In this document: piece after piece, positions 1 to 64,000 of the stretch
Layout: each line of letters begins with the position of its first letter
Numbering within the stretch: position 1 is the first letter of the stretch
From: a virus
DNA length: 64,000 nucleotides
Reading direction: 5' to 3' (one strand)
Virus genome (UHGV): UHGV-0214148
Translations under genes and position numbers: made by a program
Notes under the pieces: generated by a model
Seen by the model: the letters and a program-made list of their open reading frames with translations, nothing else
Database searches by the model: none
Told to the model about the DNA's origin: nothing

Positions 1-2
1 TT

Positions 3-371
3 GTGAATCTCATCTTAGACGATCCTCAAGCACACAAAGACTTGAAAACGGTAGACCGGCTGGGGTCTTTGCTTAACGACGTTGATAAACAAATCATTTC
101 CAAACGTCGCGTCGCTGCTGCACAGAAAAACAGCGAAGCTAACCAAGATTTGGCGAATGCACTTAATAGCATCCTCATGCAACGTGGCAATATCAAAATA
201 CGTCGTCACGATGAGGAAATCGAAGAAACCCAGGGCTACCAGCCCCCCGTTCCTGTTATTCCTGATGTTGAAGTAACAGAAGGGGAGCTGGCACCAGTAG
301 GTGAACAAATCGACGTTAAGTCCATTATGACGGCGGCGTTTGCACGTCCTGAACAGGGCGAGCAAGACTAA
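3..371 (+). CDS. hypothetical protein, probably 5'-truncated at window edge; acidic C-terminus
   Basis: Open frame running from the window start to a stop at 371; protein-like composition. The antisense ORF 15-467 looks like a shadow. Overlaps the convergent ORF 325-1047 by 47 bp. Confidence 0.4.
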   Translation: MNLILDDPQAHKDLKTVDRLGSLLNDVDKQIISKRRVAAAQKNSEANQDLANALNSILMQRGNIKIRRHDEEIEETQGYQPPVPVIPDVEVTEGELAPVGEQIDVKSIMTAAFARPEQGEQD

Positions 372-1047
372 ATAAAGCGGCATCTCGTGGGTCGACACCG
401 ACCCACTCTGCCATAAACCGGATATGTTCCTTAAACGGGTTAACGCCGTCTTGTTTGATTTGTTCAACCAACACTCCGGTCAGTTCTGGTGTGAGCATGG
501 CAGGGTGTGTGATGGTAAAGCTCGGAATCGGTTTTTTCAAGTGTGTGGCGTTAAGCTTAATCCACTCGAACCAATCGTACATTATCCAGCAATCCCACGC
601 CAATGACAATCTCCCCGGTGTGAGATCTTCTAACGACCAAGACACCAATTCAACTTGTACGTTATTGTAGTACATCCGAAACAGATTCAAAAAGGCTTGA
701 AGTTCTTCGCCTGTTAAATCCGTATAAGGCCACGTATTAATGGTAAGTGTGGGTTTTTCAATTGGCGAATGCATTTCGATTTCAAGCAACATACACTCGA
801 ATTCGTTTTTCATTGTTGCCAATAATTCAGTAGGCTGCGCATTAATCAACGCGCGCTTATCCCGCTTCCGCCACTCTTCATCCCATTTTTCAAATCCGAG
901 TACGCCAGCCCAAGCTTCTGTATAGCGACGACGATAAACGTCGTAGTCTAGCAATGCTAAGCTTTCAGGCTTAACGGCTTTTACCCAACCTAAACGCGTA
1001 TCAAATAACGTATCAATATCGATTAAGAAACGCCGAGATAATCTCAT
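325..1047 (-). CDS. hypothetical protein
   Basis: 240-aa ORF, stop/start-coupled (ATGA-type overlap) to the downstream minus ORF. The 3' end is uncertain because a hairpin at 386-409 lies inside the predicted C-terminus. Confidence 0.5.
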   Translation of the reverse strand: MRLSRRFLIDIDTLFDTRLGWVKAVKPESLALLDYDVYRRRYTEAWAGVLGFEKWDEEWRKRDKRALINAQPTELLATMKNEFECMLLEIEMHSPIEKPTLTINTWPYTDLTGEELQAFLNLFRMYYNNVQVELVSWSLEDLTPGRLSLAWDCWIMYDWFEWIKLNATHLKKPIPSFTITHPAMLTPELTGVLVEQIKQDGVNPFKEHIRFMAEWVGVDPRDAALFSLARPVQDVQTPPS

Positions 1048-1712
1048 GACGGATGGCCTATGTTGTTACCGATATGCATCGCTTTTAGGTACGCCGACCA
1101 CGTACGTGTTGCTTTAGAACTCGTTCGCTCCGCTCCAGGCAAATCAATACGCCCTTTACCGGTTTGGCGCAGTGATTGATAGAAAGCACGTTGTAGTGCG
1201 TCGTTACCACCACGCGCCCACAAGAACTCTTTCAGTGTCCAGTCGTGACCATCGGAATACATGATGTATGCTTCTGGGAAGGACACCCCGGATGCTTTGG
1301 AAGGTCCGACGACTTGACCGGAGAGTTTATCGCGAACTTTGTCGTTTTTCGCAACCGCCATTTTCTTTTCTTGCATCTGTGTCTGACGACGGACAGGCAA
1401 GCGTAAGACTAAGTGAGGGTAACGAGTACGGTGATAGACACCCGTTTTTGGTTCTGTTAACCAGAGTCGTTGCTCCAGGTTTACCCCGAGAATTTTGCAC
1501 ACCTCGATATTGCGCAGGTGGTCAATTTCGACTTTACTTCCCACCGGGTTGTAAATAGGCAAACCGTTACGAAGTCGGTTAAACTGTTCGTCGGTCATTC
1601 GCGCGAAGGCTTTCTTCGCGGCTTCGGCATTAATGCCAGAAGGGTCTACCAACTTTAAGATTTGTAAGGCGTAGGCTTCCGCCTTTTTACGCCGCGCTGG
1701 TTCGAGTTTCAT
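1044..1712 (-). CDS. hypothetical protein
   Basis: 222-aa ORF in a co-directional minus block; no motif recognised. Confidence 0.5.
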   Translation of the reverse strand: MKLEPARRKKAEAYALQILKLVDPSGINAEAAKKAFARMTDEQFNRLRNGLPIYNPVGSKVEIDHLRNIEVCKILGVNLEQRLWLTEPKTGVYHRTRYPHLVLRLPVRRQTQMQEKKMAVAKNDKVRDKLSGQVVGPSKASGVSFPEAYIMYSDGHDWTLKEFLWARGGNDALQRAFYQSLRQTGKGRIDLPGAERTSSKATRTWSAYLKAMHIGNNIGHPS

Positions 1713-1986
1713 TGTCTACCGCCTTACGTAAATTGGATAACGTTTCTGCTTCAAGCAGGTCAATCCAGTAGCTGATAGCTTCCGTGTTTTCAGGAAGTTC
1801 GGAACGTACTGGCGCATACCCGTAACGTACTAATAGATTCGAGTAATACTCAGCGACCTTTAAACAAAAGGATTCCAGATCGGGAAACGGGTGAGTGAAG
1901 GCTTCACGAAATTCGGCCGCTGTTTCTAAATTAACACTTGCCAATCCTTCACTTAAGCGTTCCACAATCTCCGTTTGATAACGCAT
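1687..1986 (-). CDS. hypothetical protein
   Basis: 99-aa ORF, acidic, overlapping the neighbouring minus ORF. Confidence 0.4.
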   Translation of the reverse strand: MRYQTEIVERLSEGLASVNLETAAEFREAFTHPFPDLESFCLKVAEYYSNLLVRYGYAPVRSELPENTEAISYWIDLLEAETLSNLRKAVDNETRTSAA

Positions 1987-2030
1987 GATGACTCCTTAGG
2001 TCGGGTAGGGTAAACCCTACCCGAGCCTAT

Positions 2031-3527
2031 TTATTTCTTTTTCGTCAGGAACTTCGGTTCTAGTCCATCGACAGCCATACCCAGAATAGTACGTGCAGTC
2101 AGTGTACGTTTACCACCTTTAGTTTCCTGGTCTTTAAACATCCAGTATTCTACCGTGTTGTCCAGAATTTCATTCCAGTCCCACTTCTCGTCAATCAGTT
2201 TGTAAATCTCACCCATGCTGAGATGATACTTCATTTCAAGACGATGGTAGTTGTTTTGCATATACGCAATTGCCGCAGTGATTTCTAAAGCGCGACGTAA
2301 GCGTGCGTTATCAGAAATCATGTCGCGGATTGTCGTGCGTTGGAATTTCACACCAGGTAGAATGTCCAGTTCTTTGATGGAGCCGCCACTACCGCTTGAT
2401 GTGAAACCAAAGTCTGACTTCTTCAGCGTGTCACTTAAATAGTGCCACAGGCTCAGGTGATATAACAGACCCATTTCCTGAGAGAAGATCATCTGAAATT
2501 TCACACCGGTGTGACCACCCTTCGCACGATACTGGGTAAAGGTGATAATCTTCAAGTCGTTTACCGACGCATTCATCGCTTTAGAACGTGACGTCGGATA
2601 AAGTTCTTCGTTAACACCGGTCTGTGCGTTATAGCTCTGGTCTTTCTTCAGTTCCCCTGATTTCGTCGCGACAATAAAAGAGTTTGTTAAGAAGCTAAGC
2701 TGACGGCGAGGAATACCTGCGAATTTTAGATCGTCGTTGGCGTCGTCGAGAATTTTCGCATTTGCTTTTTGTGCCTGTCGACCACCCGCCATCGCTTTCC
2801 CAGAGTCATCGGCCATCTGTGCCACGAAGCCCATGTAAAAACCGCCGCGTGCAAACGCAGACGGCCAGCGGCTCATCATATTCGATTTTTGCAGCGCATC
2901 GTGGGCGTTCAGGATGTTCTGATCAGAATCCCCGATATCCGTTTTTGCGTGCTTGTCTTCCAGCGAACTGGAATGCCATTCTGACAGGGAGTCGATAGAA
3001 TAAAGCCAGGGGTCCAGGATTTCTTTTAACTTGCGACGAACCGGATCGGGGAACGGTGTTACACGGGTTTTACCAGACATATACTGTTTGAAGCGTTTTT
3101 CAACTTCATCACGAATATAATCACTGTAATACTGTTCCCCAGGCATTACGTCAGAACCGACCAGGTTATAACGACCTTCGTGGATAAGCTCCAGTACAGA
3201 TGTTCCGTCGTCGATACCGTTGGCGTTCATGGCAGAGATGTACCCAGTTTCTAAACGATCGAGGGCAGCGGACACTTCTGTATCGTACTTAGAACCCCAC
3301 TCTGCTTTATAACGTTGCAGGATTTGGAAGATACAGAAATCTAACAAGGTGGATTTAAAAGTGTTACCGCGACCTGCGAAACCCATGATGTGGGCAAAAC
3401 CACCGTTAAGGTAGTACAAACCATCTTCACCTTTTTCGTAGTTACCTAAGGCATGATCCATGATGGTGTAAACGTTAAAACGTGGACGAATTACTTCACC
3501 GATAACTTGCTTAGTTGGGCCTGCCAT
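2031..3527 (-). CDS. P-loop NTPase, possible UvsX/RecA-like recombinase
   Basis: N-terminal GGFAHIMGFAGRGNTFKST (Walker A-like with FKS, as I recall for T4 UvsX GPSKSFKS) and a later LYSIDSLSEW (RecA-type Walker B-like IDSL). SD GGAGCGCTAA precedes the ATG. Family assignment is from memory, not from a search. Confidence 0.4.
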   Translation of the reverse strand: MAGPTKQVIGEVIRPRFNVYTIMDHALGNYEKGEDGLYYLNGGFAHIMGFAGRGNTFKSTLLDFCIFQILQRYKAEWGSKYDTEVSAALDRLETGYISAMNANGIDDGTSVLELIHEGRYNLVGSDVMPGEQYYSDYIRDEVEKRFKQYMSGKTRVTPFPDPVRRKLKEILDPWLYSIDSLSEWHSSSLEDKHAKTDIGDSDQNILNAHDALQKSNMMSRWPSAFARGGFYMGFVAQMADDSGKAMAGGRQAQKANAKILDDANDDLKFAGIPRRQLSFLTNSFIVATKSGELKKDQSYNAQTGVNEELYPTSRSKAMNASVNDLKIITFTQYRAKGGHTGVKFQMIFSQEMGLLYHLSLWHYLSDTLKKSDFGFTSSGSGGSIKELDILPGVKFQRTTIRDMISDNARLRRALEITAAIAYMQNNYHRLEMKYHLSMGEIYKLIDEKWDWNEILDNTVEYWMFKDQETKGGKRTLTARTILGMAVDGLEPKFLTKKK

Positions 3528-3542
3528 TTAGCGCTCCGATAA

Positions 3543-3842
3543 TTAACGATTCTTGGTCGGAAGAAGAAGACGGCGGTTGTGCCAGAATTCAAAGTAGGTC
3601 TCTACCCACTCAGTAACTTCTTCCGCATTTTCAGGATAAGGGTTTTCAATAGACTCGAAACGGCGTTTATTACGCTCGTCAATTTCCAGTTCCATAACAC
3701 GTTTACCGCTCGGGCACGACGTTACGCTCAAGACTTTTCCAACTTGAATAGGTTTACCGTTCTGACCTTTTTTAACAGGCGTCAGATAAATTTCCGGTTC
3801 TAAACGCGGTGTGGTGTTTCGAGTCAGTAATTTGATTTTCAT
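3543..3842 (-). CDS. hypothetical protein
   Basis: 99-aa ORF immediately downstream of the NTPase gene on the same strand. Confidence 0.45.
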   Translation of the reverse strand: MKIKLLTRNTTPRLEPEIYLTPVKKGQNGKPIQVGKVLSVTSCPSGKRVMELEIDERNKRRFESIENPYPENAEEVTEWVETYFEFWHNRRLLLPTKNR

Positions 3843-3940
3843 CGAGCTTTACCTTTATGGAAGAGTCTCGGTCATAAGGTTTGGGTGAACTGTAAAAAGA
3901 CTTTACTATGTAACCCTGACTTATAATCCGAGGTTTTAGA

Positions 3941-4696
3941 ATGAATGTAAATCCACTTGCAGCGTTATCTAGCTTCGCCGCTAAAGCGTCTGCAATCTTA
4001 CCGAAAGGGTTTAGCGGCCCTCAACAAGAGATTGCATTAACCACTTATGACGAGATGTCGGACGTTTCCAAGTGGATGCAACAAGAAAAATTCCTACACT
4101 TTGCGGGAATGTTGGTTATCGTTCCACCTGGGTTTAATACCTACGTGATGGATCATTTGAACCGCTTAGAATCCGTATGGAGTTCACTACAAAACATCTA
4201 TACGGGTATTCTGCTGCCGGTCGATAAACAACTTTCGGCCCTTACACATGATGTGGGGGTACTGTCATTACCGATTGGTTTCCGTTACAAAAACGTTAAT
4301 TTGCCGTTACGTAATGTTAACCCGAAAGACCTGGTTAACTTATTAGCGAAATCGTACACTAATAACGTTATTGACCAGCGACCAATTGAGAAGACGTACC
4401 ACAGCGCGTCTGAGATTGACGTTGCGTTCAATCGTGCTAAAGCCCTGAACGTTGAAATTACGAAACGTTTACGGACGAACATCGACAAGTCAATCGAGTC
4501 CATTCGCACTACGTCGGAAATCTTGTCTGAACAAAACATTCATCCGAATGTAGCAAAAGAACTGACGATGATGTTAGATTTTGCGTCCGATTGGGTGGAG
4601 CTGTTTGGTCTGTTCATGAAACAGGTTAACGAGTTAATCGAATGCCTGAACGTTACTGCCGAACGCTTAAAAGCGCTTAAGGCAAACAAAAAATAA
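3941..4696 (+). CDS. hypothetical protein
   Basis: 251-aa ORF with upstream SD; followed by a bidirectional terminator hairpin. Confidence 0.55.
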   Translation: MNVNPLAALSSFAAKASAILPKGFSGPQQEIALTTYDEMSDVSKWMQQEKFLHFAGMLVIVPPGFNTYVMDHLNRLESVWSSLQNIYTGILLPVDKQLSALTHDVGVLSLPIGFRYKNVNLPLRNVNPKDLVNLLAKSYTNNVIDQRPIEKTYHSASEIDVAFNRAKALNVEITKRLRTNIDKSIESIRTTSEILSEQNIHPNVAKELTMMLDFASDWVELFGLFMKQVNELIECLNVTAERLKALKANKK

Positions 4697-4702
4697 AAAA
4701 GT

Positions 4703-4750
4703 AAAGTTACCCCTAGACCACACGGTCTAGGGGTAAACTATTTATTTCCC
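4703..4750. terminator. bidirectional rho-independent terminator
   Basis: Perfect 13-bp inverted repeat TTACCCCTAGACC/GGTCTAGGGGTAA (4707-4736) flanked by an A-run upstream and a T-run downstream, between convergent genes. Confidence 0.7.
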
Positions 4751-5641
4751 ACGATAAAATCCAGAGATGTAACTCGGCGCTATCCATCGCCATTCGCGCC
4801 AGCGCATTTCTGACATTTTACCACACCATACACGCTTCCAATGCGCACGACGGATATGTGCGGCGCAATAAATCGCCAAACAAACCTCGTGTCCTTCCTT
4901 GCGTTGCTGCTCTATATCTTCCCATTGTACCGGACTTACATCTAAAACGACTGCTTCACTACGTGGGCGAATTTCTGTATCAGGAACATAACGAATGGAC
5001 CTTCCGCGAAATTCTTTCTTCTCGCGCTCAGTTCGTTTAATTCGTGACGAAAGATATAGCCCGATGTAGACCGCGTCGAGTAGTCGCTGATTCTCCTTAA
5101 CCGAAGTAAGGAGCGGCTTTAACTCCACGAAATCATCATTACTTTTATCGATCGTGTAAATCTCAAACTCCATGTATACCGACTCGCCATGTTCTTCGCA
5201 TGACATCACAAAGAGAACTTCTTCACCTTCGTAAAGACGTCTTCCGATAAATAACGTGATTGGACTTTCGTCGAGATTTACATTAACCGAGAAAGTAAAT
5301 GAAGGGATGGTTTCTATCCAGAAGTACGGGATATTTTTTAGTCTCTCAGTTTTTGCTAAGAGCGCCATCAGTTCTTCATCCGAGATGATTTCAACAGCAG
5401 CGTATTGCCATCCTAGTCCCAGAGACTGCTTAATCAGTCTGGGAATCTGTTCGGTAACACCATACTCACGATAGGTCGGATCTTTAACTGGCATAAACGT
5501 TACGGGTATTTGACGTTTATGCTCGTTAATGAACCGAATAAAACGACACTGATCTAATCCGTGAATTGTTTGGTGTGCCTTTTCTATTTGTTCACTCATG
5601 CGTCTTAGCGCTTTCCCGTAAAGTCTATTATTCGTTGTCAT
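4742..5641 (-). CDS. hypothetical protein, paralog of 5667-6593 (Arg/Trp-rich C-terminal motif)
   Basis: Start chosen at the internal ATG preceded by AGGAGTATTAAA. C-terminus IRRAHWKRVW...W..P....GFYRGK resembles that of the neighbouring ORF. Confidence 0.55.
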   Translation of the reverse strand: MTTNNRLYGKALRRMSEQIEKAHQTIHGLDQCRFIRFINEHKRQIPVTFMPVKDPTYREYGVTEQIPRLIKQSLGLGWQYAAVEIISDEELMALLAKTERLKNIPYFWIETIPSFTFSVNVNLDESPITLFIGRRLYEGEEVLFVMSCEEHGESVYMEFEIYTIDKSNDDFVELKPLLTSVKENQRLLDAVYIGLYLSSRIKRTEREKKEFRGRSIRYVPDTEIRPRSEAVVLDVSPVQWEDIEQQRKEGHEVCLAIYCAAHIRRAHWKRVWCGKMSEMRWREWRWIAPSYISGFYRGK

Positions 5642-5666
5642 TTTAATACTCCTAAACACTTTTAGC

Positions 5667-6593
5667 TTAATTGTGGGGTACGTAGCCACGGACAAATGTA
5701 GGTGGAATCCAACAAAGTTTTCTCTTTCTTTCACCATTTCTAGGGCCGACCCAATATCTGCGCCAGTGTGCGCGACGGATGTGGGCAGCCTTAGCATGTT
5801 TGATACCTTGCATGGTTTTCAAGTCAGTGTTAAACCCTTTTAGATAATTCACTTGTCCTGGCGTGATATCTATCTTAACATCGCGTTCACGAGGTTTAAC
5901 GTCGTAACTAATACTACCGTTCTTTTTGATTTCCTTGAACTTAATATCATTAAAAGACTCCCTGTAATTGGGCGGGATTAGCGTACACAGAAATATCATC
6001 GAAGTAGCGGCTTTGGCCAGAGATAACCATAGCATCTTTTCTTGTTCGGTCCGTACGCCAGTTGTATAATCGATTTCAACAAGCCCGTTTCCAACACTAC
6101 ATATCTCTAACGAGCAGGTGGCGATTGTGGTAACGCCTTCTGTTAACCCGTAATCAGTATTTGTAGCGATTATAATAAACCTTCTTTTCCCATTTTTTCG
6201 ATAGCCGAGAAAGAAAGTCTCATCCTCTTTACCTACGTCGATTGCTACAGTCCATGTGGGTATAAAGTCCAACCATTCTTCAGGGAATTTACTGGGCATC
6301 TCAGTCTCGAAAACAAGTTCTCTAAGTGCTTGGTTGGATATTAAGGAAGCACCACCGTATAGCCATCCAATTGCCAATGTTTGAGCGTGAAGGGAACGGG
6401 GATCTTTGAGACCTAACTCAGCGTCGTAAGGTATAAAGGCATTGGTTAAATGGTTACGATTCTTTTTTATCCATTTCGAGACAGGATTTTCCTTTATTCG
6501 GTTTTCTTCCATGACATTTTCAAGATGCTGAGACCCCATTTGTCTAAGGCAGTCTTTAATACCTTTTACTTTTTTACTTTTGTACAAATACAT
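5667..6593 (-). CDS. hypothetical protein, paralog of 4742-5641
   Basis: 308-aa ORF; C-terminus AAHIRRAHWRRYW...CWIPPTFVRGY shares the motif with the downstream gene; SD TAGGAGAATAAACC before the ATG. Confidence 0.55.
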   Translation of the reverse strand: MYLYKSKKVKGIKDCLRQMGSQHLENVMEENRIKENPVSKWIKKNRNHLTNAFIPYDAELGLKDPRSLHAQTLAIGWLYGGASLISNQALRELVFETEMPSKFPEEWLDFIPTWTVAIDVGKEDETFFLGYRKNGKRRFIIIATNTDYGLTEGVTTIATCSLEICSVGNGLVEIDYTTGVRTEQEKMLWLSLAKAATSMIFLCTLIPPNYRESFNDIKFKEIKKNGSISYDVKPRERDVKIDITPGQVNYLKGFNTDLKTMQGIKHAKAAHIRRAHWRRYWVGPRNGERKRKLCWIPPTFVRGYVPHN

Positions 6594-6625
6594 GGTTTAT
6601 TCTCCTAAAATGGTTAAAAACAAAG

Positions 6626-6650
6626 TAACCCTAGCCGAAGCTAGGGTGTC
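6626..6650 (-). terminator. rho-independent terminator
   Basis: Hairpin ACCCTAGC-CGAA-GCTAGGGT followed by a T-rich run on the minus strand, just downstream of the 6653-7141 stop. Confidence 0.55.
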
Positions 6651-6652
6651 TA

Positions 6653-7141
6653 TTAGTCGATTTTGACGTAATCAGGATAATTAGCTTTTAGCCACTCCCA
6701 TAGTTGCAGAGCAAGTTGGTTTTCGTTACGCTTGATGATTTCTACGATTTCGTTCAAGAGAGAGTCTTCAACCCAAATCCGGGTATAAAATTTTTCCCAT
6801 TCCGGTTCTGTATAAGGGACTAGCGGAGTAGGGAATCGACCCATGTGGTACGCATCAGAAACTTTCTTTAAGAACTCGTTGCGACCATGGCGTAGACGTT
6901 GCCGAACGTCTGTTTCTGTCATGCGCTTGCTTGATGGATCGAAGAAGTCAAGTATGATAAATATGTATCCAAATAAGCTCTGAGAAGAAAAGTAGGACGC
7001 GGCGTAGTCCGCCATCCAGGGAGTGTCTACAACCAACGGAGTCAACTTTTCTTCAATTTCTTTTCTTACACGTGTTCCGTTATTGAGAAATTCATGTACG
7101 AAATCGGTGTCACGAATATCGAAGTTATGATTTAAGTTCAT
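6653..7141 (-). CDS. hypothetical protein
   Basis: 162-aa ORF; 1-bp spacing to the upstream gene. Confidence 0.5.
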   Translation of the reverse strand: MNLNHNFDIRDTDFVHEFLNNGTRVRKEIEEKLTPLVVDTPWMADYAASYFSSQSLFGYIFIILDFFDPSSKRMTETDVRQRLRHGRNEFLKKVSDAYHMGRFPTPLVPYTEPEWEKFYTRIWVEDSLLNEIVEIIKRNENQLALQLWEWLKANYPDYVKID

Positions 7142-7142
7142 T

Positions 7143-7667
7143 TTATTGTCCTAAAATTGGGGAGAGTTTGTCTGCGGTGTTTAACAACGCTTTTGTAATT
7201 TCGTGGTTGGTCTCTTTTAGGATGACGCAGCAGAGAGTGGTATAAACCTCGATTGCTAACGTGATTTCTTGTTCAGTCAGACACGGTTCGGTACCGCCAA
7301 CCCCATAACGTTGCGCCGCATACTCAATTTCAAGTTTCAAACGTTTTCGTAGTGCCTCGTCATCAGTTAAACGCGTACACGCCCGATCGAAACGTCTATT
7401 GTAAGCCTCGATCTTGTGGACAATTTCGCGTCGCAGTTGGTCGACATTTACGTTATCATCAAGAGTGATGGTGACGTTGTCAACTAAACAGTAATGCACT
7501 GTGTGTCGTAAGTTGTGCAATGTGGCGACAGTAACGACCCGCTCCTGATGGTCGCTAAAGCCGTGAGCACCACAGAGCTTGCGTGCAACTGCGCCGGAGA
7601 TTTTCTCCTCTAGCGCTATCGGTGTGGCAATGGTTGTTTTCTTACGAAGCTGAATTAAAATATCCAC
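7143..7667 (-). CDS. hypothetical protein
   Basis: 174-aa ORF in a tightly packed operon. Confidence 0.5.
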   Translation of the reverse strand: MDILIQLRKKTTIATPIALEEKISGAVARKLCGAHGFSDHQERVVTVATLHNLRHTVHYCLVDNVTITLDDNVNVDQLRREIVHKIEAYNRRFDRACTRLTDDEALRKRLKLEIEYAAQRYGVGGTEPCLTEQEITLAIEVYTTLCCVILKETNHEITKALLNTADKLSPILGQ

Positions 7668-7669
7668 GA

Positions 7670-8212
7670 TTATACTCCTTTAGGTTGACCGTATTTTGAT
7701 GACAGGTAGATGAGCTCAGCATGGCAGATTTTCTCAACTAACCCGAGTGTCTCAAGGAAAATATCCCGGATACGGGACATTGTTTCGTTGGTAAGAATAT
7801 CGCTCCAACACGTTGTGTCTATTATATCCGTCGTTGAAGATTGTCGCTGCAGTATGGCGACATACACTTCGTCGAGGGTATCTGGAGCATTATTCTGTAA
7901 GTAATGCGCGGCATGTAGAAAGGCTTTCTCAAGAATCAGGTGAATATCCGTATCGGGATCAGTTACCCGCACCAAATGTGGGTATGTCATGGCCGAATGG
8001 ATTTTTCGCTCTAACTGTTCAATGAGATTATTCACCATCGCTTCTGAATCCAGGATAGTAATTTCGACCCCACTGTGTTCTTCAGAAATCTTGTTCTCAT
8101 GTACTGCTATCGCGTCGTGCAGTTCAAACGCAACGCGGCTACGCATCCCACTTAACAGTTTGTTTAATTTGCCCCGTGACTCGCTGAGTGAGAAATCGAT
8201 AAGTATTTTCAT
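7670..8212 (-). CDS. hypothetical protein
   Basis: 180-aa ORF in a tightly packed operon. Confidence 0.5.
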   Translation of the reverse strand: MKILIDFSLSESRGKLNKLLSGMRSRVAFELHDAIAVHENKISEEHSGVEITILDSEAMVNNLIEQLERKIHSAMTYPHLVRVTDPDTDIHLILEKAFLHAAHYLQNNAPDTLDEVYVAILQRQSSTTDIIDTTCWSDILTNETMSRIRDIFLETLGLVEKICHAELIYLSSKYGQPKGV

Positions 8213-8213
8213 G

Positions 8214-8951
8214 TTAATAGCCCTGATAAATGATGTCGTCGCGGTCTTTACGTAACTGGCAGTATGTTACGTCAGCACCGTTAGGGATTTGTACGCCAGC
8301 GTCTTCAAGATAAATAACACCAGTCTGATTACAGAAATAAAAAGACCACAAGTACGGATTGCCTTGACAACTGTTTTCACGATGATCGAAGGGCCAATAG
8401 CCTCGATACAATTCGTCGTAATCACCGCGCTCGATACCAAAAGCAATCATTTCTTTTTCCCACAATCTGCTTTCGGCGTCGTAAATCGAAAACCAGAAAC
8501 CGACGAGGTTCTTTGTCCGTTTAACGTTCATTAAGTCGTTATAAATGGGGTAGAGTGCTTTATTGAAACTTTCTAACAACTCTGGAGAGAGTAGAAAGTT
8601 CACGTAGTATTCTAGCCATTGATAAACGGCTTCCCAGACATCTTCAGAAGAGAAATGCTCGAATACGGCGTCATCACAATCGTAGTTATCGAAGACCCCT
8701 GAGAGATCTATTATGACGTCGCGAAGGTCAAAGTTTCGGTTGGTATTGACAGCCTCAATAACTTCGGAGATAAGGCGAGTAAAGACGTTTGTGCAGGCAG
8801 TCTGTGCGGTATAAAAGAATTCTCCTTGTACGGTTGACCACTTCGGGTCCTTCAAATGTTCATTGAAGTATTGTGGCCAAATTTTATAAAAGATTCCCTC
8901 GAACAACGAGGGGTTGATACGTTGTAATTGAGGGACATAAACTTTTAGCAT
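8214..8951 (-). CDS. hypothetical protein
   Basis: 245-aa ORF; SD GGAGTTATTAAA before the ATG. Confidence 0.5.
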   Translation of the reverse strand: MLKVYVPQLQRINPSLFEGIFYKIWPQYFNEHLKDPKWSTVQGEFFYTAQTACTNVFTRLISEVIEAVNTNRNFDLRDVIIDLSGVFDNYDCDDAVFEHFSSEDVWEAVYQWLEYYVNFLLSPELLESFNKALYPIYNDLMNVKRTKNLVGFWFSIYDAESRLWEKEMIAFGIERGDYDELYRGYWPFDHRENSCQGNPYLWSFYFCNQTGVIYLEDAGVQIPNGADVTYCQLRKDRDDIIYQGY

Positions 8952-8987
8952 TTTAATAACTCCAATGGTGTTACACCTGGATAATAT

Positions 8988-9656
8988 CTATCTAAGAATA
9001 TTTTTAGCGAAAAAAGGATCGACTATAAACTCCTTCACCTGTGAGTCATAACCCGAATGTATTTGATCGCTACTGAGCAAATACCCGTCTAAATCGTGTG
9101 GAAGAATCCAAGAATCCCCCTGTTTAAAAATACCATAATCTGTTGTTCCAGAGGAAAAAACGATTTCCTCTGGAGAGGAATAGATGTGGCGTAAGGCAAG
9201 ATCGGACGGCTTTAACACGATTAATCGAACGGGATGTTGACTGACTGCCTCTTTAATAAACTGTTCACGATTAAAGCAAATTATTTTTTCGGGGTAAGTT
9301 TCGAATTCAGCCCATGTCCGCCTGATAACTAATTTGGAAATCTTTCTCAATTCTTCAGAATGCTCTGCGTAGCCGATACACTCCTTGCGTACTTCATGAT
9401 TTTCTACCGATGCTGCGAATTTTTGGAATAGGTGTTGTTGGAAAAAGCCGTTCTCCGGGATATCACAACCTGCGTTGTATAGTGCAATGATCTCCCACAA
9501 CAACGAAAGAGAAAACACAAATGCTAACTTTTCCACCACTTCCCAATCTTCGGAGTAAGGGGCTTTAAAGCCCCAATACTGCCGTGCGTTATACATAAAG
9601 TGAGTTTGTAAAAACCGAGGGGCTTTTGACAAGACCTCACTATAAACGATCAGCAT
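8988..9656 (-). CDS. hypothetical protein
   Basis: 222-aa ORF overlapping the upstream RNase H gene by 7 bp. Confidence 0.5.
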   Translation of the reverse strand: MLIVYSEVLSKAPRFLQTHFMYNARQYWGFKAPYSEDWEVVEKLAFVFSLSLLWEIIALYNAGCDIPENGFFQQHLFQKFAASVENHEVRKECIGYAEHSEELRKISKLVIRRTWAEFETYPEKIICFNREQFIKEAVSQHPVRLIVLKPSDLALRHIYSSPEEIVFSSGTTDYGIFKQGDSWILPHDLDGYLLSSDQIHSGYDSQVKEFIVDPFFAKNILR

Positions 9657-11170
9657 TCAAGCTCCTTATCCGTCAATATTCGTTTGTTTGAATAATAGCC
9701 GCACCACAACCCATGATATTTTTCCCCGATATAAACCAACGCATATTCGATATACTGCCGTTCTGGACGCCGTACCGCCACGTAGAATCGTCCTTCTGGT
9801 TCTTTCATACGGTTGATTTCCGTACGCGTCGGTATGTCGATACCTCGAGTAAGGATAGTTTTAACCTTGTTTTTGCTACCAGGGATATGGATGGTTACGT
9901 CAAAACCTTTATCTACGTTACGATAAAAGTCTTTCTTCGGCTTACCTTTCTCATCGTAAAGCAGGTCAGTAATGTCGTTCATTACGACTGAGTTTTTCCC
10001 CTCCATGGCATCGCGTAACCAACCTGCAAGCTCATCACGAATCGTAATGCAGCGATAAGACAATAACGCGGGACGAAGAATTCGTGTAATCGAAAGATCT
10101 TCAAACATCCACAGGTTTTTGTCTTCGCTAAAATGCATCCGATCGATAGGAATACCGTTAGCTGCGGCTTCTGCGAACTTTTTACGCTTTACGAATAAGT
10201 TAAATACAACGGCGATGGGATCAAATTGACGTAAACGGGGCACCCCTTCCCACGCTTTCGCAGAGTGGGTATTTACTAACTCGTATACGTTATCCCACGG
10301 TTCTTTGGTAAACATTACGCAGAATTGTGCGTCTGGAATGTACTTACCAACGAAGACGATATCGTCCTTCTGTTTTGCATGGTTCCCACCGAACATGTAA
10401 TAAAGTTTATTACCGTTAACCGTAACCGTGGGATGGGGTTCGTTCACCATCGGGTAACAGAACTTCGTAACACAGATATCGGGAAAGGCAGACAAATTGA
10501 CACCTTCACCAACAACTTCTGGTTGCTGATCTTCCTCAGGCATCTCGTCTTTTGACCAATACGGTGTATAGTCTAGCCCATCGCCTCGTGCCGAGATACT
10601 TGAACCCTTCCGTGCTAACTCGTCGGCACGTTCGTTTCCATAGCGTCCTGAGTGCCCTTTAATTTTAAGGACACGAACACCTTTCCCTTCTTTCTTTAAC
10701 CGCTGTTTAACCTCCCACATCCGTTGGATTAATTCCAAGTTCGCAATAGGCGTACCGTCAGCACGACGCCAACCGCGTGCAGCCCAACCATCAATCCAAT
10801 CGTTATACGTGTTGACAACGTAAGATGCGTCGATATAGATAACATAGTTTTTGGCAACGAAAGGTGCGTGTTCGAAAACGGTCAGGAGAGCCACGAGTTC
10901 TGCAACGTCGGAGTGTGACATTTTTGGTACAGGCACAACACCGTCAATAAACTCCACGGTTTCAGGTAAAGGTGGAAGTTTTTCATCCTTGTTTATCTGG
11001 CGGTATCCTGACGTCGTAATCCCCTCGGGAATAGAGGGATGGCGATAAACCCGACCATCCTCAATCGCTTCACGATTAAATAAGTATCCATGAATCCCCG
11101 CTCCTGTACCGAGCGGGGAGGTCAAATGGCTACCATCCGTGTAAATTACTGCAACATCAACGTTCTTCAT
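9650..11170 (-). CDS. RNase HI-domain protein fused to a ~300-aa C-terminal domain of unknown function
   Basis: N-terminal ~190 aa carry RNase HI hallmarks: YTDGS near the start, then AELVAL, IDASY and GHSGRYGNERADELARKG. The C-terminal two thirds have no recognisable motif. Confidence 0.7.
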   Translation of the reverse strand: MKNVDVAVIYTDGSHLTSPLGTGAGIHGYLFNREAIEDGRVYRHPSIPEGITTSGYRQINKDEKLPPLPETVEFIDGVVPVPKMSHSDVAELVALLTVFEHAPFVAKNYVIYIDASYVVNTYNDWIDGWAARGWRRADGTPIANLELIQRMWEVKQRLKKEGKGVRVLKIKGHSGRYGNERADELARKGSSISARGDGLDYTPYWSKDEMPEEDQQPEVVGEGVNLSAFPDICVTKFCYPMVNEPHPTVTVNGNKLYYMFGGNHAKQKDDIVFVGKYIPDAQFCVMFTKEPWDNVYELVNTHSAKAWEGVPRLRQFDPIAVVFNLFVKRKKFAEAAANGIPIDRMHFSEDKNLWMFEDLSITRILRPALLSYRCITIRDELAGWLRDAMEGKNSVVMNDITDLLYDEKGKPKKDFYRNVDKGFDVTIHIPGSKNKVKTILTRGIDIPTRTEINRMKEPEGRFYVAVRRPERQYIEYALVYIGEKYHGLWCGYYSNKRILTDKELEC

Positions 11171-11172
11171 TC

Positions 11173-11907
11173 TTAATCCCTGGTTAATTGATCACGAATC
11201 TGCGGCGCAACATACTCGCCCGTTTTCAGTTCTTCGTGACAGGCTTTGGCGCGTTCAAACCCGTATTGGCGAGTGACCAAAGCGAGGTGGTAAATACGTG
11301 CCGTGGTGTAGGCTTCTTTTGCTGCATCCCACATTGCATGGTGCTCAAAAGCGGGCTTACCGCGTGTCCAGTAAATTTGCTCTACGGTTAGGTCAGGCTC
11401 GAACCCAAATGCAAAGGCTAAACGTTCTGCGGTACGATCGCTATCCAGTGCACTGAATTTACGGAACTTCCCTGGCGGAATATCACATTGTGCGAATGCG
11501 TTCATGAAAATCGGCGCATCGAAGTCAGGACCACGCATGGTAATAACAAACTCGTGTTTTGCGGTGATCTCCCCGAGCCATTTTTGCATCGCCCACAGCG
11601 CGTCTGGCAATGCTGTTGTCCCACCCCATGCCTCCGCATAAGCTTCACGAGACGGTGCGTATTCGGGTTCGCCTTTACCTTCCCACCAACCGACGGTTTG
11701 TGGGTCTTCGTGGAAAATGGCTTTTGCTTTAGGATCGTTAGGATCGATCCTGATGTATGAGGAACCGACCATTTTCAATGTAGGGACGTCAAAAGCCACT
11801 AAACCCGCACTTAACAGATAAGCATCGGGACGTAATGATTTGGTTTCAGCATCAGCGCCAATAACCAGCGTCGGAGTGTACGGGGTGACAATTTTTGGGT
11901 AGGTCAT
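11173..11907 (-). CDS. DEDDh-type 3'-5' exonuclease
   Basis: LVIGADAETKS (exo motif I D-x-E), RGPDFDAPI (motif II) and HHAMWDAA (motif III H-x4-D), in the order expected for the DnaQ/RNase T superfamily. Confidence 0.6.
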   Translation of the reverse strand: MTYPKIVTPYTPTLVIGADAETKSLRPDAYLLSAGLVAFDVPTLKMVGSSYIRIDPNDPKAKAIFHEDPQTVGWWEGKGEPEYAPSREAYAEAWGGTTALPDALWAMQKWLGEITAKHEFVITMRGPDFDAPIFMNAFAQCDIPPGKFRKFSALDSDRTAERLAFAFGFEPDLTVEQIYWTRGKPAFEHHAMWDAAKEAYTTARIYHLALVTRQYGFERAKACHEELKTGEYVAPQIRDQLTRD

Positions 11908-11959
11908 GTTGAATTCTCCTGTTAGTCTACATTAAAATAGTTACAAACGTTAAAAAGAA

Positions 11960-11996
11960 AGACCCTCCTGTACCACGAATGGGTACAGGAGGGGGT
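11960..11996 (-). terminator. rho-independent terminator
   Basis: 12-bp inverted repeat CCCTCCTGTACC/GGTACAGGAGGG with a T-run on the minus strand after the 11998-12456 stop. Confidence 0.65.
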
Positions 11997-11997
11997 G

Positions 11998-12456
11998 TCA
12001 GTACAAACACGATGTCAAGTATTGGTTGTACGAATCGAGTAGTGTCTGACGGTCGGAACGGTAATTCCACAACAAATTATTGAGTTTACGCGATAGGTCA
12101 CGGCTAATCTCCTGGGGCGTTAAAGAGCTTTCGTCAAGAGATAAGCGTTCAGGTACAACATGTAACTTCGGTAACTCATAACGCTCACAAAGTGGAGCCA
12201 GCATTGGTGGGCTCCAGCCACGTTTAACGGCTTGTTGGTTTAAATTTCGGGTGTAGACATAAACGTAGTAAGCATAGGTGTTGACATCCGCAACATACTC
12301 ACGCATTGCATTATTGTCAATTTTCCAATTCACCATTATCGGTGGTGTAGGAGGAAGTTCCAGTGGCCTATAAGCTGGACGTTTAACTTCGTCGCCGTAG
12401 CTATTACTCACCAACCCCATGAACACCATCATGATGAATAACAGCATTTTCATCAA
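11998..12456 (-). CDS. secreted protein with signal peptide (spanin-like candidate)
   Basis: N-terminal MMKMLLFIMMVFMGLVSNSYG is signal-peptide-like; gene abuts the upstream membrane-protein gene. No lipobox Cys. Confidence 0.45.
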   Translation of the reverse strand: MMKMLLFIMMVFMGLVSNSYGDEVKRPAYRPLELPPTPPIMVNWKIDNNAMREYVADVNTYAYYVYVYTRNLNQQAVKRGWSPPMLAPLCERYELPKLHVVPERLSLDESSLTPQEISRDLSRKLNNLLWNYRSDRQTLLDSYNQYLTSCLY

Positions 12457-12960
12457 TCACTCCTTAGAAGACGTTAGCGTCTTTATGATCTCCTGTCGAA
12501 AGCTGTTCGCATTTAAATTGCCAACAGGTCTCGCCGAAGCCTCTTTACGTTGTTCTGGTGTTGAAGCTGGATTAACAGGAGTTTCTGGTTTTGTCGAAGA
12601 CAGATCCTTCGCCGTACCGCTCGCTTTCGATGAATTAAACGTGCTTTCATATGGCGGTTTCTGGCCGAGGCAAACGAAGAGCCTGTCGTATAACTTCCCA
12701 TTATCTTCTTTTAGTTTATCTCGATCTTGTTTCATCTCTTGGTAAGACTGCGACATATAAGTGTCATGAGACTGCACTGCAACGAGCGCGTGAAACTGTT
12801 GTACATAGGCGTAGGAGACGAAGCCAGAATACGACAACAAGATCGTGATGATTAAAGTCATTATCTTGCTTGCTCTTGATACGTTTTCTCCTTCTCCTGG
12901 TTTAAATGCTTCCATTAACATCTGAAGGAAGAACGGAAGCACTTTAAAAAATGAACCCAT
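12457..12960 (-). CDS. membrane-anchored protein with coiled-coil region (i-spanin-like candidate)
   Basis: Hydrophobic segment IMTLIITILLSYSGFVSYAYV followed by charged coiled-coil-like sequence and a Pro/Thr-rich tail. Confidence 0.4.
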   Translation of the reverse strand: MGSFFKVLPFFLQMLMEAFKPGEGENVSRASKIMTLIITILLSYSGFVSYAYVQQFHALVAVQSHDTYMSQSYQEMKQDRDKLKEDNGKLYDRLFVCLGQKPPYESTFNSSKASGTAKDLSSTKPETPVNPASTPEQRKEASARPVGNLNANSFRQEIIKTLTSSKE

Positions 12961-12985
12961 TGCTCACCTCGGAGTATTTTTAATT

Positions 12986-14359
12986 ATGTTAGACTTACAA
13001 GGTTTTATTCAGATACCGGCACTGTTTGACAATCAGGACGGCGTCACCGCTCCGGTGGGCGAGCTGTCGGATTTGACACTCTCGTACGCGAAGAGTAAAC
13101 AGACGTTTACTAAAACCAATTTGCAAGTTCAATTGGTGACTTTTACGTCTAAACGAGAAAAACAGACGGTTGTTGTACCAGCCGAATTTTCTGATCATAT
13201 TCTAACCGTTTCTCAATGGATTTACCAGCAAGCCATCTTGGGGAATCTGAGAAATGACGAACTCGAATTCCAGCGCCTGTTATTAGGCCAATTCCAATCA
13301 ACCATTTCTGGTGTTCAGTCTGGTGCGATGATACAGACGAACAGTAACTGGTTCCCACGTTGGGTGAGCTGGAAATATGAAGTAACGGCAGATCAAGTAC
13401 AAGATGACACTGATGTAGATAATCAGATCATTGTTTGGTTCTCGGATGAAGACTTCGATCAAGATTACACAGGGTTCGAAATCGAAGTACAGATGCCGAT
13501 TTCACCAATCGACACATTTTTGTCGACCAAGTCAGTCGTTGAAAAGGCGATGGAAGGGTTTAACCTTACCGAACACCATAAGAAAATCAATGAGTTAATG
13601 GCAGGGTTTCCTTACACCGCTATCCAAACCAACTACTATACTTGGCACGATCAAGAAAACTACGAGTCTACCTTAGTTGTCCCCATGTCGGTTATTATCT
13701 ACGGACGTGCGGGAAAAAACCCAACGAAAATAAAGCAAGCGTTGCGTGAACATATTCTCGCTAATTCCAGCTTTACTGTCCCTATCGGGGTAAAAGTATT
13801 TCCCGAAATTTTCACTACCACGAAATTTACAATTGTCCCTGGATGGAAAATTCGTGGGATACCCAATGAGGAAGATGTGGCGGCGCTTTATTCCCCCATC
13901 CTTCCATATGATTTCTGGGTCAAAGCTATCAGTCGGTTTGGAGAATGGGCAGACCAGACGGTAGCAGAAAGAAATACTAAAACGATCAGTAAACCTACAA
14001 CAGACGTAACTGACTTACCAACAGTTTATAAATCATTAAACTGTGTTGTAATCAGTGGGCCGGAAAACGATACGCGGAAAGCGACCTTACACGAAACTAT
14101 CCCGGATTATGCGTTAATTGCGACGACTAACCCTGATATTGCGCGTATGTCGAAAACAACGACCGAATGGTTGGCGTTATTTTTCCAGGCACTTATTGCT
14201 GCGGAAGAATACCACCCGTATCAAACCAGCTTGGATATTGTAAAACTGGTCGATGAGGCTGACCCTGATAACTACTTCTGGGTGTTTGAATACGACAACG
14301 TAGAATATCGTATCCTGTCTCGGAAAGCGAAATGGTACACCGAGTTAGACGAGGAGTAA
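12986..14359 (+). CDS. hypothetical protein (possible virion protein)
   Basis: 457-aa ORF; tight 3-bp spacing to the next plus-strand ORF. Confidence 0.55.
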   Translation: MLDLQGFIQIPALFDNQDGVTAPVGELSDLTLSYAKSKQTFTKTNLQVQLVTFTSKREKQTVVVPAEFSDHILTVSQWIYQQAILGNLRNDELEFQRLLLGQFQSTISGVQSGAMIQTNSNWFPRWVSWKYEVTADQVQDDTDVDNQIIVWFSDEDFDQDYTGFEIEVQMPISPIDTFLSTKSVVEKAMEGFNLTEHHKKINELMAGFPYTAIQTNYYTWHDQENYESTLVVPMSVIIYGRAGKNPTKIKQALREHILANSSFTVPIGVKVFPEIFTTTKFTIVPGWKIRGIPNEEDVAALYSPILPYDFWVKAISRFGEWADQTVAERNTKTISKPTTDVTDLPTVYKSLNCVVISGPENDTRKATLHETIPDYALIATTNPDIARMSKTTTEWLALFFQALIAAEEYHPYQTSLDIVKLVDEADPDNYFWVFEYDNVEYRILSRKAKWYTELDEE

Positions 14360-14362
14360 TGA

Positions 14363-14986
14363 ATGGCTACGCGTTTACCACTCCAGGTACCAGTCAACAC
14401 CACGGGACTGTTCAAAGTAAAAACACCATTTACTTTAGCCGAGACGGTCATTTATACGGTAGAAGCGTCACGTACCTTCCCAGATTTAGTACGTCAGAAT
14501 ATTGACGTTTATAACTCGTATTACCAGCCAGTAGGGCTAGGACGTGAAGAATATTTAGCAGATGCGAATGTTAGTGCGTCGATCCTGACATTTAAATCTC
14601 GGGACGGTCAAGTTGTATACATACCTGACACCTACCTGGAATCATACCCAGGTTTATCCGGGATCACGTATCAACGAAATGTGTTAGTGGTAGATTTGGC
14701 ACTGGTACCGGATTACGTGAAAGTGTCGTCTATAACAAAAGACGTTTCAGATATTCTCACGCATACACTAGGGATTGAGCCGAAAGTTGAAATCACAACG
14801 CTCGAGTATGAAGGGAAGGTAACGGAGGAACAACACTTGCAGATGGAAGCGGCACGAAAAAATAAAATTCGTGAATCTATTCCATTAGGTGAGAAAGTTG
14901 CTGCGTTGACAGAAGAGAACAAAAAATTAAAAGAGTTAAACAACCAAATGTTAGAGATTCTTAAAGCTAACGGGTTAGTTAACTAA
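14363..14986 (+). CDS. hypothetical protein with C-terminal coiled coil
   Basis: 207-aa ORF; C-terminal EEQHLQMEAARKNKIRESIPLGEKVAALTEENKKLKELNNQMLEILK is heptad-like. Confidence 0.55.
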   Translation: MATRLPLQVPVNTTGLFKVKTPFTLAETVIYTVEASRTFPDLVRQNIDVYNSYYQPVGLGREEYLADANVSASILTFKSRDGQVVYIPDTYLESYPGLSGITYQRNVLVVDLALVPDYVKVSSITKDVSDILTHTLGIEPKVEITTLEYEGKVTEEQHLQMEAARKNKIRESIPLGEKVAALTEENKKLKELNNQMLEILKANGLVN

Positions 14987-14989
14987 AAA

Positions 14990-15030
14990 GATTACCCTAC
15001 TCCTTCGGGAGTAGGGTAGCTTTTATTTTA
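14990..15030. terminator. bidirectional rho-independent terminator
   Basis: Hairpin TACCCTACTCC-TTCG-GGAGTAGGGTA (14993-15018) followed by TTTTATTTT, between convergent genes. Confidence 0.7.
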
Positions 15031-15579
15031 AATGTCGACTTCTAGTTTACGGTAATCGATGACGCCTTGAGCAATCATAGCAGCAACATCGTTCCAGGTA
15101 CGAAAAATGAAGTAAACTGTGTCTCCGTTTAAAAAGATGTTAGATTCTTTATCCGGGAAATCATCTTCACTGAGGTAGTAGTAGGGTTTGTCGAATGGGA
15201 AGTCGCGCTCATCAGAGGAACCAAGTACCGCATAACGATTGCCACAATCAAACAGAATCTTCCAACCAGACATTTCACTATTAGCGTCAATACGATCGTC
15301 GATTTCAACGGTAATAGGAGAACGATCAAGAAAGCTGATTGTAACCTCCCCGTTATGCTGTCGTTTAAATCGACGAATATCTGTAGGCACAATTTCAGAT
15401 GCTGCTATAAGGGAATAAAGTTGTGTTACGGTGATCTTTTTGTAAACACTATCGCCATCCCACAAACGATCAAATAAGAAATTAGCCAGGAAATTTATAT
15501 CCTTTAAACGTGTGCGGAAAACAGAACCACGGCGAATACCGTAAGCCAGATGAGTTAAATATTCAGACGATGGAAACAT
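15028..15579 (-). CDS. hypothetical protein
   Basis: 183-aa ORF; SD TTAGGAGTATTAAA before the ATG. Confidence 0.5.
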   Translation of the reverse strand: MFPSSEYLTHLAYGIRRGSVFRTRLKDINFLANFLFDRLWDGDSVYKKITVTQLYSLIAASEIVPTDIRRFKRQHNGEVTISFLDRSPITVEIDDRIDANSEMSGWKILFDCGNRYAVLGSSDERDFPFDKPYYYLSEDDFPDKESNIFLNGDTVYFIFRTWNDVAAMIAQGVIDYRKLEVDI

Positions 15580-15604
15580 TTTAATACTCCTAAGGTGGAA
15601 AAAG

Positions 15605-15636
15605 AATTAACCCTACTCCCGGAGGAGTAGGGGATT
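15605..15636 (-). terminator. rho-independent terminator
   Basis: Hairpin CCCTACTCC-CGGA-GGAGTAGGG with a T-run on the minus strand downstream of the 15641-16573 stop. Confidence 0.6.
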
Positions 15637-15640
15637 TAAA

Positions 15641-16573
15641 TTACTTTTTGGTTTGACCAAGGTTTTCAAGAACCAGTTCACGAATGTACTTCTGAGTACG
15701 TTTTTTCGGCGGTAGAGCCATAAGAGTGTCAACGATTCCCTGGCCGCCGATAACCTTGCTGACGAGTTGTTGAACTTGGAAGAGTTCTGCTTCTTCGTCA
15801 CTGATCTCATTAGCTTGGTCTTTCTGACACAACGCTTCTACCAGGTCAGCTACGGATATTTCATTTTCGTCACCGGGGAAATCCAGGTTTAACGATTCGA
15901 AAACATCACGCTTAACGAGTACAGATTTCAGATCATCGTAGTTTTCACAAACGGCGACTTCTGTGCCAGGTACCGTTTCTTCTTCGTCTTGATCTTCATT
16001 CTCAGAGGCGAAGTAACTTACTTCTGTTGCGTGGAACGTTGCGTCAGCTTTTCTCAGTACGTAGCTCACATGCGACCAATTGCTCAGGATGAAGTAGACA
16101 ACACCCCCAATTAATCCGATGTTGCCCTGGCGAAGTTCGAGAGCAATTTCCAGGCGGCGTGAAATCTCACCCAAACCAAAGAAAGTCTCGTCGCAGGCCG
16201 CAACAACTTCGTACTGATTCACTCCTTGTTCTACAACAACGTACCAGTTATCCGGGAGAGGATACGGGTTGTGCATGAAAGAAAGTTCGTTCCCTGCGCC
16301 TGGGTCAACAGTAACGGATGTATGGCGCATTCCCATGGAGAAGTTGAACGTATCCCCGTTTTGAACCGCAATTGCACCGTCAATCGGAAGAATTTTGGTG
16401 GCACGATCAATAGAGAAAATCGCTTCCTGTGTAATTGAAGACTGATTACTGCCTAGGAAGTGATTACGCAGAAAAGCAGCGGTTTCACCTACAGTGGTTT
16501 GTAGCATATGGTAGTTATAACGACGACGCAGCGTGTTAGCCAGTTCGTAAATTACTTCAGATGGAAAAGTCAT
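15641..16573 (-). CDS. hypothetical protein
   Basis: 310-aa ORF, acidic C-terminal region. Confidence 0.5.
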   Translation of the reverse strand: MTFPSEVIYELANTLRRRYNYHMLQTTVGETAAFLRNHFLGSNQSSITQEAIFSIDRATKILPIDGAIAVQNGDTFNFSMGMRHTSVTVDPGAGNELSFMHNPYPLPDNWYVVVEQGVNQYEVVAACDETFFGLGEISRRLEIALELRQGNIGLIGGVVYFILSNWSHVSYVLRKADATFHATEVSYFASENEDQDEEETVPGTEVAVCENYDDLKSVLVKRDVFESLNLDFPGDENEISVADLVEALCQKDQANEISDEEAELFQVQQLVSKVIGGQGIVDTLMALPPKKRTQKYIRELVLENLGQTKK

Positions 16574-16626
16574 TTTAATAGTCCTCTTTTAGGTTTGTTC
16601 AAATCAACTAAGGGTTATGTAAAAAG

Positions 16627-17106
16627 TTAAAATAAAGGCAAGTTACGCCATTGTCCTACCGAGTAAAAAGCTTTTGGATGTTTACGGATATACGCTTTCG
16701 CTTCTTCTGGCAACCAACGATCGCCTGCCAGTTTTTGTTGTGCAACAATTACCGCCATCAACAAATAAGGGTTTTTCGCACCGGGGAACTTTGCATTGGT
16801 TTCTAGTGCAATATCCAACATTGACGACCAGCCCAGTAATTTATGTTGCGCCGGTAAACGTTCTTCAATATACATCAGCCATTTCATGATTTGTTTAGGC
16901 TTGTACGGACAGGTATAATTCGCCCAACACACCATGACGAACTTAATAACCTTCGCAATCACCCATACAGGGACAGTCACGAAAAGGCAGAAAATGGCCA
17001 ACTGTGAGGCGGGCGCTTCGACAAAAGTAACCGCTACAAGAACCATACACAGTTCAAGTACCACAAACCAAAAACGCGTTGGATAACGCCAAATGAATTT
17101 TATCAT
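16627..17106 (-). CDS. integral membrane protein
   Basis: Two to three hydrophobic helices in the N-terminal half (FWFVVLELCMVLVAVTFV, LAIFCLFVTVPVWVIAKVIKFVMV). Confidence 0.45.
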   Translation of the reverse strand: MIKFIWRYPTRFWFVVLELCMVLVAVTFVEAPASQLAIFCLFVTVPVWVIAKVIKFVMVCWANYTCPYKPKQIMKWLMYIEERLPAQHKLLGWSSMLDIALETNAKFPGAKNPYLLMAVIVAQQKLAGDRWLPEEAKAYIRKHPKAFYSVGQWRNLPLF

Positions 17107-17172
17107 AACTCTGTTCCTTTAGGGAATGAAAATAAAAGTACCCCTTACTCCGTATAGGGTAAGGGGTAGAAG

Positions 17173-17682
17173 TTAGAAGAACGGCTGATTTGGAATGACA
17201 GCGTACTCTAAAATGAACATATGTTCCGGGGCGTCTTCTTTACGCCAGACTTTGTGTGTCGACACAAGTTTTTCCAGAATCGTTAAGAAACTACGTTGGC
17301 AGTATGTGTTTTCACCAAGCAGTAGATTTTGAAGTTCTACAGTAGCGTCCATATACGCCTGTTTAAAGACTAAACTACGGTTATACTGCCCGGTAAAATT
17401 CCAAAGCAAGACCTTCCCTTCTTCGGTTTCTTTTACCGTTGGCCGTAAACCACAAATCCACAGTAAGGCAAGGTTGACGTTCCAGTCAAACTCTAAACCT
17501 TCTTCTTCGTCAACACCGAATGCTGTGGGTAAAGCATCGTAAAATTCGTGTTTCTCTGCGAATTCTTCATCCGACTTAATCTCGTCTTCGATACTGCTTC
17601 GGACGATACTGTAAACGTCTTTCGCGGTCAATTGTGCGGCTTTTGTAATGCCTTTATACCAATCGGTTACTACGATGCTCAA
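17173..17682 (-). CDS. hypothetical protein
   Basis: 169-aa ORF overlapping the upstream gene by 4 bp. Confidence 0.5.
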   Translation of the reverse strand: MSIVVTDWYKGITKAAQLTAKDVYSIVRSSIEDEIKSDEEFAEKHEFYDALPTAFGVDEEEGLEFDWNVNLALLWICGLRPTVKETEEGKVLLWNFTGQYNRSLVFKQAYMDATVELQNLLLGENTYCQRSFLTILEKLVSTHKVWRKEDAPEHMFILEYAVIPNQPFF

Positions 17683-18377
17683 AGGGTAACTCCTCTATTG
17701 ATTGGAAAACTCGTGTTTATCGTATCCCAAATTCTACTAACTTCCGCCAGTTGAATCTGACGTGGTGTTTTCTTCGCAAACGCAAGCTGACGTGGGGCCG
17801 AGCCCACAACAACAGGCACATCGATTTTCGCGCTATAGAACGCGGCGTCTTTCATAAAGCCTGCCATTTCTCGTTGTGCTGCTCGAGATTTGCTTTTGAT
17901 TCGCGTGTGAGCGCCACTTTCACCCCAGTGGTAAGCTAACGCAACTTCAGCCATGGTGGGCTTGCGTTTGAGTCGTTTGGTTAACCCCTTCTCAAGATGT
18001 TTAACATACGCAGTAGCCAGCAAAACAGCGTTACGCGGATTATACAAATCGGCATTCTGACTAAGACCTAATTCTTTTCCATAAAGCTTTAGCAGATTAC
18101 GCTTGGTACTTGGAAGCATCTGTACCAGGCTGTGTGCTCGTGAGCTTTTGTTGTAAGCCTTGGGATCAAAACGCGATTCACGATAAATCAGTGTAATCAT
18201 CAGCTTGGGATCAACGCCCTGCTTTCGTGAGATTTCCACAATTAACGGGCTGACTTTTTCGAACCGATGTTGGATTTGTGCAAACTCTCGCTGATGCTTA
18301 GAATGTGGCGTTGACGTTGACGCCTGTGCGTTAAACGCGAAAAGTGTTACCAGTAAAAGAAAGAAGATACGAAACAT
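17679..18377 (-). CDS. secreted lytic transglycosylase-like (SLT domain) protein
   Basis: Signal peptide MFRIFFLLLVTLFAFNAQA (start chosen at the ATG preceded by TGGAGAAACAAA), then an SLT-like core RESRFDPKAYNKSSRAHSLVQM and AYVKHL. Confidence 0.55.
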   Translation of the reverse strand: MFRIFFLLLVTLFAFNAQASTSTPHSKHQREFAQIQHRFEKVSPLIVEISRKQGVDPKLMITLIYRESRFDPKAYNKSSRAHSLVQMLPSTKRNLLKLYGKELGLSQNADLYNPRNAVLLATAYVKHLEKGLTKRLKRKPTMAEVALAYHWGESGAHTRIKSKSRAAQREMAGFMKDAAFYSAKIDVPVVVGSAPRQLAFAKKTPRQIQLAEVSRIWDTINTSFPINRGVTL

Positions 18378-18477
18378 TTTGTTTCTCCAGTTGGATTTAT
18401 ACATTTCCGTATTCCGTAAGACGAAATGACGGCGCGGACAGCTAATACTCCTTTGTTGTGTGCCCTAATGATAATAT

Positions 18478-19038
18478 CTATTTAAAAGAGTTTGGAATTA
18501 ATGACTCTGCTTCTTGGTACAGCTTATCAGGTAAGTATAACGTGTAGCGCTGCCTCCTCGGTTCAAGTTTTTTGTAAAGCCACAAAAAGATTTCTTGTCT
18601 TTCCCAGGAATCTAACCACCCATTTGCCATTCCCAACGGAGGGATAGCAACGCTGGTATCCAGATCCTCAACACAGTCTGCTAATGCGGTAATGCCCGCA
18701 GTAACATAAGAAACCTGGGATTTTAAACGCCAATGTGTTTTCGTGGGGAGCAAGATACACTTTTCGTCAGAGTAAACGTAAACGCTTCCAATCTTAATTT
18801 CGTCTTCACGACACCGCTTACGATAATCCTGATAAAGGTTGGGGTAGCGTTCACGACACGCGAGTGCAATACCGCGACCCATTGCTCCTACGCAGTTAAT
18901 GGTAACGACTTTATAGTCTTCGGGCGCATTAAAAAGATCGTTACCAATTTCAGATTCTTTACGTACCGTTAACATAACGAAACGCCCGGAGTTGATGTGT
19001 AGTATTAAAACGTGTACCGCCGATTGATAGCTCGACAA
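18478..19038 (-). CDS. putative macro-domain (ADP-ribose binding/processing) protein
   Basis: VVTINCVGAMGRGIALA resembles the macro-domain VxVNAAN...GGGVxxAI region. Weak, motif-only call. Confidence 0.35.
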   Translation of the reverse strand: MSSYQSAVHVLILHINSGRFVMLTVRKESEIGNDLFNAPEDYKVVTINCVGAMGRGIALACRERYPNLYQDYRKRCREDEIKIGSVYVYSDEKCILLPTKTHWRLKSQVSYVTAGITALADCVEDLDTSVAIPPLGMANGWLDSWERQEIFLWLYKKLEPRRQRYTLYLPDKLYQEAESLIPNSFK

Positions 19039-19062
19039 GTATAGCGATATATGTTTTACCCA

Positions 19063-19431
19063 TTATCGATTTTTCGTAATCCATTGCTTGACCGCCGCTT
19101 CTAAACCTTCGTGTTGTAAGCCCAGGCGCTGCATAGTCAGTGACAAGTTAAGCGTGTGGACGACCTGCTCACGGAACTGATGATCGTTCATACGGTCCCA
19201 GACATTCTCTACTGAAATATTGTGTTTCCAGAGCAAATAAGCTTCACGACACGATGCGCGACGAACTAAACTGGGTTTAACAAAAGGCAACTCGATTTCA
19301 GGCAAGTAACCTAAAAGCTTAACTAACGGCGTTACCTGCGTCTTACCGAAGTCACCACATTGATAACAAATTTGCAGAATATCAATTTCATTCAACGGTA
19401 TGCCGTAAATTGATGGGTTCTCTGTGAACAT
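19063..19431 (-). CDS. hypothetical protein
   Basis: 122-aa ORF; start preceded by GAGGAGAAT; overlaps the upstream ORF by 44 bp. Confidence 0.45.
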   Translation of the reverse strand: MFTENPSIYGIPLNEIDILQICYQCGDFGKTQVTPLVKLLGYLPEIELPFVKPSLVRRASCREAYLLWKHNISVENVWDRMNDHQFREQVVHTLNLSLTMQRLGLQHEGLEAAVKQWITKNR

Positions 19432-19633
19432 TCATATTCTCCTCAGGCTCGAAATGTGATTCGGGTGGCAACGTCCCTAAAGCCCCTTGGATACAAGCCG
19501 TCAGTGAAGGTTTGCCGAAACAGACCTTACCTATCGTCCCCACATTGGGATGCTGTAAGAACGCTTTCGCACGTTCGTATTCTTTCCAACAAATACTCGT
19601 ATCCAAACCACCCACTCCGTACGATTTTAACAT
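19388..19633 (-). CDS. hypothetical protein
   Basis: 81-aa ORF; low complexity; uncertain. Confidence 0.35.
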   Translation of the reverse strand: MLKSYGVGGLDTSICWKEYERAKAFLQHPNVGTIGKVCFGKPSLTACIQGALGTLPPESHFEPEENMNVHREPINLRHTVE

Positions 19634-19699
19634 AATTAGCTCTCCTGACGTAAATTTCTCACACTCATAGTGAGGTACGCCAAGAGAGCTTTATTGTTT

Positions 19700-20149
19700 T
19701 TAGAATGTTTTGCTAAAATCGACCCACTCACGATCGTGTGAGTAAACCGCTTGATAGCCGCGTCGGATGAAATACTCTTTTGCTTCTTTACATTTCGCAT
19801 ACATGCCAGTAACAATCTCGCCGAAAACTTCATCAGCTGCAATTGCTTTGAAAATCTCTTTCATTACACCCCGTTGACGATAGTCTGGGAGCACGTATAC
19901 CGAACGTATCTTAAGTGAACCGTTACGATTCCGATAACTACAGTATCCTACCGCGACATCATCCTGATACACCAGAACTATGCAGTTACCTTCGATCAGC
20001 TGTCGCGCATTTAACTTCGGCACCGACGTTTTGATTTTCAGTAACGTGGCCTGGTGGTCTAAGTAACGGTAGTGTAGTTTGAGTAAATCGGCAGCTTGAC
20101 GCTCACCGACTTTAGAAGATGCGTTCAACAAATAAATTTCCATTTGCAA
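19700..20149 (-). CDS. GNAT-family N-acetyltransferase
   Basis: Size (~149 aa) and YVLPDYRQRGVMKEIF, resembling GNAT motif A (acetyl-CoA binding R/Q-x-x-G-x-G/A). Confidence 0.5.
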   Translation of the reverse strand: MQMEIYLLNASSKVGERQAADLLKLHYRYLDHQATLLKIKTSVPKLNARQLIEGNCIVLVYQDDVAVGYCSYRNRNGSLKIRSVYVLPDYRQRGVMKEIFKAIAADEVFGEIVTGMYAKCKEAKEYFIRRGYQAVYSHDREWVDFSKTF

Positions 20150-20174
20150 ACCTTAGAGACGCAAAAAAGTAAAA

Positions 20175-20303
20175 TTAAAACCAACGCACGATGACGAATG
20201 CCGCAGCGGCTAATATGGCCGTGGTGATTATCAATCCACCCCATGAAAGTTCCGCGTCGTATAGTGCGGATATCGCTACATTCGTAGTGTTTATCGAGGT
20301 CAT
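20175..20303 (-). CDS. small hydrophobic peptide (42 aa)
   Basis: My own translation: MTSINTTNVAISALYDAELSWGGLIITTAILAAAAFVIVRWF, with SD AGGAGCAGAAA. Below the ORF-track size cutoff. Confidence 0.3.
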   Translation of the reverse strand: MTSINTTNVAISALYDAELSWGGLIITTAILAAAAFVIVRWF

Positions 20304-20470
20304 TTTCTGCTCCTAGTAATACCCTCACGTCGGAGGGTATTTTCCGGATTATTTGGGCGTTTAATCTTCAAACGCCCATCTGTGTTGTTTAACCAGCAAG
20401 TTTAAACCTTTACCGATTAACCACATCGCACCAAGTGTTAACAGAACCCCTTCAACCATATTCCCTTCTC

Positions 20471-20656
20471 CTAATTCCGCCATTCGCATTCGCGTTGACG
20501 CCAAATTGAACCCCACGATAGTTTAATCAGATAAGATGAAACTACCCATAAAATCATCACCACACAAAACATGACATAAAGAACCGCTAGAATGGACATG
20601 AAGCCAAACCCTGCCGCATCCACAATACGACGGAACCAATCAGTTTGCATAAACAA
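20471..20656 (-). CDS. small membrane protein (61 aa)
   Basis: Hydrophobic core GFGFMSILAVLYVMFCVVMILWVVSSYLI; overlaps the 3' end of the ATPase gene by 17 bp. Confidence 0.4.
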   Translation of the reverse strand: MFMQTDWFRRIVDAAGFGFMSILAVLYVMFCVVMILWVVSSYLIKLSWGSIWRQRECEWRN

Positions 20657-23144
20657 TTTTTACTCCTTCGTTATACACCGCAGGCAATGTCACCCCTTCC
20701 GGTTCGATGACACAGTACGATGCTTCATTAAGTTTAGAATGAACCTCGGCTTCGTGGGAGACTACCAACAGTTGGGAAAATTCTCCCGAGTTTGCTAACG
20801 TTTTAATAAAGCCGACCAGGTTGTTACGGTGCTCCTCATCCATGCCTTCCGAAGGCTCATCCAAAAGCAACGGAAACTGATGCAACTTCAGCGCTTTGTA
20901 CGCAGTCAGCCTGAACATCAGATTAAATATCGCACGCTGCGCCTTAGATCCTTTACGCACGTCAGGAACAGGCTCAGGATGCGTTTTTAGCTGGACAGGA
21001 AAAGTATAATCCAAATCGCCGTCAGTGAGGTCACAAGGCATAACGCGCATGGGGTACGTCCAGACTTGTTCGATATAACGCGTCATTAACTCTGTGATTC
21101 TAACGATAGCGTTGTAAAAATACTTTCTAAGTACACCCTTTTCTGGCGAGAAGGCTTGAATCATCAGTTTGTTATTGAACTGCTGGGCTTGTAAGTCAGC
21201 AAGTTCGCGTTCCAAACTGTTGAGCTGATTCAATTCATTTTCCATCTGACGATAACGTTCGCGTGCGGTTGTAAAAGCATCCAGCTTCCCTTCTCGAGCA
21301 CGTAAGAGTTCCTCGACGACTGTATTTGTCAACGTAACCTTAACATCACTCTCTAGCCGTTCGAATAACGCACTGAAATCATCTACAGCACGTTTAACAT
21401 TCACCAGATAGGTAAGTGTCGTGTTAGCCAGTTCGTGCTCTCTACGACGCATTGAGAGCATTTCTGTGGCTTTACCTAATCGCGACTGTTGGAAGGCGAT
21501 TTTCTGTTGTAAAGCGCCATCGACGTTACCAACGGCCGCTACGGCATCCTGCCATTCTTTTTCCGCCTTCACTAACCGTTGTCGGGTTTCATGATACTCA
21601 ATAGCAGAGTACAACTCGCTGTCAAACGCTGCGCATAGACTCCCGAACTGTTCACGTGATTCAGTGAAGACGTTACGTTCTTGCAAACGCTTAAAGAACA
21701 TGCTCAATACCGGGTCCTTTGAATACGTCAGTACAATCTCACGAACCTGCCGCATATAAGTTACATCAGATTCTAATTCAACACGATAGCGTAATAGGGC
21801 CTCTAACTGTGTTTGCAGTTCCGTGCGCTGCTGTTGTTGTCCGCGAATCGAAGACTCAAGTTCAGGTAAAGAACGCGTAACACCGGGCCGAAACTTAAAC
21901 CGACACTGCGGGCAATCCACTTCCGCTGTTTCTAAGTAGTGATTACGCTCGTGATTTAAATTCTGTAAAACGTTCTCCACTCGCTGGAGTCTATCCCGCA
22001 ACCCTGCGGTTTTTTGATCCATCACCAGAAGCCGTTCTTCCAAAACATTGAGTTTTTCGGTTGAATGAATTGCGTCCAGCGTTGTTCCTAACCGTTGCCC
22101 CCAGACACGCGCGTCGGTAGCCGCACGAAGTTGGTCTAAATTGACGTTGTCGTTAAATAGACCCGGAAAGAGATGCTCGGTGTCCCATTTGGTAAGTAAC
22201 TCACGTAAACGCGCCAATGTATTCTTGAGACCTTCGTGATTCCGCATCAGGTAGTCTTGTCGTGTTGACTCATCCATCAATAACGACAAGTCTTTATTCA
22301 ACATCGATACCTCTGTTTCAGTAGACACGACAGCTTCGCGGGCCGTCGCTTCGTTTTGTCGCGCGACCAGTATCTGTTCATCGGTAGGCAGGCCACCACG
22401 ATGTTGTAATATTGCGTCGATGGTTGGGCCCAAGCTGTTTAATAACGCTTGGATTGTTTCGATGGTGACGGCACGATTTAATCCTGGCAACTGTTCGATT
22501 TCTCGGTTCAATTCACGTAAATCCGATTCCAAACCTTTTAATCTCGTCGCTAACTGCTGCCGTTCTTCCTCGTTCTCAATAACACGCGTCCGTAATTCGG
22601 CGATCTTGCGGCTGGTGATTTCAATACCCCCATTTAAGGCAGTAAGGTTTTTACGTAAACGTTGATAAAACCCTAACGCGTAAGTGAGGTCAGAGGTACT
22701 TAAACGGTAAAACCATTTGCGGCGTAATTCGGTTCCCGCATCGGTTAACAACACCTCACCATTTAATAGTTCTTTAATCTCTTTCGTAATACCCGTGATT
22801 TCTTCAACACGGGAGTTGTAGACTTTCGCATTACCTTGCTCGACGATCTTTGTCCCCGTGGTCAGGTTCTCAATATCGCAAACCAAAGAGTTGCCTTTAC
22901 GGGCAACTTTGAATCGATAGCGTTGATCGCCAACTAAACAGTAGTTCGTGTAAGAACCGCCGTCCCTGAATTCAGTTTTAGCTGGTGCTAAGGGTAAGAA
23001 CACAGACAGTAGACTGGTTTTCCCGCAGCCGTTCCCACCCAGGATAATTGTTGTCGGAGACTGGATAGTGAAATCGAAGGTTTCAATTTCATGTAACCCC
23101 ATCCCCGTAAAACCTTTGAGTATAATGCGTTCAACTTTTAGCAT
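20640..23144 (-). CDS. Rad50/SbcC-like SMC-family ATPase
   Basis: N-terminal Walker A ILGGNGCGKTSLL, long coiled-coil middle with CPQCRF (possible zinc hook), C-terminal LLLDEPSEGMDEEHRN and VVSHEAEV (Walker B/D-loop/H-loop). Start placed at the ATG preceded by GGAGGTGGGT. Confidence 0.7.
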   Translation of the reverse strand: MLKVERIILKGFTGMGLHEIETFDFTIQSPTTIILGGNGCGKTSLLSVFLPLAPAKTEFRDGGSYTNYCLVGDQRYRFKVARKGNSLVCDIENLTTGTKIVEQGNAKVYNSRVEEITGITKEIKELLNGEVLLTDAGTELRRKWFYRLSTSDLTYALGFYQRLRKNLTALNGGIEITSRKIAELRTRVIENEEERQQLATRLKGLESDLRELNREIEQLPGLNRAVTIETIQALLNSLGPTIDAILQHRGGLPTDEQILVARQNEATAREAVVSTETEVSMLNKDLSLLMDESTRQDYLMRNHEGLKNTLARLRELLTKWDTEHLFPGLFNDNVNLDQLRAATDARVWGQRLGTTLDAIHSTEKLNVLEERLLVMDQKTAGLRDRLQRVENVLQNLNHERNHYLETAEVDCPQCRFKFRPGVTRSLPELESSIRGQQQQRTELQTQLEALLRYRVELESDVTYMRQVREIVLTYSKDPVLSMFFKRLQERNVFTESREQFGSLCAAFDSELYSAIEYHETRQRLVKAEKEWQDAVAAVGNVDGALQQKIAFQQSRLGKATEMLSMRRREHELANTTLTYLVNVKRAVDDFSALFERLESDVKVTLTNTVVEELLRAREGKLDAFTTARERYRQMENELNQLNSLERELADLQAQQFNNKLMIQAFSPEKGVLRKYFYNAIVRITELMTRYIEQVWTYPMRVMPCDLTDGDLDYTFPVQLKTHPEPVPDVRKGSKAQRAIFNLMFRLTAYKALKLHQFPLLLDEPSEGMDEEHRNNLVGFIKTLANSGEFSQLLVVSHEAEVHSKLNEASYCVIEPEGVTLPAVYNEGVKIVYAN

Positions 23145-23175
23145 ACCCACCTCCATAAAGACGGAGTGTGGTGTA

Positions 23176-23218
23176 AAAAGAAAAAAATAAAGAAAGGGAG
23201 AACCCGAAGGTTCTCCCT
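23176..23218 (-). terminator. rho-independent terminator
   Basis: GGGAGAACC-CGAA-GGTTCTCCC hairpin with a long T-run on the minus strand after the 23223-23831 stop. Confidence 0.65.
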
Positions 23219-23222
23219 AACG

Positions 23223-23831
23223 TTATTTGGTATACAGCTGATAACCCATTGAAGCCCAATAATCAATGTTCTTCGCGTTTTCTACCCAAACCTGTCCCGC
23301 CTTTGTGGCTAAGACTTCCATTGTCAATGTACAGATCAGATTTGTTACCTGGATACAATTTCCAGGTGTAACATCATCCAGATAAACCGGATATAAAAAC
23401 GGCGATTTAATGGATTGGTACGGGTAAGAATAGTGGCTACCGACTTTCCACCCTTCTTCTACAGGGCAGAGATTATAAGTGCGTGTTTCAGGAACTGCGT
23501 TTTCAGAGATCCAGTTAACAACATCGGCTTTGATTCGATCGTGGTCGATATAGTAGAACACAACACGTTGTGGGATACTTGTGGTACCAGCCGGGTCTAA
23601 AGCCTCCAACGCCTTAAAAGGCGACGTTAACAATGTTGTACTGTTCTCAAGTGCGTAAACCAACTTTTCGTAAGCGGTTGGCGTTTTGCGTTTAAAATAT
23701 TCCCGTAAGCGAGGGTACGCCAGGAAGCCCTCTACTTCTTCTTCCATTAAGTCAATGAATAAAGGCGTATGCGAAAATCGCTCTGCATTTTGCATCGCTT
23801 CAAGAAAACGAACTAATGTAATTTCGTTCAT
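23223..23831 (-). CDS. hypothetical protein
   Basis: 202-aa ORF; no metallophosphatase motifs, so not an obvious SbcD partner. Confidence 0.5.
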   Translation of the reverse strand: MNEITLVRFLEAMQNAERFSHTPLFIDLMEEEVEGFLAYPRLREYFKRKTPTAYEKLVYALENSTTLLTSPFKALEALDPAGTTSIPQRVVFYYIDHDRIKADVVNWISENAVPETRTYNLCPVEEGWKVGSHYSYPYQSIKSPFLYPVYLDDVTPGNCIQVTNLICTLTMEVLATKAGQVWVENAKNIDYWASMGYQLYTK

Positions 23832-23887
23832 CTGGTCTTTCCTTTTAGATCAAAAAAAGAAGCCCCGAGTAAACGGGGCCGGGCTAA

Positions 23888-24364
23888 TTACAGCCCTAAG
23901 TGCGTGAGTGATAAAATAGGTTGTGTTTCACCTTTAATCGTCGCGAAGGAACGATACATTTCTGCGTTACTTGAAAAAACTTCGTTAGCAACGATACATT
24001 CACCCGTCTCTAAAGAAAGGAGATAAATGTAGTCGCTCCATACGCTTTGTACCAACACCCACTCAAGTGCGGTATCATTTTCGCGTGTTGTTCGCAGGTG
24101 GTGAAAGTAAGGACGGATCGCATCAACTGCCGCATTAAAACGACGGTGATAAATTCGGGTTAAATCAAAGGTCCAGATTGTTTCCAGGTCGACTGGATGT
24201 AATGTGCGCACCGTTTCGATAATCGTCGACTGATCGTTAAGGCGCGAGGCTTCGGCGATACGTAGCAGTTTCCAGGCTACCGTTAAGTTGTGGCGAATTT
24301 GTTCAGGTTTAGCCGACAGGTCATGATGAAATTGCGCAGCTTGGTAAACGTTAGATAATTGCAT
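23888..24364 (-). CDS. hypothetical protein
   Basis: 158-aa ORF preceded by the recurring CCTAAAGGAGTATTAAAATG initiation context. Confidence 0.5.
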   Translation of the reverse strand: MQLSNVYQAAQFHHDLSAKPEQIRHNLTVAWKLLRIAEASRLNDQSTIIETVRTLHPVDLETIWTFDLTRIYHRRFNAAVDAIRPYFHHLRTTRENDTALEWVLVQSVWSDYIYLLSLETGECIVANEVFSSNAEMYRSFATIKGETQPILSLTHLGL

Positions 24365-24430
24365 TTTAATACTCCTTTAGGTAAATATGTCGTAAAAAGG
24401 ACCCCGGACGTACCGGGGCCAAGACTACAC

Positions 24431-24820
24431 TCAAAGATCTAATTCGATAGCACCAGCCATCTTGCCCCGTTCTTCTATAACGATCAGATAACGGTCGCGA
24501 GATTTGCTTTTAGCGAGAGTTAAGACAACGGTAGGGTCGCACGTTTTCGTGGTGATAGGAAGAACCTCTCTTGCGACGGAATCGAGCAGAAAGTAATAAC
24601 CTGCGGGACACATTGTGCCGCCATCAGCTTTTACCAGAATATAGCGCCCGTCTGCGCCGACTTCTTGGCAGATTGTTTCACCGACTTCGCAAACTTCAAA
24701 CCCCGGAGGATTGTACTGGTAATCGGTATTGTTGTTTGGGGTTAGCAGTAAATCGTTAACTTGAGTAGATGCTGCTACACTCAGGGAGAAGAAGAATGCT
24801 AAAACGCAGACGAGACGCAT
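24431..24820 (-). CDS. small secreted protein (signal peptide)
   Basis: MRLVCVLAFFFSLSVAAS signal-like N-terminus; 129 aa. Confidence 0.5.
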   Translation of the reverse strand: MRLVCVLAFFFSLSVAASTQVNDLLLTPNNNTDYQYNPPGFEVCEVGETICQEVGADGRYILVKADGGTMCPAGYYFLLDSVAREVLPITTKTCDPTVVLTLAKSKSRDRYLIVIEERGKMAGAIELDL

Positions 24821-24830
24821 GAGTTACTCC

Positions 24831-25241
24831 TTAAATTTTAAGTTTATCCATAGCTACAACGATAGGTTTTTCCGAAGTGTCTAATATCCCTACCATTGGC
24901 ACACCATCTACGACTTCGAAGAATGGTTTGTTATTACCAGAGCATAGACGTTTGTCGTTGTATTCGAGACGCTGAGCCTTCCACGTTTCGAGGTTGAGTA
25001 CGGACATTGGGCTGTCGTAGCACCAGGCACCACCTTGCTCAACGATGAATACGTATCTGCTACCTTTGTATTTAAACAGGCTCTTTGCCTGGCAGTACAA
25101 CCCGTCTATTTCCGTACAATAGAAATCATCGGTGCTATTGACGTACTTAATATTGTCTGGCAACTGTATTGTCTTTGCTGTAGCGTTGACAGAGAACAGA
25201 ACAGCCATTGCAATGAGAAGAGTATTAATGATAGTTTTCAT
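24831..25241 (-). CDS. small secreted protein (signal peptide)
   Basis: MKTIINTLLIAMAVLFSVNATA signal-like N-terminus; 136 aa. Confidence 0.5.
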   Translation of the reverse strand: MKTIINTLLIAMAVLFSVNATAKTIQLPDNIKYVNSTDDFYCTEIDGLYCQAKSLFKYKGSRYVFIVEQGGAWCYDSPMSVLNLETWKAQRLEYNDKRLCSGNNKPFFEVVDGVPMVGILDTSEKPIVVAMDKLKI

Positions 25242-25252
25242 GATAAAAGTCC

Positions 25253-25738
25253 TTAGTATTTAGATTGTTCTACGTACTTCTTAACCAGGTAAGCGAATTC
25301 GGCAACACCGATATCACCGAACCAAATCAGGTAACCGGGGTCGATGTTGTAGTAATAACCGACGAGTTTCTTGGTGTGTGGGTTGTATAGCGTTACGATG
25401 TATTCCCAACCACAAGCGTTAGCTTTACAACCGCCACTTTCAATCCAGATTTTGTTGTTGATGTTTACCGGATACATGTTACCGCCAGGGCCATCCATGT
25501 AACCTTTAGAGCCGAACATACCATCCAGTCCCACAGGGTCTAGTGTTTTATCAACAACGGCTTTAAACGACTTATCGGTATCGTACAAGTCGTTGATGTT
25601 TGGGCACGCATTTGGCTGGCCTTCCCAAGCGTTTCCATCACAGGTAAGCAATTCGTCTACGGAGGCCGCATCTACAGTTGGCGTGGCACCGATAAACAAG
25701 AAAACCAGAAAGAACATCAGTGTATGTAAACGTTTCAT
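25253..25738 (-). CDS. small secreted protein (signal peptide)
   Basis: MKRLHTLMFFLVFLFIGATPTVDA signal-like N-terminus; 161 aa. Confidence 0.5.
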   Translation of the reverse strand: MKRLHTLMFFLVFLFIGATPTVDAASVDELLTCDGNAWEGQPNACPNINDLYDTDKSFKAVVDKTLDPVGLDGMFGSKGYMDGPGGNMYPVNINNKIWIESGGCKANACGWEYIVTLYNPHTKKLVGYYYNIDPGYLIWFGDIGVAEFAYLVKKYVEQSKY

Positions 25739-25756
25739 TGTAACTACTCCTTTAGA

Positions 25757-26149
25757 TTATTCGGCAGGACGATTTAAGGTAACGCGTCCGATTAATTCAG
25801 CGTTGTGAAAGAAGTCCACAGCGGTATAGTTACCAACTGATAGCGGATGGATACTAACTGACATTACTTTTGGTTGTTCGCAGGCGATATCCGTCAGGCG
25901 TTGGTAGACTTGTGCACGAGTGTCAGCAATGAGTAATCCCGTACACGTTTCACCACGCACTAAACGATAAACTTGCAGTTTACCGAAACTGCGCATTAAC
26001 GTAGGCGTCTCATCCGGGTTGATAATCGGTGACTCAGGAGCCGGTTCGTAATAGCGGACATCCGAATCACCGAAAGCATAAGTGCCAGTAATTCCGACCG
26101 CACAGAAAACAATGATAGTATAAAGTATAGTTCTGATATTCATTTTCAC
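25757..26149 (-). CDS. small secreted protein (signal peptide)
   Basis: MKMNIRTILYTIIVFCAVGITGTYA signal-like N-terminus; 130 aa. Confidence 0.5.
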   Translation of the reverse strand: MKMNIRTILYTIIVFCAVGITGTYAFGDSDVRYYEPAPESPIINPDETPTLMRSFGKLQVYRLVRGETCTGLLIADTRAQVYQRLTDIACEQPKVMSVSIHPLSVGNYTAVDFFHNAELIGRVTLNRPAE

Positions 26150-26171
26150 GCACTCTAAAAAAGATTAATAC

Positions 26172-26633
26172 TTATTTGTTAGGACGGGTGTGTCCACAGT
26201 TCTGGAAGAAAGTTTCAGATAAACGATCGCCTTCTACGGTAAAGTTAGCGGCATCGTTACCATTGATACTCACACTGAAAGTTTTGGCATTACCGATAGC
26301 AATAACGAAAGCAACCCAAGCGTGTTCTGCCTTGTCGCTACCGTCCACGGTAGGGATGTTATAGGTTTTGCCGTTTACGACAATATCCATCGTGTTATCT
26401 TCAGCGTTAGTTGCACCTACGGGTTCCCCGTAATACCAAACCATGCGACCGTAAAATTTGCGATTCACAGTTTCTGTGTCACAGTTGATAGACAGTCCGT
26501 TTCCGGCGGTGTCTTCGATTTCGTAAACTGCCTGGCCAGGGTTTTGTATTTGTTCCCAACTATTGATTGCAGCGTATGCGCTATTGAGGCCGAAAGTTAA
26601 AATGGTTATTAAGAATGTGATAAAGGTTTTCAT
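26172..26633 (-). CDS. small secreted protein (signal peptide)
   Basis: MKTFITFLITILTFGLNSAYA signal-like N-terminus; 153 aa. Confidence 0.5.
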   Translation of the reverse strand: MKTFITFLITILTFGLNSAYAAINSWEQIQNPGQAVYEIEDTAGNGLSINCDTETVNRKFYGRMVWYYGEPVGATNAEDNTMDIVVNGKTYNIPTVDGSDKAEHAWVAFVIAIGNAKTFSVSINGNDAANFTVEGDRLSETFFQNCGHTRPNK

Positions 26634-26679
26634 TGAAATGCTCCTTCGAGTTATGGGGAAGCTCCCACAAATTATGAAA

Positions 26680-27051
26680 TTAAATAACTGTGTTGGGTAA
26701 TGCTTTAATCTGTGTATAACTATCTCCGATACCTCTTATCATTTCCAGACGCTCTTCTGTAGAAAGGCTTTGGTTAATGTCTTTGTCAAGATTGAACAGT
26801 GTCAAGAGTTTTGCAATTGCAACCGTCAAGTTGTCGGACAGCTCGTTGTTTTTACGCCATTCTTCGTTACGGAAAATAGAGATAAGGTCTTTCGCCTGGC
26901 CTTCAGCGTGCGGTTTGGCTAACTGCGCGTCACGCTGTTCGATAAGGTATGCTTCGTTAGTAAGTAAACGTTTCAGGTTTTCTGGGTTAGTGGCAGCGCG
27001 AGTAACGATCATTAATACAACAAACGGGTCTTTAAATAATTCGTTTTTCAT
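26680..27051 (-). CDS. hypothetical protein
   Basis: 123-aa ORF preceded on its sense strand by the conserved ~76-bp leader repeat. Confidence 0.5.
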   Translation of the reverse strand: MKNELFKDPFVVLMIVTRAATNPENLKRLLTNEAYLIEQRDAQLAKPHAEGQAKDLISIFRNEEWRKNNELSDNLTVAIAKLLTLFNLDKDINQSLSTEERLEMIRGIGDSYTQIKALPNTVI

Positions 27052-27057
27052 CTTTAG

Positions 27058-27133
27058 TTCTCCTAAAATGGTTTTCGTTAAGTGAGAGCTTTTGTACTCT
27101 CACCTAAGTAATATATATCTGAAATTATTTTTA
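27058..27133 (-). repeat. conserved ~76-bp 5' leader cassette, copy 1 (hairpin plus AT-rich 21-bp motif)
   Basis: Nearly identical to 63307-63383; contains the inverted repeat GTGAGAG/CTCTCAC (27082-27103) and TAAGTAATATATATCTGAAAT (27105-27125), directly upstream of the 26680-27051 start. Confidence 0.6.
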
Positions 27134-27144
27134 ATATTAACGAA

Positions 27145-27178
27145 CAAAAAAATAAAAGGTGGGGGTAAACCCCCACCG
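27145..27178 (-). terminator. rho-independent terminator
   Basis: GGTGGGGG-TAAA-CCCCCACC hairpin followed by a T-run on the minus strand after the 27182-27760 stop. Confidence 0.7.
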
Positions 27179-27181
27179 ATG

Positions 27182-27760
27182 TTATACATCGAACCGATAC
27201 TGCCGGGAGTTAATGAGGAATTCGGTATTCAGCTCAATCCATTCGAGTAAATCACCCAACGGTAATCGGTTTGGGTTTTCTAACTCAATAGACGCTACCG
27301 GATAAGAGTTTACTAATTCCGTAATTGTATCAATACCCTCTTGCGTTCCATCGTCTTCTAAGGTGATTGTAAACGGCATATCGGTACGATCCGCATTAGG
27401 ATTGTACAAACTGACTTTTGTTGCTTGGACAAACGCAGACAGGTCGTCACGTATAATGCGTGTATCAGGCGATAGAACTACCCAGAGATGCTGCCCTGGC
27501 TGGAGTTTACGTTTTGCGTAGTTTAAGAAAGGACTTGCCATCAAGTTTTCCAAACCACAACAGATGCTACGTAACTGTATTCCGCGCGGATCTCGGTAAT
27601 CCACATCGAAAATTCCCACAGGTTCATTCGCTGCCTGTTTTATCAGAAAGGCCAATACCGTGTCCGCTCTTTCTGGTAAGGAAAGCTCTATTCCCTCAAG
27701 CTCCCCATCGACGAGATTTTCTAACCAAACGTCTTTTCGCATTTCTATTAATCGGTACAC
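27182..27760 (-). CDS. hypothetical protein
   Basis: 192-aa ORF. Confidence 0.5.
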   Translation of the reverse strand: MYRLIEMRKDVWLENLVDGELEGIELSLPERADTVLAFLIKQAANEPVGIFDVDYRDPRGIQLRSICCGLENLMASPFLNYAKRKLQPGQHLWVVLSPDTRIIRDDLSAFVQATKVSLYNPNADRTDMPFTITLEDDGTQEGIDTITELVNSYPVASIELENPNRLPLGDLLEWIELNTEFLINSRQYRFDV

Positions 27761-27772
27761 GGTTCCACCTCA

Positions 27773-28546
27773 CTAATAATTAAGTTTTACATCGGCAATA
27801 AACAGCAATTGTTTACCATGTTGCTGCACTTCTTTCCAACCTAGTTTCATAGCAGCGTCAACAACATCTAACATGCTGTAACGGGACATCAAAGATTCTG
27901 ATTTTGTTCCTGACATTAAGTAAAGTGGCTCATTAGGGCTACGGTCACGTGCGTCAGGAAGTTCCCGAGAGACTGCTGATCCTTCGGGTACGGTAACAAC
28001 ATGAATCACGGTAAATGGTCTCTTGTGCGTCAGATAGATACGAAACCCAACGTGTTCAGATTCATGAAAGACTTTCTTCACAACCACATCTTTTAGTGTC
28101 GTCTGAACATCAGCCCCAGGTAATATCGTGGTTTCACGTGAAACGAAACAACGGCTATTTTCAATCGTGGAGAAATAATTACGTATCGGCAAACTAGCGT
28201 TATGATCGCGCAGTTTTTTGCTCAGTAGATCGAAGTTCAGTTCTTTAACCTTTTCTAGCCATTCTTTGGCTTGTTGAATGTAATAACTACCAACAGCGCG
28301 ATAAGTTAATACCTTACCTGTGCTCACTTGCCAGAGCTTGATGCTTAGTGAATTTGGCTTATAGCGACGATACTCACCACGCGTATAGTTGATGCGCTCG
28401 TAACGCTCTACACCGTCAACGGGTGCAGTTTCGACCGATTGTAATTGCAGCGTACGATCTAATCTATCGGCAAATAGTAGTGATGTTAGCGGGCCTTCGA
28501 TCATATACGGTTCGGTTTTAAAGATATCGTCTAAATGGACTTTCAT
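27773..28546 (-). CDS. hypothetical protein, member of tandem paralog family (conserved C-terminal GW...QLLF motif)
   Basis: C-terminus LGWKEVQQHGKQLLFIADVKLNY resembles the C-termini of the next upstream ORFs. Confidence 0.5.
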   Translation of the reverse strand: MKVHLDDIFKTEPYMIEGPLTSLLFADRLDRTLQLQSVETAPVDGVERYERINYTRGEYRRYKPNSLSIKLWQVSTGKVLTYRAVGSYYIQQAKEWLEKVKELNFDLLSKKLRDHNASLPIRNYFSTIENSRCFVSRETTILPGADVQTTLKDVVVKKVFHESEHVGFRIYLTHKRPFTVIHVVTVPEGSAVSRELPDARDRSPNEPLYLMSGTKSESLMSRYSMLDVVDAAMKLGWKEVQQHGKQLLFIADVKLNY

Positions 28547-28613
28547 TTCTATTTCCTTCTTAACAAAAGCCGCGACTAAAGCGCGGCAGTTAGAGAAAGT
28601 GTATTTTCACTTA

Positions 28614-29765
28614 TTAGAGGTCAGCAACAAACAACAGCTGACTGCCGTATTTTTGCACGTCAGCCCAACCGTAGTCTTTCCCGATTATAGGTAGATGTAA
28701 AATATCCAGCTTCTCGTCTTTCGCTTTTAGTTTCGCCATTAACGCATTGGACTCCTCAGCACTGAGGAGTAATGCTGGCTCTTTTTCAGTACGTCCTTCT
28801 GCGGTTGGGAAGAAATTGTAATAGCTGCGAGTAGGTAAATCGACAGAAAAACTACGATTGCCTATTCTGGCGATGAACGCAACTCCTTCACAGTTAGCAT
28901 CTACACTGCACGACCATCCCGCCTCCGTTAAAAGACCTTTTAACAGACACCACACTTTAAGTTGGTTCTTAGAAACTGTACGGTAAATAGCAAGATGTTC
29001 AGGAAGTAAATGTACGCCCATAACCACGTTTTCAGATTTCTCGTCAAGCAACTCTGGATGCTGTATCGGGAACAATAATTCAGTGATACCCACGTTATCA
29101 ATTTTGTTAACAAAATCAGTTAATTCATCTTTTAAGGTAGACACTTGATTTTCTCCTTTGTCTTCAATAATCAGGTGGGGTTCGCCGCTAATTAAAATGT
29201 GGTAAACGAGATCGTCAGTAGAACGGTAAGTGAGCTTGATTGCTTTATCACTTAATATTTCGTAGCGGAAGAAACTTTCGTACCAACTTGAGCCGAAATC
29301 GTTTTGTGTAAGCTCCTGCTCAACTTTGATGGTTTTTGCTTCAAAGCCGATTAACTCGCTTAATAACGCGAGTTCTTGTTTAGTTAAAATAGCTACACCG
29401 TGAAAGGGCACTTGTTCAAGCTGAAAACATAACTTAGTGACTTCACCATTTGGGAAGACCTTAAACATAATCTTCCGGTTGCTACTCTTTTCCCTAACAA
29501 CGAGTTTACGGTAATTTAGTCCACAATTTGTGTAAGCCGCGAACTGGTAACCTTCAATTTCTTCATCGGAAGTACAGACATCGACAGGCGCGATAATCTC
29601 ATCGTATTCACTAAGTACACAGCAGCCCAATTTATAACCAAACAACGTATGTTGTAAAAAATAGTCGAGGGTTAAGCTTGGTAGTGGCCAAGCCCGATTA
29701 TAGCATCTGTCCATCAGTTCTTTTAGGTACTTGGCATGTCTTGGTTTAGAAATAATATTTCGCAT
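28614..29765 (-). CDS. hypothetical protein, member of tandem paralog family
   Basis: C-terminus YGWADVQKYGSQLLFVADL. Confidence 0.5.
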   Translation of the reverse strand: MRNIISKPRHAKYLKELMDRCYNRAWPLPSLTLDYFLQHTLFGYKLGCCVLSEYDEIIAPVDVCTSDEEIEGYQFAAYTNCGLNYRKLVVREKSSNRKIMFKVFPNGEVTKLCFQLEQVPFHGVAILTKQELALLSELIGFEAKTIKVEQELTQNDFGSSWYESFFRYEILSDKAIKLTYRSTDDLVYHILISGEPHLIIEDKGENQVSTLKDELTDFVNKIDNVGITELLFPIQHPELLDEKSENVVMGVHLLPEHLAIYRTVSKNQLKVWCLLKGLLTEAGWSCSVDANCEGVAFIARIGNRSFSVDLPTRSYYNFFPTAEGRTEKEPALLLSAEESNALMAKLKAKDEKLDILHLPIIGKDYGWADVQKYGSQLLFVADL

Positions 29766-29796
29766 TTTTACTCTCCTTTAGGGGTTTTTTCGTTAC

Positions 29797-30351
29797 TTAA
29801 GCAGGGCAAGCTAAGAACAACAACTGCTGACCGATTTTACGTACGGTATACCAACCGTGGGCTTTAGCGACCGCGATCAACGTTTCCCAGTCATCAACAT
29901 CACATTGCTCGTTCCGAAGTTTTGTAAAGAGTGCTTCGGCTTCGTCTTGGTTTAATAACTTACCTGGATTATCAGGGGTGGTGCCAGAAGGGGTTGGAAA
30001 GAAATCGTATTGACACGCTAAGAGAAAATCAACCAGATACTTGGTGTTCTCTTTATAAACCAGCGTGGAAGTCTTCCCTTCGTGGAAGAAGCTGCCTGTT
30101 TTCCAAACGCTATCTTTCAGTAAGCTCTGAAGGTAATCTGTAAAGCCCGTTCTAAATGGGATATGCGTTTTACGCGTGATGTTGCGACGCAGCGGGGTTT
30201 CCTCTACAGCTTGTACACTTACCCCTACTATCATCGCACCTGGCTGGATAATGGTATTGGTCAGTACGGTATAAGGACGGACAAAGAAATGTTCGCCTAC
30301 GCCTTTTTCAAGGGTTTGGATAATTTCATTTTTCAGTTCAGTTTGAAACAT
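29797..30351 (-). CDS. hypothetical protein, member of tandem paralog family
   Basis: C-terminus HGWYTVRKIGQQLLFLACPA. Confidence 0.5.
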   Translation of the reverse strand: MFQTELKNEIIQTLEKGVGEHFFVRPYTVLTNTIIQPGAMIVGVSVQAVEETPLRRNITRKTHIPFRTGFTDYLQSLLKDSVWKTGSFFHEGKTSTLVYKENTKYLVDFLLACQYDFFPTPSGTTPDNPGKLLNQDEAEALFTKLRNEQCDVDDWETLIAVAKAHGWYTVRKIGQQLLFLACPA

Positions 30352-30377
30352 GGTATATTCTCCTTTTAGGTTTTTAC

Positions 30378-31112
30378 TTACGCGGTTTTAATTAGCAGCA
30401 GATAGCCCTTCGTAATCTCAGCACAACTCCACCCTTTTACGGCAGCGACACCACGAAGGTAATTTTCTGTGTGATACTGTAAAAACGGATCGTCTGGATT
30501 AATCTCAACTAGGTGAGTGGCTTTAGAAATCGTTTCCGCCTCTGGGATTTGTTTTGTTAAGCCTGATGCAATCAGTTCAATAACGCGGTATCCCTCTAAC
30601 CAAGAAACATAGATACGTAAACCGTATAACTTACCGTTATCTTTTAAGGGATAAAGACTGATGCCCCGGCCGAGCAACGTTAATTCTACATCAGTGGGAA
30701 GGTTTTCTACATGCTTGATTAACCCTACCCCATGTCTAAACAGTGGGAAGTAAGAGTATAGCGTCAGCATACTGCTTCCTCCAATAAACGTAACATCGGA
30801 AACGGTAGGCGTGCTGGCAATGAGGCGAACATGTTCCGCTACGACTTCAAGTTCGGCGTCACTGATCAATTTATAGAATAAAATGACGCTGGTTTCGGTA
30901 TTAAGAACAAAGAAGAACCGGTTGGCGTGACTGCTTATCGTGTATTCGTCAACCATGCTGTCGATAACGTCACTGTCTGGATAATCTTCGGGTTTAATTG
31001 TTTCAGCAGAGACTAACTTAGCAGGTTGGGATTGCCCTATTAGTTCATTAACCACCGTAGAAGAAAGTTCTAAACTGGTGTTAGTAAAGATATCGTCTAA
31101 TAATTCACTCAT
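30378..31112 (-). CDS. hypothetical protein, possible distant member of the same paralog family
   Basis: C-terminus KGWSCAEITKGYLLLIKTA is similar to the GW...QLLF motif. Confidence 0.45.
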   Translation of the reverse strand: MSELLDDIFTNTSLELSSTVVNELIGQSQPAKLVSAETIKPEDYPDSDVIDSMVDEYTISSHANRFFFVLNTETSVILFYKLISDAELEVVAEHVRLIASTPTVSDVTFIGGSSMLTLYSYFPLFRHGVGLIKHVENLPTDVELTLLGRGISLYPLKDNGKLYGLRIYVSWLEGYRVIELIASGLTKQIPEAETISKATHLVEINPDDPFLQYHTENYLRGVAAVKGWSCAEITKGYLLLIKTA

Positions 31113-31487
31113 GATTTACTCGCTAATCTCAATAAAGGGGAGTCTATTATTATGGATTGTAAAAGAGGTATAAGGAAGTCACTACGTTCCTCTGGGAAGA
31201 GTATGTCGGTATACTACGTATACCTCCGCTATTTATATCCGTATACATAATGCCCCCTACCCCCTACCGGTATCCCGAGTAGCAGAATAAAGGGGCAGAC
31301 TGTAAAATTTTAGTACCTGTTATCGGAAGGTACTAAATGGAGTGTAGTCTTTAAGCCGTTTGAGCAGCTCATTGAGACTTTCTTTCTTTTTAGTAGACAT
31401 GATCTGTCTCCCCAAATGGTTTAATCAATCCGTTTCGAATGAAACGTGTCCGTAGGGGCTGAACTGGCACTTCAGCCCCTATTCACT

Positions 31488-31508
31488 TAAGTAATATATA
31501 TCTGAAAT
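31488..31508 (+). promoter_or_regulatory. third copy of 21-bp AT-rich motif TAAGTAATATATATCTGAAAT, upstream of 31534 start
   Basis: Exact 21-bp match to the motif inside the two leader repeats, 25 bp upstream of a plus-strand ATG; preceded by the hairpin GGGGCTGAA/TTCAGCCCC. Confidence 0.4.
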
Positions 31509-31533
31509 CAATTCCGATCTAAGGAACGTCCCG

Positions 31534-32499
31534 ATGGAGAAATCCAGTGTTGATTTTTTCTCAATTGGTATCGTCGCGGAAGACAAACCCCGTGGTACAG
31601 ATCGGGTAAAAGTGATACCAATTGAAACCAACTTTGCTAACCCTACCGTGGTGCAATCTGTTTCTTCAGCAACTGAAAAGACGCATGAAACGTCTGGCGC
31701 AACAGATAACCTAACCATTAAGACGGGTAACACGATAACAGCAAAGTGGTGGAAGTTTAACTCCAACCGAATTAATTCCCCTGACGTTAAACGAGAAGAC
31801 TACGTTATCTTGTTACGTTTGGGGAAAACCGATATTTATTTTTGGATTGATCTGAACTTCGCTAACGTTAAGCGATTAGAAGATGCGGTTTATGCGTGGT
31901 CGGCTGACCCTGAAAACCAAATGGCGGATGACTTGTCCAATGCGTATGTGTTGAACGTTTCGACGATTGACAAACATATCACGCTAAGAACAAGTATGGT
32001 GAACGGTGAGAAAGCGGCGTGGTTATTTCAGTTTGATAATGCAAATGGCACGTGGCAGTGTGTTGACCACAAAGGGAATAAGTATTACATTAACTCGGTG
32101 GAAGATGATCTCGGGTTTGAGAATGCGATGCTCTCAAAAGTGAACATCAACAAAGAAGATGCGTTCATTTATTCAAAGCGTTCTATTAACCTGGAAACGA
32201 AAACAATTAATGAAAAATGCGAAGTTCGCAATACGGAAGCAGCGAAATCCGTTACGTTTAAAACGCAAACCTGGTTAACGGAAGCAGGGAGTTCGACAAC
32301 ATTTAAAACGCCGAACTTTAAACAAGAAGGGAATGAAGCGATGTTCACCGGTAATCTGGAAATCGCTAAGAACTTCAAATACGGCGGTACGGGTGAAGGC
32401 GTGGGTGTCTTTACGGTTAAAGATGCCGTTATTTCTGGTATTACCTTTAGCGTTCACATTCACCAAGGTAAACATGGCCCGACATCACCTCCGCAATAA
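31534..32499 (+). CDS. hypothetical protein (possible virion protein)
   Basis: 321-aa ORF with SD AAGGAA; Thr/Asn-rich beta-like composition. Confidence 0.5.
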   Translation: MEKSSVDFFSIGIVAEDKPRGTDRVKVIPIETNFANPTVVQSVSSATEKTHETSGATDNLTIKTGNTITAKWWKFNSNRINSPDVKREDYVILLRLGKTDIYFWIDLNFANVKRLEDAVYAWSADPENQMADDLSNAYVLNVSTIDKHITLRTSMVNGEKAAWLFQFDNANGTWQCVDHKGNKYYINSVEDDLGFENAMLSKVNINKEDAFIYSKRSINLETKTINEKCEVRNTEAAKSVTFKTQTWLTEAGSSTTFKTPNFKQEGNEAMFTGNLEIAKNFKYGGTGEGVGVFTVKDAVISGITFSVHIHQGKHGPTSPPQ

Positions 32500-32704
32500 T
32501 TCCCCTTTTTCTTACGTTGTTTTTATATATTGTGACCTGACGTTGGTAAAACTTTTTATCAACACTTTTCTTAAACCCATCGTTTAGTTAAGCAGGCCAC
32601 TTTTTCGCGCACTCTACTCCTCCCTACGGGGAGGAGCTATCTTATGCTTCGGTTGTAACACACGTCGGTCTTAGACCACTAACCTTTTGAAATGGAGAGC
32701 TGTT

Positions 32705-32914
32705 ATGTCTATTAAAGAGTTCTCTTCTGCTGAGCATATTCCAGAAGAGTTTAAGAAAATCGGTAACGTCAGCGCTTTCGGCGATACCGTTGATCATGTA
32801 ACTGGTAAACTGGCTGCTGAAGCCGAAAAAATTGGCGGCGACGCATTCAAAGTTATCGGTATTTCCGGCAACAACAAACTGCACGGTAACGCGATTGTCT
32901 ACAAAAAAGACTAA
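32705..32914 (+). CDS. DUF1471 (BhsA/YdgH/McbA-like) domain protein lacking a signal peptide
   Basis: 69 aa; EEFKKIGNVSAFGDTVDHVTGKLAAEAEKIGGDAFKVIGISGNNKLHGNAIVYKK matches the enterobacterial DUF1471 pattern. Start at the ATG preceded by GGAGAG. Confidence 0.6.
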   Translation: MSIKEFSSAEHIPEEFKKIGNVSAFGDTVDHVTGKLAAEAEKIGGDAFKVIGISGNNKLHGNAIVYKKD

Positions 32915-32976
32915 GCGAAAAAAAAAACGTGCTACTCCTACCCTCTAAGAGGGTAGGAGGTTACTTTATTTTTTTC
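32909..32976. terminator. bidirectional rho-independent terminator
   Basis: A10 run, hairpin CTCCTACCCTC-TAA-GAGGGTAGGAG (32935-32959), then a T-run; lies between convergent genes. Confidence 0.75.
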
Positions 32977-34228
32977 GTGCTTTAAAGCGATGCATTTCTA
33001 AATACACTTTTTCCCAGGGACCGAATGGACCAACGATTGCTTGAGCATCGTTAATCTTCTTCTGATTATACCACCGGGCTTCACGAAAGACGTAGTTTTG
33101 ACTGTCGAATTCGGTAGTGTTAAATACCCACTCACCTTCCTCCCACGTAGGCCAATAACCTACCGTCTTACCAAATCGATTATTTAAGTACCCTAATGGT
33201 TTTTCAGAATCAGGATCGTTGGGGTCCTTGAGGTAACAGCGTCCCCAAACGGCGTTATGCGAAACACCCACGACTTCTTCTTCTAAATACGGATTATCTA
33301 CCGTAAAGATAAAAGAGGATTCGTGGAGTAAAAGTGCCTTTAATGTTTCGGGGTTGCGAATACGTTGGACATTAGTAGGTGTTGATAAATCCCCCACACC
33401 GATGGCGTCCCAGTCGTAATAGCGACGGGTTTCCAGAACGGTCCGTGCAAGATCAAAATTCGGTAAAGAAATCATGATCGCACGGTCGGAGAAATAACCC
33501 CCCGGAGGCAACCAACGTAACAGTCCACCGATGACGAAACCCACCGTTTTTCCCGTGATAGATTCGGGCAGCGAAATCATTAACGTGGAGTAATAGTCAC
33601 GTGTAGTGTCGAGCTTGTTTAGGGTAAGGTTGGCAATGGGGTAAGTTTTAACATTCCCTAACTGACCAAAAACCATACAGCCGATATCTGGCGTACAGGC
33701 TCTCCGTACGATTTTACCGGCCCCGGGTAATCGGACACCTACGGTATCTGTCTGGTGCGGTACCCATTGACCGTTAATGTTGTACAGTACACTATTACGG
33801 TATTTGTCCTTCCACTTGTCCTCACAAACGATGACAACGTCATCAGCATCATCTAAGCTGAAATCTTGACTGTGGTGGTACCCAGGCGGACACAGGTACG
33901 TTTCAACGGGTACGTCGGCATTAATCGATTGGTAATGTGCCCAACCGAATTCGAGTTTCGGCAATCCGGCTTTTAGAGTGGGGATGACGTTTCCGGCTTT
34001 TTCATTTAACCAATCTTGTAAAGTGTCTGTTCGGTTTTGTAGTTCGGCAAGATGATATTGGCTGACTAACGTATAGTCTTTACCAAGTGCACTTAAACCG
34101 ATCTCAAAGGTGTGGTAGTCTGAACACAACGTAGTTAAGGGTTGCGTGACATCGATGGCTCCCCAGGTACGGGACTCTCGAGAGAAGCCAAAAGCGCTGT
34201 CGGGCCGCACTTGATAAGCAGTAGTCAC
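32966..34228 (-). CDS. hypothetical protein (possible virion/tail-associated)
   Basis: 420-aa ORF, divergent from the fiber operon. Confidence 0.5.
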   Translation of the reverse strand: MTTAYQVRPDSAFGFSRESRTWGAIDVTQPLTTLCSDYHTFEIGLSALGKDYTLVSQYHLAELQNRTDTLQDWLNEKAGNVIPTLKAGLPKLEFGWAHYQSINADVPVETYLCPPGYHHSQDFSLDDADDVVIVCEDKWKDKYRNSVLYNINGQWVPHQTDTVGVRLPGAGKIVRRACTPDIGCMVFGQLGNVKTYPIANLTLNKLDTTRDYYSTLMISLPESITGKTVGFVIGGLLRWLPPGGYFSDRAIMISLPNFDLARTVLETRRYYDWDAIGVGDLSTPTNVQRIRNPETLKALLLHESSFIFTVDNPYLEEEVVGVSHNAVWGRCYLKDPNDPDSEKPLGYLNNRFGKTVGYWPTWEEGEWVFNTTEFDSQNYVFREARWYNQKKINDAQAIVGPFGPWEKVYLEMHRFKARKK

Positions 34229-34296
34229 AGCTCTTTTCCTCTATAGATTCAAGTCATAGTATGAACTTCGACGCCCACGGATTATAGGAGTAGAGA

Positions 34297-37200
34297 ATGG
34301 CTGTCGTCTTAGACCCACACTTCAAAAAACCGGGGAATAAAATAACCGGTGAAGCGGTCGCCGTCATTGGTACGAAATACCGAATGTTGGTACCTGCCCA
34401 CGCCCCTTTTTTCACCACATCCCTGGTGGTCAAGAGCGGCGGCAAAACACTGACCTTAGGCGACGATTACATTATTACACACCCGTACGAGACCGGTATG
34501 TTGCGCACAGCCTATCTCATTCACGGGATGATTTGGATTGTTAATGACAAATACAAATCGAATTTTACGGTAGATTACCACGCCGTTGGTTGTGGTCAGG
34601 CTACCCAACAACAGATTACCGCAGAACGCGAACTCAATAAAGATAAATACCCGACTACGTGTCAGTGGGACACCGTCATCGGGGACGTTTACTTTCCGCC
34701 GGTCGATATCCAGTTCGATTGGGAGAATTGGAAAGGTGAACTGGAATTAATGCAGGCTATTGCTGGATTAGGCGATTCGTTAGGGGAAGTCGTGAGTCGA
34801 CTTAACCCCATCGCACGCAATACCCTGGATTTAGAATACCGTGCTAACAGCAAGGTTATCACTTCCGAGCAGTATGCCGCATACGACAATAAAGGTGGGT
34901 TCACCTACAACACTACCCGTCATCGTTATAGCTTGAGTTATAAAACTGCAACCTTTAACAACTACGCCCTGTCAGTGAAACATAGAATTCCTGCTATTCT
35001 GCCAGACATGACGAAATTGAATCCAAACGAACAGATCGATTGGATGCTCTGTTATGCTAACGGCGGGGCAAGTATTCTACGGCTGCAGCTAAAACAGCGC
35101 AAAATCTCACTGGTCTTAACGGTCGCTATTGGTAGCGGTTCAACAAACTACGATTATACGTTAATCAACGGTTTAACTGACGATGAGTTAAAAAACGATA
35201 TCGATTTTAGTGTAACCCGTCAACCCGGAAACGGTGTTTACGTCATCGTAGTAAAAACAAATAAACAGACCATGGATTATACATTCAATGTCGATACGCC
35301 ACCTGATGAGTTCTCGGCAGGGTATTCGAAAACGGATGTTGCTAAATGGTTGAAGTCTAAAACGAACATTAACCTGAACTGGTATGCTGGACAAAAAGAT
35401 TATGTTCAAATTCGTTCTTTACCCGGTGCACCAGAACCTGACGTCGATAACGATGTTTACCAGTTAATAGTTAAATACCATCAATTAGTTGAGCAGCTGT
35501 ATCGTAACGCGCCTGCACACGAACACGTTACACGTAAGGACAACCCGCACACCGATACGTGGGGCCCGATCCGTGCGTTACAGCTGAATGGTATTGCGTC
35601 GGATGCCGCGTTAGCTTACGGGAAAACGAAACAACAGTTAACGGATTATGTTAATGCTAAGTACCCAACACAAGCAACGTTAACCGCACAGAAAAAACTG
35701 CTTCGTGAATCGGCGAACAAGAACGTTAACGGCACGATTACCACACTTCCGGGTTTTACTTCGTTCACGACGGAAGTTGATCCGGTTTCGATGTCGAAAT
35801 ACGTGAGTCCTCGTTTTAGCGAAAGCTACGTTAGTAATGGTCACAGGTATCACGGTGCGCTTCGTTACACAGGAACGAAGAGTGGATTCGCCACTTCTTT
35901 TAATGCGGTACCTGCCAACCTGCAAGATATTGACTTTATTGTTACCGGACGTAAAACAGCGTCTGGTAATGAAGCTGTCGGTACGGTTAGCCTACGTTTC
36001 TATCAGAAACCTGGTACTAACTCTGGAAAATTTATCCAGCTTACAGGTGAAATTTCTGCGGGTAAAGTCGGCGTTAAGTTGGAACTGAACGGTTTTTCGA
36101 ATACCACACCGGAAGTTCAGTATCTTTCCCAAGCCCCTAATCCAGCAATACCGGATGGGGATTTTACTCTGCGTTTTCAACTGAAACGCACAGGGAACGT
36201 GTTTGATGTCGTTATTACCATAAACGGCAAGACATACAGTGCACGTGTTAACTTCACTAACATGGACGCTGCACTAGAAGCATTGGAGAATAGCCACCAC
36301 TTTAAATCATTGATCAGTAATGTTGCTGACAACGTCACTATTAGCTCGGGGAATAAAGGTAACACGGTTACCATTAAGAAAGCGCCCGACGTCGTTGACG
36401 GGACCCGTTTAGGTGCCCAGTTTGTCGTTGACCCGAAATCCATTAAGTTTATTGGACAAGGTTCAACCGAGGTTAATGCGGGGAATAACCCTGTAACGTT
36501 TCAAGCAGGTACTAACCAACTTATATTGTATCCTGATGATCGTGGGTTACAGTGGCGTGGTAAGAAACTCTTAGACCCCACTACCGTGGCTCCGTATCTG
36601 CCAGGCAATACCGCGGGCGGTACGGGATTATTCTACGGTACATCTACAACCACGGTAGAGCTTACCGGTAGCGGGATAAAAGCATCGCCGTTCGTAGCGA
36701 CTTTTATTCTCCCTACCGCGACCGATACAACAGCCCTGGCAGCTTGGCAGTTGACCGATGAGTTTGGTACCGCTGAAAACCTTGCAGCAACGCCAGCACT
36801 GATTGAAAAACTCGATGCGGAGTTCACCGGTAAATTAGTTGCGGTTAAATCGTACATTAACGACATGCAACTTACCAGCTCGGTCACTATCGACAAAATT
36901 ACCTTTGGTTTAGGTAACGTTGCGAATACACCCGATGTCAATTTACCGATTTCTACAGCACAACGTGCGGAGTTAGATAAATACTCGCCTAAAGTTCACC
37001 AACACCCGTTTACCGCTTTTGGTACTGGGAACGCAACCACAGCGAAACGTGGTCTGATTAAATTTGGTCTGGATGTGGATGATGCGACTTTAGCACTCGA
37101 TGGGAGTGTGGTAATGGCGCAGACTACCCAGATTGAAAAATTGGAAAGTGCTGTCGGGGGTGTTGACTCGGAGGCACGTCTCGACATTATACGTTTTGGT

Positions 37201-38619
37201 AAGTCTGGTAACGACTTAATTGATGTTACGGTCAAAGACAAAATACTGGTTACACTTCCAGCATCAACGTATTTTATCGGTGGCGAAACATACACCGTGC
37301 CGTTGACGACGATTAACGTCAGTGAACGTTTTCCGAAGTTGAATACAGAAATCTACGCGGGGATTTTTGTTGATATTGTTGACAACAAAGCGAAGTACAT
37401 TATTCACGACAGCTACAGTCAAGCTGAAACGGATACCATGACGCGTGTGGGATTAATCGGCGTCAATGACCTTTCTGAAGTGTTCGTTACAGAGATGCGT
37501 AACGTCACACGGCTGGACGATTTCCGTGAACTGAAAGATCACGCTGCTGACGATAACGCGCATATTCACCGCTCCACGACACGTGCAGTGCTTGGGTTAG
37601 CTAACTTAACGGTAGGTGCGCCCTGCTGGGCTTCGGGACTCCAGGCAGTAGTACGTGGTGAAGCAGATTGGCGTTATGTCGTCGGTGGACAGTATAGAGC
37701 CTTAGACGGGGTGAAATACGACCAGCTCGCATCAAAGTGGGTTTTCGATGCGAAAGGGGTAAGTGATAACCTTCATGGTTTTATTCACAACTTATTCCCG
37801 ACTTTCAAAAACGCAGGAATGCGGGTAAGTTGGGAAACAGAAAGCAACGCAAAAACCGGAACAGTGTTAGAAACTGTTTTAGGTTGTTGGAAGAACACCG
37901 ACGGCGAGTTTATGCGGTTGTCATTACTCATCACTCGCGGTTATCGTTTAACTGACAGTAACGGTGAATATTGTTACGCAGGGTTCGGTTTGAACTTCGG
38001 TAGCGGGAAATCGGTAGTGGTAGGTTTCACACCAACGAAGCGTGTTACAGCTGCACCGTGGAGTTCATTACAACCTGACGTAACGTTTACCCACACCCGT
38101 GGTGCAAACAACGCAATAACGTTTAATGCATCGCTGACTTTAGCTGGCACTGTGTATACTATCGTGGTGTTTTTATCCGCGACAGATAAATACGTAAGCT
38201 GTACGGCAGCAGGGGGAACTACGCAGAAAATCCCATTAGCCGACCGTTTAACCGGGTTCAATATCGAACCTATCGTTAACGATCCGTATACCCCTATTTA
38301 CTACGGTTTAGGGGGACTTTATGAGGATGAGGTTCGTGCCAACATCCGCTCTACAGCAGACAGCGCAACTGCGAACAAAGTCTACGGTACGTTGTTGGAC
38401 TATGTTAGCAACTATTCCTCATTAAATCGAGTACGCGTCATGGAATTGGCCGGTGTCAGCTCAGACCCCGAAACGCTTAATGCGTTAGTGGCAACTGAAT
38501 TTAATAACAGCCTGGCGGATTACGCTGCGTTACCGATACCTCCTTATCTTAACAAGGAGCGCGTAATGTCGTTTATCGACACCAACAATAAAGTGCAGGC
38601 GGTAATCATTCGCGATTAA
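34297..38619 (+). CDS. large fiber-like virion protein 1 (putative tail fiber)
   Basis: 1440 aa, Thr/Gly/Asn/Val-rich. Shares with the next three genes an N-terminal pattern PF[FY]...V....G.DY..[LI]. SD TAGGAG precedes the ATG. Confidence 0.55.
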   Translation: MAVVLDPHFKKPGNKITGEAVAVIGTKYRMLVPAHAPFFTTSLVVKSGGKTLTLGDDYIITHPYETGMLRTAYLIHGMIWIVNDKYKSNFTVDYHAVGCGQATQQQITAERELNKDKYPTTCQWDTVIGDVYFPPVDIQFDWENWKGELELMQAIAGLGDSLGEVVSRLNPIARNTLDLEYRANSKVITSEQYAAYDNKGGFTYNTTRHRYSLSYKTATFNNYALSVKHRIPAILPDMTKLNPNEQIDWMLCYANGGASILRLQLKQRKISLVLTVAIGSGSTNYDYTLINGLTDDELKNDIDFSVTRQPGNGVYVIVVKTNKQTMDYTFNVDTPPDEFSAGYSKTDVAKWLKSKTNINLNWYAGQKDYVQIRSLPGAPEPDVDNDVYQLIVKYHQLVEQLYRNAPAHEHVTRKDNPHTDTWGPIRALQLNGIASDAALAYGKTKQQLTDYVNAKYPTQATLTAQKKLLRESANKNVNGTITTLPGFTSFTTEVDPVSMSKYVSPRFSESYVSNGHRYHGALRYTGTKSGFATSFNAVPANLQDIDFIVTGRKTASGNEAVGTVSLRFYQKPGTNSGKFIQLTGEISAGKVGVKLELNGFSNTTPEVQYLSQAPNPAIPDGDFTLRFQLKRTGNVFDVVITINGKTYSARVNFTNMDAALEALENSHHFKSLISNVADNVTISSGNKGNTVTIKKAPDVVDGTRLGAQFVVDPKSIKFIGQGSTEVNAGNNPVTFQAGTNQLILYPDDRGLQWRGKKLLDPTTVAPYLPGNTAGGTGLFYGTSTTTVELTGSGIKASPFVATFILPTATDTTALAAWQLTDEFGTAENLAATPALIEKLDAEFTGKLVAVKSYINDMQLTSSVTIDKITFGLGNVANTPDVNLPISTAQRAELDKYSPKVHQHPFTAFGTGNATTAKRGLIKFGLDVDDATLALDGSVVMAQTTQIEKLESAVGGVDSEARLDIIRFGKSGNDLIDVTVKDKILVTLPASTYFIGGETYTVPLTTINVSERFPKLNTEIYAGIFVDIVDNKAKYIIHDSYSQAETDTMTRVGLIGVNDLSEVFVTEMRNVTRLDDFRELKDHAADDNAHIHRSTTRAVLGLANLTVGAPCWASGLQAVVRGEADWRYVVGGQYRALDGVKYDQLASKWVFDAKGVSDNLHGFIHNLFPTFKNAGMRVSWETESNAKTGTVLETVLGCWKNTDGEFMRLSLLITRGYRLTDSNGEYCYAGFGLNFGSGKSVVVGFTPTKRVTAAPWSSLQPDVTFTHTRGANNAITFNASLTLAGTVYTIVVFLSATDKYVSCTAAGGTTQKIPLADRLTGFNIEPIVNDPYTPIYYGLGGLYEDEVRANIRSTADSATANKVYGTLLDYVSNYSSLNRVRVMELAGVSSDPETLNALVATEFNNSLADYAALPIPPYLNKERVMSFIDTNNKVQAVIIRD

Positions 38620-38632
38620 GGAGAATTTTTTG

Positions 38633-41600
38633 ATGAAAGCGTATCCTTACGATCCTCGGGGGACGAAAACCGAGAATCACTTCTTAGAGGAGCGTATCAT
38701 CGGGTCAGAAAACAACAACGATCGGGTGGTGATTCTAGACCATCGCCCGTTTTTTGAAGATTTAGTCGTCAGACAACCAGGTTCAACCACCCCACTGAGT
38801 CGTGGGGTGGACTACGAACTGCAATATCAGCTGACGGAACTGGATGACTCGGTAGCAGCCAACGTGTATTGTGGGGTACACCTTATCAACCCTTCCATCA
38901 AAGGCATCGTAACCTTTGAAGGACAAATGCTCGGCGGTACGTTCTACGACCCGTTTGTTGATATTCTCGATGAACTGGTGAAATATTTGAATAACCCAGT
39001 CAGTGCTGACTGGTTGTTATTAGAAGGCAGACCGTCGTTATACCCGGCTACGCCTGCGGCAACGTCCTGGGCGGATTTGCTGAACAAAAAATATTTAGCG
39101 TCGGCAGTTCACGATATTGAATTGAAAACCGACGACGCTAACCAGTTAATTAAAGACAAATTAGCTGAAGTTAAAGCGTTAGTCGCCGCGCTGGGTAAAG
39201 AAATCGAGGCATTTAACTACCCGGCACACATCGCGGAAACCAACCCGCACCAAACTACTTCTGCACAGATTAGCGCACATCCTGTTAACTTGAAAACACC
39301 CGACACCTTTATGGCGTACGGGTTAAAGTTGAAAGCACTGACGGATGAACTGAAAGCGTTTCGTTTACCACAGTCAGTTATTGACACGTATATCTCCCAC
39401 TGGATTTCTTCAGAAGTACGGGGTGTGTTTAACTGTACGGTGTCAGGAAACCGTGCACAATTCCGCTCAAAAAACGGTGAGTCAGAAATCATTTTTGCGA
39501 ATGATGGCTTTACGTTAAAATCCAACGGTTCTGTGGTGTTGGCGGTAGGGCATCTGGAGGGAACGGGTGCAGGACGTTACATTAACTGGCGTGCTGGTAA
39601 AAACACCTTACGTATCGAGTCAACAGGCGATGCTTTAGGGATGAACAAACTCACCCTAAACGGTAACCCGTTACTGACTACCACGGCGTTGATGGAATAC
39701 CAACAAGATCCTGATGCTGGCGGGAGCGGCGGCGGTGACCCTGATGACTCGAAGGTGTACATCGAAGGCCGTAATGGGATTAGCTTCACCGGTAAAGGCT
39801 CTCGGACCGATCCTATCGTGGGTACTATCGACCCGACGAAAGCGACAACCGCTGAAAAAGGTGTTGTTAAGCTTAAAACTGGTAAAGGTACAGAAACGGT
39901 TGGGGTTGCAGCAACGCCAGCGTCATTAACACCTTATTCGACCGACCTATCAGGGTATGTGGCTAAAACGACCATGATTAACGGTAAGCCAATGAATGAC
40001 GGCTCCAGGACAATCACGAAAGCTGACCTGGGGTTAGGGCAAGCGGATAACACCGCAGACCTTGACAAACCGTTGTCAACCGAGTTAACTAAGGCGGTTA
40101 GCGGTCTAGCAGATGTAGGCCATCATCACGATTGGTCGGAGTTAGGCATTTATAAAGCTTCTCAATCTGTTTACGGTATTGGACGTTATGCAACTAACCA
40201 GAACGGTTTGGTTGAAAACCGTGCAGTGGTACCGAACATCTTAAAAGAGCTTTCGGCACGTTTAAGTGTGGTCGCTGCGGCAATTGCAAATGCGAAAGAA
40301 GGAACAGTAACGGATTTCGCTGCTGTAAAAGGCGCAGACTGGCGATTTAATAGCCAGGGTACGGCAATCTCCGTTCAGGATTTGAAATATTTCTATTTGC
40401 TGGACGGCACGAAAGGTGACAGTACCGTTACCGGTGCGATTGACCTGCAAACCACCCCGATGTTTAACTGGTTCTCACCGAATAACCAACTTGAGCTGAC
40501 TTGGGCTACGGGTAAGGTGAGTAACGGTACGGGAATCAACTGGACGGGTATTGAAGAACCGCCATTGATGGGGTTCCAGTCTGTCCCGGTAGGTAAAACC
40601 GCTACGCAGATGGGTGACCAGTCAGTTGTTACTGTATTGGCAAAAACGCGTGTAAAAGCATACCAACCGAAGCTCTGGGTTTATGCTGCTGGGGGTGGTC
40701 CGGTTACGGTTTACATTAACGGTATCCAGGCCGCTTCAGGCGAGTCCCCACTCGTTGCGGTGTACGAAACGTCGTCAGACGTTGAAAATTACACAGTGGC
40801 GGTTAAAGCCGAGTGCAGCGACACGACTAAATCCGCAGCGGTACAGTTCGAAGTTTACGATGGTGACTACCCCGTTTATTTCAGTGGTCCTGAAACGCGC
40901 GTAGAGCTTCTCCAGGAGTTTGTTACAACGCACGTAGGGGTTCGTCACTATTTGTACGTTAACATGCTCACAGGCTCTTTGTATTCGCGTGCTGAACCGA
41001 TTCAGAGTATTGCCGTTGACCCAGAGCGCGGTTATATCGGATATGTTGATATCGTTCCTGGTCAGTCTTACGCGAATAAAACTGTGGGGTTTGAAACCAC
41101 GTTTGATTTCGGGAAAAGTGCGGAAGTTAGCGAGCACATCAGCACTCGTAAGGCACACGGACTCAGCGCTGTTGACTGGGCGTTAACGGATAACCCACGG
41201 CTGCCGTTATTAAACCGTGCTATTGCTGAACCAAGAGCGTGTATCTTTAGGAAACCGTTAGCAACCGCTACAGGGGATGTTTTCCATCTTGTCAGTCGCG
41301 GCCTTTATACCTACGCACACAACCAAAACGTGAAGTCGAGTCTTCAATACGTTGTGATACCTGAAGGTGCTACGCCGTATTGTTGGTTTACACCATTTAA
41401 CCCGAAAGAAAACAACGCACCGACATTCGAAGGCTCGTTTGCGTTCGATGTTGACGATGTTGGTGGAACGCAAGCCCTTGCTGCTGCGCCGGATTTGGTT
41501 CTATGCACGTCAACGCAAGGTAGCAGCGTTAAACGTCGCTATCTGCGCATTGACCTAACTACCAAAACCTGTAAGTTGGGGATTGGTTCCCGTTCAGATT

Positions 41601-42814
41601 CTGCTGTTACGGATATTCCGTTAGTGATGGAGGAGTCTGGGGAAACGGCAGTGGCCGCAACGTTTAAGGATGTGTTGTTCAACGGTGAGGAAACCAACCC
41701 CGCGACGCTCGACTTGATAGGTTGGGGTGCCAGCCGAGATAAAATTTCTGCAAACCATGCACCTCGTGGCATGATTCGGTATCGTTACAACGTAAACACA
41801 CGGGTATTACGTTTAGCACTGACGTTCTCACAGTTCGGAACGACAACAGTTAAACATCGACAGCTGGAGATTCAATTCCCGTTCGATTTAGTGGATTATT
41901 TCACTGGCGACGGTGTGGGATTGTCGTTTAAAGAACTGTCTGCGAAATGTCGTGTAACGATTAGTCACGCGCTGATTGATCCGGCTACGAGTAACGTCGA
42001 CATTGATAAGTACCATTACTTACGTTCGTTGTTCGAATCGTATCTGGATTCTTCCGTTGGGTATTTGGCTGATACCAAAGACGTTGATTTTAGTCAGTCT
42101 GTGATTGACCCTGCGACTTACGAGGTTAGTCAAAAATACCGCGTTACAGAAAGCATCGCGCTGCCAACCGGCCAGGGAAGTGTTGCTGTTTCCCATGACG
42201 GCCAGTTGCCTGCGCAGTTCTTTGACCGTAAGCTGTCTCGTGGTGCCTTGATGGCCAAGAAAGGTGAACTCAACGCTTCCTGGAATAATGAGTGGAGCAC
42301 GACTAAAGCTGCTGCGAGTCGTTATCGCCATAAACTCATTCTACGCTTTGCACAAGGTGCTGATAAACAGCAGTATCGCGTTGCAAAAGTGGCCGGGACG
42401 GTGAAGTCTAACTGGCCGGGTAAAGTGATTATTGGTGATGCCGGGAAGGACCCGTATGTATCGGCTATTGATAGCGTATCTTTTGCGCTTTCGACCGCCT
42501 CTGATACAGGTAAAGCGATTACTCTTACGCCAAAGGACTTACGTGTAGGTCAGGACATTTATATTGTCTTAGAACCACCCGGCAATAATCCAGAAGGTTA
42601 TGAACTTAACTTCACTTGTTCGTTAGATGTCACTGACGAGAAAAGTGTCCGTCAAGATCAACTCAATGCACAGAGTTTCGAACTCCGTAGCGGCGAAAGT
42701 CAGTTCTTAATGGAGAAACGCAACCCGTACCACATCACGAGTAAAGCGTGGAAGTGGATTTTGGCTGTACTGAAACGTGAACTTAACGGGAAGCAGTTAG
42801 GGGATCGTACTTAG
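38633..42814 (+). CDS. large fiber-like virion protein 2 (putative tail fiber)
   Basis: ~1393 aa; N-terminal RPFFEDLVV...RGVDYEL pattern; SD AGGAG 10 nt upstream; abuts fiber 1. Confidence 0.55.
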   Translation: MKAYPYDPRGTKTENHFLEERIIGSENNNDRVVILDHRPFFEDLVVRQPGSTTPLSRGVDYELQYQLTELDDSVAANVYCGVHLINPSIKGIVTFEGQMLGGTFYDPFVDILDELVKYLNNPVSADWLLLEGRPSLYPATPAATSWADLLNKKYLASAVHDIELKTDDANQLIKDKLAEVKALVAALGKEIEAFNYPAHIAETNPHQTTSAQISAHPVNLKTPDTFMAYGLKLKALTDELKAFRLPQSVIDTYISHWISSEVRGVFNCTVSGNRAQFRSKNGESEIIFANDGFTLKSNGSVVLAVGHLEGTGAGRYINWRAGKNTLRIESTGDALGMNKLTLNGNPLLTTTALMEYQQDPDAGGSGGGDPDDSKVYIEGRNGISFTGKGSRTDPIVGTIDPTKATTAEKGVVKLKTGKGTETVGVAATPASLTPYSTDLSGYVAKTTMINGKPMNDGSRTITKADLGLGQADNTADLDKPLSTELTKAVSGLADVGHHHDWSELGIYKASQSVYGIGRYATNQNGLVENRAVVPNILKELSARLSVVAAAIANAKEGTVTDFAAVKGADWRFNSQGTAISVQDLKYFYLLDGTKGDSTVTGAIDLQTTPMFNWFSPNNQLELTWATGKVSNGTGINWTGIEEPPLMGFQSVPVGKTATQMGDQSVVTVLAKTRVKAYQPKLWVYAAGGGPVTVYINGIQAASGESPLVAVYETSSDVENYTVAVKAECSDTTKSAAVQFEVYDGDYPVYFSGPETRVELLQEFVTTHVGVRHYLYVNMLTGSLYSRAEPIQSIAVDPERGYIGYVDIVPGQSYANKTVGFETTFDFGKSAEVSEHISTRKAHGLSAVDWALTDNPRLPLLNRAIAEPRACIFRKPLATATGDVFHLVSRGLYTYAHNQNVKSSLQYVVIPEGATPYCWFTPFNPKENNAPTFEGSFAFDVDDVGGTQALAAAPDLVLCTSTQGSSVKRRYLRIDLTTKTCKLGIGSRSDSAVTDIPLVMEESGETAVAATFKDVLFNGEETNPATLDLIGWGASRDKISANHAPRGMIRYRYNVNTRVLRLALTFSQFGTTTVKHRQLEIQFPFDLVDYFTGDGVGLSFKELSAKCRVTISHALIDPATSNVDIDKYHYLRSLFESYLDSSVGYLADTKDVDFSQSVIDPATYEVSQKYRVTESIALPTGQGSVAVSHDGQLPAQFFDRKLSRGALMAKKGELNASWNNEWSTTKAAASRYRHKLILRFAQGADKQQYRVAKVAGTVKSNWPGKVIIGDAGKDPYVSAIDSVSFALSTASDTGKAITLTPKDLRVGQDIYIVLEPPGNNPEGYELNFTCSLDVTDEKSVRQDQLNAQSFELRSGESQFLMEKRNPYHITSKAWKWILAVLKRELNGKQLGDRT

Positions 42815-42900
42815 GACAGACTGCCTGCGGGCAGTTGTGTGTCCGTAGGTAACCCCTCCCTGTAATGGGGAGGGGTATCCATTTTATTTAAAAGTAGGAG
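42815..42900 (+). terminator. intra-operon hairpin/terminator-like element
   Basis: CCCCTCCC-TGTAATG-GGGAGGGG hairpin followed by TATCCATTTTATTT between fiber genes 2 and 3. Confidence 0.45.
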
Positions 42901-42908
42901 TCTTTACG

Positions 42909-45900
42909 ATGCCGAGAGAAGACGCGGCGCAGTTTAACGGTACGCTAAGCACAGCGACGTACCCTAACCGATTTAACGTGGTCATTCCGCCTGAAGGACC
43001 TTTTTATCGTATCGGATTAAAACTCACAGTAGCCGACGATACCGCGCCTAACGGACGTCGTACTCTGATTGAGGGGCTGGACTACTATTTAGGCTATTAC
43101 TTTAAAGAACTCGCCGAAGCTGAACAAGATCAGATTTATGGCGGGTTTATGTTGCTTACTGCAACAGAAATCGAATATGAGATTTTAGGGGTAGCACGGC
43201 AGTATCGTGTACCGCAATCTGAAATCGGGAAGTTCTTAGTTCGTACTGACCTGAAAGACCCACGTAACGTGGACTGGTCGGAGTTAATGGCGTACGCGCC
43301 GGTTATTCAACCAATCGACCCCCCTGCTAACTTAGAAGAAGCTATTCTGAGGGACGAGGTCGTTAAAGCGTTGAACGATATCCGCAAGAAAATCATTCAG
43401 CGTTCAACAGAGTTAGATGCGGCCTTCACCGAAGTCACTAACCTTATTTACGAGAACGGTAAAAAGATTTTCGATGAAGAACTATACCAACACCACCTTA
43501 ATCCTAACGCTCACCAGTATACGACCAATGACGTTGGGGCCCTTCCGGTTTTAGGACGTGCTGTTGACGCTACAAAAGCGTTTGGGTTGACAATTGACCA
43601 ACTGGCTACGCTGATGGGTTCGGCGGGCATTGAGCAATCAGACGTTGAACAGCTAATGGGTGAAGCCCTCGGTACCGTTTACGGTCGTTGGGGCACCACG
43701 AACGGTAACGAACTAACGTTTAAAACACCGGGTGGACACATCATCAGCATCCGTGGTGATAAGTGGTTAATTACCTCCCCGCAACCGTTAGTGATTAAAG
43801 CAGACCAAGACAACAACGAATCCGGTTTGGCGGTTGAGTTTAGTGCGGGACTGAATACGCTTTGGGTACACTCTGGGTCAGAACAGGATGTATTAGCACC
43901 GGTCTATAACTCTGTGTATCTCGTTACACCAGAAATGGTGAACATGTACCTGACGTCTGTAACGTTACTTGAAGCGAATGCCTATTTCAAACCGTCAGAC
44001 ACCGTAAAACCGTACGGTACAGCGAAGCAGTCTAACCCACTAACGTTGAACGCGAATATTCCCACAGCAACCGAGTCGGTTTATGGGGTGTTTTCGATTA
44101 CGAATATCGCAACCTCTGTAGCGCTAGGCACTGCTATTTCCCAAAAGGCTGTGACCGAGTTAAAAAACCGGTTGGACTTGTACGTTGACGACGACTACAC
44201 GGTTAACGGTAGAGGGTTTGTTAAGACAGGCGACAACATGGTGTTAACCTTAACGAAGGCCGATTTCGGTATCGATAAGATGAATAACACCACACCCATC
44301 GCTAAACCGGTAACAAAAGCATTAGCGAACGTGCTGAAAAATAAAAGTTTGAAGGTACACACGCACACTACCGCTGATTTGGATAATGTCCCGATTGGTA
44401 GCGCAACAGTGGACGGTATCTTACAGCTGTGGGATGCGATTGATACCACGAATGATAAAGCCGTCACATCACGCCAAGGGTGGCTGTTCGCAAAAGAGAT
44501 TAAGAAGGTCTCTGATAAACTGAATACCCTCTTGCCCGCATGGACAACGGCCGGGAGCAAATATACCAACAATTCGATATTGCCGATCTTGTCGATGGGT
44601 AATTACGAAGGTTATGGTAAAAACATGGATGCGCTCCAGATGGTTATAGGGGTACAACAAGGTAAGCTTTATGCTTTAATTAGCTCTAAATCCGCCCTTC
44701 CGGGAACCGAGGGTATTTATTACGCCGTTGCCGGGTTAAAAAACGACAAAAGTCTTGGTGAAATTTACAAAACAACGTTCCGTTATAAGCCGAAAGGGTT
44801 AGAGACGAATTATCCTGGGGTGGAACTAAAAGAAATTACCGTTACGGGTACCGAAGCATTTATAGCGAAAGGCAGCGACGATAATTACTATTTAGTTAAA
44901 CTGAACGGTTCAATGGATTACACCAAACATACCGATGTCAGGTTGGTAACTTTCTCAGAATTTGTTTCAGAAACAACATGGGAATTTGTGCCGAATATGT
45001 TCATGGATCGTGTGGTCATAGCCGATAACGGCGTCTATGTTTTGCGTACGATGCTAATGGCCGATCTGAAAAACAATAGTCTGGTGGACTACATTAAGGA
45101 TACTCCGCAACCTATGTTCCGTGTTGGGTTATTGCGACTTAATAAAACCGATCGGTTTGAACAGGTTGATTTAAGCTCTACACGAAAAATCGGTAAGTGT
45201 GCCGATTTGGTTGAACCTGGCGCGTTCGATGTAGATAATCCGAATACGAAGCGTCTTGCCTACTTCACTGCGGAAGGCAAAGCGTTGTGGACAGTGAATT
45301 TACAATTAACTAGAGGGGTGTCAAGATGGATAACGCCCGTTGTTAAGGACGGTAATCTGTTAACCGTCGGCGTGTCTGGCGTTTGTCTTGGTTTTTCTTC
45401 AACGAAAGGTACCACATTCGGGCCATGGAATGGTGCTTATCGTCTCGACCTATTAACCGGGGAGGTTGGGTTAGAGACAACTAACATCTTCCCAATCAAA
45501 ATCGATACTACAGGTTGCTACTTAAAAGACGGAACAAAAATAGAGCTGAAATGGAAATGGGCTACTCGAAGTTCTGGCTATATGGCCGACAATAGAATCT
45601 GTGTCGGTGATATGGTTTATTCTTGCTGCTGTTCGACAGAAAAACAACTTGCACCGTCTCTCCATTACCAGAAACTCCCAGAAGGAGTTAGTTATCTGGA
45701 CTATGTTAAGTTGAGTGCGGGGTATGAGGGGCAATCTACGTTTGAAAATCGGATAAACCCTGTGGTGGGTTCGGTGTGGAAACCGTCTATGACTCTACCA
45801 TTGTTCTTCCCAGGAACAAACAAAGTATGGCTTAAACATCAAAAAACGGCTTATTTCATTGAAGCCGAATATGATAAAGATACGACTTATGGTTATCCTG

Positions 45901-48095
45901 GATACGGCGGGTTTGGACCAACATCCCGCCGTGTTGAAAAAAAAGCGAACGAATACGGCGTATTGACAAATATACCGCTGGTTGTTACGCCAGACATACC
46001 GAAAGGTCTACTAGATGGGGCTTACTTTATCGGTGCTGAAAGTAAACCATGTAAAGTTGTTTACGGTACCACTACGGTGGCTAGTGATCGGTTGTCTATC
46101 GATGCGGCAGAATGGGCGAAGTTGACTAATATTGTTCAGTCCAGCCAGTTCTCTGGGGCTTCTAACGGCAACGCCTATGAGCGGATTAGCGTAGCTAAGA
46201 CCAAAAAGAACAACTACAGTTTGTCCTTTTGGGTGCTTGGTCAAACGATGTCTGGTGGTCCGCTTTGTATCGCGATAGTGAGTCTTATCTATAAAGACAC
46301 TGACGGGGTAAATAAGTTTGCTTTTTACTTCTTTCAGGTAAAACCGACTATAACCAACGGGGTCATAAGGTTCGTTAGTTCGGAAGCGAGAATGATGACG
46401 TTCAGGGAAAAAATGGCCAGTAACGCCATTAATCTCTCACCCACAGCTTTTAATGGTGAACTTAAACAACGCTCCGGTCAAGTTTTCCTTTATTCGCAAG
46501 ACGGACAAAAGTTCAGATTCTCAATACATAACCTGGTTGGCGGGAATCTTGTAGGATCAGAGATTTCTTTTGCTTTTGGGATAAACTTGACTAAAAAAGG
46601 AGAATGGTTTACCGGCGAAATTCATCGGGCGTGGGGCTATACGTATACGCTGAATAATACATCTGAAGTCTATATACCCGATCTCTCGGGCATCGCGCTA
46701 TTGACTTGTAACTCGGAAGATTTAAACGAGTTGTATCTCGGTGGCGAACAGTATAGAATCTCTGATTTGTTTAACAAAAAATATACTGTTATCGATAAGA
46801 TTATTATTGGCGGCGTACAAACACAGAGCGGTTGGAATTTCTATCTGACGGAGGAAACCGAGTTAAGTTTTGGAAATAAAAGATATACCGTTCCAAGATG
46901 GTCCGTTGATTTAAGCGATGAATTCCCGACTAATCACGCTAACCAGACATTCTACGTTTATGCTGAAGTGGTCGGTTCTACTGCCCAATACCGCATCGGT
47001 TTAGAGCAGTTAGCTGATACCTCGTCGAGACTGTTTGTTGGGACAGTAACCACTGATTCGAACCGTATTACGGATATCAGTATCGATAAAGTAAAACGGT
47101 TAGGTCGTGTAAAAGAGCTGGAAAATCATGCCTCGGTTGTTGATCAGCACGATGTGGCGCAGGCGTTCGACAGGAAAACTGGTCCACTATTAACAGTGGT
47201 TAATAAACCCGTTAAAGCCATTACAGCATCTGCGAGCAAGGGTGCTGGGTATGTCGATGGCCAGAAATGGAATACGTTGTCCGGGATTGCAACGCGGCCC
47301 AGGTTGCCGGTACAGGAAACCTATTCAGGTTATAAAAGTATCAGCAGGGTGGCGTATGAGAACTGCGCTGACCAGTTCTGGCAGAAAGCGGTTGCTGCGA
47401 ACGTTGCAGCGGCTACTGCTTCTGAGAACAAACAAGCAGCAACCGCGAACATGAAGTGGCTGGGCGCGTATACGAGACCGACTACCGGTGCGAGTGTGTG
47501 TCTGGTACTAAGTCTACGTGTTAAAGTACCTGGTAATCCCGGCACCGCTAATCGTAGACTGAAAATCAGGCTTGCGGCTCCGACAGGTATAACTGAAGTT
47601 CGTTACGGGTTAAATCAGTCTGGCGGTACGATGGCTGAACAGACAGTAACGTTGACTGCCAACAGTTATCTGGAAAAAGAGCACGCCGGATTTAAGCCAG
47701 CCGAAGAAGTTCGTGTTCATGCTACCTTTGTCATTCCAAAAAATGAATACGAGAGTTACCGTACGAAGTTCGGTGCGGTTCAGTTGATTGACGTTGAATC
47801 GAACACTGTCATTAAACAGACAGATATCGACACACCGTTTTTCGTGTACACCGCCACGGAGCAAGCGGCACAATCTGGTTTGGTGTATAAAGCGGTTAAG
47901 AGTCAGTTTCGTCAACTCCCGGCTCAACCTGTCGTCATTGTAACTGATGGACAGACAGGGACTACGCCACCGGTGAAAACCTCGTTTGCTGACGGGACAT
48001 TAACGGTCTACGTGGCAACCACGTACGACGCGGTTAACCCAGCACAAACACGCGATATCGACAAGCTCCAGTTCAATCTTATGTTTACATCTTAA
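42909..48095 (+). CDS. large fiber-like virion protein 3 (putative tail fiber)
   Basis: 1728 aa; N-terminal GPFYRIGLKLTV...LIEGLDYYLG pattern; SD AGGAG precedes the ATG. Confidence 0.55.
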   Translation: MPREDAAQFNGTLSTATYPNRFNVVIPPEGPFYRIGLKLTVADDTAPNGRRTLIEGLDYYLGYYFKELAEAEQDQIYGGFMLLTATEIEYEILGVARQYRVPQSEIGKFLVRTDLKDPRNVDWSELMAYAPVIQPIDPPANLEEAILRDEVVKALNDIRKKIIQRSTELDAAFTEVTNLIYENGKKIFDEELYQHHLNPNAHQYTTNDVGALPVLGRAVDATKAFGLTIDQLATLMGSAGIEQSDVEQLMGEALGTVYGRWGTTNGNELTFKTPGGHIISIRGDKWLITSPQPLVIKADQDNNESGLAVEFSAGLNTLWVHSGSEQDVLAPVYNSVYLVTPEMVNMYLTSVTLLEANAYFKPSDTVKPYGTAKQSNPLTLNANIPTATESVYGVFSITNIATSVALGTAISQKAVTELKNRLDLYVDDDYTVNGRGFVKTGDNMVLTLTKADFGIDKMNNTTPIAKPVTKALANVLKNKSLKVHTHTTADLDNVPIGSATVDGILQLWDAIDTTNDKAVTSRQGWLFAKEIKKVSDKLNTLLPAWTTAGSKYTNNSILPILSMGNYEGYGKNMDALQMVIGVQQGKLYALISSKSALPGTEGIYYAVAGLKNDKSLGEIYKTTFRYKPKGLETNYPGVELKEITVTGTEAFIAKGSDDNYYLVKLNGSMDYTKHTDVRLVTFSEFVSETTWEFVPNMFMDRVVIADNGVYVLRTMLMADLKNNSLVDYIKDTPQPMFRVGLLRLNKTDRFEQVDLSSTRKIGKCADLVEPGAFDVDNPNTKRLAYFTAEGKALWTVNLQLTRGVSRWITPVVKDGNLLTVGVSGVCLGFSSTKGTTFGPWNGAYRLDLLTGEVGLETTNIFPIKIDTTGCYLKDGTKIELKWKWATRSSGYMADNRICVGDMVYSCCCSTEKQLAPSLHYQKLPEGVSYLDYVKLSAGYEGQSTFENRINPVVGSVWKPSMTLPLFFPGTNKVWLKHQKTAYFIEAEYDKDTTYGYPGYGGFGPTSRRVEKKANEYGVLTNIPLVVTPDIPKGLLDGAYFIGAESKPCKVVYGTTTVASDRLSIDAAEWAKLTNIVQSSQFSGASNGNAYERISVAKTKKNNYSLSFWVLGQTMSGGPLCIAIVSLIYKDTDGVNKFAFYFFQVKPTITNGVIRFVSSEARMMTFREKMASNAINLSPTAFNGELKQRSGQVFLYSQDGQKFRFSIHNLVGGNLVGSEISFAFGINLTKKGEWFTGEIHRAWGYTYTLNNTSEVYIPDLSGIALLTCNSEDLNELYLGGEQYRISDLFNKKYTVIDKIIIGGVQTQSGWNFYLTEETELSFGNKRYTVPRWSVDLSDEFPTNHANQTFYVYAEVVGSTAQYRIGLEQLADTSSRLFVGTVTTDSNRITDISIDKVKRLGRVKELENHASVVDQHDVAQAFDRKTGPLLTVVNKPVKAITASASKGAGYVDGQKWNTLSGIATRPRLPVQETYSGYKSISRVAYENCADQFWQKAVAANVAAATASENKQAATANMKWLGAYTRPTTGASVCLVLSLRVKVPGNPGTANRRLKIRLAAPTGITEVRYGLNQSGGTMAEQTVTLTANSYLEKEHAGFKPAEEVRVHATFVIPKNEYESYRTKFGAVQLIDVESNTVIKQTDIDTPFFVYTATEQAAQSGLVYKAVKSQFRQLPAQPVVIVTDGQTGTTPPVKTSFADGTLTVYVATTYDAVNPAQTRDIDKLQFNLMFTS

Positions 48096-48135
48096 CGCCA
48101 CGGGACAAGGACGTCTCGGATTAAGGAGAGTGGCC

Positions 48136-49335
48136 ATGGCCTCCATTGTATACCAATACCCTTTAGATTTAACGGGAAGCCTAACCTCTAACGCCGTGGA
48201 GCGTCAGGTTACGTTAGGTACAGGTAAAGTTAACCGTGCGTTTGCTTTTCCTGATGGACCGTTTTATGCTGATACGTTCCGCTTGCGGGTTGCTAACCGA
48301 CCCGATGCGACGTATGAGCGCGGAACGGACTATGAGTTGATTTTTGCACACCCGGCTTACGAGAAATTGACGAAGAACCGGGAAGTGGTAATGGCGGTTG
48401 TTGTAACGAACACCGCGATTCCGACCGATATCACGGTATCGGCGCAAGTAGTCGGGGGCCCGCAGTCGGCAAACGTGACTGCGATAGAACAGGCGATTGC
48501 TGAGTTGAATCTCGATAATCGAACTGTTGGCTTTAAAGACTTGCGAAATGTTCCTGATACATTTCCGTCGGCACCGACGTATAAAGACGTCGGCGATATT
48601 TACGGCTTCGAATATATCATTACAGTGCTCGCTGGCATTAAAGATGCGATAACGGCGGGCGATGCTGTACAGCTTGAGAACATCAAAGCGATTCTCGAAA
48701 GCCTGAAAAACGATTTCCTGGACGCACTGAACGCGCACATTAACGCCACGGGTAACGTCCACCATCTGGACATTCATCAGGTTAACGGGTTAACGGAAAC
48801 GGAGATCCGTGCACTGATTCGTGACGTACAGTCTGCCATCGATGCAACGATTGCCGATATCAATGCATTGAAGAAAGCGGACGAAGCGTTAGGAAAACGT
48901 ATTGATGCTGTTGTCAAATCTTTGGAAGCGTGGAACGACCAACTTAACGTCGTTGCACAAAACTACCAGAAAATGGCACTGGCAATGGCGAACCTAAACT
49001 CGTTAGTGTTACAGTTACAGAAAAATATCAACGATCTGAGCACCAAACTCAACCAAGCGATTCAACGTATTGCTGCGTTAGAACAGCGGGGTAATGAGTC
49101 CGATCAGAAAATTGATAAACTGCAACAAAACCTGGATGCGCTTAAACAGCAGGTTAATAATAACACGAACGCAATCAGTCAGGCGAACCAGAACCTGCAA
49201 AACCATATTGCGGCAGATAACCCACACACAGGCTATCTCCACAAGAAATACGGTGGTGTGGTTCAGGCTCCAGTACACGTTAACGCTAACTTGACGTCCC
49301 GTGATGACGTTCAGGCAGAAGCGGGTACGAAATAA
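48136..49335 (+). CDS. fiber-like protein 4 with long coiled coil
   Basis: ~400 aa; N-terminal GPFYADTFRLRV...RGTDYELIF pattern; central Gln/Asn/Leu heptad-rich region (residues ~230-360). Confidence 0.55.
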   Translation: MASIVYQYPLDLTGSLTSNAVERQVTLGTGKVNRAFAFPDGPFYADTFRLRVANRPDATYERGTDYELIFAHPAYEKLTKNREVVMAVVVTNTAIPTDITVSAQVVGGPQSANVTAIEQAIAELNLDNRTVGFKDLRNVPDTFPSAPTYKDVGDIYGFEYIITVLAGIKDAITAGDAVQLENIKAILESLKNDFLDALNAHINATGNVHHLDIHQVNGLTETEIRALIRDVQSAIDATIADINALKKADEALGKRIDAVVKSLEAWNDQLNVVAQNYQKMALAMANLNSLVLQLQKNINDLSTKLNQAIQRIAALEQRGNESDQKIDKLQQNLDALKQQVNNNTNAISQANQNLQNHIAADNPHTGYLHKKYGGVVQAPVHVNANLTSRDDVQAEAGTK

Positions 49336-49345
49336 CTTTATTACA

Positions 49346-49391
49346 GGAGGAACTATGCTTATGGGCGTAGTCCTCCATTCTTTTTTATTTT
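49346..49391 (+). terminator. rho-independent terminator between fiber gene and peptide genes
   Basis: GGAGGA...TCCTCC stem followed by ATTCTTTTTTATTTT, ending 9 bp before the first precursor-peptide start. Confidence 0.65.
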
Positions 49392-49399
49392 AAGGATAC

Positions 49400-49798
49400 G
49401 TGATGGCGATCAGTGTTAAAAATGTACGTGACCGAATCACCAACGTAGAGAACCAAATGGCAACTGGCCCACGTGTTGATCCGCAAGTTGCGTCGAAAGC
49501 ACATAATGCCGCCGACACTTTTTCGGGTTGGACGCCAAGTCGGTTAGACTGCGGGGGAAGTTGCAGCTGGACGTGCTCAAACGGCTGTACGCACGGCTGT
49601 ACGAGTTGTTCGGGCACCTGTACGTCAGTATGTGTAGGTAGCTGCTCCTCTGCGTGCGGTAACCAGTGTACTGGATGTAGTTCAACATGTTCCGGCGGCT
49701 GTTCAGGTTGCAGTGGGACCTGTGGGGGTGCTTGCTCGGGCCGTTGTTCTACGGGTTGTTCTGGTGCTTGCTCTGGTGGCTGTTCTGGCCCAACCTAA
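49400..49798 (+). CDS. Cys-rich precursor-like peptide A (leader plus CxxxC-repeat core)
   Basis: 132 aa. ~49-aa leader (AISVKNVRDRITNVENQ...SRLD), then a core starting CGGSCSWTCS with ~21 Cys, mostly at 4-residue spacing and separated by Gly/Ser/Thr. SD AAGGA upstream. Confidence 0.65.
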   Translation: MMAISVKNVRDRITNVENQMATGPRVDPQVASKAHNAADTFSGWTPSRLDCGGSCSWTCSNGCTHGCTSCSGTCTSVCVGSCSSACGNQCTGCSSTCSGGCSGCSGTCGGACSGRCSTGCSGACSGGCSGPT

Positions 49799-49808
49799 GA
49801 GGTGAAAA

Positions 49809-50207
49809 ATGGCAATTGGATTACCTGCGCTACAAGCGCGGCTAAATAACATTGACAACACTGCATTGAAGAATACGGGTGCAGTGCAAAACTATATTCG
49901 TGGGAAAGCGACGAACAACGCAGACTTATTCGGTGGACAAGCTCGCAACCATTACGACTGTGGTGGGAGCTGTAGCTGGACCTGTTCGAGCTGTTCTGGT
50001 GGTTGTACAGGGAACGCATCAGGCGGCTGTGGTTCTTCGTGTTCTGCAAACTGTGTATCAGGTTGCAGCGCAGGCTGTAGCGGATGTTCGAATACATGTT
50101 CTGGTGGCTGCTCAGGAAGCTGTACGGGGAGTTGTTCTAACTCGTGTGTGGGAAACTGTTCTTCAGGCTGTTCGGGCAGTTGTTCTGGTGGGTGTTCTGG
50201 GAGGTAA
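49809..50207 (+). CDS. Cys-rich precursor-like peptide B (paralog of A)
   Basis: 132 aa; leader ends ...NHYD; core begins CGGSCSWTCS and carries ~20 Cys in CxxxC spacing. SD AAGAGGTG upstream. Confidence 0.65.
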   Translation: MAIGLPALQARLNNIDNTALKNTGAVQNYIRGKATNNADLFGGQARNHYDCGGSCSWTCSSCSGGCTGNASGGCGSSCSANCVSGCSAGCSGCSNTCSGGCSGSCTGSCSNSCVGNCSSGCSGSCSGGCSGR

Positions 50208-50209
50208 TT

Positions 50210-50416
50210 GTGATTAGCCTTAAGAACCTTCGTGATCGATTAGTAACAGCGGAAGGGTATATTACGACCGCTAACGCAAACAACTATATTGCAAACCAGG
50301 GCACCGTGTCTTCAACCAATAACCTTGCCGGTTTACCTTTAAGCCATTATAACTGTAACGGCGGATGTAGCTGGTCGTGTAGCGGTAGCTGTAGTAAAGG
50401 TGCGGGGGGAAGGTAA
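50210..50416 (+). CDS. Cys-rich precursor-like peptide C (short-core paralog)
   Basis: GTG start 2 bp after the peptide B stop, with GGGAGG inside the end of gene B as SD. 68 aa: leader VISLKNLRDRLV...SHYN, then core CNGGCSWSCSGSCSKGAGGR. Confidence 0.55.
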   Translation: MISLKNLRDRLVTAEGYITTANANNYIANQGTVSSTNNLAGLPLSHYNCNGGCSWSCSGSCSKGAGGR

Positions 50417-50565
50417 CTAAGCCCTCCAGTGGTAGTATGTCTATTACGCAATAACCGAGTTAATCGTACGGGTTTACTGCTGAGTTTCAAGTTACCGGTA
50501 GGCAATGGCGCGGTGGGTTCTATACCCTGAATGTCCGTTTGACCGTGAAATAATTGGAGCAATCA

Positions 50566-51453
50566 ATGAAGAATGATTTACATTTAGCGTACAAAACAAT
50601 TTTCAATCATCCACTTCACATTTCTTCCCCTGATTCCGTACGTGCACACTTAGCAGATGAAGTTCGTCTGCTGACTCAGTTGCCGGGCGAATGGCCTAAA
50701 GTGCGCGGACGTTTCTTTACCGATCGTAAAAACTATCGTGTAGAAAATACGTTTAAGATTCGTGATCTGACGGCAGAAAGTGTGGTGGTCTTTACCGGTG
50801 ACTCCGAGTTGCGTGGTAAACTGGTTGCGGGTAAATATTTCTTTAGTGACGGGATTTTGAATAACTCCGTAGATATGGAATTGTTCTTTACCCCATTTGA
50901 AGAAATGGGCGCAAAACCGGTTGCCCGTCGTTGGTGGTCACCGGATTACTTAGGCTCGTTCCCGTATTTCTTTACCCTGGTAACACCAGAAACGAAGAAC
51001 TATTTCGATACGGAATCGTATATCGAAATTGAAGGGTACGAAGCGTTAGGGATTAATTGCTTAGCGGATTTAATGGCGTATAGCTATAAGTTCGTGTGGG
51101 ATCGTGAACGTTCCGTGTGGGTTGCCCTGACAGATGAACACGAAATCACAAAACGCATCCGTAAGCCTTGGATGCAGCATTTGATTCAAACACGTGTTGG
51201 CGAGCATCCGTCAACAGAAGCGGATCTGGCAAAACTCGTTAGTTTCTTAATGACGAAAGTCACGTTAACTAACGAAGAGAAAGCAGCAGTGTCGGCGGTG
51301 TTGGACCGTAACGTAACGTTGGCGGATTTAGAACGTTTAAATGTCCGTTATAAAGACCTTAACCGTATTTTGGAAGCGTATAACTCTCCATTCTTGTTAA
51401 CCCCTGGTGCTAACGTAGACGACGATCCTTTGTTCGCCATTGATTATATTTAA
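50566..51453 (+). CDS. hypothetical protein in peptide/radical-SAM operon (accessory candidate)
   Basis: ~295-aa ORF between the peptide genes and the radical-SAM genes; SD TGGAG; no motif recognised. Confidence 0.55.
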   Translation: MKNDLHLAYKTIFNHPLHISSPDSVRAHLADEVRLLTQLPGEWPKVRGRFFTDRKNYRVENTFKIRDLTAESVVVFTGDSELRGKLVAGKYFFSDGILNNSVDMELFFTPFEEMGAKPVARRWWSPDYLGSFPYFFTLVTPETKNYFDTESYIEIEGYEALGINCLADLMAYSYKFVWDRERSVWVALTDEHEITKRIRKPWMQHLIQTRVGEHPSTEADLAKLVSFLMTKVTLTNEEKAAVSAVLDRNVTLADLERLNVRYKDLNRILEAYNSPFLLTPGANVDDDPLFAIDYI

Positions 51454-51474
51454 AAACGACCGGAGTCACCTGCA

Positions 51475-52398
51475 ATGACAACCAATGCAGAACCAAGGTT
51501 ATCGAATCGTTTATACGATAAACCCACCGTATTGTCCGTAGTCGCTACGTCCAAGTGCAACCTGGATTGTAGCTTCTGCGGTGGAGCCTATTACATGAAT
51601 CGTGAAGATTCTCCGCGAGAGTTTCAACGTGAGCGAATTTTGGAAGCGCTGGAAGCTAATCCAACCATTACCGAAATTCAGTGGACGGGTGGTGAGCCAT
51701 TACTGGCAACCCGTAAAATTGAGGCGTTTGTTGACGAATTAAAAGTGATTCGTCCAGAACTCAAACACCAGTTGTATACCAATGGCTTAAAGATGCGTAA
51801 ATCGCATCTCCCGTTGCTAAAACAGTTTGACAATGTCTACGTTAGCATCGATGGGTTTAAGTCGTCTGAGCGCCCGTTTATGCGCTTTATTGACGAAGGC
51901 TGTTACGAAGCACTGGAAACGATCTACGAGCTGGATAATGTCCAGACTTGGGGTGTCCTGACACGGGACCGTTTAGGGGACAAACGCTGGCACGAAGATA
52001 TTATTCAGCTGCACAGCGCGATTTACCATTACGGTTTCCGTGCAATGACGTTACTCTTAGATGCGAAAATGCCAAAACCTTTATCGCCCGACCACGTCAT
52101 GAACTTTATTTACGGCTACTATCAGGTTCAGGATAACATTGAACGACTGAATGTAGTAAATAGTCGTGAATGCGGCTTTACGGTAAGTAAAGTGTTTGAA
52201 GAAGGGTGTAACGTTTGCAGCGAAAGTCTTTGGATTAATGCAGACGGTGGTGAGCACCAACTCCAGAATGCACCTAACGTTCTGGAATCGGGATGTAACC
52301 AACTGGCCTTCTCTATCGGTGTAGAGGCGTACGAATATATTCGTCGCGTAGTGATGGCAGGGCGTAATAGAGGGGCGGCAAATGAGTCAAGTAAATGA
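51475..52398 (+). CDS. radical SAM enzyme with C-terminal Cys cluster (SPASM/twitch-like)
   Basis: CNLDCSFC at residues 28-35 (CxxxCxxC), GGEPLL glycine-rich motif, and C-terminal cysteines CGF...EGCNVCSES...SGCNQ. Confidence 0.75.
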   Translation: MTTNAEPRLSNRLYDKPTVLSVVATSKCNLDCSFCGGAYYMNREDSPREFQRERILEALEANPTITEIQWTGGEPLLATRKIEAFVDELKVIRPELKHQLYTNGLKMRKSHLPLLKQFDNVYVSIDGFKSSERPFMRFIDEGCYEALETIYELDNVQTWGVLTRDRLGDKRWHEDIIQLHSAIYHYGFRAMTLLLDAKMPKPLSPDHVMNFIYGYYQVQDNIERLNVVNSRECGFTVSKVFEEGCNVCSESLWINADGGEHQLQNAPNVLESGCNQLAFSIGVEAYEYIRRVVMAGRNRGAANESSK

Positions 52399-53704
52399 AT
52401 TCCCTAAGCAGTTAACGTATCAGATCGTAACCAACCTTTCGTGTAACCTGGACTGCGAATATTGTTACGAACGTAAGTACCCGCGTAACAACAAAGCGGC
52501 GGATATTGTTGATTTCTTACACGCCTGTTTTGAACGTGATAAAAACGAACCGAATGTTGAAGTTATTATCGACATTATCGGTGGTGAGCCGTTCATGCAG
52601 CCTAAACTGCTGCTGGCTGCGTTTGAAACCGCTGAGCAGTTGTGTAAAGAACACAACCGACCGTTTATGTTTAGTATCTCCACGAACGGAACGCTGTTAG
52701 ATCGTCCGTTGAACCGTGAGATTGTAGAACGTTGGAAAGACAAACTTTCGGTTGGGGTTTCGATTGACGGCTTACCTGAGTCCCATGACCGTTATCGTAT
52801 CTTCACAACAACACGCCAGGGTTCTTACGAAGCCGCAGTACGTGGCTATAACTACTTAAAAGAGGTTGGCATTGCAGAGCTCGGCGTAAAAGCAACCTTT
52901 ACGTTAGAAACGCTGCCGTTCTATGCTGCGGGGATGAAGTCATTAATTGACATTACTGGCGGTGGGACAATTTCTGGAAACGTAACTTTCGAAGACGTTA
53001 TGCCACGTAGCATGGCGACGTCAATCGCTTTACAGATGATGGATGTGATAGATTACTGGGTTGAGAAAGGATTACACACCAACCCACGTAATATCTTATC
53101 GCACATCATTCCAGAAGGGTTGGATTTCGATACGATTTGGGAACCGAACTGGCGTGACCAGTTACTGTATAATGACACCGTACGGTTGAACCCAGAACGT
53201 TTACGTCCGTTCTGTGGGACGTTAACGCACATGACGTGCTTAGGGTTTGACCGTAAGATCTTTGGCTGTAACCGCTTTATGTCAACGGTAACGTCGCGTT
53301 CTGCGGTGTTTGAGTTGGTAGGTCGGGAATTCGTCAGTCTGGACAACGGTAAATTGTTAGAAGAGATTCAAACGCAATATACCAACTACCCAGAGACCTG
53401 TTTAGGTTGTCCGATGAAACACGCTTGTGGTAGCTGCGCGGCTGCTTCTTACGAGAACGGGGAAGGAACGTTAGAAGACCGTAAAGCGTATCACGCTGAA
53501 CGACGTCAGTGCGGCTGGACGACAGCGAAACTGATGGTGGCGGAATACTGGAAACAGAAGATGGGTACGACGTCAGCAAAAGCGTTCCATGACACGAGCA
53601 TGTGTTATTGCCCACGCTGTGTTCGTGAACGTGCCCAAAAGGAAAAATTATTAAGAGAAGCCAAAGATGAAACCAATTCTGATCAACAATATTACGAAGC
53701 GTAG
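52382..53704 (+). CDS. radical SAM / SPASM-domain enzyme (peptide-maturase-like)
   Basis: CNLDCEYC at residues 21-28, GGEPF, and a C-terminal canonical SPASM pattern CLGCPMKHACGSC (CxxCx5CxxxC) plus further Cys pairs. Overlaps the preceding radical-SAM gene by 17 bp. Confidence 0.8.
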   Translation: MSQVNEFPKQLTYQIVTNLSCNLDCEYCYERKYPRNNKAADIVDFLHACFERDKNEPNVEVIIDIIGGEPFMQPKLLLAAFETAEQLCKEHNRPFMFSISTNGTLLDRPLNREIVERWKDKLSVGVSIDGLPESHDRYRIFTTTRQGSYEAAVRGYNYLKEVGIAELGVKATFTLETLPFYAAGMKSLIDITGGGTISGNVTFEDVMPRSMATSIALQMMDVIDYWVEKGLHTNPRNILSHIIPEGLDFDTIWEPNWRDQLLYNDTVRLNPERLRPFCGTLTHMTCLGFDRKIFGCNRFMSTVTSRSAVFELVGREFVSLDNGKLLEEIQTQYTNYPETCLGCPMKHACGSCAAASYENGEGTLEDRKAYHAERRQCGWTTAKLMVAEYWKQKMGTTSAKAFHDTSMCYCPRCVRERAQKEKLLREAKDETNSDQQYYEA

Positions 53705-54239
53705 AATTCGACTTCTGGATAAGTTTCTGGAAAACAGTAAGCTATTCGGTTGTTATGTGGTGATTAACGGTGAAGATTTTACCGATGACGTAAAACGCTT
53801 ACTGATTCGTCACGGCGTGACTGTAATCATCCCAATGTACTGCACCGAACTTACTGACCTGTCGGTCGCGGAAATTGAAAAACGTAACCCAGGGTTTGAA
53901 GAACGGGTATTGGATTTCCCACGTCACAAAATTGCGTTTCTACGCCGCTCTTTAAGCGAACCCAGCGCAGAATCTATCACTGTGTTGGCATTGTCCTTCC
54001 CCGGCATTACTATCTTCGCAACACGTAACCCGAACTCACCGATTGATGGGTTTTACGATGAGCGGGAGAAATTTAATAGCGTGATTTTTCCTGAGCTAAC
54101 GCCAGAAGAATGCCAGGGTATCCGTATCGATTGGGAATCTGACTTCGACACAAGATTCCGTCATATCGATTTTGAACTGTTAATCGAATTAGGGTTGATT
54201 AAAGGAGACGATGAATGTCTGCTACTGGTGAAGGCTTAA
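53667..54239 (+). CDS. hypothetical protein (operon member)
   Basis: 190-aa ORF overlapping the radical-SAM gene end by 38 bp. Confidence 0.5.
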   Translation: MKPILINNITKRRIRLLDKFLENSKLFGCYVVINGEDFTDDVKRLLIRHGVTVIIPMYCTELTDLSVAEIEKRNPGFEERVLDFPRHKIAFLRRSLSEPSAESITVLALSFPGITIFATRNPNSPIDGFYDEREKFNSVIFPELTPEECQGIRIDWESDFDTRFRHIDFELLIELGLIKGDDECLLLVKA

Positions 54240-54886
54240 CGAAAGAAGAAATCCGTCGCCGTTATTTTGCGCACGATTTACCGATCGACCGTCATGGTAA
54301 CTACATGGAGAAAATCGGTAGCGAAGATCACGGCCGTACAGGGTTTTGTGCGTTACTGCACTATAAGCTGATTGATGGGATGTCTGATCGCGAAGCATTG
54401 GAACAAATGCGTAACTACGACATGTCTGAAATCGAAGCACGGTTTACGCTACAGAAAGCGAAAGACTTTGTTAACGACACGTTGGGGATTGACCTGGAAG
54501 AAATTCGTGCAGGTTTACGTTCCACGGTGCGGTACATCTTTACCGATGTTCAGAAAATTCTAAGCGCTTTGGAATTCCGTTATCAGGATGCACGCTATGC
54601 TGAGATTCAGGTAGGTGATTTCACTTTCCAGGCAGATGAGAAGTCACAGGTAGCACTGAGTCGTTATATCCAGTCAGAAACTGCGCCAGCGTATTGGTTA
54701 ACGGCTAACAACACCCGTATCGAACCGTTTACGTTAGAACAGTGCAAGACGTTGCTGGCAGCAATCGTTGAGCGTGATCAAAGACTACACCACGCAATGT
54801 CTGAGCAGAAAAGAGAAGTCAGGGCTTGGGCTGAAGCACGTGATTACGATTCGATAAAAGCGTTTGCGTTAGAGCAAGGGCTGTAA
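54215..54886 (+). CDS. hypothetical protein (operon member)
   Basis: 223-aa ORF; SD GGAG 7 nt upstream; overlaps the previous ORF by 25 bp. Confidence 0.5.
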   Translation: MSATGEGLTKEEIRRRYFAHDLPIDRHGNYMEKIGSEDHGRTGFCALLHYKLIDGMSDREALEQMRNYDMSEIEARFTLQKAKDFVNDTLGIDLEEIRAGLRSTVRYIFTDVQKILSALEFRYQDARYAEIQVGDFTFQADEKSQVALSRYIQSETAPAYWLTANNTRIEPFTLEQCKTLLAAIVERDQRLHHAMSEQKREVRAWAEARDYDSIKAFALEQGL

Positions 54887-54894
54887 TCGACAGC

Positions 54895-54955
54895 GAAAAA
54901 AAAAAACAGTATACCTACCTCCCGTAATAGGAGGTAGGTATTTTTATTTTTTCTT
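54895..54955. terminator. bidirectional rho-independent terminator
   Basis: A-run, hairpin ATACCTACCTCC-CGTAAT-AGGAGGTAGGTAT (54911-54941), then TTTTTATTTTTT; between convergent genes. Confidence 0.75.
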
Positions 54956-55484
54956 AGGACGTAAAACCGTCCAGCTCACCGTTGGTGGTGGCCAGGTCAA
55001 TACGATTATCAACAACCTTCGGCGTAATTACGAAAGTTGCCATTACACCTGGCTTATAACGGAGGTTCTTTTCAGTAACGGTACACGTTACCGTACGCAG
55101 AGTGACGCTATCGTGTTCGTCTTTCTGGTCTTCGGTGGTGTACTCAACGTCACCAGGTGCGATAGAGTCGTCAGGTTTTACTTTATTGATGTAAAACTGT
55201 AATCGGTCGCGTAGTTCGTTTTCTCCAGTCCAGAGAGCCAAATCGTCCGTTACCTCAATGCGTCCGACAACGCCAGGTTCCAGACGATCGTAATGCAGTT
55301 CGATTGCGCCTTTAAAATTTTCAGACTCTGTACGTGCGGTCATGGTAACTTTGGTATTTTTATCGCCCTTTTCAAGAGCGACAGGTTGACCAAAAGTTAC
55401 CTCTTTATCAGTGACCTGATGCGGTAGCTCTGTGTTAGCAGCATTATAAAGCGCAACTAACATCATCTGGTTAGTAGCTGCCAT
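54954..55484 (-). CDS. hypothetical protein, paralog of 55552-56083 (conserved C-terminal GELDGFT)
   Basis: 176 aa; shares KITLTAKAES-NFKG and the C-terminal LDGFT motif with its neighbour. Confidence 0.5.
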   Translation of the reverse strand: MAATNQMMLVALYNAANTELPHQVTDKEVTFGQPVALEKGDKNTKVTMTARTESENFKGAIELHYDRLEPGVVGRIEVTDDLALWTGENELRDRLQFYINKVKPDDSIAPGDVEYTTEDQKDEHDSVTLRTVTCTVTEKNLRYKPGVMATFVITPKVVDNRIDLATTNGELDGFTS

Positions 55485-55551
55485 TATCTTAAATCCTTAA
55501 AATGAAAGTTAAAGAAATATCGGGGGAGGTTACCACCCCCCCCCGAATCAA

Positions 55552-56083
55552 TTACTCTTTAGGCGCTGGTGCGGTGAAGCCATCCAGTTCACCTTCCAAA
55601 CCGTTCAGTGCTACTTTCTCAATAGCTGGAGGGGTAACTTTATACGTCGCAACAGTACCTGGCAGGAACTTCAAGTGGCCAGCCACAACCGTTACCACGT
55701 AAATGGTTTTGCCTTCTTCTTCACGAGAGATAGTTTGCAGGTCGTTTTCACCGAACTCGTCATCGGTGTACCCTTTCTCAGCCATGGCTGCGTTAACTTT
55801 CGCCAGGATTTTCGTCGGTGAATCGAAATCGGTAGTAGGTGCAGTTACTTCAACTTCACCAACGATGTCGCAGGAAAGACGAGTATAGTGGAATTCTTTC
55901 TCGCCTTTGAAGTTCTGGCTTTCTGCCTTGGCGGTCAGAGTAATTTTAGTGTTGCGGCCAGCTTCTCCGGTGAACTCAGCGACAGCACTAAAATTAACAT
56001 CATTTACAGTCAGCTTAGAAGCAGTTTGGTTGTTTTTAGCAATTACAATCTCGATAAGCTGCTGTTGAAAAGTTTTAGCCATT
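55552..56083 (-). CDS. hypothetical protein, paralog of 54954-55484
   Basis: Start placed at the ATG preceded by GAGGTAAAAACA; ~177 aa; C-terminal GELDGFT. Confidence 0.5.
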
Positions 56084-56222
56084 GTTTTTACCTCGTAAGT
56101 AGTATGGGTGGTTTGCATAGTATTGTTCGGATTATAGAAGTGTTGTTAATAGTTATGACAGACAGCAGTAAGGGTTGTCTGTAAAATTATTATTTTTTAA
56201 CTTTTTATAGAAGGGTGAAAAC

Positions 56223-56705
56223 ATGCTAAAACGTTTTCTATTTGTTGTAACTGCAGCACTTTCGTTGGCAAGCTGTGCCCTACAACCCACCGCTAACGGT
56301 CAATTCTCGACTGTACCCGTAGAGCCACACGACATGGTTATTTACACCTGTATGGGTGTAGAGCAAGATTTTGTAAATTATAAACCTGTCGTCAATTCGA
56401 CTAACCTAATGTTAGGCTCAGTAACTGTAATCGATACTGGTGCTAACTGGGTAGCCACCTGGCCAAATGGTAAGATTGAGTCACCCCAACTTTATAAAGA
56501 TCTATTAGGTAAAGTTAATGGAAATATCGATCCTATCACGGGACAACGTTACTACCGTGTAAATGGGTTACTTTCAAAAACACCAACATTTGCGTATTCT
56601 ACTTTAGAATATAAAACGGGTGATGGTAAAGGCATTACTTTCTTCCACTGTAAAGAAGGTGTAGCGTCTGACACTGGAACAATGCTCCATCCTGCGGAAC
56701 AATAA
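56223..56705 (+). CDS. putative lipoprotein
   Basis: MLKRFLFVVTAALSLASCALQP carries a lipobox-like LASC after a hydrophobic signal sequence. Confidence 0.5.
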   Translation: MLKRFLFVVTAALSLASCALQPTANGQFSTVPVEPHDMVIYTCMGVEQDFVNYKPVVNSTNLMLGSVTVIDTGANWVATWPNGKIESPQLYKDLLGKVNGNIDPITGQRYYRVNGLLSKTPTFAYSTLEYKTGDGKGITFFHCKEGVASDTGTMLHPAEQ

Positions 56706-56707
56706 AA

Positions 56708-56748
56708 ACTACCCTACTCCTTAACGGGAGTAGGGTATAGTCATTTTA
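56708..56748 (+). terminator. rho-independent terminator
   Basis: ACCCTACTCC-TTAACG-GGAGTAGGGT hairpin followed by a T-rich run. Confidence 0.65.
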
Positions 56749-56820
56749 ACCGCCAAATCGTGCGTAGAACGCATTCTAAGCGCCTTTATACAAAATAAGG
56801 TATAAACGCCTTAGAAATAA

Positions 56821-57336
56821 TTAAATCTCGACTAAGGCGCTCCAATCGATTGGTTTTTGCTTAACAACCTTCACAGTACCTCGATTTGGTGACCAGAAAG
56901 TAATGTTAGGCTGGTTACGAACGTCGATGTGTAACCAACTGATGTCACATTCAATAAAGTGAATGAACGGAAACTCGTCAGGGTTAGCAGCGATATAGTC
57001 GTGGACCTGTTTTACGGTGCTATCCAGCAACGTTGCATCAATGGCGTTACCGAATTTGTGTTGACTTCCTGAATCGGCGTAAAGCTGCAACGCACGTTGT
57101 TTATAACTACCGCCCTTAGGCTTTTCTTGATTAATAAAGAAGTCTAAGGTTCTTAGTCCGCGTTGTTGTGCAGCGGTTGAGTTAATGACCATTCTACCGA
57201 AACGATTACGAATCTGCTGTAGCGAAATCATTAACAACGGATTCATAAACCGAATTGCAGAATCGCCGTATTTGGCAATATAAGACTGTGGTACTAACTC
57301 TTTGAGTTTAAAGTTACTCGGATTTGGATGAAACAT
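56821..57336 (-). CDS. peptidase M15-like (VanY/DD-peptidase fold) protein
   Basis: SQHKFGNAIDA fits the S-x-H-x-x-G-x-A-x-D zinc-binding motif, with a later WLHID His/Asp. Confidence 0.5.
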   Translation of the reverse strand: MFHPNPSNFKLKELVPQSYIAKYGDSAIRFMNPLLMISLQQIRNRFGRMVINSTAAQQRGLRTLDFFINQEKPKGGSYKQRALQLYADSGSQHKFGNAIDATLLDSTVKQVHDYIAANPDEFPFIHFIECDISWLHIDVRNQPNITFWSPNRGTVKVVKQKPIDWSALVEI

Positions 57337-57979
57337 CTTCCCTCCCAGACAGAAAAGCCCGTTTGATGTTCAGGTATTTGACATTAACGGGACATTCTGT
57401 GGTGATATCAATACGTTCGTGGTCAGGGATTGCAGGTTCCTTAAACTCGCGAACGAATAAATAGTTTCGATTGTAATCTAACGTACGAAACGCGTTAGTG
57501 CTGTAGGATGGCTTTGCATTAGGATCTGCGTAGGCATCCCAGCCGAATTCAACAACGGCCTTATAAAATGTTTGGCAGATATAAGGCGAGATTTCCAACG
57601 ACTGCATAATACGCAGGAAAGTTAAGTCAGAGAACTCTTTATCGATGAAACGCGAAACGTTACCACCCGGTGTCATGGGATAGCTACGCTCCGTGTTGCA
57701 TTTTTGATAGAGTAAGTCGTGAATACAGGCCGCAGGTGCCCACGGTCCGTCAGGATGGAAAATTCCCTGGAGGTGTTCAGGAATTGACGCTAAATCAGTA
57801 ACGAACCCTTTCGGTGCTGTTAACCACAGTTGTGTGTCAGGCAATACACCCGTTAAATAAACCGCACGGTCTAAGTGTACGTGGTCGTGATATATCTCAC
57901 GTAACGTAAACGGATAATGGTAATCCTCCGTTAATACAAACCACTTATTGTCTAAACGTTTATATTGAAGCTTCTCCAT
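57314..57979 (-). CDS. DUF1353-like protein
   Basis: GFVTDLASIP and AACIHDLLY resemble the TDGAS-P / HD-LY signatures I recall for DUF1353. Start at the internal ATG after GGGAAGG. Confidence 0.4.
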   Translation of the reverse strand: MEKLQYKRLDNKWFVLTEDYHYPFTLREIYHDHVHLDRAVYLTGVLPDTQLWLTAPKGFVTDLASIPEHLQGIFHPDGPWAPAACIHDLLYQKCNTERSYPMTPGGNVSRFIDKEFSDLTFLRIMQSLEISPYICQTFYKAVVEFGWDAYADPNAKPSYSTNAFRTLDYNRNYLFVREFKEPAIPDHERIDITTECPVNVKYLNIKRAFLSGREDVSSKSE

Positions 57980-57994
57980 TACCCACACCTTCCC

Positions 57995-58099
57995 TTATAG
58001 AAACCAGAAAAATTCGTATCCACGCTTTTCGTCTTTACGTTTCCGCCCAGACGTTAACGCTTTCCACAATAGTGCTAAGAGTTTAGCAAACCAGTTCAT
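57995..58099 (-). CDS. small peptide (34 aa) translationally coupled to endolysin
   Basis: My own translation: MNWFAKLLALLWKALTSGRKRKDEKRGYEFFWFL. Its ATG overlaps the endolysin TGA stop (ATGA). Below the ORF-track cutoff. Confidence 0.3.
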   Translation of the reverse strand: MNWFAKLLALLWKALTSGRKRKDEKRGYEFFWFL

Positions 58100-58686
58100 T
58101 TTACTAACCCCGCCTTCACTACATAATCCGGCATTTCCCTGAACACACGTGCATACCAACCGTAAGCGAATTTTTCATTCTTCTTACGCTTTTCGGAGAT
58201 TTCTGTGTAGTAAGTTACCTGGTGTGAGATTAACGCAAAGATTAAAATGCCTAATCCCTCGCCTTTACGGTAATTCAGATAAGCATTCAGAGCACCTAGC
58301 GTTTTAGGCCCCATACCGCCGTCGGTGTCAATATCTGCGTAAAGTTTCCCTTCGTTATTTAAAACGTTGAGAATACGTTGTAACGATTTCACACAATTAA
58401 CGCGGCCAGAGTTAATAGCAAAATCAAACATCCGGTCGGCGAGTATCGGCGAGATAGCGAAAATCTCATCGAGTTTAAGTTTCTTCCACCAACCACGATC
58501 GTAAATGTCAAACGCTTGCGCACGGGTCAGATCTTTCATTCTTCCTTTGTACCCGTATTCGCGTGCAGTTGTCAGTGTTACCCCGTGACAGGTTTCCCCA
58601 CCTTTATCGTCAGGGTCGTTCACGTACCCGCCTTCTAAATCTGTTTTCGAAGCAATAATACCTTCTTTAGTCCAACGTTCGGCCAT
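58096..58686 (-). CDS. endolysin, glycoside hydrolase family 108-like with peptidoglycan-binding domain
   Basis: N-terminal LEGGYVNDPDDKGGETCHGVT matches the GH108 signature EGGY-NDP-D-GG-T; C-terminal half resembles PG_binding_3. Confidence 0.75.
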   Translation of the reverse strand: MAERWTKEGIIASKTDLEGGYVNDPDDKGGETCHGVTLTTAREYGYKGRMKDLTRAQAFDIYDRGWWKKLKLDEIFAISPILADRMFDFAINSGRVNCVKSLQRILNVLNNEGKLYADIDTDGGMGPKTLGALNAYLNYRKGEGLGILIFALISHQVTYYTEISEKRKKNEKFAYGWYARVFREMPDYVVKAGLVK

Positions 58687-58709
58687 TTTGTTTAACTCCT
58701 CTTTTACAC

Positions 58710-58745
58710 AAAAAAAGAAAAGAGGGTGGGATTACCCCACCCTGT
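58710..58745 (-). terminator. rho-independent terminator
   Basis: GGGTGGG-ATTA-CCCCACCC hairpin with a T-run on the minus strand after the 58758-59222 stop. Confidence 0.65.
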
Positions 58746-58757
58746 AGTTATTTCTTC

Positions 58758-59222
58758 TTAGCGAGATGGCTTGGCTGGCGCTGCGGCGACAGCCGGTTTA
58801 CGCGCAACGCGTACTGTAAAACCACCGACCCAGGTTAGGCACTCAGGACGGAAGAAAATACCGTGCTCGATTGCACTGCCGTCTAGCGGTAACGCACCAA
58901 CCTGCTCTACCCATACATCGTCTTCTGTAAGGGTTAAGCCATACTGCTCGTTAATTACAGGCAGCAAGTCCGCAGTCGTGGTTGCTGCCTCAACTAACAG
59001 TTTCGGCAATACGTTGAGGAAATACAAACCTGCATCAATGCGGTTATACTGGAACGTTTGCTTATTAACATAACCGAGATTCTTAACCGGCACAACCGTA
59101 ATTTCGGTGTTGTACGTACCGGTACTTACGACGGGCTCACCCAATGTGACTTTGGCGGTGTCGAGCTCGGCGTCTGGGTTAGCCTTTTTAATAAGGTCGA
59201 AGATAGTTTCTTGACTGGTCAT
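58758..59222 (-). CDS. hypothetical protein (possible structural)
   Basis: 154-aa ORF with Ala/Pro-rich C-terminus. Confidence 0.5.
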   Translation of the reverse strand: MTSQETIFDLIKKANPDAELDTAKVTLGEPVVSTGTYNTEITVVPVKNLGYVNKQTFQYNRIDAGLYFLNVLPKLLVEAATTTADLLPVINEQYGLTLTEDDVWVEQVGALPLDGSAIEHGIFFRPECLTWVGGFTVRVARKPAVAAAPAKPSR

Positions 59223-59235
59223 TACTGTAATCCTC

Positions 59236-60084
59236 TTAATCTAAGAATCCCGGTAAGACCGAATTAGTCTTGGCTAATTCAATCTTCGACTTCGGACGAT
59301 CGGTTCCGTTAAAGTGAATTAACAGTTTACCGGTCAGGTTAGAACACATACCGCTTAGGGCGAGTACCAGCACACGCGTGTACTTCGCATTTGCGCCTTC
59401 GAAACCTGCGGTAGGGCCATCGTAGATAACCTTAGCACCGAACAAGTTATTAGCAGCGTTCTTAGGTACGCTTACCCATTTCTCATCAACAACGTTAGTC
59501 AGTTTAGTAGCTAACTCTACTAAGTCTACGGTGCCGTTGATGGTAATTGGATCAAGGTAATCTTTTTCTGCGGTGAAGTCAATTGGGTAAGAATAAACCG
59601 CAGCGTTACCTTTCTTAGTGGACGGATACTCTACCAGGTTTTCTAATTGAGTAACAGGTAACAGTTTAGCCAGATCAATAGGGTCGCGTAGCGTGAGTGT
59701 CACCTCGCCACACCACTCGTAGGATTTCTCGTTAGCGGTAAGCTGATGGGTTTCACCTTCAACTTTCGCATCAACGATATCCGACGGTAGAATATTTAAA
59801 TCGTATTTTGCGTTGATTGCATTAAGCAAATCTGCAGCGGTTACAACACCGTCGTTACCGAATACCAACTCACCTGTTAGGTATTCGGGCAAATTACGAC
59901 GATGGTAAGTCACGGTTAAAGTAGTAGACTCATCGCCTTTGAGTTTAGAAGTCAGAACCACCTGGGTATCAACCCCAGTACCAGTAGGTTCGCCGATATC
60001 AACATCACTGAAAGTCAATGGCGGAACAATATTGTTTTCAGTGTTGATGAGTTTTAGCAGTTTCTGTTTTGACGTAAGAGACAT
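59236..60084 (-). CDS. hypothetical protein (possible structural)
   Basis: 282-aa ORF. Confidence 0.5.
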   Translation of the reverse strand: MSLTSKQKLLKLINTENNIVPPLTFSDVDIGEPTGTGVDTQVVLTSKLKGDESTTLTVTYHRRNLPEYLTGELVFGNDGVVTAADLLNAINAKYDLNILPSDIVDAKVEGETHQLTANEKSYEWCGEVTLTLRDPIDLAKLLPVTQLENLVEYPSTKKGNAAVYSYPIDFTAEKDYLDPITINGTVDLVELATKLTNVVDEKWVSVPKNAANNLFGAKVIYDGPTAGFEGANAKYTRVLVLALSGMCSNLTGKLLIHFNGTDRPKSKIELAKTNSVLPGFLD

Positions 60085-60251
60085 CGCGTTAACTCACAAT
60101 AAGTAAAAAGGTTTAAGAGGTCGTTTTACATCCCTCAGCCAGCATAGGAATAGTCGAGTAGAGGGTAAGCAAAGTAGTGTCAAAATAACAAAAAAAGAAA
60201 AGGGAAAGAAAATTAATTCCGCTATAGACCGAAGCCTATAGCGGAGTGAGA

Positions 60252-60683
60252 TTAACGAACGTTGTGTGCTAAGTACATCAGGGTACGGGTGTCGATATCA
60301 CGAGAAGTTTGTGACATCTGACTCAGTAGAGCGCTGGCAGTAGGGTCATTGTAAACGCGACTTAACCACTCGTCAACCATTTCTGGTACAGTGTCGACCA
60401 GAAGCGGATAGTTAAGATTTTCCAGCGTGTATTCAACGAATTCGTGCATCAGATTCTGGTCACGATGCATAGTGTCACCTAACTCACCTACAGGGTACTC
60501 TTCGCGAGGACGTTTGCCCCAGCTACAGATGTGCATGTAGTTAGTATTCACAATTTCCTGATATTCTTCTAACTTAACTAAATCGAAATCAGTATTTGGA
60601 CGACAGAAACCTGCTAAAACGCCCAGAGCAATAGGGTTGTTACGAATGTAGTTACGGATATCATCTTTTAATACGAAAAACAT
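60252..60683 (-). CDS. hypothetical protein, paralog of 61550-61978
   Basis: 143 aa; shares DIRNYIRNNP vs DLRDYIRKYP and VxEWxxRxxNDP with the paralog. Confidence 0.5.
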   Translation of the reverse strand: MFFVLKDDIRNYIRNNPIALGVLAGFCRPNTDFDLVKLEEYQEIVNTNYMHICSWGKRPREEYPVGELGDTMHRDQNLMHEFVEYTLENLNYPLLVDTVPEMVDEWLSRVYNDPTASALLSQMSQTSRDIDTRTLMYLAHNVR

Positions 60684-60759
60684 TTTAATACTCCTTTAGG
60701 TAAATACAATAATAGAGGGGTGGTTTACCACCCCTTAGATGAATCTAGAACGTCGTTAA

Positions 60760-61527
60760 TTAACGACGTTTTTGACAATTAGGACAATCGCAATCTTTGT
60801 TGTAAATATCAAAAATCTTTTCGAGAACCATGGCACGTGCTTTTTCGATATAAGAATCCGTTGAAACTATTCGCATAAAGTTCGTTAATGATTTGAAAAC
60901 CTCAACATCGTTGTCGATCAAAACGGTGAGCGTTTCACCTTTGTAAACGGATTGATGAATTTTCTCCTTGTGTTCGTGAACAGCCACACGCATGAGTTCA
61001 TCAGCGGTATCTTTTCCGATACCATGAATCGAAATAAGTCGAACAGCGTCGTTATCGATCAGCTTAACGATAGAACGAATATCTTCCATGAGGTTACGAT
61101 CGTCTTTCTTCAATCGAACGAGGAGCTTGCTGTTATCCCAGTAAATGCCTAAATCGTCGTGATAGAGGGTCTCTAACGCTTCTTTAATTTCCTTAATCTT
61201 CTTACCTTCGTACCAGAGGACGTGCGGTTCGTCTTTCTGCTGTTTTTCGGCCTCGGCTTTCGGTTGTTCAGTCTCGGTCGTTTCTACCCAGGCGTTCGTG
61301 GTACCTTCTGCTGGGTTGAGTAACTCACCGATTTCTTTCGCAATAGTGTCACAAAGATAATCGTTGCTGTGAGTCCAGTAGAACACGATGCTTTCATCAT
61401 TGAGTTGTTCTACACGGAAATGCACACCTTTATCCAGGAATATGCGATAAAGTTGATCGAGTAACTGTGCTTCAGGAACCGGACGGATTTCAGTTTTAAC
61501 GAGCGGGGTAATTTCGATACTAAACAT
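60760..61527 (-). CDS. hypothetical protein
   Basis: 255-aa ORF; C-terminal CDCPNCQKRR. Confidence 0.5.
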   Translation of the reverse strand: MFSIEITPLVKTEIRPVPEAQLLDQLYRIFLDKGVHFRVEQLNDESIVFYWTHSNDYLCDTIAKEIGELLNPAEGTTNAWVETTETEQPKAEAEKQQKDEPHVLWYEGKKIKEIKEALETLYHDDLGIYWDNSKLLVRLKKDDRNLMEDIRSIVKLIDNDAVRLISIHGIGKDTADELMRVAVHEHKEKIHQSVYKGETLTVLIDNDVEVFKSLTNFMRIVSTDSYIEKARAMVLEKIFDIYNKDCDCPNCQKRR

Positions 61528-61549
61528 GTCATTTTTTCCTTTTGGTAAA

Positions 61550-61978
61550 TTAACTGTAATTGTGCTTAAAGAACTCTAAAGCACGCTGGTCGTTTGTAAT
61601 CGCCGTTGTGGACATTCGTTTTAACGCCTGGCGACAGTAAGGGTCATTAAGAATACGTTGCTGCCAAGCATTGACTATTTCCGTCACTGTTTCCCCTTCT
61701 ACAGCAGTGTTAAGTTTATCGAGGCAGTGTCGGCCTAACAGAAACGCAACCGCATAATCTGTAAACATCTCTGTGCCGAAAGGACCATCAGGATAATCGC
61801 AACGTTTACGTACTGAGGTTGCGGTAATGGAGTTATATGCGGTTTTTATTATCTCGTGAAATTGTTCCACAGTTAAGACGTTAACGTCAGTACCTGAAAG
61901 CGTAAGTGATGCCAGTACAGGAATACTGGCTGGGTACTTACGGATATAATCACGCAAATCTGAATTGAGCGTCTTCAT
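61550..61978 (-). CDS. hypothetical protein, paralog of 60252-60683
   Basis: 142 aa; shared N-terminal and central motifs with 60252-60683. Confidence 0.5.
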   Translation of the reverse strand: MKTLNSDLRDYIRKYPASIPVLASLTLSGTDVNVLTVEQFHEIIKTAYNSITATSVRKRCDYPDGPFGTEMFTDYAVAFLLGRHCLDKLNTAVEGETVTEIVNAWQQRILNDPYCRQALKRMSTTAITNDQRALEFFKHNYS

Positions 61979-62726
61979 TCTTGAACCCCTTTGTTTTTAT
62001 CCAATATAAGCAATTTGTACCAACCTGAACTGGTTCGATCCTATCGAGTTCTTCCATCAAAGCCAGATAAGTCTGCCAAACGATTTGACGTTCGAGGAAA
62101 AATGATGTTGTGCCATTAGACCTAACACAAGCACGTACCAGGTGCTCGGTTTGTGAAAACTGTATATTAACGTTGTTCAGGACACGTTGAATAGTATCAG
62201 AATCGTAATGCGCGAAACGATCTTTGTGTACCAGAACCAACTCTATAGGCGTGGAATCGTCATTGACTGAAAAAGGTTCGTCAATACGAATAAGGTTATT
62301 CCGGTGAGGTACCCCATCATAACCGAGCGTATAAACATCCATACCTTCCCCTGGGTTACAGTCGAAATACTCCAGAAGTTTATCAGCGTTTTTCTCCGCC
62401 GAACGTTTAAAGTAAACAATATAAACGCCATGACTAACCTTCTCAACTTCGTATACTTTTTCGGAGAGTGCCCTGAAGATTGCCATGACGTTTAATCTTC
62501 CTTTGTCTTTAGCAACGTAACTTGCAACTAAACACGTTGCTTCACCACGAAGAACATCGTCAATGAACTCTTTTGCTCGTTTTAATTCATCCTCGTTAAA
62601 ACCACCGATAGTGAGCTCATTCCCACAAATCTGATAAGCAAGATGTGGAGTAACGTTTTTCAGGAAACTCGTAATGATGTGCGTGTATGCCCAAAGACTA
62701 CTATTCTTAAACTCGATAGTTTTCAT
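61950..62726 (-). CDS. hypothetical protein
   Basis: 258-aa ORF overlapping the downstream paralog gene by 29 bp. Confidence 0.5.
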   Translation of the reverse strand: MKTIEFKNSSLWAYTHIITSFLKNVTPHLAYQICGNELTIGGFNEDELKRAKEFIDDVLRGEATCLVASYVAKDKGRLNVMAIFRALSEKVYEVEKVSHGVYIVYFKRSAEKNADKLLEYFDCNPGEGMDVYTLGYDGVPHRNNLIRIDEPFSVNDDSTPIELVLVHKDRFAHYDSDTIQRVLNNVNIQFSQTEHLVRACVRSNGTTSFFLERQIVWQTYLALMEELDRIEPVQVGTNCLYWIKTKGFKNEDAQFRFA

Positions 62727-62793
62727 TTTATTTTCCTTTTGGTTTTACAAGTCGAAATAATAGGGTAAGGGAATCCCTTACCCTATAGCGTAA

Positions 62794-63300
62794 TTAAACG
62801 TTGAAGTTAAAACGTACGTCTAAGATATTGGATATAAGATTGAAAAGTTCAACTTTGGTAGCTAAACCGGCTCTTAAGTAAACGTCAAAGCTATCCTTAC
62901 GGAAACTAAATTTAACCGAACTACCTAGCTCCTTTCTGAATTCGTCATAAAGTTCGTACTTATCGACATCCGTTAAGTCTTTATCGAATTCTACCGTGAA
63001 GCGATATTTTTCTTTGGCTTCCATTCCTTTAGTGTAAACCGCACATTTAGCGGTGGTGGTACCGACGATTTCGCACACCATATTGAACATTTCCTCATCG
63101 GTACGTACTGCGGCGGTGTAACCAATATCGATGGAGTCTTTACGGAAACCCATAAAGAACAACGCACCGAAGTGTTTGCGGAAAGCTTTATACAGCGCAT
63201 CTTTTTCATCTTCGGTTAATACGTAGTCCAGTTCAACAGTAAACTTGTAATCTTCTTTAGAAACGAATTCTTTAGCATAATCAACTTTAGTGAAGTTCAT
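62794..63300 (-). CDS. hypothetical protein with internal tandem repeat
   Basis: 168 aa; two ~60-aa internal repeats (YKFTVELDYVLTEDEKDALYKAFRKHFG... and YRFTVEFDKDLTDVDKYELYDEFRKELG...). Preceded by leader repeat copy 2. Confidence 0.5.
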   Translation of the reverse strand: MNFTKVDYAKEFVSKEDYKFTVELDYVLTEDEKDALYKAFRKHFGALFFMGFRKDSIDIGYTAAVRTDEEMFNMVCEIVGTTTAKCAVYTKGMEAKEKYRFTVEFDKDLTDVDKYELYDEFRKELGSSVKFSFRKDSFDVYLRAGLATKVELFNLISNILDVRFNFNV

Positions 63301-63306
63301 GGTATA

Positions 63307-63383
63307 TTCTCCTAAAATGGTTTTTCGTTAAGTGAGAGCTTTTGTACCCTCACCTAAGTAATATATATCTGAAATTATTTTTA
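63307..63383 (-). repeat. conserved ~76-bp 5' leader cassette, copy 2
   Basis: Near-identical to 27058-27133 (one substitution in the hairpin arm, one extra T), directly upstream of the 62794-63300 start. Confidence 0.6.
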
Positions 63384-63686
63384 TTAAAACCCCGCAATAA
63401 AACTACCTAGCGAGACACGCTGTAGGTATTTTGGTTTGCGTGCCAGGTAACAGTTCTTAGGATTACCTATTGCCATCTGCGCAACTGCACGTTCTAAACG
63501 CGGTGCTTCTAAGATGGCGCGATAGTTCCCTTCGTAATGCATTAACCACGCACACTCTTCAACGAAACGTTTTGCTTCGCGATAATCTAACGTACGAATT
63601 AACTTCTTGCCCCGGTATTGTTTTACATCACCGTTTTGACAAAATACAATAGTTTCACGATTCATTGATAATCTCCCAGAATTCAC
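63384..63686 (-). CDS. hypothetical protein
   Basis: 100-aa ORF. Confidence 0.45.
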   Translation of the reverse strand: MNSGRLSMNRETIVFCQNGDVKQYRGKKLIRTLDYREAKRFVEECAWLMHYEGNYRAILEAPRLERAVAQMAIGNPKNCYLARKPKYLQRVSLGSFIAGF

Positions 63687-63792
63687 GTACTAAATTACTT
63701 TTATATCCTTCAACCTCGGCACGACAACCTTTTGAGATTTTCTCAAGCACTGTCAGCCCACCCTCTTTAGATAGCTTACCTTCGCAGATCAA

Positions 63793-63984
63793 TTAAGATA
63801 TTGCACAGAGCTTGTAATAAAGTTCCCATTGTTCGGTGATTGATTTCGACTGTACCTTGATCAGTTCATCTTGCGTAGCAATAAGTTTTTCGCTGATCTC
63901 ACAGACATCGCATTTCTTACGTTTAAAGAATTCGATTAGTTTAAAAACCACTGTTACCTCCTCTGGCAATCCAGGTCGCCACAC
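63793..63984 (-). CDS. hypothetical protein (start possibly beyond window or at GTG)
   Basis: 63-aa ORF at the window edge with a Cys pair (CDVCE); uncertain. Confidence 0.3.
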   Translation of the reverse strand: MWRPGLPEEVTVVFKLIEFFKRKKCDVCEISEKLIATQDELIKVQSKSITEQWELYYKLCAIS

Positions 63985-64000
63985 GCATATGGGCGTCTTG

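Follow-up and report, generated by a model that had tools for sequence, protein, structure and literature searches.

A tandem array of diverged paralogs with a shared C-terminal domain in an uncultured lineage of SPN3US-like jumbo phages

Jumbo phages related to SPN3US carry a gene of the SPN3US gp175 type at one place per genome, as found in 50 and 55 cultured records, and all 55 of the detected cultured relatives have exactly one copy. This gene, referred to here as the slot gene, adjoins a baseplate gene from which it diverges and has a homolog of gp177 downstream, a frame common to SPN3US, phiEaH2, Asesino, Phobos, Caitlin, SPAsTU and SNUABM_29. Named examples are SPN3US gp175 (SPN3US_0175), phiEaH2 gp097, Phobos gp176 and Caitlin gp184. 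The slot gene encodes 223-423 aa with an N-terminus that is unrelated from genus to genus (Seoulvirus, Erskinevirus, Derbicusvirus, Machinavirus). The family corresponds to PHROGs 26772, 33648, 24489 and 18480, all listed as "unknown function". In the SPN3US literature gp175 is not discussed, and all mentions of "gp175" refer to the phiKZ protease; the Tn-seq studies found cover phiKZ and PCH45 only.

The DNA analysed here, a 64,000-nucleotide stretch of virus genome UHGV-0214148 (the window), comes from an SPN3US/phiEaH2-like jumbo phage of enterobacteria that belongs to an uncultured lineage with genomes of ~222 kb. At the slot the window has four consecutive genes. The original prediction described them as minus-strand ORFs of 257, 383, 184 and 244 aa with related C-terminal tails, and both the ORFs and the quoted tails match the sequence exactly. 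The C-terminal module was found in no further ORF of the 64-kb window. The genes and modules, in order of transcription of the array, are as follows.

31534-32499, plus strand: baseplate assembly gene, divergent from the D-C-B-A array
30378..31112, minus strand: D244, 244-aa ORF, first gene of the array
30381..30578, minus strand: C-terminal module of D, residues ~179-244
29797..30351, minus strand: C184, 184-aa ORF
29800..30027, minus strand: C-terminal module of C, residues ~109-184
28614..29765, minus strand: B383, 383-aa ORF, a multi-domain paralog
28617..28835, minus strand: C-terminal module of B, residues 311-383
27773..28546, minus strand: A257, 257-aa ORF, the conserved member of the array
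27788..27985, minus strand: C-terminal module of A, residues ~188-253, with PHROG matches at 193-251
27182..27760, minus strand: E192, homolog of SPN3US gp177, PHROG 20879 (unknown function)

A257, B383, C184 and D244 are diverged paralogs of one family. Pairwise BLASTP aligns A with B (35% over 65 aa, E=2e-9), B with C (32% over 108 aa, E=2e-13) and A with C (31% over 64 aa, E=2.5e-5), and the same three pairs are significant by hhalign. Against A, B and C the best BLASTP match of D244 (E=0.078) is not significant and is located away from the tail, and the B-D and C-D hhalign comparisons are likewise not significant; the membership of D244 is visible only by profile comparison and a confident AlphaFold model. 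The module of the D family matches an independent profile of non-D modules by hhalign with P=1.9e-6 (score 32.9, z=13; 40 column shuffles gave a mean of 9.2 and a maximum of 14.4), and the invariant P, GW and L are present in register in D244 as they are in A, B and C. A and D are moreover collinear over their full length (228 hhalign columns, score 36.3, compared with a maximum of 19.9 in 30 shuffles, whose scores give z ~9, and 12 in a reversed control), while their N-terminal parts alone score 28.5 against a shuffle maximum of 22.2 (z 5.8). By these alignments D244 is a distant full-length paralog of A257.

The constant domain comprises ~65-70 aa with the consensus P[DE]xxDR[ST]xx[DE]PxYLMS...GWxxVxxxGxQLLF and a beta-alpha-alpha-beta-beta order of elements. 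Residues 188-253 of A pair with 311-383 of B in hhalign, and B and C have 109 C-terminal aa in common. The AF2 models of B383 (pLDDT 78.8, its linker at 200-208 being of low confidence) and D244 (pLDDT 91.4, pTM 0.86) are both compact, globular alpha/beta structures, and although predicted independently they have an identical C-terminal topology (B: beta 331-334, alpha 336-349, alpha 355-364, beta 367-373, beta 376-381; D: beta 199-203, alpha 210-213, alpha 218-225, beta 230-234, beta 237-241). Internal repeats were not found in B or D, nor was any likeness of the B or C N-termini to those of A and D. The original proposal of a tandem series in which variable N-terminal parts are joined to a constant C-terminal domain is therefore upheld by the similarity statistics, the HMM-HMM comparison and the structure prediction that had been suggested as checks. 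Two details have to be amended: the conserved tail, given as ~20 aa, is indeed related between the proteins but is part of a much longer shared region, and the statement that the N-terminal regions differ holds only in part, as it does not apply to A and D.

The order in the window, from the plus-strand baseplate gene through D-C-B-A to E192, places the array in the slot of the gp175 family. A and B match the C-termini of gp175-family PHROGs (E 5.5e-11 to 1e-4), A257 matches SPN3US gp175 by BLASTP (1e-10), and the A module is the closest of the array to the single-copy slot gene (SPN3US gp175, phiEaH2 gp097, Phobos gp176). The C-terminal module, the slot and the variable-N/constant-C design of gp175, gp097, gp176 and gp184 are as in the array, whereas the single copy is not: four copies in tandem are present in the window and in the related genomes L004, L007 and L020, and three in L005, L006 and L021. 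This comparison of copy numbers, also suggested with the original prediction, indicates that the window carries an expanded variant of the gp175 slot-gene family, because cultured phages have one copy and this lineage three or four. Nothing comparable to the N-terminal parts of A/D, B or C could be detected in gp175-type proteins, no homologs of these parts were found beyond the lineage, and B383 gave no tblastn match to cultured phages. In the favoured explanation the array is a lineage-specific tandem expansion, in the order D-C-B-A, of the single-copy slot gene.

The constant domain is also found elsewhere. A word-indexed search with the module alignment recovered 7 fragments only, whereas an exhaustive module search gave 49 matches in a representative library, including stand-alone forms of 72-150 aa and N-terminal fusions; A-, B-, C- and D-type representatives scored E 6.6e-23 to 7.6e-12 with a profile that included them. 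Jumbo phages of three or more lineages, as well as smaller phages, thus contain the domain alone, C-terminally or N-terminally. One stand-alone copy lies between an N6/N4 methyltransferase and Bro-N with HTH genes nearby, another lies beside an RNA ligase and an AAA ATPase, and the PhiEaH1 copy follows PhoH. In Pfam, none of the four proteins reached or approached a gathering threshold, and no match recurred consistently among 44 family members. PHROG function categories, NCBIfam and PADLOC gave nothing informative, the PHROG structural categories were unmatched, and no match above noise was obtained in the defence and anti-defence libraries (PADLOC, NCBIfam). Sub-noise matches were DpdF for B (E=0.024), Msr-family ABC-F for A (E=0.0053) and FusC for the family member P0122 (E=0.046); the two from NCBIfam fall well short of the cut-offs set for them, and for PADLOC no curated cut-off exists. 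No similarity to known anti-defence, defence, toxin or regulator families was found. Sequence-profile searches of the PDB with the module, the D/A family, the B family and the 44-member profile returned nothing, and Foldseek with the B383 model found nothing in the PDB at E<=1e-3, including no fibre-like match, and only its own jumbo-phage family in BFVD. The ~65-70-aa domain appears to be new, without a Pfam family and with no structural analogue found for the B383 model in the PDB or BFVD.

The constant domain might instead be a degenerate winged-helix nucleic-acid binder, in which case the array would encode early regulators that act in transcription or associate with DNA, their variable domains being sensors or effectors. 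We regard this as improbable, and as a weak lead. The models show beta-alpha-alpha-beta-beta with a closing hairpin, which would be the core order of a winged helix (full topology alpha1-beta1-alpha2-alpha3-beta2-beta3); a first helix is not evident in them. The motif G[WK]x..x.GKQ..[FY] of the module resembles the hairpin "wing" of TBPIP/Hop2 (PF07106) and Mnd1 (PF03962). Residues 36-89 of the stand-alone protein P0134 span nearly the whole of the TBPIP/Hop2 (E=0.0087) and Mnd1 (E=0.12) profiles, P0133 weakly matches another wHTH family, and the stand-alone copy beside Bro-N and HTH genes would suit such a role. These Pfam matches are, however, under the curated thresholds (P0134 against TBPIP, the best winged-helix match and confined to 1 of 44 members, reaches 16.4 bits for a cut-off of 22.8), and ~0.4 are expected by chance when 44 proteins are scanned. 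Unlike winged helices, the modules are acidic (pI 4.6-5.7), the loop between their helices varies by 0-30 residues, which is not characteristic of a DNA-binding helix-turn-helix, and the short versions have no room for a third helix; profile searches of the PDB sequences gave no winged-helix match.

Variation within the lineage is concentrated in D, C and B. Between lineage phages the identity is 44-51% for D, 41-79% for C and 43-71% for B, compared with 85-100% for flanking genes, while A257 (77-93%) is conserved like its neighbours. C184 is the most variable member (41-87% between relatives), and the 76 homologs of D244 range from 48 to 100% identity. D244 is missing in L005, L006 and L021, and its presence or absence can distinguish two otherwise near-identical ~222-kb replicons. 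B383 is a mosaic with a breakpoint at about column 210, which corresponds to the inter-domain linker of the AF2 model, and recombination acts separately on its N-half (residues 1-200) and its C-half (210-383). In the variable genes dS is saturated, with flanking dS at about 0.1, and dN/dS where measurable is 0.25-0.45, higher than in the flanks and never >1. Since dN/dS stays below 1, gene-wide positive selection is rejected in favour of allele and domain swapping. The D-C-B region is a recombination hot spot in which old alleles and half-genes are exchanged. The diversification that had been suspected is seen in D, C and B, and not in A, and positive selection is not demonstrable as its source. 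The neighbouring genes F123 and G153/YfjT-like vary in presence or copy number too.

Much of this pattern could also arise if the array genes were fast-drifting accessory ORFans without a specific host target, their C-terminal domain being a folding or oligomerisation nucleus and their variability the product of relaxed constraint and recombination in a dispensable region. The elevated dN/dS, the loss of D without other changes, the orphan N-terminal parts confined to the lineage and the comparable behaviour of F123 and G153/YfjT-like are in keeping with such drift. It is nevertheless unlikely, to about the same degree as the winged helix, because many diverged genomes (76 D-family and 17 B-family clusters) preserve all four reading frames, D is modelled as a very well-folded protein, the slot gene is kept in every detected cultured relative, and the domain is conserved across distinct phage lineages.

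Early expression of the array is suggested by its upstream region, which together with the transcript ends contains the following.

31491..31507, minus strand: phiKZ-type early-promoter motif TTTCAGATATATATTAC, exact, heading the operon
31454..31480, minus strand: strong hairpin just downstream of the promoter motif (-21.1 kcal/mol, z=-3.5)
31320..31400, minus strand: small ORF of 26 aa, MSTKKKESLNELLKRLKDYTPFSTFR, with GGAG upstream and the peptide conserved in relatives
31170..31294, minus strand: near-invariant non-coding block that immediately precedes D or C, whichever is first in the array
28569..28587, minus strand: terminator-like hairpin between B and A
27158..27177, minus strand: strong intrinsic-terminator-like hairpin with T-run, closing the unit

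The 17-mer CAGATATATATTACTTA has three exact copies in the window, with 0.19 expected by chance, and the pattern TTTYARRNNTATATTAC also has three exact matches. The motif combines the TATATTAC core with a TTTYARR upstream element, as in the early-promoter consensus of phiKZ and 201phi2-1 (PMC7058600 Table 2; PMC7598289). In Phobos the motif occurs exactly, 86 nt upstream of the module gene. Some close relatives have a degenerate form of it, and in SPN3US and phiEaH2 no copy was found ahead of gp174/gp175, so early timing may not be general. About 370 nt separate the motif from D and hold the hairpin, possibly a 5' stem-loop of the transcript, the small ORF and the invariant block. In L004-L007 the block keeps 95% identity across ~150 nt, and it is conserved in part ahead of SPN3US gp174 and Asesino gp194; its RNA fold is not exceptional (z=-1.9). 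It is likely a leader or regulatory region and possibly a recombination anchor. In the 420-bp gap upstream of D neither a remnant of SPN3US gp174 nor a tRNA or Rfam family was detected, and matches in a Sigma-70 promoter scan were not above chance; promoters besides the early motif could also drive the array. E192 begins 12 nt downstream of A257 and is probably co-transcribed with D-C-B-A, and after the terminator the next early-promoter motif is at 27108-27124. From these signals the locus is probably switched on early in infection.

The array proteins are mostly acidic, and reading their sequences by eye, with no predictor, revealed no apparent signal peptide or TM segment; each is predicted to be a soluble cytoplasmic protein. 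As the locus is a recombination hot spot and probably expressed early, they form a reasonable, though unproven, set of candidate host-interaction or counter-defence proteins. Support for such a role is indirect and comes from the early-promoter motif, the lack of gp175 in the SPN3US virion table and the non-structural settings of stand-alone copies. Transcription of the operon would fall to the virion RNA polymerase at the onset of infection, and its products would work inside the cell rather than in the virion. The constant domain may dock on one shared partner or self-associate, the variable N-terminal domains may give specificity for strain-variable host targets in defence or takeover, and several diverged copies could widen the range of hosts or defences handled. 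This joint explanation, of slot-gene expansion, early intracellular proteins and docking plus specificity domains, is one we consider evenly balanced between right and wrong. A more specific version is doubtful, if still a little likelier than either alternative above: the domain, perhaps a degenerate winged helix, would be a phage "docking" domain not described before, which brings exchangeable N-terminal specificity domains to a single host or phage machine as infection begins, and D-C-B-A between the leader block and A would be a recombination cassette system by which co-circulating jumbo phages trade counter-defence or takeover specificities one domain at a time.

Location in the virion is slightly less probable again than drift or a winged helix. 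The proteins would then be virion or baseplate accessories acting in host range or as adaptors, with the C-terminal domain on the baseplate and the N-terminal parts touching a variable host surface. A divergent baseplate assembly gene always adjoins the slot, more genes for tail and baseplate lie beyond it, and strain-level hypervariability, mosaicism and gene gain or loss are also typical of receptor-binding proteins. The PHROG structural categories, however, were unmatched, and a weak Baseplate_wedge match (E=0.041) was confined to 1 of 44 family members. In the mass spectrometry table of purified SPN3US virions gp171 and gp173 are followed by gp193 and gp175 is missing, so that the array is judged non-virion on its SPN3US ortholog only; a low-copy virion component would be compatible with absence from one proteome. 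In Phobos and Caitlin the slot genes are annotated as hypothetical and their neighbours as structural. The operon is headed by a phiKZ-type early motif rather than a late signal, unrelated phages have stand-alone copies of the domain in regions that are early or non-structural, and the models are compact and globular, with no fibre-like match for B383. The conserved anchor of tail fibres is, furthermore, normally N-terminal. Finally, a chance or compositional resemblance between the tails of unrelated ORFs, for which only the non-significant comparisons of D (BLASTP with A, B and C; hhalign with B and C) could speak, is refuted by the significant A-B, B-C and A-C matches, the D-module profile statistics, the A-D collinearity, the residues in register and the identical predicted topology, and its probability is negligible.

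If the proposed role as early host-interaction or counter-defence proteins is correct, the locus provides a compact, clearly bounded candidate set of such proteins; the jumbo-phage lineage concerned has no cultured representative but is found widely in Enterobacteriaceae assemblies of clinical and animal origin. It also contributes a small new domain reused alone, C-terminally and N-terminally, and its natural variants, with D present or absent and the B halves swapped at the linker, lead to simple host-range hypotheses. If that role fails, the locus still clearly exemplifies how recombination drives modular variation in a giant phage, a useful case that would not surprise specialists.

Among known systems, Bro-N/KilA-N phage proteins and poxvirus ankyrin-PRANC proteins combine a constant docking domain with varied partners, occur as several paralogs and are shuffled between viruses. 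The array appears similar to these families in its modular multi-copy design only; the Pfam models Bro-N, KilA-N, ANT and others of this kind do not match it, and there is no sequence relationship. T4 internal proteins carry a constant N-terminal capsid-targeting element of ~10 aa and are packaged in the head, and some members of the hyperplastic region counter host defences. Whereas T4 internal proteins have a short N-terminal tag and are packaged in the virion, the array proteins have a folded C-terminal domain and an SPN3US ortholog that was not detected in the virion. By analogy, the array may nonetheless be likened to the T4 internal proteins and hyperplastic-region genes as a small family of diverged paralogs in a recombination-prone region, with a constant element joined to variable bodies.

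The four tandem paralogs, designated D, C, B and A in array order, occupy exactly the positions and end in exactly the tails originally predicted:

27773-28546, minus strand, A257 (A), ORF of 257 aa
28614-29765, minus strand, B383 (B), ORF of 383 aa
29797-30351, minus strand, C184 (C), ORF of 184 aa
30378-31112, minus strand, D244 (D), ORF of 244 aa

Pairwise BLASTP detected C-terminal similarity between A and B (35% over 65 aa, E=2e-9), B and C (32% over 108 aa, E=2e-13) and A and C (31% over 64 aa, E=2.5e-5), and nothing significant between D and A, B or C. The HMM-HMM comparison proposed with the original prediction, using family profiles made from relatives, linked A to B (P=5e-10, 66 columns) and B to C (P=8e-12, 109 columns), and joined D through a match of its C-terminal 69 residues to a profile of non-D modules only (P=1.9e-6, z=13). 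The A and D profiles are collinear over their full length (228 columns, score 36.3; 30 column shuffles reached at most 19.9, and a reversed control 12), and their N-terminal parts alone score 28.5 vs. a shuffle maximum of 22.2 (z=5.8). A multiple alignment of the four proteins with homologs from other genera keeps an invariant P, GW and L in register throughout. On these BLASTP and profile statistics and invariant residues, the four genes can be classed as true paralogs, and chance similarity is refuted as the explanation of their C-terminal resemblance. The shared element is not the ~20-aa tail first described but a domain of ~65-70 aa, here called the module. Nor do the N-terminal regions all differ: A and D pair over their full length, and B and C have 109 aa in common. 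By type, the D-C-B-A order reads A-type, B-type, B-type, A-type, which is not the pattern of a simply duplicated two-gene unit. No further ORF in the 64-kb window carries the module. B383 contains 9 cysteines, unusual compared with its neighbours, and its N-terminal half (residues 1-200) has no homolog detectable outside the window's lineage.

AlphaFold models of B383 (pLDDT 78.8; 85-94 in the C-terminal half) and D244 (pLDDT 91.4, pTM 0.86) bear out the module by structure prediction, another check proposed at the outset. Both end in three strands (285-309 in B, 151-181 in D), a linker with the invariant proline, and a beta-alpha-alpha-beta-beta unit (331-381 in B, 199-241 in D). An exhaustive profile search over 1.84 billion representative proteins matched only 49 at E<=1e-3, in three groups: slot genes of SPN3US-like phages, i.e. 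genes divergent from the baseplate gene; stand-alone proteins of 72-150 aa, barely more than the module (consensus PDxxDR[ST]xN[DE]PxYLMS...GWxEVxxxGKQLLF); and proteins with the module at the N-terminus, e.g. P0145, P0146 and PhiEaH1 gp105. The neighbourhoods of the stand-alone and N-terminal forms are non-structural. One module copy, in a smaller phage-like contig, is flanked by an N6/N4 DNA methyltransferase and a Bro-N gene, another adjoins a T4-type RNA ligase and an AAA ATPase, and in PhiEaH1-like phages the module gene follows PhoH. The module is a small novel domain reused in several architectures, and its inter-helix loop differs in length by up to ~30 residues. Element order and one sub-threshold Hop2/Mnd1 winged-helix alignment of a single family member make a degenerate winged helix no more than a lead. 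It is unlikely that A-D are winged-helix-like regulators, a reading favoured by topology, and by topology only, and opposed by the acidic character of the modules.

The 420-aa neighbour protein shares 76-81% identity with proteins of Erwinia phages Asesino and phiEaH2 and Salmonella phage SPN3US, and the 321-aa neighbour is a baseplate assembly protein (PHROG 3216). No DNA-level match to cultured phages is longer than ~60 nt, and the phage collection holds no cultured representative of this jumbo-phage lineage. Contigs of 222-227 kb in many Salmonella, E. coli and Shigella assemblies encode identical or related proteins, and two relatives entered the databases as complete circular "plasmids": L020 (NZ_CP173450.1; E. 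coli 98232, urine isolate; 221,873 bp) and L021 (NZ_CP134650.1; Enterobacter ludwigii 51A:C, gull isolate; 222,441 bp). These circular ~222-kb replicons and contigs suggest a carrier or pseudolysogenic state, or a lytic jumbo phage contaminating cultures.

Every cultured relative examined has one module-ending gene divergent from the baseplate gene, its N-terminal part otherwise unrelated and of differing size: SPN3US gp175 (412 aa), phiEaH2 gp097 and Asesino gp195 (223 aa), Phobos gp176 (319 aa), Caitlin gp184 (277 aa), and those of SPAsTU (333 aa) and pEa_SNUABM_29 (423 aa). In tblastn, two different module-bearing queries, matching 50 and 55 phage records, each hit a single place in every genome. 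Four slot genes are found in the window, L004, L007 and the E. coli replicon (L020), and three, without D, in L005, L006 and the Enterobacter replicon (L021); the module closest to the single-copy slot genes of other genera is that of A. The proposed comparison of copy number yields one in cultured relatives vs. three or four here, a lineage-specific expansion.

Amino-acid identity of relatives to the window's proteins is 74-97% for flanking genes (420-aa, baseplate, H130 and E192, the SPN3US gp177 homolog downstream of A), 77-93% for A, 44-48% for D, 42-79% for C and 43-71% for B. L004 and L005 have flanks of 98-100% identity (dS 0.06-0.21), with C at 41% (dS about 3, saturated) and B at 61%; L020 and L021 have flanks of 98-100% and C at 82%, and are separated by presence or absence of D. 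The dN/dS of C is 0.25-0.45 where measurable vs. 0.03-0.1 in the flanks and never exceeds 1; constraint at the array is somewhat relaxed or diversifying. B is a two-part mosaic, with N-terminal and C-terminal halves at 76-96% and 30-56% identity between the window and L004, and at 16-56% and 80-96% between L004 and L005. The switch, at about column 210, falls in a low-confidence linker (residues 200-208) of the B383 model. Since saturated dS stands beside near-identical flanks, B is mosaic and D comes and goes, variation comes mainly from recombination that exchanges old alleles, half-genes and whole genes. The predicted rapid diversification of a variable part on a constant anchor survives in the hypervariability of D, C and B, but in-place rapid evolution is set aside in favour of exchange. 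The array is a recombination hot spot with domain-level breakpoints.

The variable region reaches past the four paralogs, and neighbouring small genes vary in content too. The window, L005 and L006 have F123 (26680-27051), which L004 and L007 lack. G153 (26172-26633), a YfjT-like protein (PF27224) whose N-terminus reads as a signal peptide, is duplicated in L007, and H130 (25757-26149) begins with a hydrophobic leader. A plus-strand YdgH/BhsA-like gene (DUF1471, PF07338; 32687-32914), kept in all SPN3US-like relatives, separates the 420-aa tail-associated gene from the baseplate gene and brings a host-type protein family, linked to stress or biofilms, into a block of structural genes.

The minus strand of the 420-bp gap that precedes D carries four elements:

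31491-31507, minus strand, early-promoter motif TTTCAGATATATATTAC
31454-31480, minus strand, strong hairpin (-21.1 kcal/mol, z=-3.5)
31320-31400, minus strand, unannotated 26-codon ORF MSTKKKESLNELLKRLKDYTPFSTFR with GGAG upstream
31170-31294, minus strand, ~125-nt non-coding block almost invariant among relatives

The window has three copies of the 17-nt core CAGATATATATTACTTA vs. 0.19 expected by chance (27105-27121, 31488-31504 and 63355-63371, all minus strand). Exact TTTCAGATATATATTAC(TTA) copies (27108-27124, 31491-31507 and 63358-63374, all minus strand) each head a minus-strand gene block with a hairpin next, and over 80 nt the copies at 27.1 kb and 63.3 kb are 96% identical. The motif agrees with the early-promoter consensus published for phiKZ, TATATTAC, and 201phi2-1, …WTTTRARR_BTATATTACDWHDGTG (PMC7058600 Table 2). 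Such motifs lie at about -10 of early operons transcribed by virion RNA polymerase (PMC7598289). Conservation of the motif extends across genera (SPN3US, phiEaH2, Asesino, Phobos, Caitlin, SPAsTU and SNUABM_29). In Phobos it precedes the module gene by 86 nt; some close relatives have a degenerate form, and the motif was not found upstream of gp174/gp175 in SPN3US or phiEaH2. By sequence match, a putative phiKZ-type early promoter heads the array. One terminator-like hairpin lies downstream of B (28569-28587) and another downstream of E192 (27158-27177), with the next promoter motif immediately after the second.

The 26-codon ORF, standing where SPN3US-like phages have an unrelated 105-aa gp174, keeps its peptide length and residue pattern in relatives (MSTEKKSGLDEVIELFKRYNPAIPR; MLAEQKDGIEEVVRLFRHYSPYLPR), its DNA poorly so. 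The ~125-nt block stays almost invariant even though the gene after it is only 42-50% identical or a different one (D or C), and partial conservation of the block extends to the regions upstream of SPN3US gp174 and Asesino gp194. It has no Rfam or tRNA match and an unremarkable RNA fold (z=-1.9), and could be a leader, a second promoter or a recombination anchor.

A-D may well be accessory factors made early and acting inside the cell, outside the virion. The constant domain would supply a common docking or association function, and the exchangeable N-terminal domains would give specificity for variable host targets, e.g. defence or takeover targets. That they are drifting, dispensable ORFans is improbable, as the slot gene is universally retained and the paralogs are intact and well folded. 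A role as virion or baseplate accessory proteins is quite improbable given the early promoter type, the contexts of stand-alone copies and the SPN3US virion mass-spectrometry table, which passes from gp171 and gp173 to gp193, leaving gp175 undetected (PMC5105663 supplement). A core-gene table lists SPN3US gp175 as shared with PhiEaH2 and CR5, not phiKZ (PMC5105663 supplement).

The family is already catalogued without function, as PHROGs and hypothetical proteins. New here are the tandem expansion of the slot gene, the domain, now delimited and seen in three architectures, the kinship of A with D and of B with C, the polymorphisms in gene presence and at the linker breakpoint, and the tie between the array and a candidate early-promoter motif. 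The array is mainly valuable as a well-defined set of candidates for experiments on host interaction or counter-defence. Its closest known genes are SPN3US gp175 and homologs, and as a whole it is of the same kind as the hypervariable accessory-gene cassettes of large phages.

What the first reader, a model, noticed from the sequence alone, without database searches (positions are those of the whole stretch)
31113..31533. 420-bp non-coding island between divergent operons with multiple structured elements and a tiny ORF
This is one of the few long ORF-free stretches in the window. It contains a long inverted repeat (GGAGGTATA ... TATACCTCC, about 31166-31230), a direct CCCCCTA repeat, a possible 26-codon minus-strand ORF (MSTKKKESLNELLKRLKDYTPFSTFR, SD GGGAGA, about 31326-31406) and a strong hairpin (GGGGCTGAA/TTCAGCCCC) before the 21-bp motif. 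It is a candidate control region or small-RNA locus.
Basis: seen in the sequence. Interest (0 to 1): 0.5.

Follow-up and report, generated by a model that had tools for sequence, protein, structure and literature searches.

The report
Jumbo-phage early leader with conserved RNA
The 420-bp gap in this phiKZ-like jumbo phage is mostly the start of a leftward early transcript (promoter, 5' hairpin, a dispensable 26-codon gene), followed by an unannotated, near-invariant 140-nt element that looks like a structured RNA and is shared by at least seven genera of jumbo phages.

Summary
The window is a phiKZ-like jumbo phage, probably of E. coli.

- **21-bp motif:** it is the family's early (virion RNA polymerase) promoter and points left, away from the baseplate gene.
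- **Strong hairpin:** it is the promoter-proximal 5' stem-loop that follows these early promoters in this phage. It shows three compensatory changes among close relatives and has no U-tract, so it is not a terminator.
- **26-codon ORF:** it has the same promoter, hairpin and RBS layout as two real genes. It survives about 45% nucleotide divergence in relatives. It is deleted in one relative and frameshifted in another, so it is likely coding but dispensable.
- **Long inverted repeat:** it is 8 bp, at chance level, and not conserved.
- **CCCCCTA repeat:** it is the complement of an invariant GGGGGUAGGGGG motif.

That motif lies inside a 140-nt element (31158-31297, minus strand). The element is 94-98% identical in close relatives, more than either flanking gene, and occurs once per genome. 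It is recognisable in Seoulvirus, Erskinevirus, Machinavirus, Wellingtonvirus, Derbicusvirus and Aeromonas phages. One of its hairpins covaries strongly. It matches no Rfam family and has no conserved ORF. It is most likely a structured leader or small RNA. Its function and its own promoter are unknown.

The parts
31482..31508 (-). Early (virion RNA polymerase type) promoter, TTTCAGATATATATTACTTAAGTGAA. The inferred transcription start is about 31487-31483.
   Evidence: There are three exact copies in the window, all on the minus strand, each upstream of a minus-strand ORF. It matches the published early-promoter consensus of phiKZ-like phages, with core TATATTAC (PMC7058600 Table 2; PMC7598289). 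It is conserved in the close relatives.
31453..31481 (-). SL1, the promoter-proximal 5' stem-loop: GGGGCUGAA-gugccag-UUCAGCCCC.
   Evidence: -19.4 kcal/mol, z = -4.4. It is 100% paired in 6 relatives, with 3 pairs changed GC to AU on both sides and no one-sided change. Hairpins of different sequence follow all 8 promoter-like sites in a complete relative genome and the other 2 copies in the window. There is no U-tract on either strand.
31431..31446 (-). SL2, a small hairpin: CGUUUC-auuc-GAAACG.
   Evidence: -6.3 kcal/mol, z = -2.0. The sequence is conserved in 5 of 6 close relatives and lost with the L003 deletion.
31408..31413 (-). Shine-Dalgarno GGGGAG of the micro-ORF, inside AAACCAUUUGGGGAGA.
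   Evidence: The same AACCAUUUUAGGAGA leader precedes the genes at 26680-27051 and 62794-63300.
31320..31400 (-). 26-codon ORF plus stop (MSTKKKESLNELLKRLKDYTPFSTFR). Probably a real, fast-evolving, dispensable small early gene.
   Evidence: The ORF, its ATG and an SD-like sequence are kept in L004, L005, L006 and the E. coli 98232 copy at only 52-58% nt identity. Second codon positions change least, for example 10/7/15 differences by codon position. It carries a 2-nt frameshift in L013 and is fully deleted in L003. It has no PHROG or Pfam match.
31309..31337 (-). SL3, a 10-bp perfect hairpin with the micro-ORF stop codon in its loop, followed by AUUUU.
   Evidence: -10.3 kcal/mol, z = -5.2. 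A comparable hairpin exists in L003, but only a weak one (-4.2) in L004 and L005. It is lineage-specific and its role is unknown.
31158..31297 (-). Conserved structured element, the best candidate for a leader or small RNA.
   Evidence: Covariance model R1 scores it 110 bits, E 3e-22. There is one hit in every related locus and one in a whole 221,873-bp relative genome. It is 94-98% identical in close relatives, against 86-98% for the baseplate gene and 80-86% for the 244-aa gene. No ORF is conserved on either strand. It matches no Rfam family.
31266..31280 (-). P-1 hairpin of the element: ACUCGG-gaua-CCGGU.
   Evidence: Relatives have hairpins here, often with GNRA-type loops (GAAA, GGAA). 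They cannot be aligned in one register, so support is weak: 51% of cells paired in the model-fitted alignment.
31253..31264 (-). Invariant G-tract GGGGGUAGGGGG.
   Evidence: It is present in all 25 distinct copies as GGGG(G)-N2-3-GGGGG. It is unique in the window.
31233..31250 (-). P0 hairpin: UUAUGU-auacgg-AUAUAA, including a G-U pair.
   Evidence: Most lineages have a hairpin here, with per-sequence z as low as -3.6. It is absent in Erskinevirus and Derbicusvirus. It did not align well enough for a covariation test.
31208..31224 (-). P1 hairpin GGUAUAC-gua-GUAUACC, flanked by conserved GCGGA and GAC.
   Evidence: Relatives carry perfectly complementary stems of six or more different sequences. 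89.7% of cells are paired against 60.8% when shuffled. 36 cells changed on both sides against 12 expected. 0 of 500 shuffles reached the observed score, and all slid registers stayed at or below 47% paired.
31159..31192 (-). P2 hairpin GAGGAA-cguagugac-UUCCUU plus tail AUACCUCUUUUAC. This is a terminator-like 3' end.
   Evidence: The loop CGUAGYGAC and the tail (U/C)CCUU(U)AUUC are conserved as far as Derbicusvirus and Aeromonas phages. The stem covaries between relatives: AAGGA/UCCUU in Stratton and GAGGA/UCCUC in Asesino. It is weak in the window (-5.9 kcal/mol) and strong with a U5 run in Caitlin (-17.8). It resembles phiKZ terminator tails.
31165..31226 (.).
   Evidence: It is 8 bp, at chance level, and not conserved. 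One arm is the 5' half of P1 and the other lies in the 3' tail of the element.
31300..31325 (+). Remnant of the baseplate late-promoter region, CTGTAAAATTTTAGTACCTG.
   Evidence: The homologous position in relatives carries CGTAAAAAAG-N-TA(G/C)TATGA, and L004-6 carry CTGTAAATTTTAAGTAATACTATGA. The window lacks the TATG.
27105..27124 (-). Second copy of the early promoter, with a 12-bp 5' hairpin and the same RBS leader, in front of gene 26680-27051.
63355..63374 (-). Third copy of the early promoter cassette, in front of gene 62794-63300.

Best explanation
Read on the minus strand, the gap is the leader of a leftward early transcription unit of a phiKZ-like jumbo phage.

Proposed order of events:
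1. The virion RNA polymerase starts at the promoter at 31508-31482.
2. The RNA begins with a stable 5' stem-loop (SL1), as the early transcripts of this phage do.
3. It carries a small accessory gene of 26 codons with its own RBS.
4. It then runs into a much older 140-nt structured element (31297-31158): an invariant G-tract, a covarying hairpin P1, a conserved loop CGUAGUGAC, and a pyrimidine tail ending in a U-run.
5. It finally reaches the 244-aa gene.

In most relatives the promoter and micro-ORF module is absent, and the element sits about 60 nt from the baseplate gene. I infer that the module was inserted in this clade.

I take the element to be an RNA that acts as a terminated leader or small RNA, like the 5'-UTR-derived small RNAs mapped in phiKZ and 201phi2-1. 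Its 3' hairpin plus U-tract would stop part of the transcripts and so both release a short structured RNA and set read-through into the variable genes to the left.

Shown here: promoter identity by consensus, the structures, conservation, covariation of SL1 and P1, and single copy number.

Inferred only: the transcription start, actual transcription and termination, translation of the ORF, and any function of the element.
For: Promoter: three exact, co-oriented copies against 0 expected. It matches the published early consensus. Each copy is followed by a hairpin, the same RBS leader and an ATG. In a complete relative genome, 8 of 8 promoter-like sites lie on one strand and each is followed by a hairpin.

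SL1: compensatory changes at 3 pairs and 100% pairing in 6 relatives.

Micro-ORF: the ORF, ATG and SD are kept at 52-58% nt identity, and second codon positions change least.

Element:
- It is the most conserved segment of the neighbourhood.
- It has one copy per genome.
- It is found next to the baseplate gene in Seoulvirus, Erskinevirus, Machinavirus, Wellingtonvirus, Derbicusvirus, ChrisDB, Caitlin and two uncultured lineages.
- P1 covaries: 0 of 500 shuffles reach the score, and 6 of 7 pairs changed on both sides.
- G-U pairs and GNRA-type loops fit this strand only, and folds are always more stable on this strand.
- No ORF is conserved.
- In L012 the element is followed by a further hairpin and U-run, and only then by an early promoter.
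- In Aeromonas phages the core lies in an unannotated gap between convergent genes. It is preceded by a promoter-like TATATTATATG and followed by a terminator. The model detects it at E about 0.1 although it was not in the seed.
- phiKZ small RNAs confirmed by Northern blot have the same architecture of promoter, hairpins and terminator (PMC10914365; sequence).
Against: - No transcript data exist for this phage group.
- In relatives that lack the upstream early promoter I could not identify any promoter for the element.
- Whole-element folding z-scores are modest: -1.1 to -2.4.
- Only P1 passes a covariation test. P0 and P-1 could not be aligned in one register.
- The 3' hairpin is weak in the window itself: -5.9 kcal/mol with a U4 run.
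- The better folding on this strand partly reflects its G/U richness.
- The element's tightest synteny is with the baseplate late promoter. That would also fit a DNA-level role.
- The micro-ORF is lost in two close relatives, so it cannot be essential.
Confidence: 0.6

Rival explanations
1. The conserved element works as DNA rather than RNA. It could be an upstream element of the late baseplate promoter, or a replication or packaging signal. The hairpins would then be cruciforms or protein sites.
For: In every lineague except the Aeromonas phages the element adjoins the late-promoter region of the baseplate gene (CGTAAAAAAG-N-TATGA), while the leftward neighbours differ. No promoter for an RNA was found in most relatives. 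The cumulative GC-skew minimum lies at about 30 kb.
Against: - The P1 stem sequence changes freely while pairing is kept, and its flanks, not its arms, are conserved. That is the opposite of a protein-binding palindrome.
- G-U pairs would be A-C mismatches on the other strand and in duplex DNA.
- Other late promoters in the window lack the element.
- In the window clade the element is more than 230 bp from the baseplate gene, and in Aeromonas phages it is not near that gene at all.
- The GC-skew minimum is confounded by the switch in gene orientation at this point.
Confidence: 0.15
2. The 26-codon ORF is not a gene product with its own function. It is either untranslated spacer or a leader peptide whose translation only regulates what lies downstream. 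Its stop codon sits in the loop of hairpin SL3, which is followed by AUUUU.
For: It is deleted in L003 and frameshifted in L013. It evolves very fast. It belongs to no known family. The stop codon lies inside SL3.
Against: - The ORF length, ATG, SD-like sequence and a conserved E-V/L-x-x-L/F-K/R-x-Y-x-P pattern persist across about 45% nt divergence. Second codon positions are the most constrained.
- SL3 is weak in the L004-type genomes that keep the ORF.
- There is no run of regulatory codons.
Confidence: 0.25
3. The strong hairpin at 31455-31479 is a bidirectional transcription terminator or insulator between the divergent units.
For: It is GC-rich, very stable and symmetric, so it folds on both strands.
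Against: - No T-run follows it on either strand. The terminator scan finds nothing in the gap.
- It lies 3-8 nt downstream of the inferred start of a promoter, not after a gene.
- The same promoter-then-hairpin arrangement recurs at all other copies.
- Real terminators in this phage carry a UUUUAUUU tail.
Confidence: 0.07
4. One reading: the long inverted repeat GAGGTATA...TATACCTC and the CCCCCTA repeat are operator-like or structural elements of a bidirectional control region.
For: The RNAfold minimum-energy structure of the window copy does use this long-range helix.
Against: It is 8 bp and at chance level. Its 3' arm mutates without compensation in L013 and L004-6, and it is absent in all distant relatives. 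It competes with P1, which does covary.
Confidence: 0.05

Closest known systems
Early (virion RNA polymerase) promoters of phiKZ-like jumbo phages (phiKZ TATATTAC; extended consensus in 201phi2-1, OBP, N1M2)
   Same: It has the same AT-rich core and the same extended pattern TTTCARR-N-ATATTAY-N5-GTG. It occurs in multiple co-oriented copies in front of small genes of unknown function.
   Different: Transcription starts are not mapped in this phage. Here every copy is followed immediately by a stable hairpin, a feature I did not find described in the papers I read.
5'-UTR-derived and intergenic small RNAs of phiKZ and 201phi2-1, made by termination shortly after a promoter (PMC10914365; PMC11512511)
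   Same: It shares their architecture: a promoter, about 70-150 nt of hairpins, then a terminator with a UUUAU-type tail, upstream of a gene. It is unannotated and is conserved between genera by position.
   Different: There is no sequence or structure homology to the phiKZ loci tested: the PHIKZ221 leader, upstream of PHIKZ302, and the gp181/gp182 junction. It also lies at a different gene. The reported conserved sRNA005 is upstream of the gp182 homologue, not of the baseplate gene.
PeSL mobile regulatory cassettes of T4-type phages (PMC2839356; PMC4122927)
   Same: Near-identical early-promoter-plus-stem-loop cassettes are repeated in front of unrelated small ORFs. Indels between close relatives occur right next to them.
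   Different: PeSLs carry host sigma-70 early promoters and a terminator stem-loop upstream of the promoter. Here the promoter is of the phage-polymerase type and the hairpin lies downstream. Recombination at these cassettes was not tested.
5'-terminal stem-loops that stabilise bacterial and phage mRNAs (for example the ompA 5' hairpin; from my own knowledge)
   Same: A stable hairpin within the first few nucleotides of the transcript, kept by compensatory changes.
   Different: No stability data exist. The exact 5' end is inferred, so the unpaired 5' overhang is not known.
Leader-peptide attenuators
   Same: A short ORF in a leader, with its stop codon inside a hairpin that is followed by a short U-run.
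   Different: There are no regulatory codon runs. The ORF is deleted or frameshifted in close relatives. The hairpin is not conserved where the ORF is.

Membership tests
phiKZ-type early (vRNAP) promoter | Conserved AT-rich core of about 10 nt (TATATTAC) with the extended consensus seen in related phages | tested here: met
   TTTCAGATATATATTACTTAAGTGAA compared with N1M2 TTTCARRYAKATATTATYWAAGTGWA and 201phi2-1 TTTRARR_BTATATTACDWHDGTG.
phiKZ-type early (vRNAP) promoter | Several copies per genome, each co-oriented with and just upstream of a gene or operon | tested here: met
   3 exact copies in the window against 0 expected. 8 sites with up to 4 mismatches in the 221,873-bp relative, all on one strand. 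ORFs start 50-90 nt downstream.
phiKZ-type early (vRNAP) promoter | Transcription start about 10 nt downstream of the core centre; used early, by the virion polymerase | not testable with these tools
   Needs 5'-end mapping in infected cells.
Intrinsic terminator (for hairpin 31455-31479) | GC-rich stem followed directly by a U-run | tested here: not met
   No T-run on either strand. The terminator scan finds none in the gap.
Any Rfam family | Covariance-model match | tested here: not met
   Window 30900-31800 and six related loci, permissive E-value mode: nothing at the element. PGAP leaves the gap unannotated in NZ_CP173450.1.
phiKZ/201phi2-1 5'-UTR-derived small RNAs | A terminator within about 250 nt of a start site, upstream of a coding gene | tested here: inconclusive
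   The 3' hairpin plus U-run is clear in Caitlin (-17.8 kcal/mol, U5) and L012, but weak in the window (-5.9 kcal/mol, U4). The start site is inferred only.
phiKZ/201phi2-1 5'-UTR-derived small RNAs | Homology to a described member | tested here: not met
   Model R1 finds nothing in phiKZ 185-280 kb, which includes the PHIKZ221 leader, upstream of PHIKZ302 and the gp181/182 junction. The 201phi2-1 sequence itself was not examined.
phiKZ/201phi2-1 5'-UTR-derived small RNAs | An abundant short transcript seen by sequencing or Northern blot | not testable with these tools
   I found no transcriptome for SPN3US-like phages.
Structured non-coding RNA (general) | Base pairs kept through changes on both sides | tested here: met
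   P1: 6 of 7 pairs changed on both sides, 89.7% paired, 0 of 500 shuffles reach the score, slid registers at or below 47%. Only this helix passes. P0 and P-1 are inconclusive.
Structured non-coding RNA (general) | No conserved reading frame | tested here: met
   SPN3US, Kwan and Phobos copies have no ORF of 20 aa or more on either strand. Other ORFs are not shared.
Small protein-coding gene (micro-ORF) | Start codon with SD, and the frame kept in diverged relatives | tested here: met
   Kept in the window, L004, L005, L006 and E. coli 98232 at 52-58% nt identity. Lost in L003 and L013.
Small protein-coding gene (micro-ORF) | Codon-position substitution bias | tested here: inconclusive
   Second positions change least (6-7 against 10-15), but only 26 codons and 3 independent sequences are available.
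Leader-peptide attenuator | Conserved regulatory codons or an arrest motif, and an ORF that is indispensable to the switch | tested here: not met
   No codon runs. The ORF is deleted in L003 while the downstream element is intact.
PeSL-type mobile regulatory cassette | Repeated promoter-plus-stem-loop units bordering variable ORFs | tested here: met
   Indels between close relatives abut the cassette.
PeSL-type mobile regulatory cassette | Host sigma-70 early promoter | tested here: not met
   No sigma-70-like site in the gap. The motif is of the phage-polymerase type.

The most novel reading that the evidence does not exclude
The 140-nt element is a new class of single-copy structured RNA shared by many nucleus-forming jumbo phages, with a function of its own rather than a leader role.

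Two concrete possibilities that the data do not exclude:
- Its G-rich transcript (GGGGGUAGGGGG followed by hairpins) forms a persistent RNA-DNA hybrid that primes replication. This would be like ColE1 RNA II, T4 oriF/oriG or mitochondrial CSBII, and would make it the unknown origin of these phages.
- Its conserved SD-complementary tail (GAC-N-(U/C)CCUU(U)A, which is exactly ACCUCCUUA, the 16S 3' end, in Phobos) targets ribosome-binding sites in trans.
Probability: 0.12. Interest if true: 0.8.

Novelty: new member of a known kind. Interest (0 to 1): 0.5.

Why it matters
Gene expression in phiKZ-like jumbo phages runs on two phage-encoded polymerases. Its RNA-level control is almost unexplored outside phiKZ and 201phi2-1.

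This locus supplies three things:
- A clean example of the early promoter with its obligatory 5' hairpin, in an enterobacterial member of the family.
- Evidence that very small early genes come and go next to such cassettes.
- A candidate non-coding RNA family that is more conserved than its neighbouring genes, single-copy, shared across at least seven genera, and absent from Rfam and from all annotations examined.

The element comes with a covariance model, defined coordinates and a testable hairpin. Phages such as SPN3US are available for experiments. If the RNA proves functional, it would be one of the few conserved regulatory RNAs known in this phage family.

Tried and rejected
- **Nucleotide searches of the gap against 50,697 phage records.** No match beyond the coding flank. 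Relatives had to be reached through the baseplate protein.
- **Rfam, tRNA/tmRNA and sigma-70 promoter or terminator scans.** Nothing in the gap.
- **Exact-pattern scan of IMG/VR with GGAACGNAGTGACNTCC.** It returned 7 known relatives and 9 hits that are chance matches inside coding regions.
- **MAFFT plus RNAalifold on the whole element.** This recovers only P1. A model-fitted alignment still pairs P0 and P-1 poorly, and aligning the P0 segment alone gave no consensus. I therefore make no claim for a full secondary structure.
- **Identity with the 'conserved giant-phage sRNA' (201phi2-1 sRNA005, phiKZ upstream of gp182).** It lies at a different gene and the model finds no match in phiKZ. The paper's supplement is not held.
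- **Homology of the 244-aa gene to the leftward genes of Stratton.** None.
- **Second small ORFs across the element (32 aa on each strand).** Not conserved.
- **GC skew as an origin test.** The minimum is near the locus but is confounded by gene orientation.
- **Host mimicry.** The only E. coli hit is a related phage genome deposited as a plasmid.
- **Target search for the conserved loop.** The best complementary site in the window (29444, 12 of 14 bases) is at chance level.
- **One literature search returned nothing relevant**.
Full report
**What the window is.**
The flanking genes place the window in the phiKZ-like, nucleus-forming jumbo phages. ORF 31534-32499 (+) is a baseplate protein (phrog_3216, E 1e-113). 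ORF 34297-38619 is a virion structural protein. By tblastn the closest named phages are Erwinia phages Stratton, phiEaH2 and Asesino (69-73% aa), then Salmonella SPN3US-like phages. IMG/VR holds close relatives: L003 and L013 at 99% aa, and L004-L006 at 94-95%. A 221,873-bp circular 'plasmid' of a urinary E. coli isolate (NZ_CP173450.1) is another close relative, which suggests an E. coli host. The gap itself has no nucleotide match among deposited phages.

**Checking the observation.**
The gap 31113-31533 separates a leftward 244-aa gene from the rightward baseplate gene.
- The inverted repeat is 8 bp, not 9, and about one such repeat is expected by chance (my own estimate).
- Two further hairpins were missed: 31309-31337 and 31208-31224.

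**The 21-bp motif is a leftward early promoter.**
Its 20-nt core occurs exactly three times in 64 kb, always on the minus strand, against 0 expected.
- Read on that strand it is TTTCAGATATATATTACTTA(A/G)GTGA. This matches the published early-promoter consensus of phiKZ-like phages: core TATATTAC, and the extended forms in 201phi2-1, OBP and N1M2 (PMC7058600).
- The reviewed rule is an AT-rich block centred near -10 (PMC7598289). That puts the start at about 31487-31483.
- At all three sites the motif is followed by a hairpin, then AAACCAUUU(U/G)(A/G)GGAGA, then an ATG. The ORFs behind it are two ordinary genes (26680-27051 and 62794-63300) and the micro-ORF.
- In the complete relative genome, all eight sites within four mismatches lie on one strand. 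Each is followed within 1-5 nt by a hairpin of different sequence.

**The strong hairpin (SL1).**
SL1 folds at -19.4 kcal/mol with z = -4.4. It is therefore the 5' stem-loop of the early transcript. Among six close relatives it is always fully paired. Three different pairs have switched GC to AU on both sides, and there are no one-sided changes. It has no U-run, so it is not a terminator. These repeated promoter-hairpin cassettes in front of unrelated small genes recall the PeSL cassettes of T4-type phages (PMC2839356, PMC4122927), although the promoter type differs.

**The micro-ORF.**
- In L004, L006, the E. coli copy and L005 this stretch is only 52-58% identical to the window.
- A 25-codon ORF nevertheless starts and ends at the same places, preceded by an SD-like sequence.
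- The peptides are similar: MSTEKKSGLDEVIELFKRYNPAIPR and MFAEQKDGIEEVVRLFRHYSPYLPR.
- Second codon positions change least.
- L013 has a 2-nt deletion in an A-run, and L003 has lost the ORF entirely.
- It belongs to no known family.
I read it as a real but dispensable, fast-evolving early micro-gene. A purely regulatory or untranslated role is not excluded.

**The conserved element.**
This was the unexpected part. Downstream of the ORF, 31297-31158 (minus strand) is 94-98% identical in all close relatives. The baseplate gene is 86-98% identical and the 244-aa gene 80-86%.

The same element sits next to the baseplate gene in many phages: Stratton/phiEaH2, Asesino, SPN3US, SPAsTU, pEa_SNUABM_29, _43, _6, _4 and _9, ChrisDB, Caitlin, Kwan, Phobos, Derbicus and two uncultured phages.

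Common plan, 5' to 3':
1. A small hairpin, often with a GNRA-type loop.
3. A variable hairpin P0.
4. GCGGAGG.
5. Hairpin P1.
6. GAC-N-(U/C)CCUU(U)AUUC.
7. A U-run.

The window and Erskinevirus carry an extra unit with the conserved loop CGUAGUGAC. Phobos and Derbicus have a minimal version.

Evidence on structure and copy number:
- P1 has six or more different, perfectly complementary stems. 89.7% of cells are paired against 60.8% in shuffles, and 36 cells changed on both sides against 12. No shuffle in 500 reaches the score, and slid registers stay at or below 47%.
- A covariance model finds exactly one copy per locus. It also finds one copy in the whole 221,873-bp relative (E 3e-22; the next hit has E 1.2).
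- No ORF is shared.
- Rfam has no match.
- PGAP leaves the gap blank.

**RNA or DNA?**
These points favour an RNA read leftward:
- The stem sequence is free while the flanks are fixed.
- G-U pairs and GAAA/GGAA loops make sense only on this strand, and folding is consistently better on it.
- The 3' end looks like this family's terminators, a stem followed by a UUUAU-type tail. Compare the phiKZ gp181/182 junction and the Northern-validated 141-nt phiKZ RNA upstream of PHIKZ302.
- In L012 the element is followed by another hairpin and U-run before an early promoter.
- In Aeromonas phages (Ferozepurvirus) the core lies in an unannotated gap between convergent genes, behind a promoter-like TATATTATATG and ahead of a terminator. 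It is far from the baseplate gene. The model detects it at E about 0.1 although it was not in the seed.

These points count against:
- There are no transcript data.
- No promoter is recognisable in most relatives.
- Whole-element z-scores are modest.
- Only one helix has statistical support.
- The tightest synteny is with the late-promoter region of the baseplate gene, which keeps a DNA-level role alive.

**How the region most likely works.**
- Shown: promoter identity by consensus, the structures, conservation, covariation and copy number.
- Inferred: early transcription starts near 31485. The RNA is protected or marked by SL1, expresses the micro-gene, and crosses the ancient structured element. 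The element's weak terminator releases some short RNA and lets the rest reach the 244-aa gene.
- In other genera the element is a unit of its own. The promoter and micro-ORF module was probably inserted between it and the baseplate gene in this clade.

**Open points.**
- The leftward genes are not homologous between genera.
- Late promoters elsewhere in the window read TA(C/G)TATGA. Relatives have this motif between the element and the baseplate gene. L004-type genomes keep it at the position equal to 31300-31325.
- The window, L013 and L003 lack any TATG upstream of the baseplate gene, so how that gene is transcribed here is unexplained.

**Comparison with what is known, and verdict.**
The promoter is a member of a known class. 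The 5' hairpin rule and the micro-gene are ordinary, if not previously described for this clade. The element is not homologous to the phiKZ or 201phi2-1 small RNAs tested, nor to any Rfam family, but it is built like them. I file it as a new member of a known kind, with moderate interest.

Noticed in passing
NZ_CP173450.1 (loci L046-L051), whole record: A 221,873-bp circular 'plasmid' of urinary E. coli strain 98232 is a complete phiKZ-like jumbo phage genome closely related to the window. This points to E. coli as host. It also suggests either a carrier state or a co-assembled phage.
   Followed up: partly
window 27040-27128 and 63290-63378 (minus strand): Two early-promoter cassettes are almost identical over about 75 nt: promoter, 12-bp 5' hairpin and the AACCATTTTAGGAGA leader. 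They stand in front of unrelated genes and are possible recombination cassettes.
   Followed up: partly
window 31300-31533 (+): No TATG late-promoter motif lies upstream of the baseplate gene in the window, L013 or L003. Relatives have one. L004-type genomes keep it about 230 nt upstream, which would give a late leader antisense to the early micro-ORF unit.
   Followed up: partly
window 34229-34296: Back-to-back late-promoter-like motifs (CATAGTATGAAC and CATACTATGACT) lie between two divergent virion-protein genes. A further CTGTAAAAAGACTTTACTATG lies upstream of 3941 (+).
   Followed up: no
window 32500-32686; L012 4013-4137: There is a second gene-free gap between the baseplate gene and a BhsA/DUF1471 gene (32687-32914, PF07338). 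It is also a gap in relatives. In L012 it gives a sub-threshold Rfam U6atac hit (25 bits, E 0.022), which is probably spurious.
   Followed up: no
window 62794-63300 (minus strand): The early gene behind the third promoter copy has a just-sub-threshold Pfam match to an NTF2-fold immunity protein (Imm-NTF2, 23.8 bits against a cut-off of 25).
   Followed up: no
window 27150-27190 (minus strand): A strong intrinsic terminator, GGUGGGGG-uuua-CCCCCACC followed by UUUUAUUUUUUU, lies directly upstream of an early promoter. This gives a terminator-then-promoter pair like the PeSL units of T4-type phages.
   Followed up: no
L044 591-822 (Aeromonas phage AVP1): In AVP1 a putative HNH endonuclease gene is inserted just after the terminator of the element-containing gap. 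In pAEv1810 and ACP1 the gp182-like gene lies at that position.
   Followed up: no

What the first reader, a model, noticed from the sequence alone, without database searches (positions are those of the whole stretch)
32705..32914. Leaderless DUF1471 (BhsA/YdgH-like) protein encoded by the phage
The 69-aa product matches the enterobacterial DUF1471 stress-protein family pattern (...KIGGDAFKVIGISGNNKLHGNAIVYK) but lacks the N-terminal signal peptide those periplasmic proteins normally have. A host-derived gene repurposed for cytoplasmic expression would be unusual and also points to an Enterobacteriaceae host. It sits alone between two terminators as its own transcription unit.
Basis: partly seen in the sequence, partly recalled or inferred. 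Interest (0 to 1): 0.6.

Follow-up and report, generated by a model that had tools for sequence, protein, structure and literature searches.

The report
Signal-less DUF1471 protein in jumbo-phage tail module
A giant phage of enterobacteria carries a small gene for a protein domain that bacteria normally export to the periplasm; the phage copy has no export signal, is an old conserved part of the phage's tail-gene block, and its counterpart in Salmonella phage SPN3US (gp172) was already detected in purified virus particles, so this is a real but largely known feature.

Summary
ORF 32705-32914 (+) encodes 69 aa that match Pfam PF07338 above threshold and are predicted to adopt the DUF1471 fold. 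No signal peptide is present or recoverable.

It is not a fresh host capture. The gene is the ortholog of SPN3US gp172 (PHROG 8068). It is present and always leaderless in about 60 jumbo-phage records (Seoulvirus, Erskinevirus, Machinavirus, Wellingtonvirus, Derbicusvirus). It always sits between the baseplate gene and the homolog of the essential tail protein gp171.

Other evidence:
- It is under purifying selection (dN/dS 0.01-0.25).
- Its GC content is typical of the phage.
- It is at most about 50% identical to any bacterial homolog, and no donor lineage can be resolved.
- It scores half the BhsA cut-off, so the "BhsA" GenBank labels are over-annotation.
- SPN3US gp172 was found by mass spectrometry in CsCl-purified virions (7 kDa, 81% coverage, low abundance).

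My best reading, which is inferred, is a low-copy tail or baseplate accessory protein that reaches the cell envelope on the particle rather than through Sec. A cytoplasmic role is not excluded.

The downstream bidirectional terminator is well supported. A conserved phiKZ-type TATG start motif lies upstream. The upstream hairpin lacks a proper T tail in this window.

Verdict: new member of a known kind, moderate to low interest.

The parts
32705..32914 (+). CDS, 69 aa plus stop. A single leaderless DUF1471 domain; ortholog of SPN3US gp172 (PHROG 8068).
   Evidence: Pfam PF07338 38.2 bits. phrog_8068 E=4.5e-32 over the full length. AF2 and Foldseek match solved DUF1471 structures. dN/dS 0.01-0.25.
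32694..32699 (+). Shine-Dalgarno GGAGAG, 5 nt before the ATG.
   Evidence: Read from the sequence. GGAG or GAGGA lies at the same place in the orthologs.
32643..32646 (+). TATG motif. Putative phiKZ-type nvRNAP promoter and start site (G = +1), giving a 59-nt 5'UTR.
   Evidence: It is the only TATG in the intergenic region. A TATG, usually TATGC, lies 38-66 nt upstream of the ATG in 12 of 12 loci. phiKZ late promoters are defined by TATG with G as the start site (PMC4666361). Function here is inferred, not shown.
32617..32636 (+). GC-rich hairpin (8-bp stem, loop TACG) between the baseplate gene and the TATG motif. Probable terminator or insulator for upstream transcripts; weak T tail in this window.
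   Evidence: Terminator scan. Fold energy -17.2 kcal/mol. A hairpin followed by a T run sits at the equivalent place in Stratton, Asesino, ChrisDB, Wellington, SNUABM29 and Phobos; CR5 and Derbicus have the hairpin with an interrupted T tail. SPN3US lacks a clear hairpin.
32595..32612 (+). Conserved intergenic motif GGCCACTTTTTCGCGCAC, of unknown role.
   Evidence: GCCACTTTTTTC(G/A)C is conserved in most relatives, degenerate in Phobos and CR5. It is not repeated elsewhere in the window.
32667..32677 (+). Small 5'UTR hairpin GGTC-TTA-GACC.
   Evidence: Relatives carry AGAC-N5-GTCT at the same place. It is deleted, as part of a 21-nt indel, in the near-identical metagenome contig L004, so it is dispensable.
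32918..32975 (.). Bidirectional intrinsic terminator shared with the convergent 420-aa gene: A run at 32918-32927, 11-bp stem-loop at 32935-32959, T run at 32965-32975.
   Evidence: Terminator scan. Fold energy -24 kcal/mol. The stem is conserved with compensatory changes across the five loci aligned.
31534..32499 (+). Upstream neighbour: baseplate assembly protein (SPN3US gp173 homolog).
   Evidence: phrog_3216 E=1e-113. Synteny.
32966..34228 (-). Convergent downstream neighbour: 420-aa homolog of SPN3US gp171, an essential tail-associated protein.
   Evidence: phrog_3337 E=9e-144. SPN3US_0171 sits at the syntenic place. gp171 is essential and tail-associated (PMC5105663).
34297..38619 (+). 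1440-aa baseplate or tail-fibre candidate, at the syntenic place of SPN3US gp170 (paralog family C).
   Evidence: Synteny with SPN3US_0170. Family C described in PMC5694885.

Best explanation
Shown: this is a real gene under purifying selection. It encodes one DUF1471 domain that corresponds to the mature, already 'processed' form of the periplasmic enterobacterial proteins, preceded only by a Met. It is the ortholog of SPN3US gp172 and a long-standing resident of the baseplate and tail gene block of SPN3US/phiEaH2-like jumbo phages of Enterobacterales; relatives such as Asesino are nucleus-forming Chimalliviridae. It has its own ribosome-binding site, a conserved phiKZ-type TATG start motif and a bidirectional terminator.

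Inferred: the protein is made in the cytoplasm at middle or late times. It is incorporated in low copy number into the virion, most likely on the baseplate or tail next to its genomic neighbours. It needs no Sec signal because it reaches the outer membrane and periplasm, where this fold works in bacteria, as part of the particle during adsorption and penetration. There it would bind an envelope component. SrfN, a bacterial DUF1471 protein, binds anionic polysaccharides. Binding could aid attachment or penetration, or blunt an envelope response.
For: - Family and fold.
- No signal peptide in any of 12 orthologs. The matches to bacterial proteins or their family profiles begin after the signal peptide, at positions 27-32.
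- Synteny between the baseplate gene and the gp171 homolog holds in Seoulvirus, Erskinevirus, Machinavirus, Wellingtonvirus and Derbicusvirus.
- dN/dS is 0.013-0.25 for unsaturated pairs. GC is 0.429 against 0.448 +/- 0.039 for the window.
- SPN3US gp172 was detected in CsCl-purified virions: 4 unique peptides, 6 spectra, 81% coverage. Its spectral count per kDa is 0.86, similar to the portal protein (0.93) and the baseplate/fibre candidates (1.0-1.4). It is not flagged as a head protein (PMC5694885).
- Neighbour gp171 is an essential tail-associated protein (PMC5105663).
- A TATG motif is conserved 38-66 nt upstream in 12 of 12 loci. This matches the phiKZ nvRNAP late promoter (PMC4666361).
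- The 25-nt early-type motif found three times in the window is absent from this intergenic region.
- SrfN binds sulfated polysaccharides (PMC4092069).
Against: - Virion association rests on one study of a 45%-identical ortholog, with only 6 spectra.
- gp172 was missing from the 47(am1) mutant particles, and the authors themselves call its status unresolved.
- It is not listed in the 2016 head/tail partition, so tail location is inferred only from gene position and from the absence of a 'Head' flag.
- A small, well-expressed soluble protein could co-purify with particles.
- No interaction, localisation or phenotype data exist. The time-course proteome paper (Weintraub 2019) could not be read.
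- The gene is absent from the other records of the phage collection, including other jumbo phages, so it is not a core structural part.
Confidence: 0.45

Rival explanations
1. Non-structural cytoplasmic effector. The leaderless DUF1471 domain stays in the cytoplasm or the phage nucleus and acts on a host or phage target. For example, it could titrate a partner of the host DUF1471/RcsF-type proteins before export, or modulate stress responses. Its presence in virion preparations would be carry-over.
For: There is no export signal. The gene has its own promoter-like motif, a strong SD and a terminator, which suggests independent and possibly high expression. The virion signal is low and inconsistent. 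Wellington carries a tandem paralog with a long acidic disordered tail, which looks more like a soluble effector than a structural part.
Against: The gene holds a fixed position inside the tail and baseplate block in five genera. It was detected with 81% coverage in CsCl-purified virions. No cytoplasmic role is known for any DUF1471 protein (PMC4092069). The early-promoter-like motif is absent.
Confidence: 0.3
2. Assembly factor or chaperone for the neighbouring tail and baseplate proteins (the gp171 or gp170-family homologs). It would act in the cytoplasm during morphogenesis, with traces remaining on particles.
For: It is a small gene set between large tail and baseplate genes, as many phage fibre chaperones are (general knowledge). 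Its virion abundance is low and variable. It has late-type promoter features.
Against: The DUF1471 fold has no known chaperone activity. The gene was not among the essential genes found by amber mutagenesis. That is weak evidence, since a 69-codon target is small.
Confidence: 0.15
3. Recent host-derived passenger gene, or a decaying fragment of a host bhsA-like gene that lost its 5' end, with no function for the phage.
For: Some GenBank records label it BhsA.
Against: Purifying selection. Conserved synteny and conserved regulatory elements in five genera. GC typical of the phage. At most about 50% identity to any bacterial protein. Below the BhsA cut-off. A PHROG family of full-length 70-aa members exists.
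Confidence: 0.02

Closest known systems
Salmonella phage SPN3US gp172 (SPN3US_0172; RefSeq ACQ60_gp094, 'DUF1471 domain-containing protein'); PHROG 8068
   Same: Same length (69 aa). Same leaderless single-domain architecture. Same genomic slot between the baseplate gene (gp173) and gp171. Same terminator and TATG architecture. Full-length PHROG match.
   Different: Only 45% identical. The window protein belongs to the phiEaH2/Machina/SPAsTU-type subgroup (71-80% identity). Virion detection has been shown only for SPN3US.
Erwinia phage orthologs (phiEaH2 G173_gp094, Stratton gp191 'putative multiple stress resistance protein BhsA', ChrisDB gp194, Asesino gp192) and Salmonella phage SPAsTU 'bhsA'
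   Same: 71-80% identity, 69 aa, identical synteny.
   Different: The window phage is only about 74% identical in DNA to any of them over this region. Its upstream hairpin has lost the T run and the TTTAC element.
Enterobacterial periplasmic DUF1471 proteins (BhsA/YcfR, YbiJ, McbA, YhcN, YahO, SrfN, YdgH)
   Same: Same Pfam family and fold. The C-terminal motif GNN..HG.A.VYK is conserved. The phage protein aligns with the mature YahO chain over residues 9-68.
   Different: The bacterial proteins are typically 80-90 aa with a Sec signal peptide of about 21 residues and are periplasmic or outer-membrane proteins (PMC4092069). The phage protein has none. It falls below every NCBIfam equivalog cut-off, the best being BhsA at 46.8 against 90.
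RcsF (outer-membrane lipoprotein sensor of the Rcs envelope-stress pathway)
   Same: Similar alpha+beta fold: 2Y1B TMq 0.85, and 9BIY chain B TMq 0.82. Eletsky et al. also note RcsF as the closest fold to DUF1471.
   Different: No cysteines, no lipobox and no sequence similarity (11-12% identity).

Membership tests
DUF1471 / PF07338 (YdgH/BhsA/McbA-like domain) | Match to the Pfam HMM above the gathering score | tested here: met
   38.2 bits against GA 27, E=1.4e-9, profile positions 2-55 of 55.
DUF1471 / PF07338 (YdgH/BhsA/McbA-like domain) | Mixed alpha+beta fold of the solved DUF1471 domains | tested here: met
   AF2 pLDDT 89.4. Foldseek top hits are 4EVU, 2M2J, 2MA8, 2JNA and 2NOC, with probability 1.00 and TM 0.72-0.78.
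DUF1471 / PF07338 (YdgH/BhsA/McbA-like domain) | N-terminal Sec signal peptide and periplasmic location (true of 'most' members, not a strict criterion) | tested here: not met
   The ORF cannot be extended. The N-terminus is hydrophilic, maximum Kyte-Doolittle 0.15 against about 1.8-3.1 in full-length bacterial members.
DUF1471 / PF07338 (YdgH/BhsA/McbA-like domain) | Restricted to Enterobacterales | tested here: inconclusive
   The host of the window phage is unknown. All 60 phage records with the gene infect Enterobacterales.
BhsA (NCBIfam NF047859, equivalog) | Score at or above the curated cut-off (90 bits) over the full length | tested here: not met
   46.8 bits, matching only profile positions 30-85 of 85. 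The 'BhsA' labels in GenBank are over-annotation.
SPN3US gp172 orthologs / PHROG 8068 | Full-length match to the family profile | tested here: met
   E=4.5e-32, residues 1-69 against profile positions 1-70 of 70.
SPN3US gp172 orthologs / PHROG 8068 | Syntenic position: baseplate gene (+), this gene (+), gp171 homolog (-), gp170-like gene (+) | tested here: met
SPN3US gp172 orthologs / PHROG 8068 | Presence in purified virions | not testable with these tools
   Reported only for SPN3US gp172, at low abundance (PMC5694885).
RcsF | Lipobox and redox-active cysteines | tested here: not met
   No Cys in the 69 aa and no signal or lipobox. Similarity is at the fold level only.

The most novel reading that the evidence does not exclude
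The phage carries, on its baseplate or tail, a signal-less copy of a periplasmic envelope-stress domain and delivers it physically into the outer membrane or periplasm at infection. It would thus bypass Sec, and could bind an envelope glycan or protein, or mimic host DUF1471/RcsF-type proteins and interfere with envelope-stress sensing. That would give the first mechanistic role for DUF1471 in any system and a new route of effector delivery by a virion tail.
Probability: 0.12. Interest if true: 0.65.

Novelty: new member of a known kind. Interest (0 to 1): 0.33.

Why it matters
DUF1471 proteins are abundant stress- and biofilm-linked proteins of Enterobacterales, and their molecular function is still unknown. 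A phage lineage has kept a signal-less copy for a long time inside its tail-gene block, and the copy appears in virions of one member. This offers a tractable handle: if it is a true tail component, finding what it binds on the cell envelope could reveal what the fold does in bacteria. For annotation, the result corrects the 'BhsA / multiple stress resistance protein' labels in several phage records. It also ties the gene to SPN3US gp172. In itself, the window adds only one more ortholog.

Tried and rejected
- **Donor lineage.** A neighbour-joining tree of 100 DUF1471 domains (54 columns) is unresolved. Monophyly of the phage and leaderless set gets 17 of 200 bootstraps, and the smallest clade holding all of them includes 92 of 100 tips. 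The donor cannot be named. Common ancestry of the phage copies is argued from synteny instead.
- **Word-indexed homolog search.** It returned only 7 close relatives. The exhaustive profile search was needed to reach the bacterial proteins.
- **Sigma-70 promoter scan.** It found nothing on the + strand upstream of the gene. That is expected for phages that use their own RNA polymerases.
- **Early-promoter idea.** The AT-rich stretch TATATATTGTGAC (32524-32536) does not match the repeated 25-nt motif, or its TATATATTAC core within one mismatch.
- **GCCACTTTTT as a repeated promoter element.** It is not enriched in the window: 8 hits at up to one mismatch against 6.4 expected. Its role remains unknown.
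- **Second copy in the window.** None found.
- **DUF1471 in other phages.** Queries with two bacterial family members found no further phage lineage. One hit was a bacterial contig filed in the phage collection.
- **Literature.** No paper discusses phage DUF1471. The SPN3US infection time-course proteome (Weintraub 2019) is not held. The later SPN3US head papers do not mention gp172.

Full report
**1. The observation**

The + strand ORF 32705-32914 starts with ATG. A GGAGAG Shine-Dalgarno lies five bases upstream (32694-32699), and the ORF encodes 69 aa (7.4 kDa, pI 6.3, no Cys). It matches Pfam PF07338 (YdgH/BhsA/McbA-like, DUF1471) with 38.2 bits against a gathering score of 27 (E=1.4e-9), covering nearly the whole profile.

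By sequence it also finds the solved Salmonella 'putative periplasmic protein' chains 2MA4 and 2NOC. Query residues 9-68 align with residues 9-69 of the 78-residue 2MA4 chain. An AlphaFold2 model is confident (pLDDT 89.4). Its best PDB neighbours are the DUF1471 structures 4EVU, 2M2J, 2MA8, 2JNA and 2NOC (TM 0.72-0.78), followed by RcsF.

The absence of a signal peptide is real. The frame is open for only ten codons upstream, and the only alternative start adds MKWRAV.

**2. What the window is, and how widespread the gene is**

The region is about 74% identical in DNA to jumbo phages of the SPN3US, phiEaH2 and Asesino type. No closer relative is in the phage collection. Asesino has been shown to be a nucleus-forming chimallivirus (PMC11724907).

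A tblastn search with the 69-aa protein finds 60 phage records. All are jumbo phages of 197-251 kb infecting Erwinia, Salmonella, Escherichia, Cronobacter or Proteus, at 40-80% identity. The protein matches PHROG 8068 over its full length (E=4.5e-32).

Searches with two bacterial DUF1471 proteins found no other phage lineage among 50,697 records. The matches of the one that hit these phages broadly (P0012) always begin at its residues 27-32, after the signal peptide.

An exhaustive profile search of 1.84 billion representative proteins gave 91 hits:
- The four best are 68-78 aa and aligned from at or near residue 1. Three of the four come from clusters with contigs of 190-225 kb, which are jumbo-phage genomes.
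- The next best hit, P0012, lies in an ordinary bacterial chromosomal context.
- Most of the rest are 80-90 aa with a hydrophobic N-terminus, and their domains begin near residue 30.

**3. Conserved anatomy**

The gene order is the same in Seoulvirus (SPN3US, SPAsTU, pEa_SNUABM_29), Erskinevirus (Stratton, Asesino), Machinavirus (ChrisDB), Wellingtonvirus and Derbicusvirus (Phobos, CR5, Derbicus), and in a near-identical metagenome contig. The order is baseplate assembly gene (+), DUF1471 gene (+), a convergent gene of about 420 aa (-), then a very large gene (+). In Wellington alone, extra small genes are inserted (see section 7).

In SPN3US these are gp173, gp172, gp171 and gp170. gp171 is an essential, tail-associated protein (PMC5105663). 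gp168-170 are baseplate or fibre candidates (PMC5694885).

All twelve orthologs examined are 67-73 aa, and none can be extended to a signal peptide. The 80-aa GTG start annotated in Derbicus is probably an over-extension.

Evidence that the gene is old and functional:
- Pairwise dN/dS is 0.013-0.25 where dS is not saturated.
- GC is 0.429, against 0.448 +/- 0.039 for 210-nt windows.
- The best identity to a bacterial protein is about 49-53% over about 52 residues.

The gene is therefore an old resident of the phage lineage and not a recent capture. A neighbour-joining tree could not resolve either phage monophyly or a donor.

**4. Transcription unit**

*Downstream.* An 11-bp GC-rich stem-loop (32935-32959) is preceded by an A run and followed by a T run. 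It serves both convergent genes. The stem changes in a compensatory way among the five loci aligned. This terminator is well supported.

*Upstream.* The 205-nt spacer holds several elements:
- A motif GGCCACTTTTTCGCGCAC is conserved in most relatives and has no known role.
- A hairpin at 32617-32636 (-17 kcal/mol) has a clear T run in six of the relatives compared and an interrupted one in CR5 and Derbicus, but only CTATCTTATGCTT in this window.
- A single TATG lies at 32643-32646.

A TATG, usually TATGC, lies 38-66 nt before the start codon in all 12 loci. In at least six relatives a TTTAC element lies about 20 nt upstream of it. In phiKZ, late promoters of the non-virion RNA polymerase are defined by TATG with the G as start site, and middle promoters carry a TTAC-containing element near -24 (PMC4666361).

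By analogy, I infer that the gene has its own nvRNAP promoter of middle or late type. The 25-nt motif ATTTCAGATATATATTACTTAGGTG occurs three times in the window on the minus strand, against none expected. It looks like an early promoter and is not present here. 'Own transcription unit' is therefore plausible, but it is inferred.

**5. What it does**

The only experimental datum I found is for the ortholog SPN3US gp172. It was identified in CsCl-purified virions with 100% protein probability, 4 unique peptides, 6 spectra and 81% coverage. Its spectral count per kDa is 0.86, close to the portal protein (0.93) and the baseplate/fibre candidates (1.0-1.4). The authors call it the smallest virion protein, note that it was absent from 47(am1) particles, and say its status needs further work. 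It is not flagged as a head protein.

Combined with the fixed position inside the tail and baseplate block and the late-type promoter motif, the reading I favour (confidence 0.45) has these steps:
- The protein folds in the cytoplasm.
- It is added in low copy number to the tail or baseplate.
- It meets the outer membrane and periplasm, the compartment where this fold acts in bacteria, as part of the particle. That would explain why a signal peptide is unnecessary.

A bacterial member, SrfN, binds anionic polysaccharides (PMC4092069), so binding of an envelope glycan is a reasonable guess.

The rivals are a soluble cytoplasmic effector that co-purifies with particles (0.30), an assembly factor for neighbouring tail proteins (0.15), and a functionless remnant (0.02, effectively excluded).

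**6. Comparison with known families, and novelty**

It is a member of Pfam DUF1471 by sequence and fold. It lacks the signal peptide that most members have. It is not BhsA, scoring 46.8 bits against the NCBIfam cut-off of 90 and matching only the mature part of the model. Its resemblance to RcsF is at the fold level only: it has no cysteines and no lipobox.

The phage family is already recognised. It is PHROG 8068, RefSeq annotates SPN3US ACQ60_gp094 as a 'DUF1471 domain-containing protein', and several Erwinia phage records carry 'putative multiple stress resistance protein BhsA'. No paper in the library discusses a phage DUF1471.

I rate it a new member of a known kind, with interest about 0.33. 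The open question is why a phage keeps a signal-less periplasmic-type domain in its tail block. That question is real, but it is not specific to this window.

**7. Things seen in passing**

- Wellington carries a tandem second copy, gp189 (186 aa). It is a leaderless DUF1471 domain followed by an acidic, apparently disordered tail of about 120 aa.
- The window and the 99%-identical metagenome contig differ by a 21-nt indel that removes a small 5'UTR hairpin.
- CR5-type copies are filed under Salmonella enterica in NCBI, on contigs of 224-225 kb.
- The SPAsTU and STsAS copies resemble the Erskinevirus type rather than the SPN3US type, although both phages are classed as Seoulvirus.

Noticed in passing
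window 27101-27125, 31484-31508, 63351-63375 (all - strand): A 25-nt motif, ATTTCAGATATATATTACTTAGGTG, occurs three times with 0-1 mismatch, against none expected by chance. Two copies lie in spacers upstream of minus-strand genes; the third (31484-31508) lies in the 421-nt gap between the divergent genes ending at 31112 and starting at 31534, about 370 nt from the minus-strand gene. It looks like an early (virion RNA polymerase) promoter of the phiKZ type (AT-rich, TATATTAC core).
   Followed up: partly
L008 (Erwinia phage Wellington) 3287-3847, just downstream of the DUF1471 gene at 3001-3222: A tandem paralog, gp189 (186 aa). It has a leaderless N-terminal DUF1471 domain (Pfam 29.7 bits; Foldseek TMq 0.87) followed by an acidic, low-complexity tail of about 120 aa. 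The slot has expanded in Wellingtonvirus.
   Followed up: partly
window 32655-32680 versus L004 about 4765-4775: A 21-nt indel separates the window from the metagenome contig whose protein is 99% identical. The deletion removes the small 5'UTR hairpin GGTC-TTA-GACC, so that element is dispensable or variable.
   Followed up: partly
protein cluster of P0010: CR5-type 68-aa leaderless DUF1471 proteins are deposited under 'Salmonella enterica' isolate assemblies (for example EBS0563251.1 and ECG1798567.1) on contigs of 224-225 kb. Whole jumbo-phage genomes therefore sit in bacterial isolate assemblies, through a carrier state, pseudolysogeny or contamination.
   Followed up: no
L002 (Salmonella phage SPAsTU) 4001-4210; also STsAS: Both phages are classed as Seoulvirus. 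Their DUF1471 protein is 80% identical to the window's and close to the Erskinevirus type, but the window protein is only 45% identical to the SPN3US type. This suggests module exchange, or chimeric or misclassified records (record lengths 197 kb and 251 kb).
   Followed up: no
window 34297-38619, 38630-42814, 42909-48095 (+): Three consecutive very large ORFs (1440, 1394 and 1728 aa) lie at the position of SPN3US paralog family C (gp170, gp169, gp168), the baseplate or tail-fibre candidates.
   Followed up: no
window 32595-32612 and the equivalent sites in L001-L003 and L006-L009: A conserved intergenic motif, GCCACTTTTTTC(G/A)C, is preceded by CGCTTG about 10-15 nt upstream. It is conserved across genera but not repeated elsewhere in the window. 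Its role is unknown: it could be a regulatory site or an RNA element.
   Followed up: partly
L012 (Erwinia phage Derbicus) 2941-3183: The annotated 80-aa GTG start is probably over-extended. The ATG at 2977 aligns with the CR5 and Phobos start (MQQFAKG).
   Followed up: partly
window, many intergenic spacers (for example upstream of 3543-3842, 15641-16573, 20640-23156 and 23888-24364, - strand): Terminator hairpins are often followed by TTTTTAC(A/G). In several spacers a (T/A)TATG lies 15-25 nt further on. This resembles the phiKZ middle-promoter geometry (a TTAC element near -24 plus TATG at +1).
   Followed up: no
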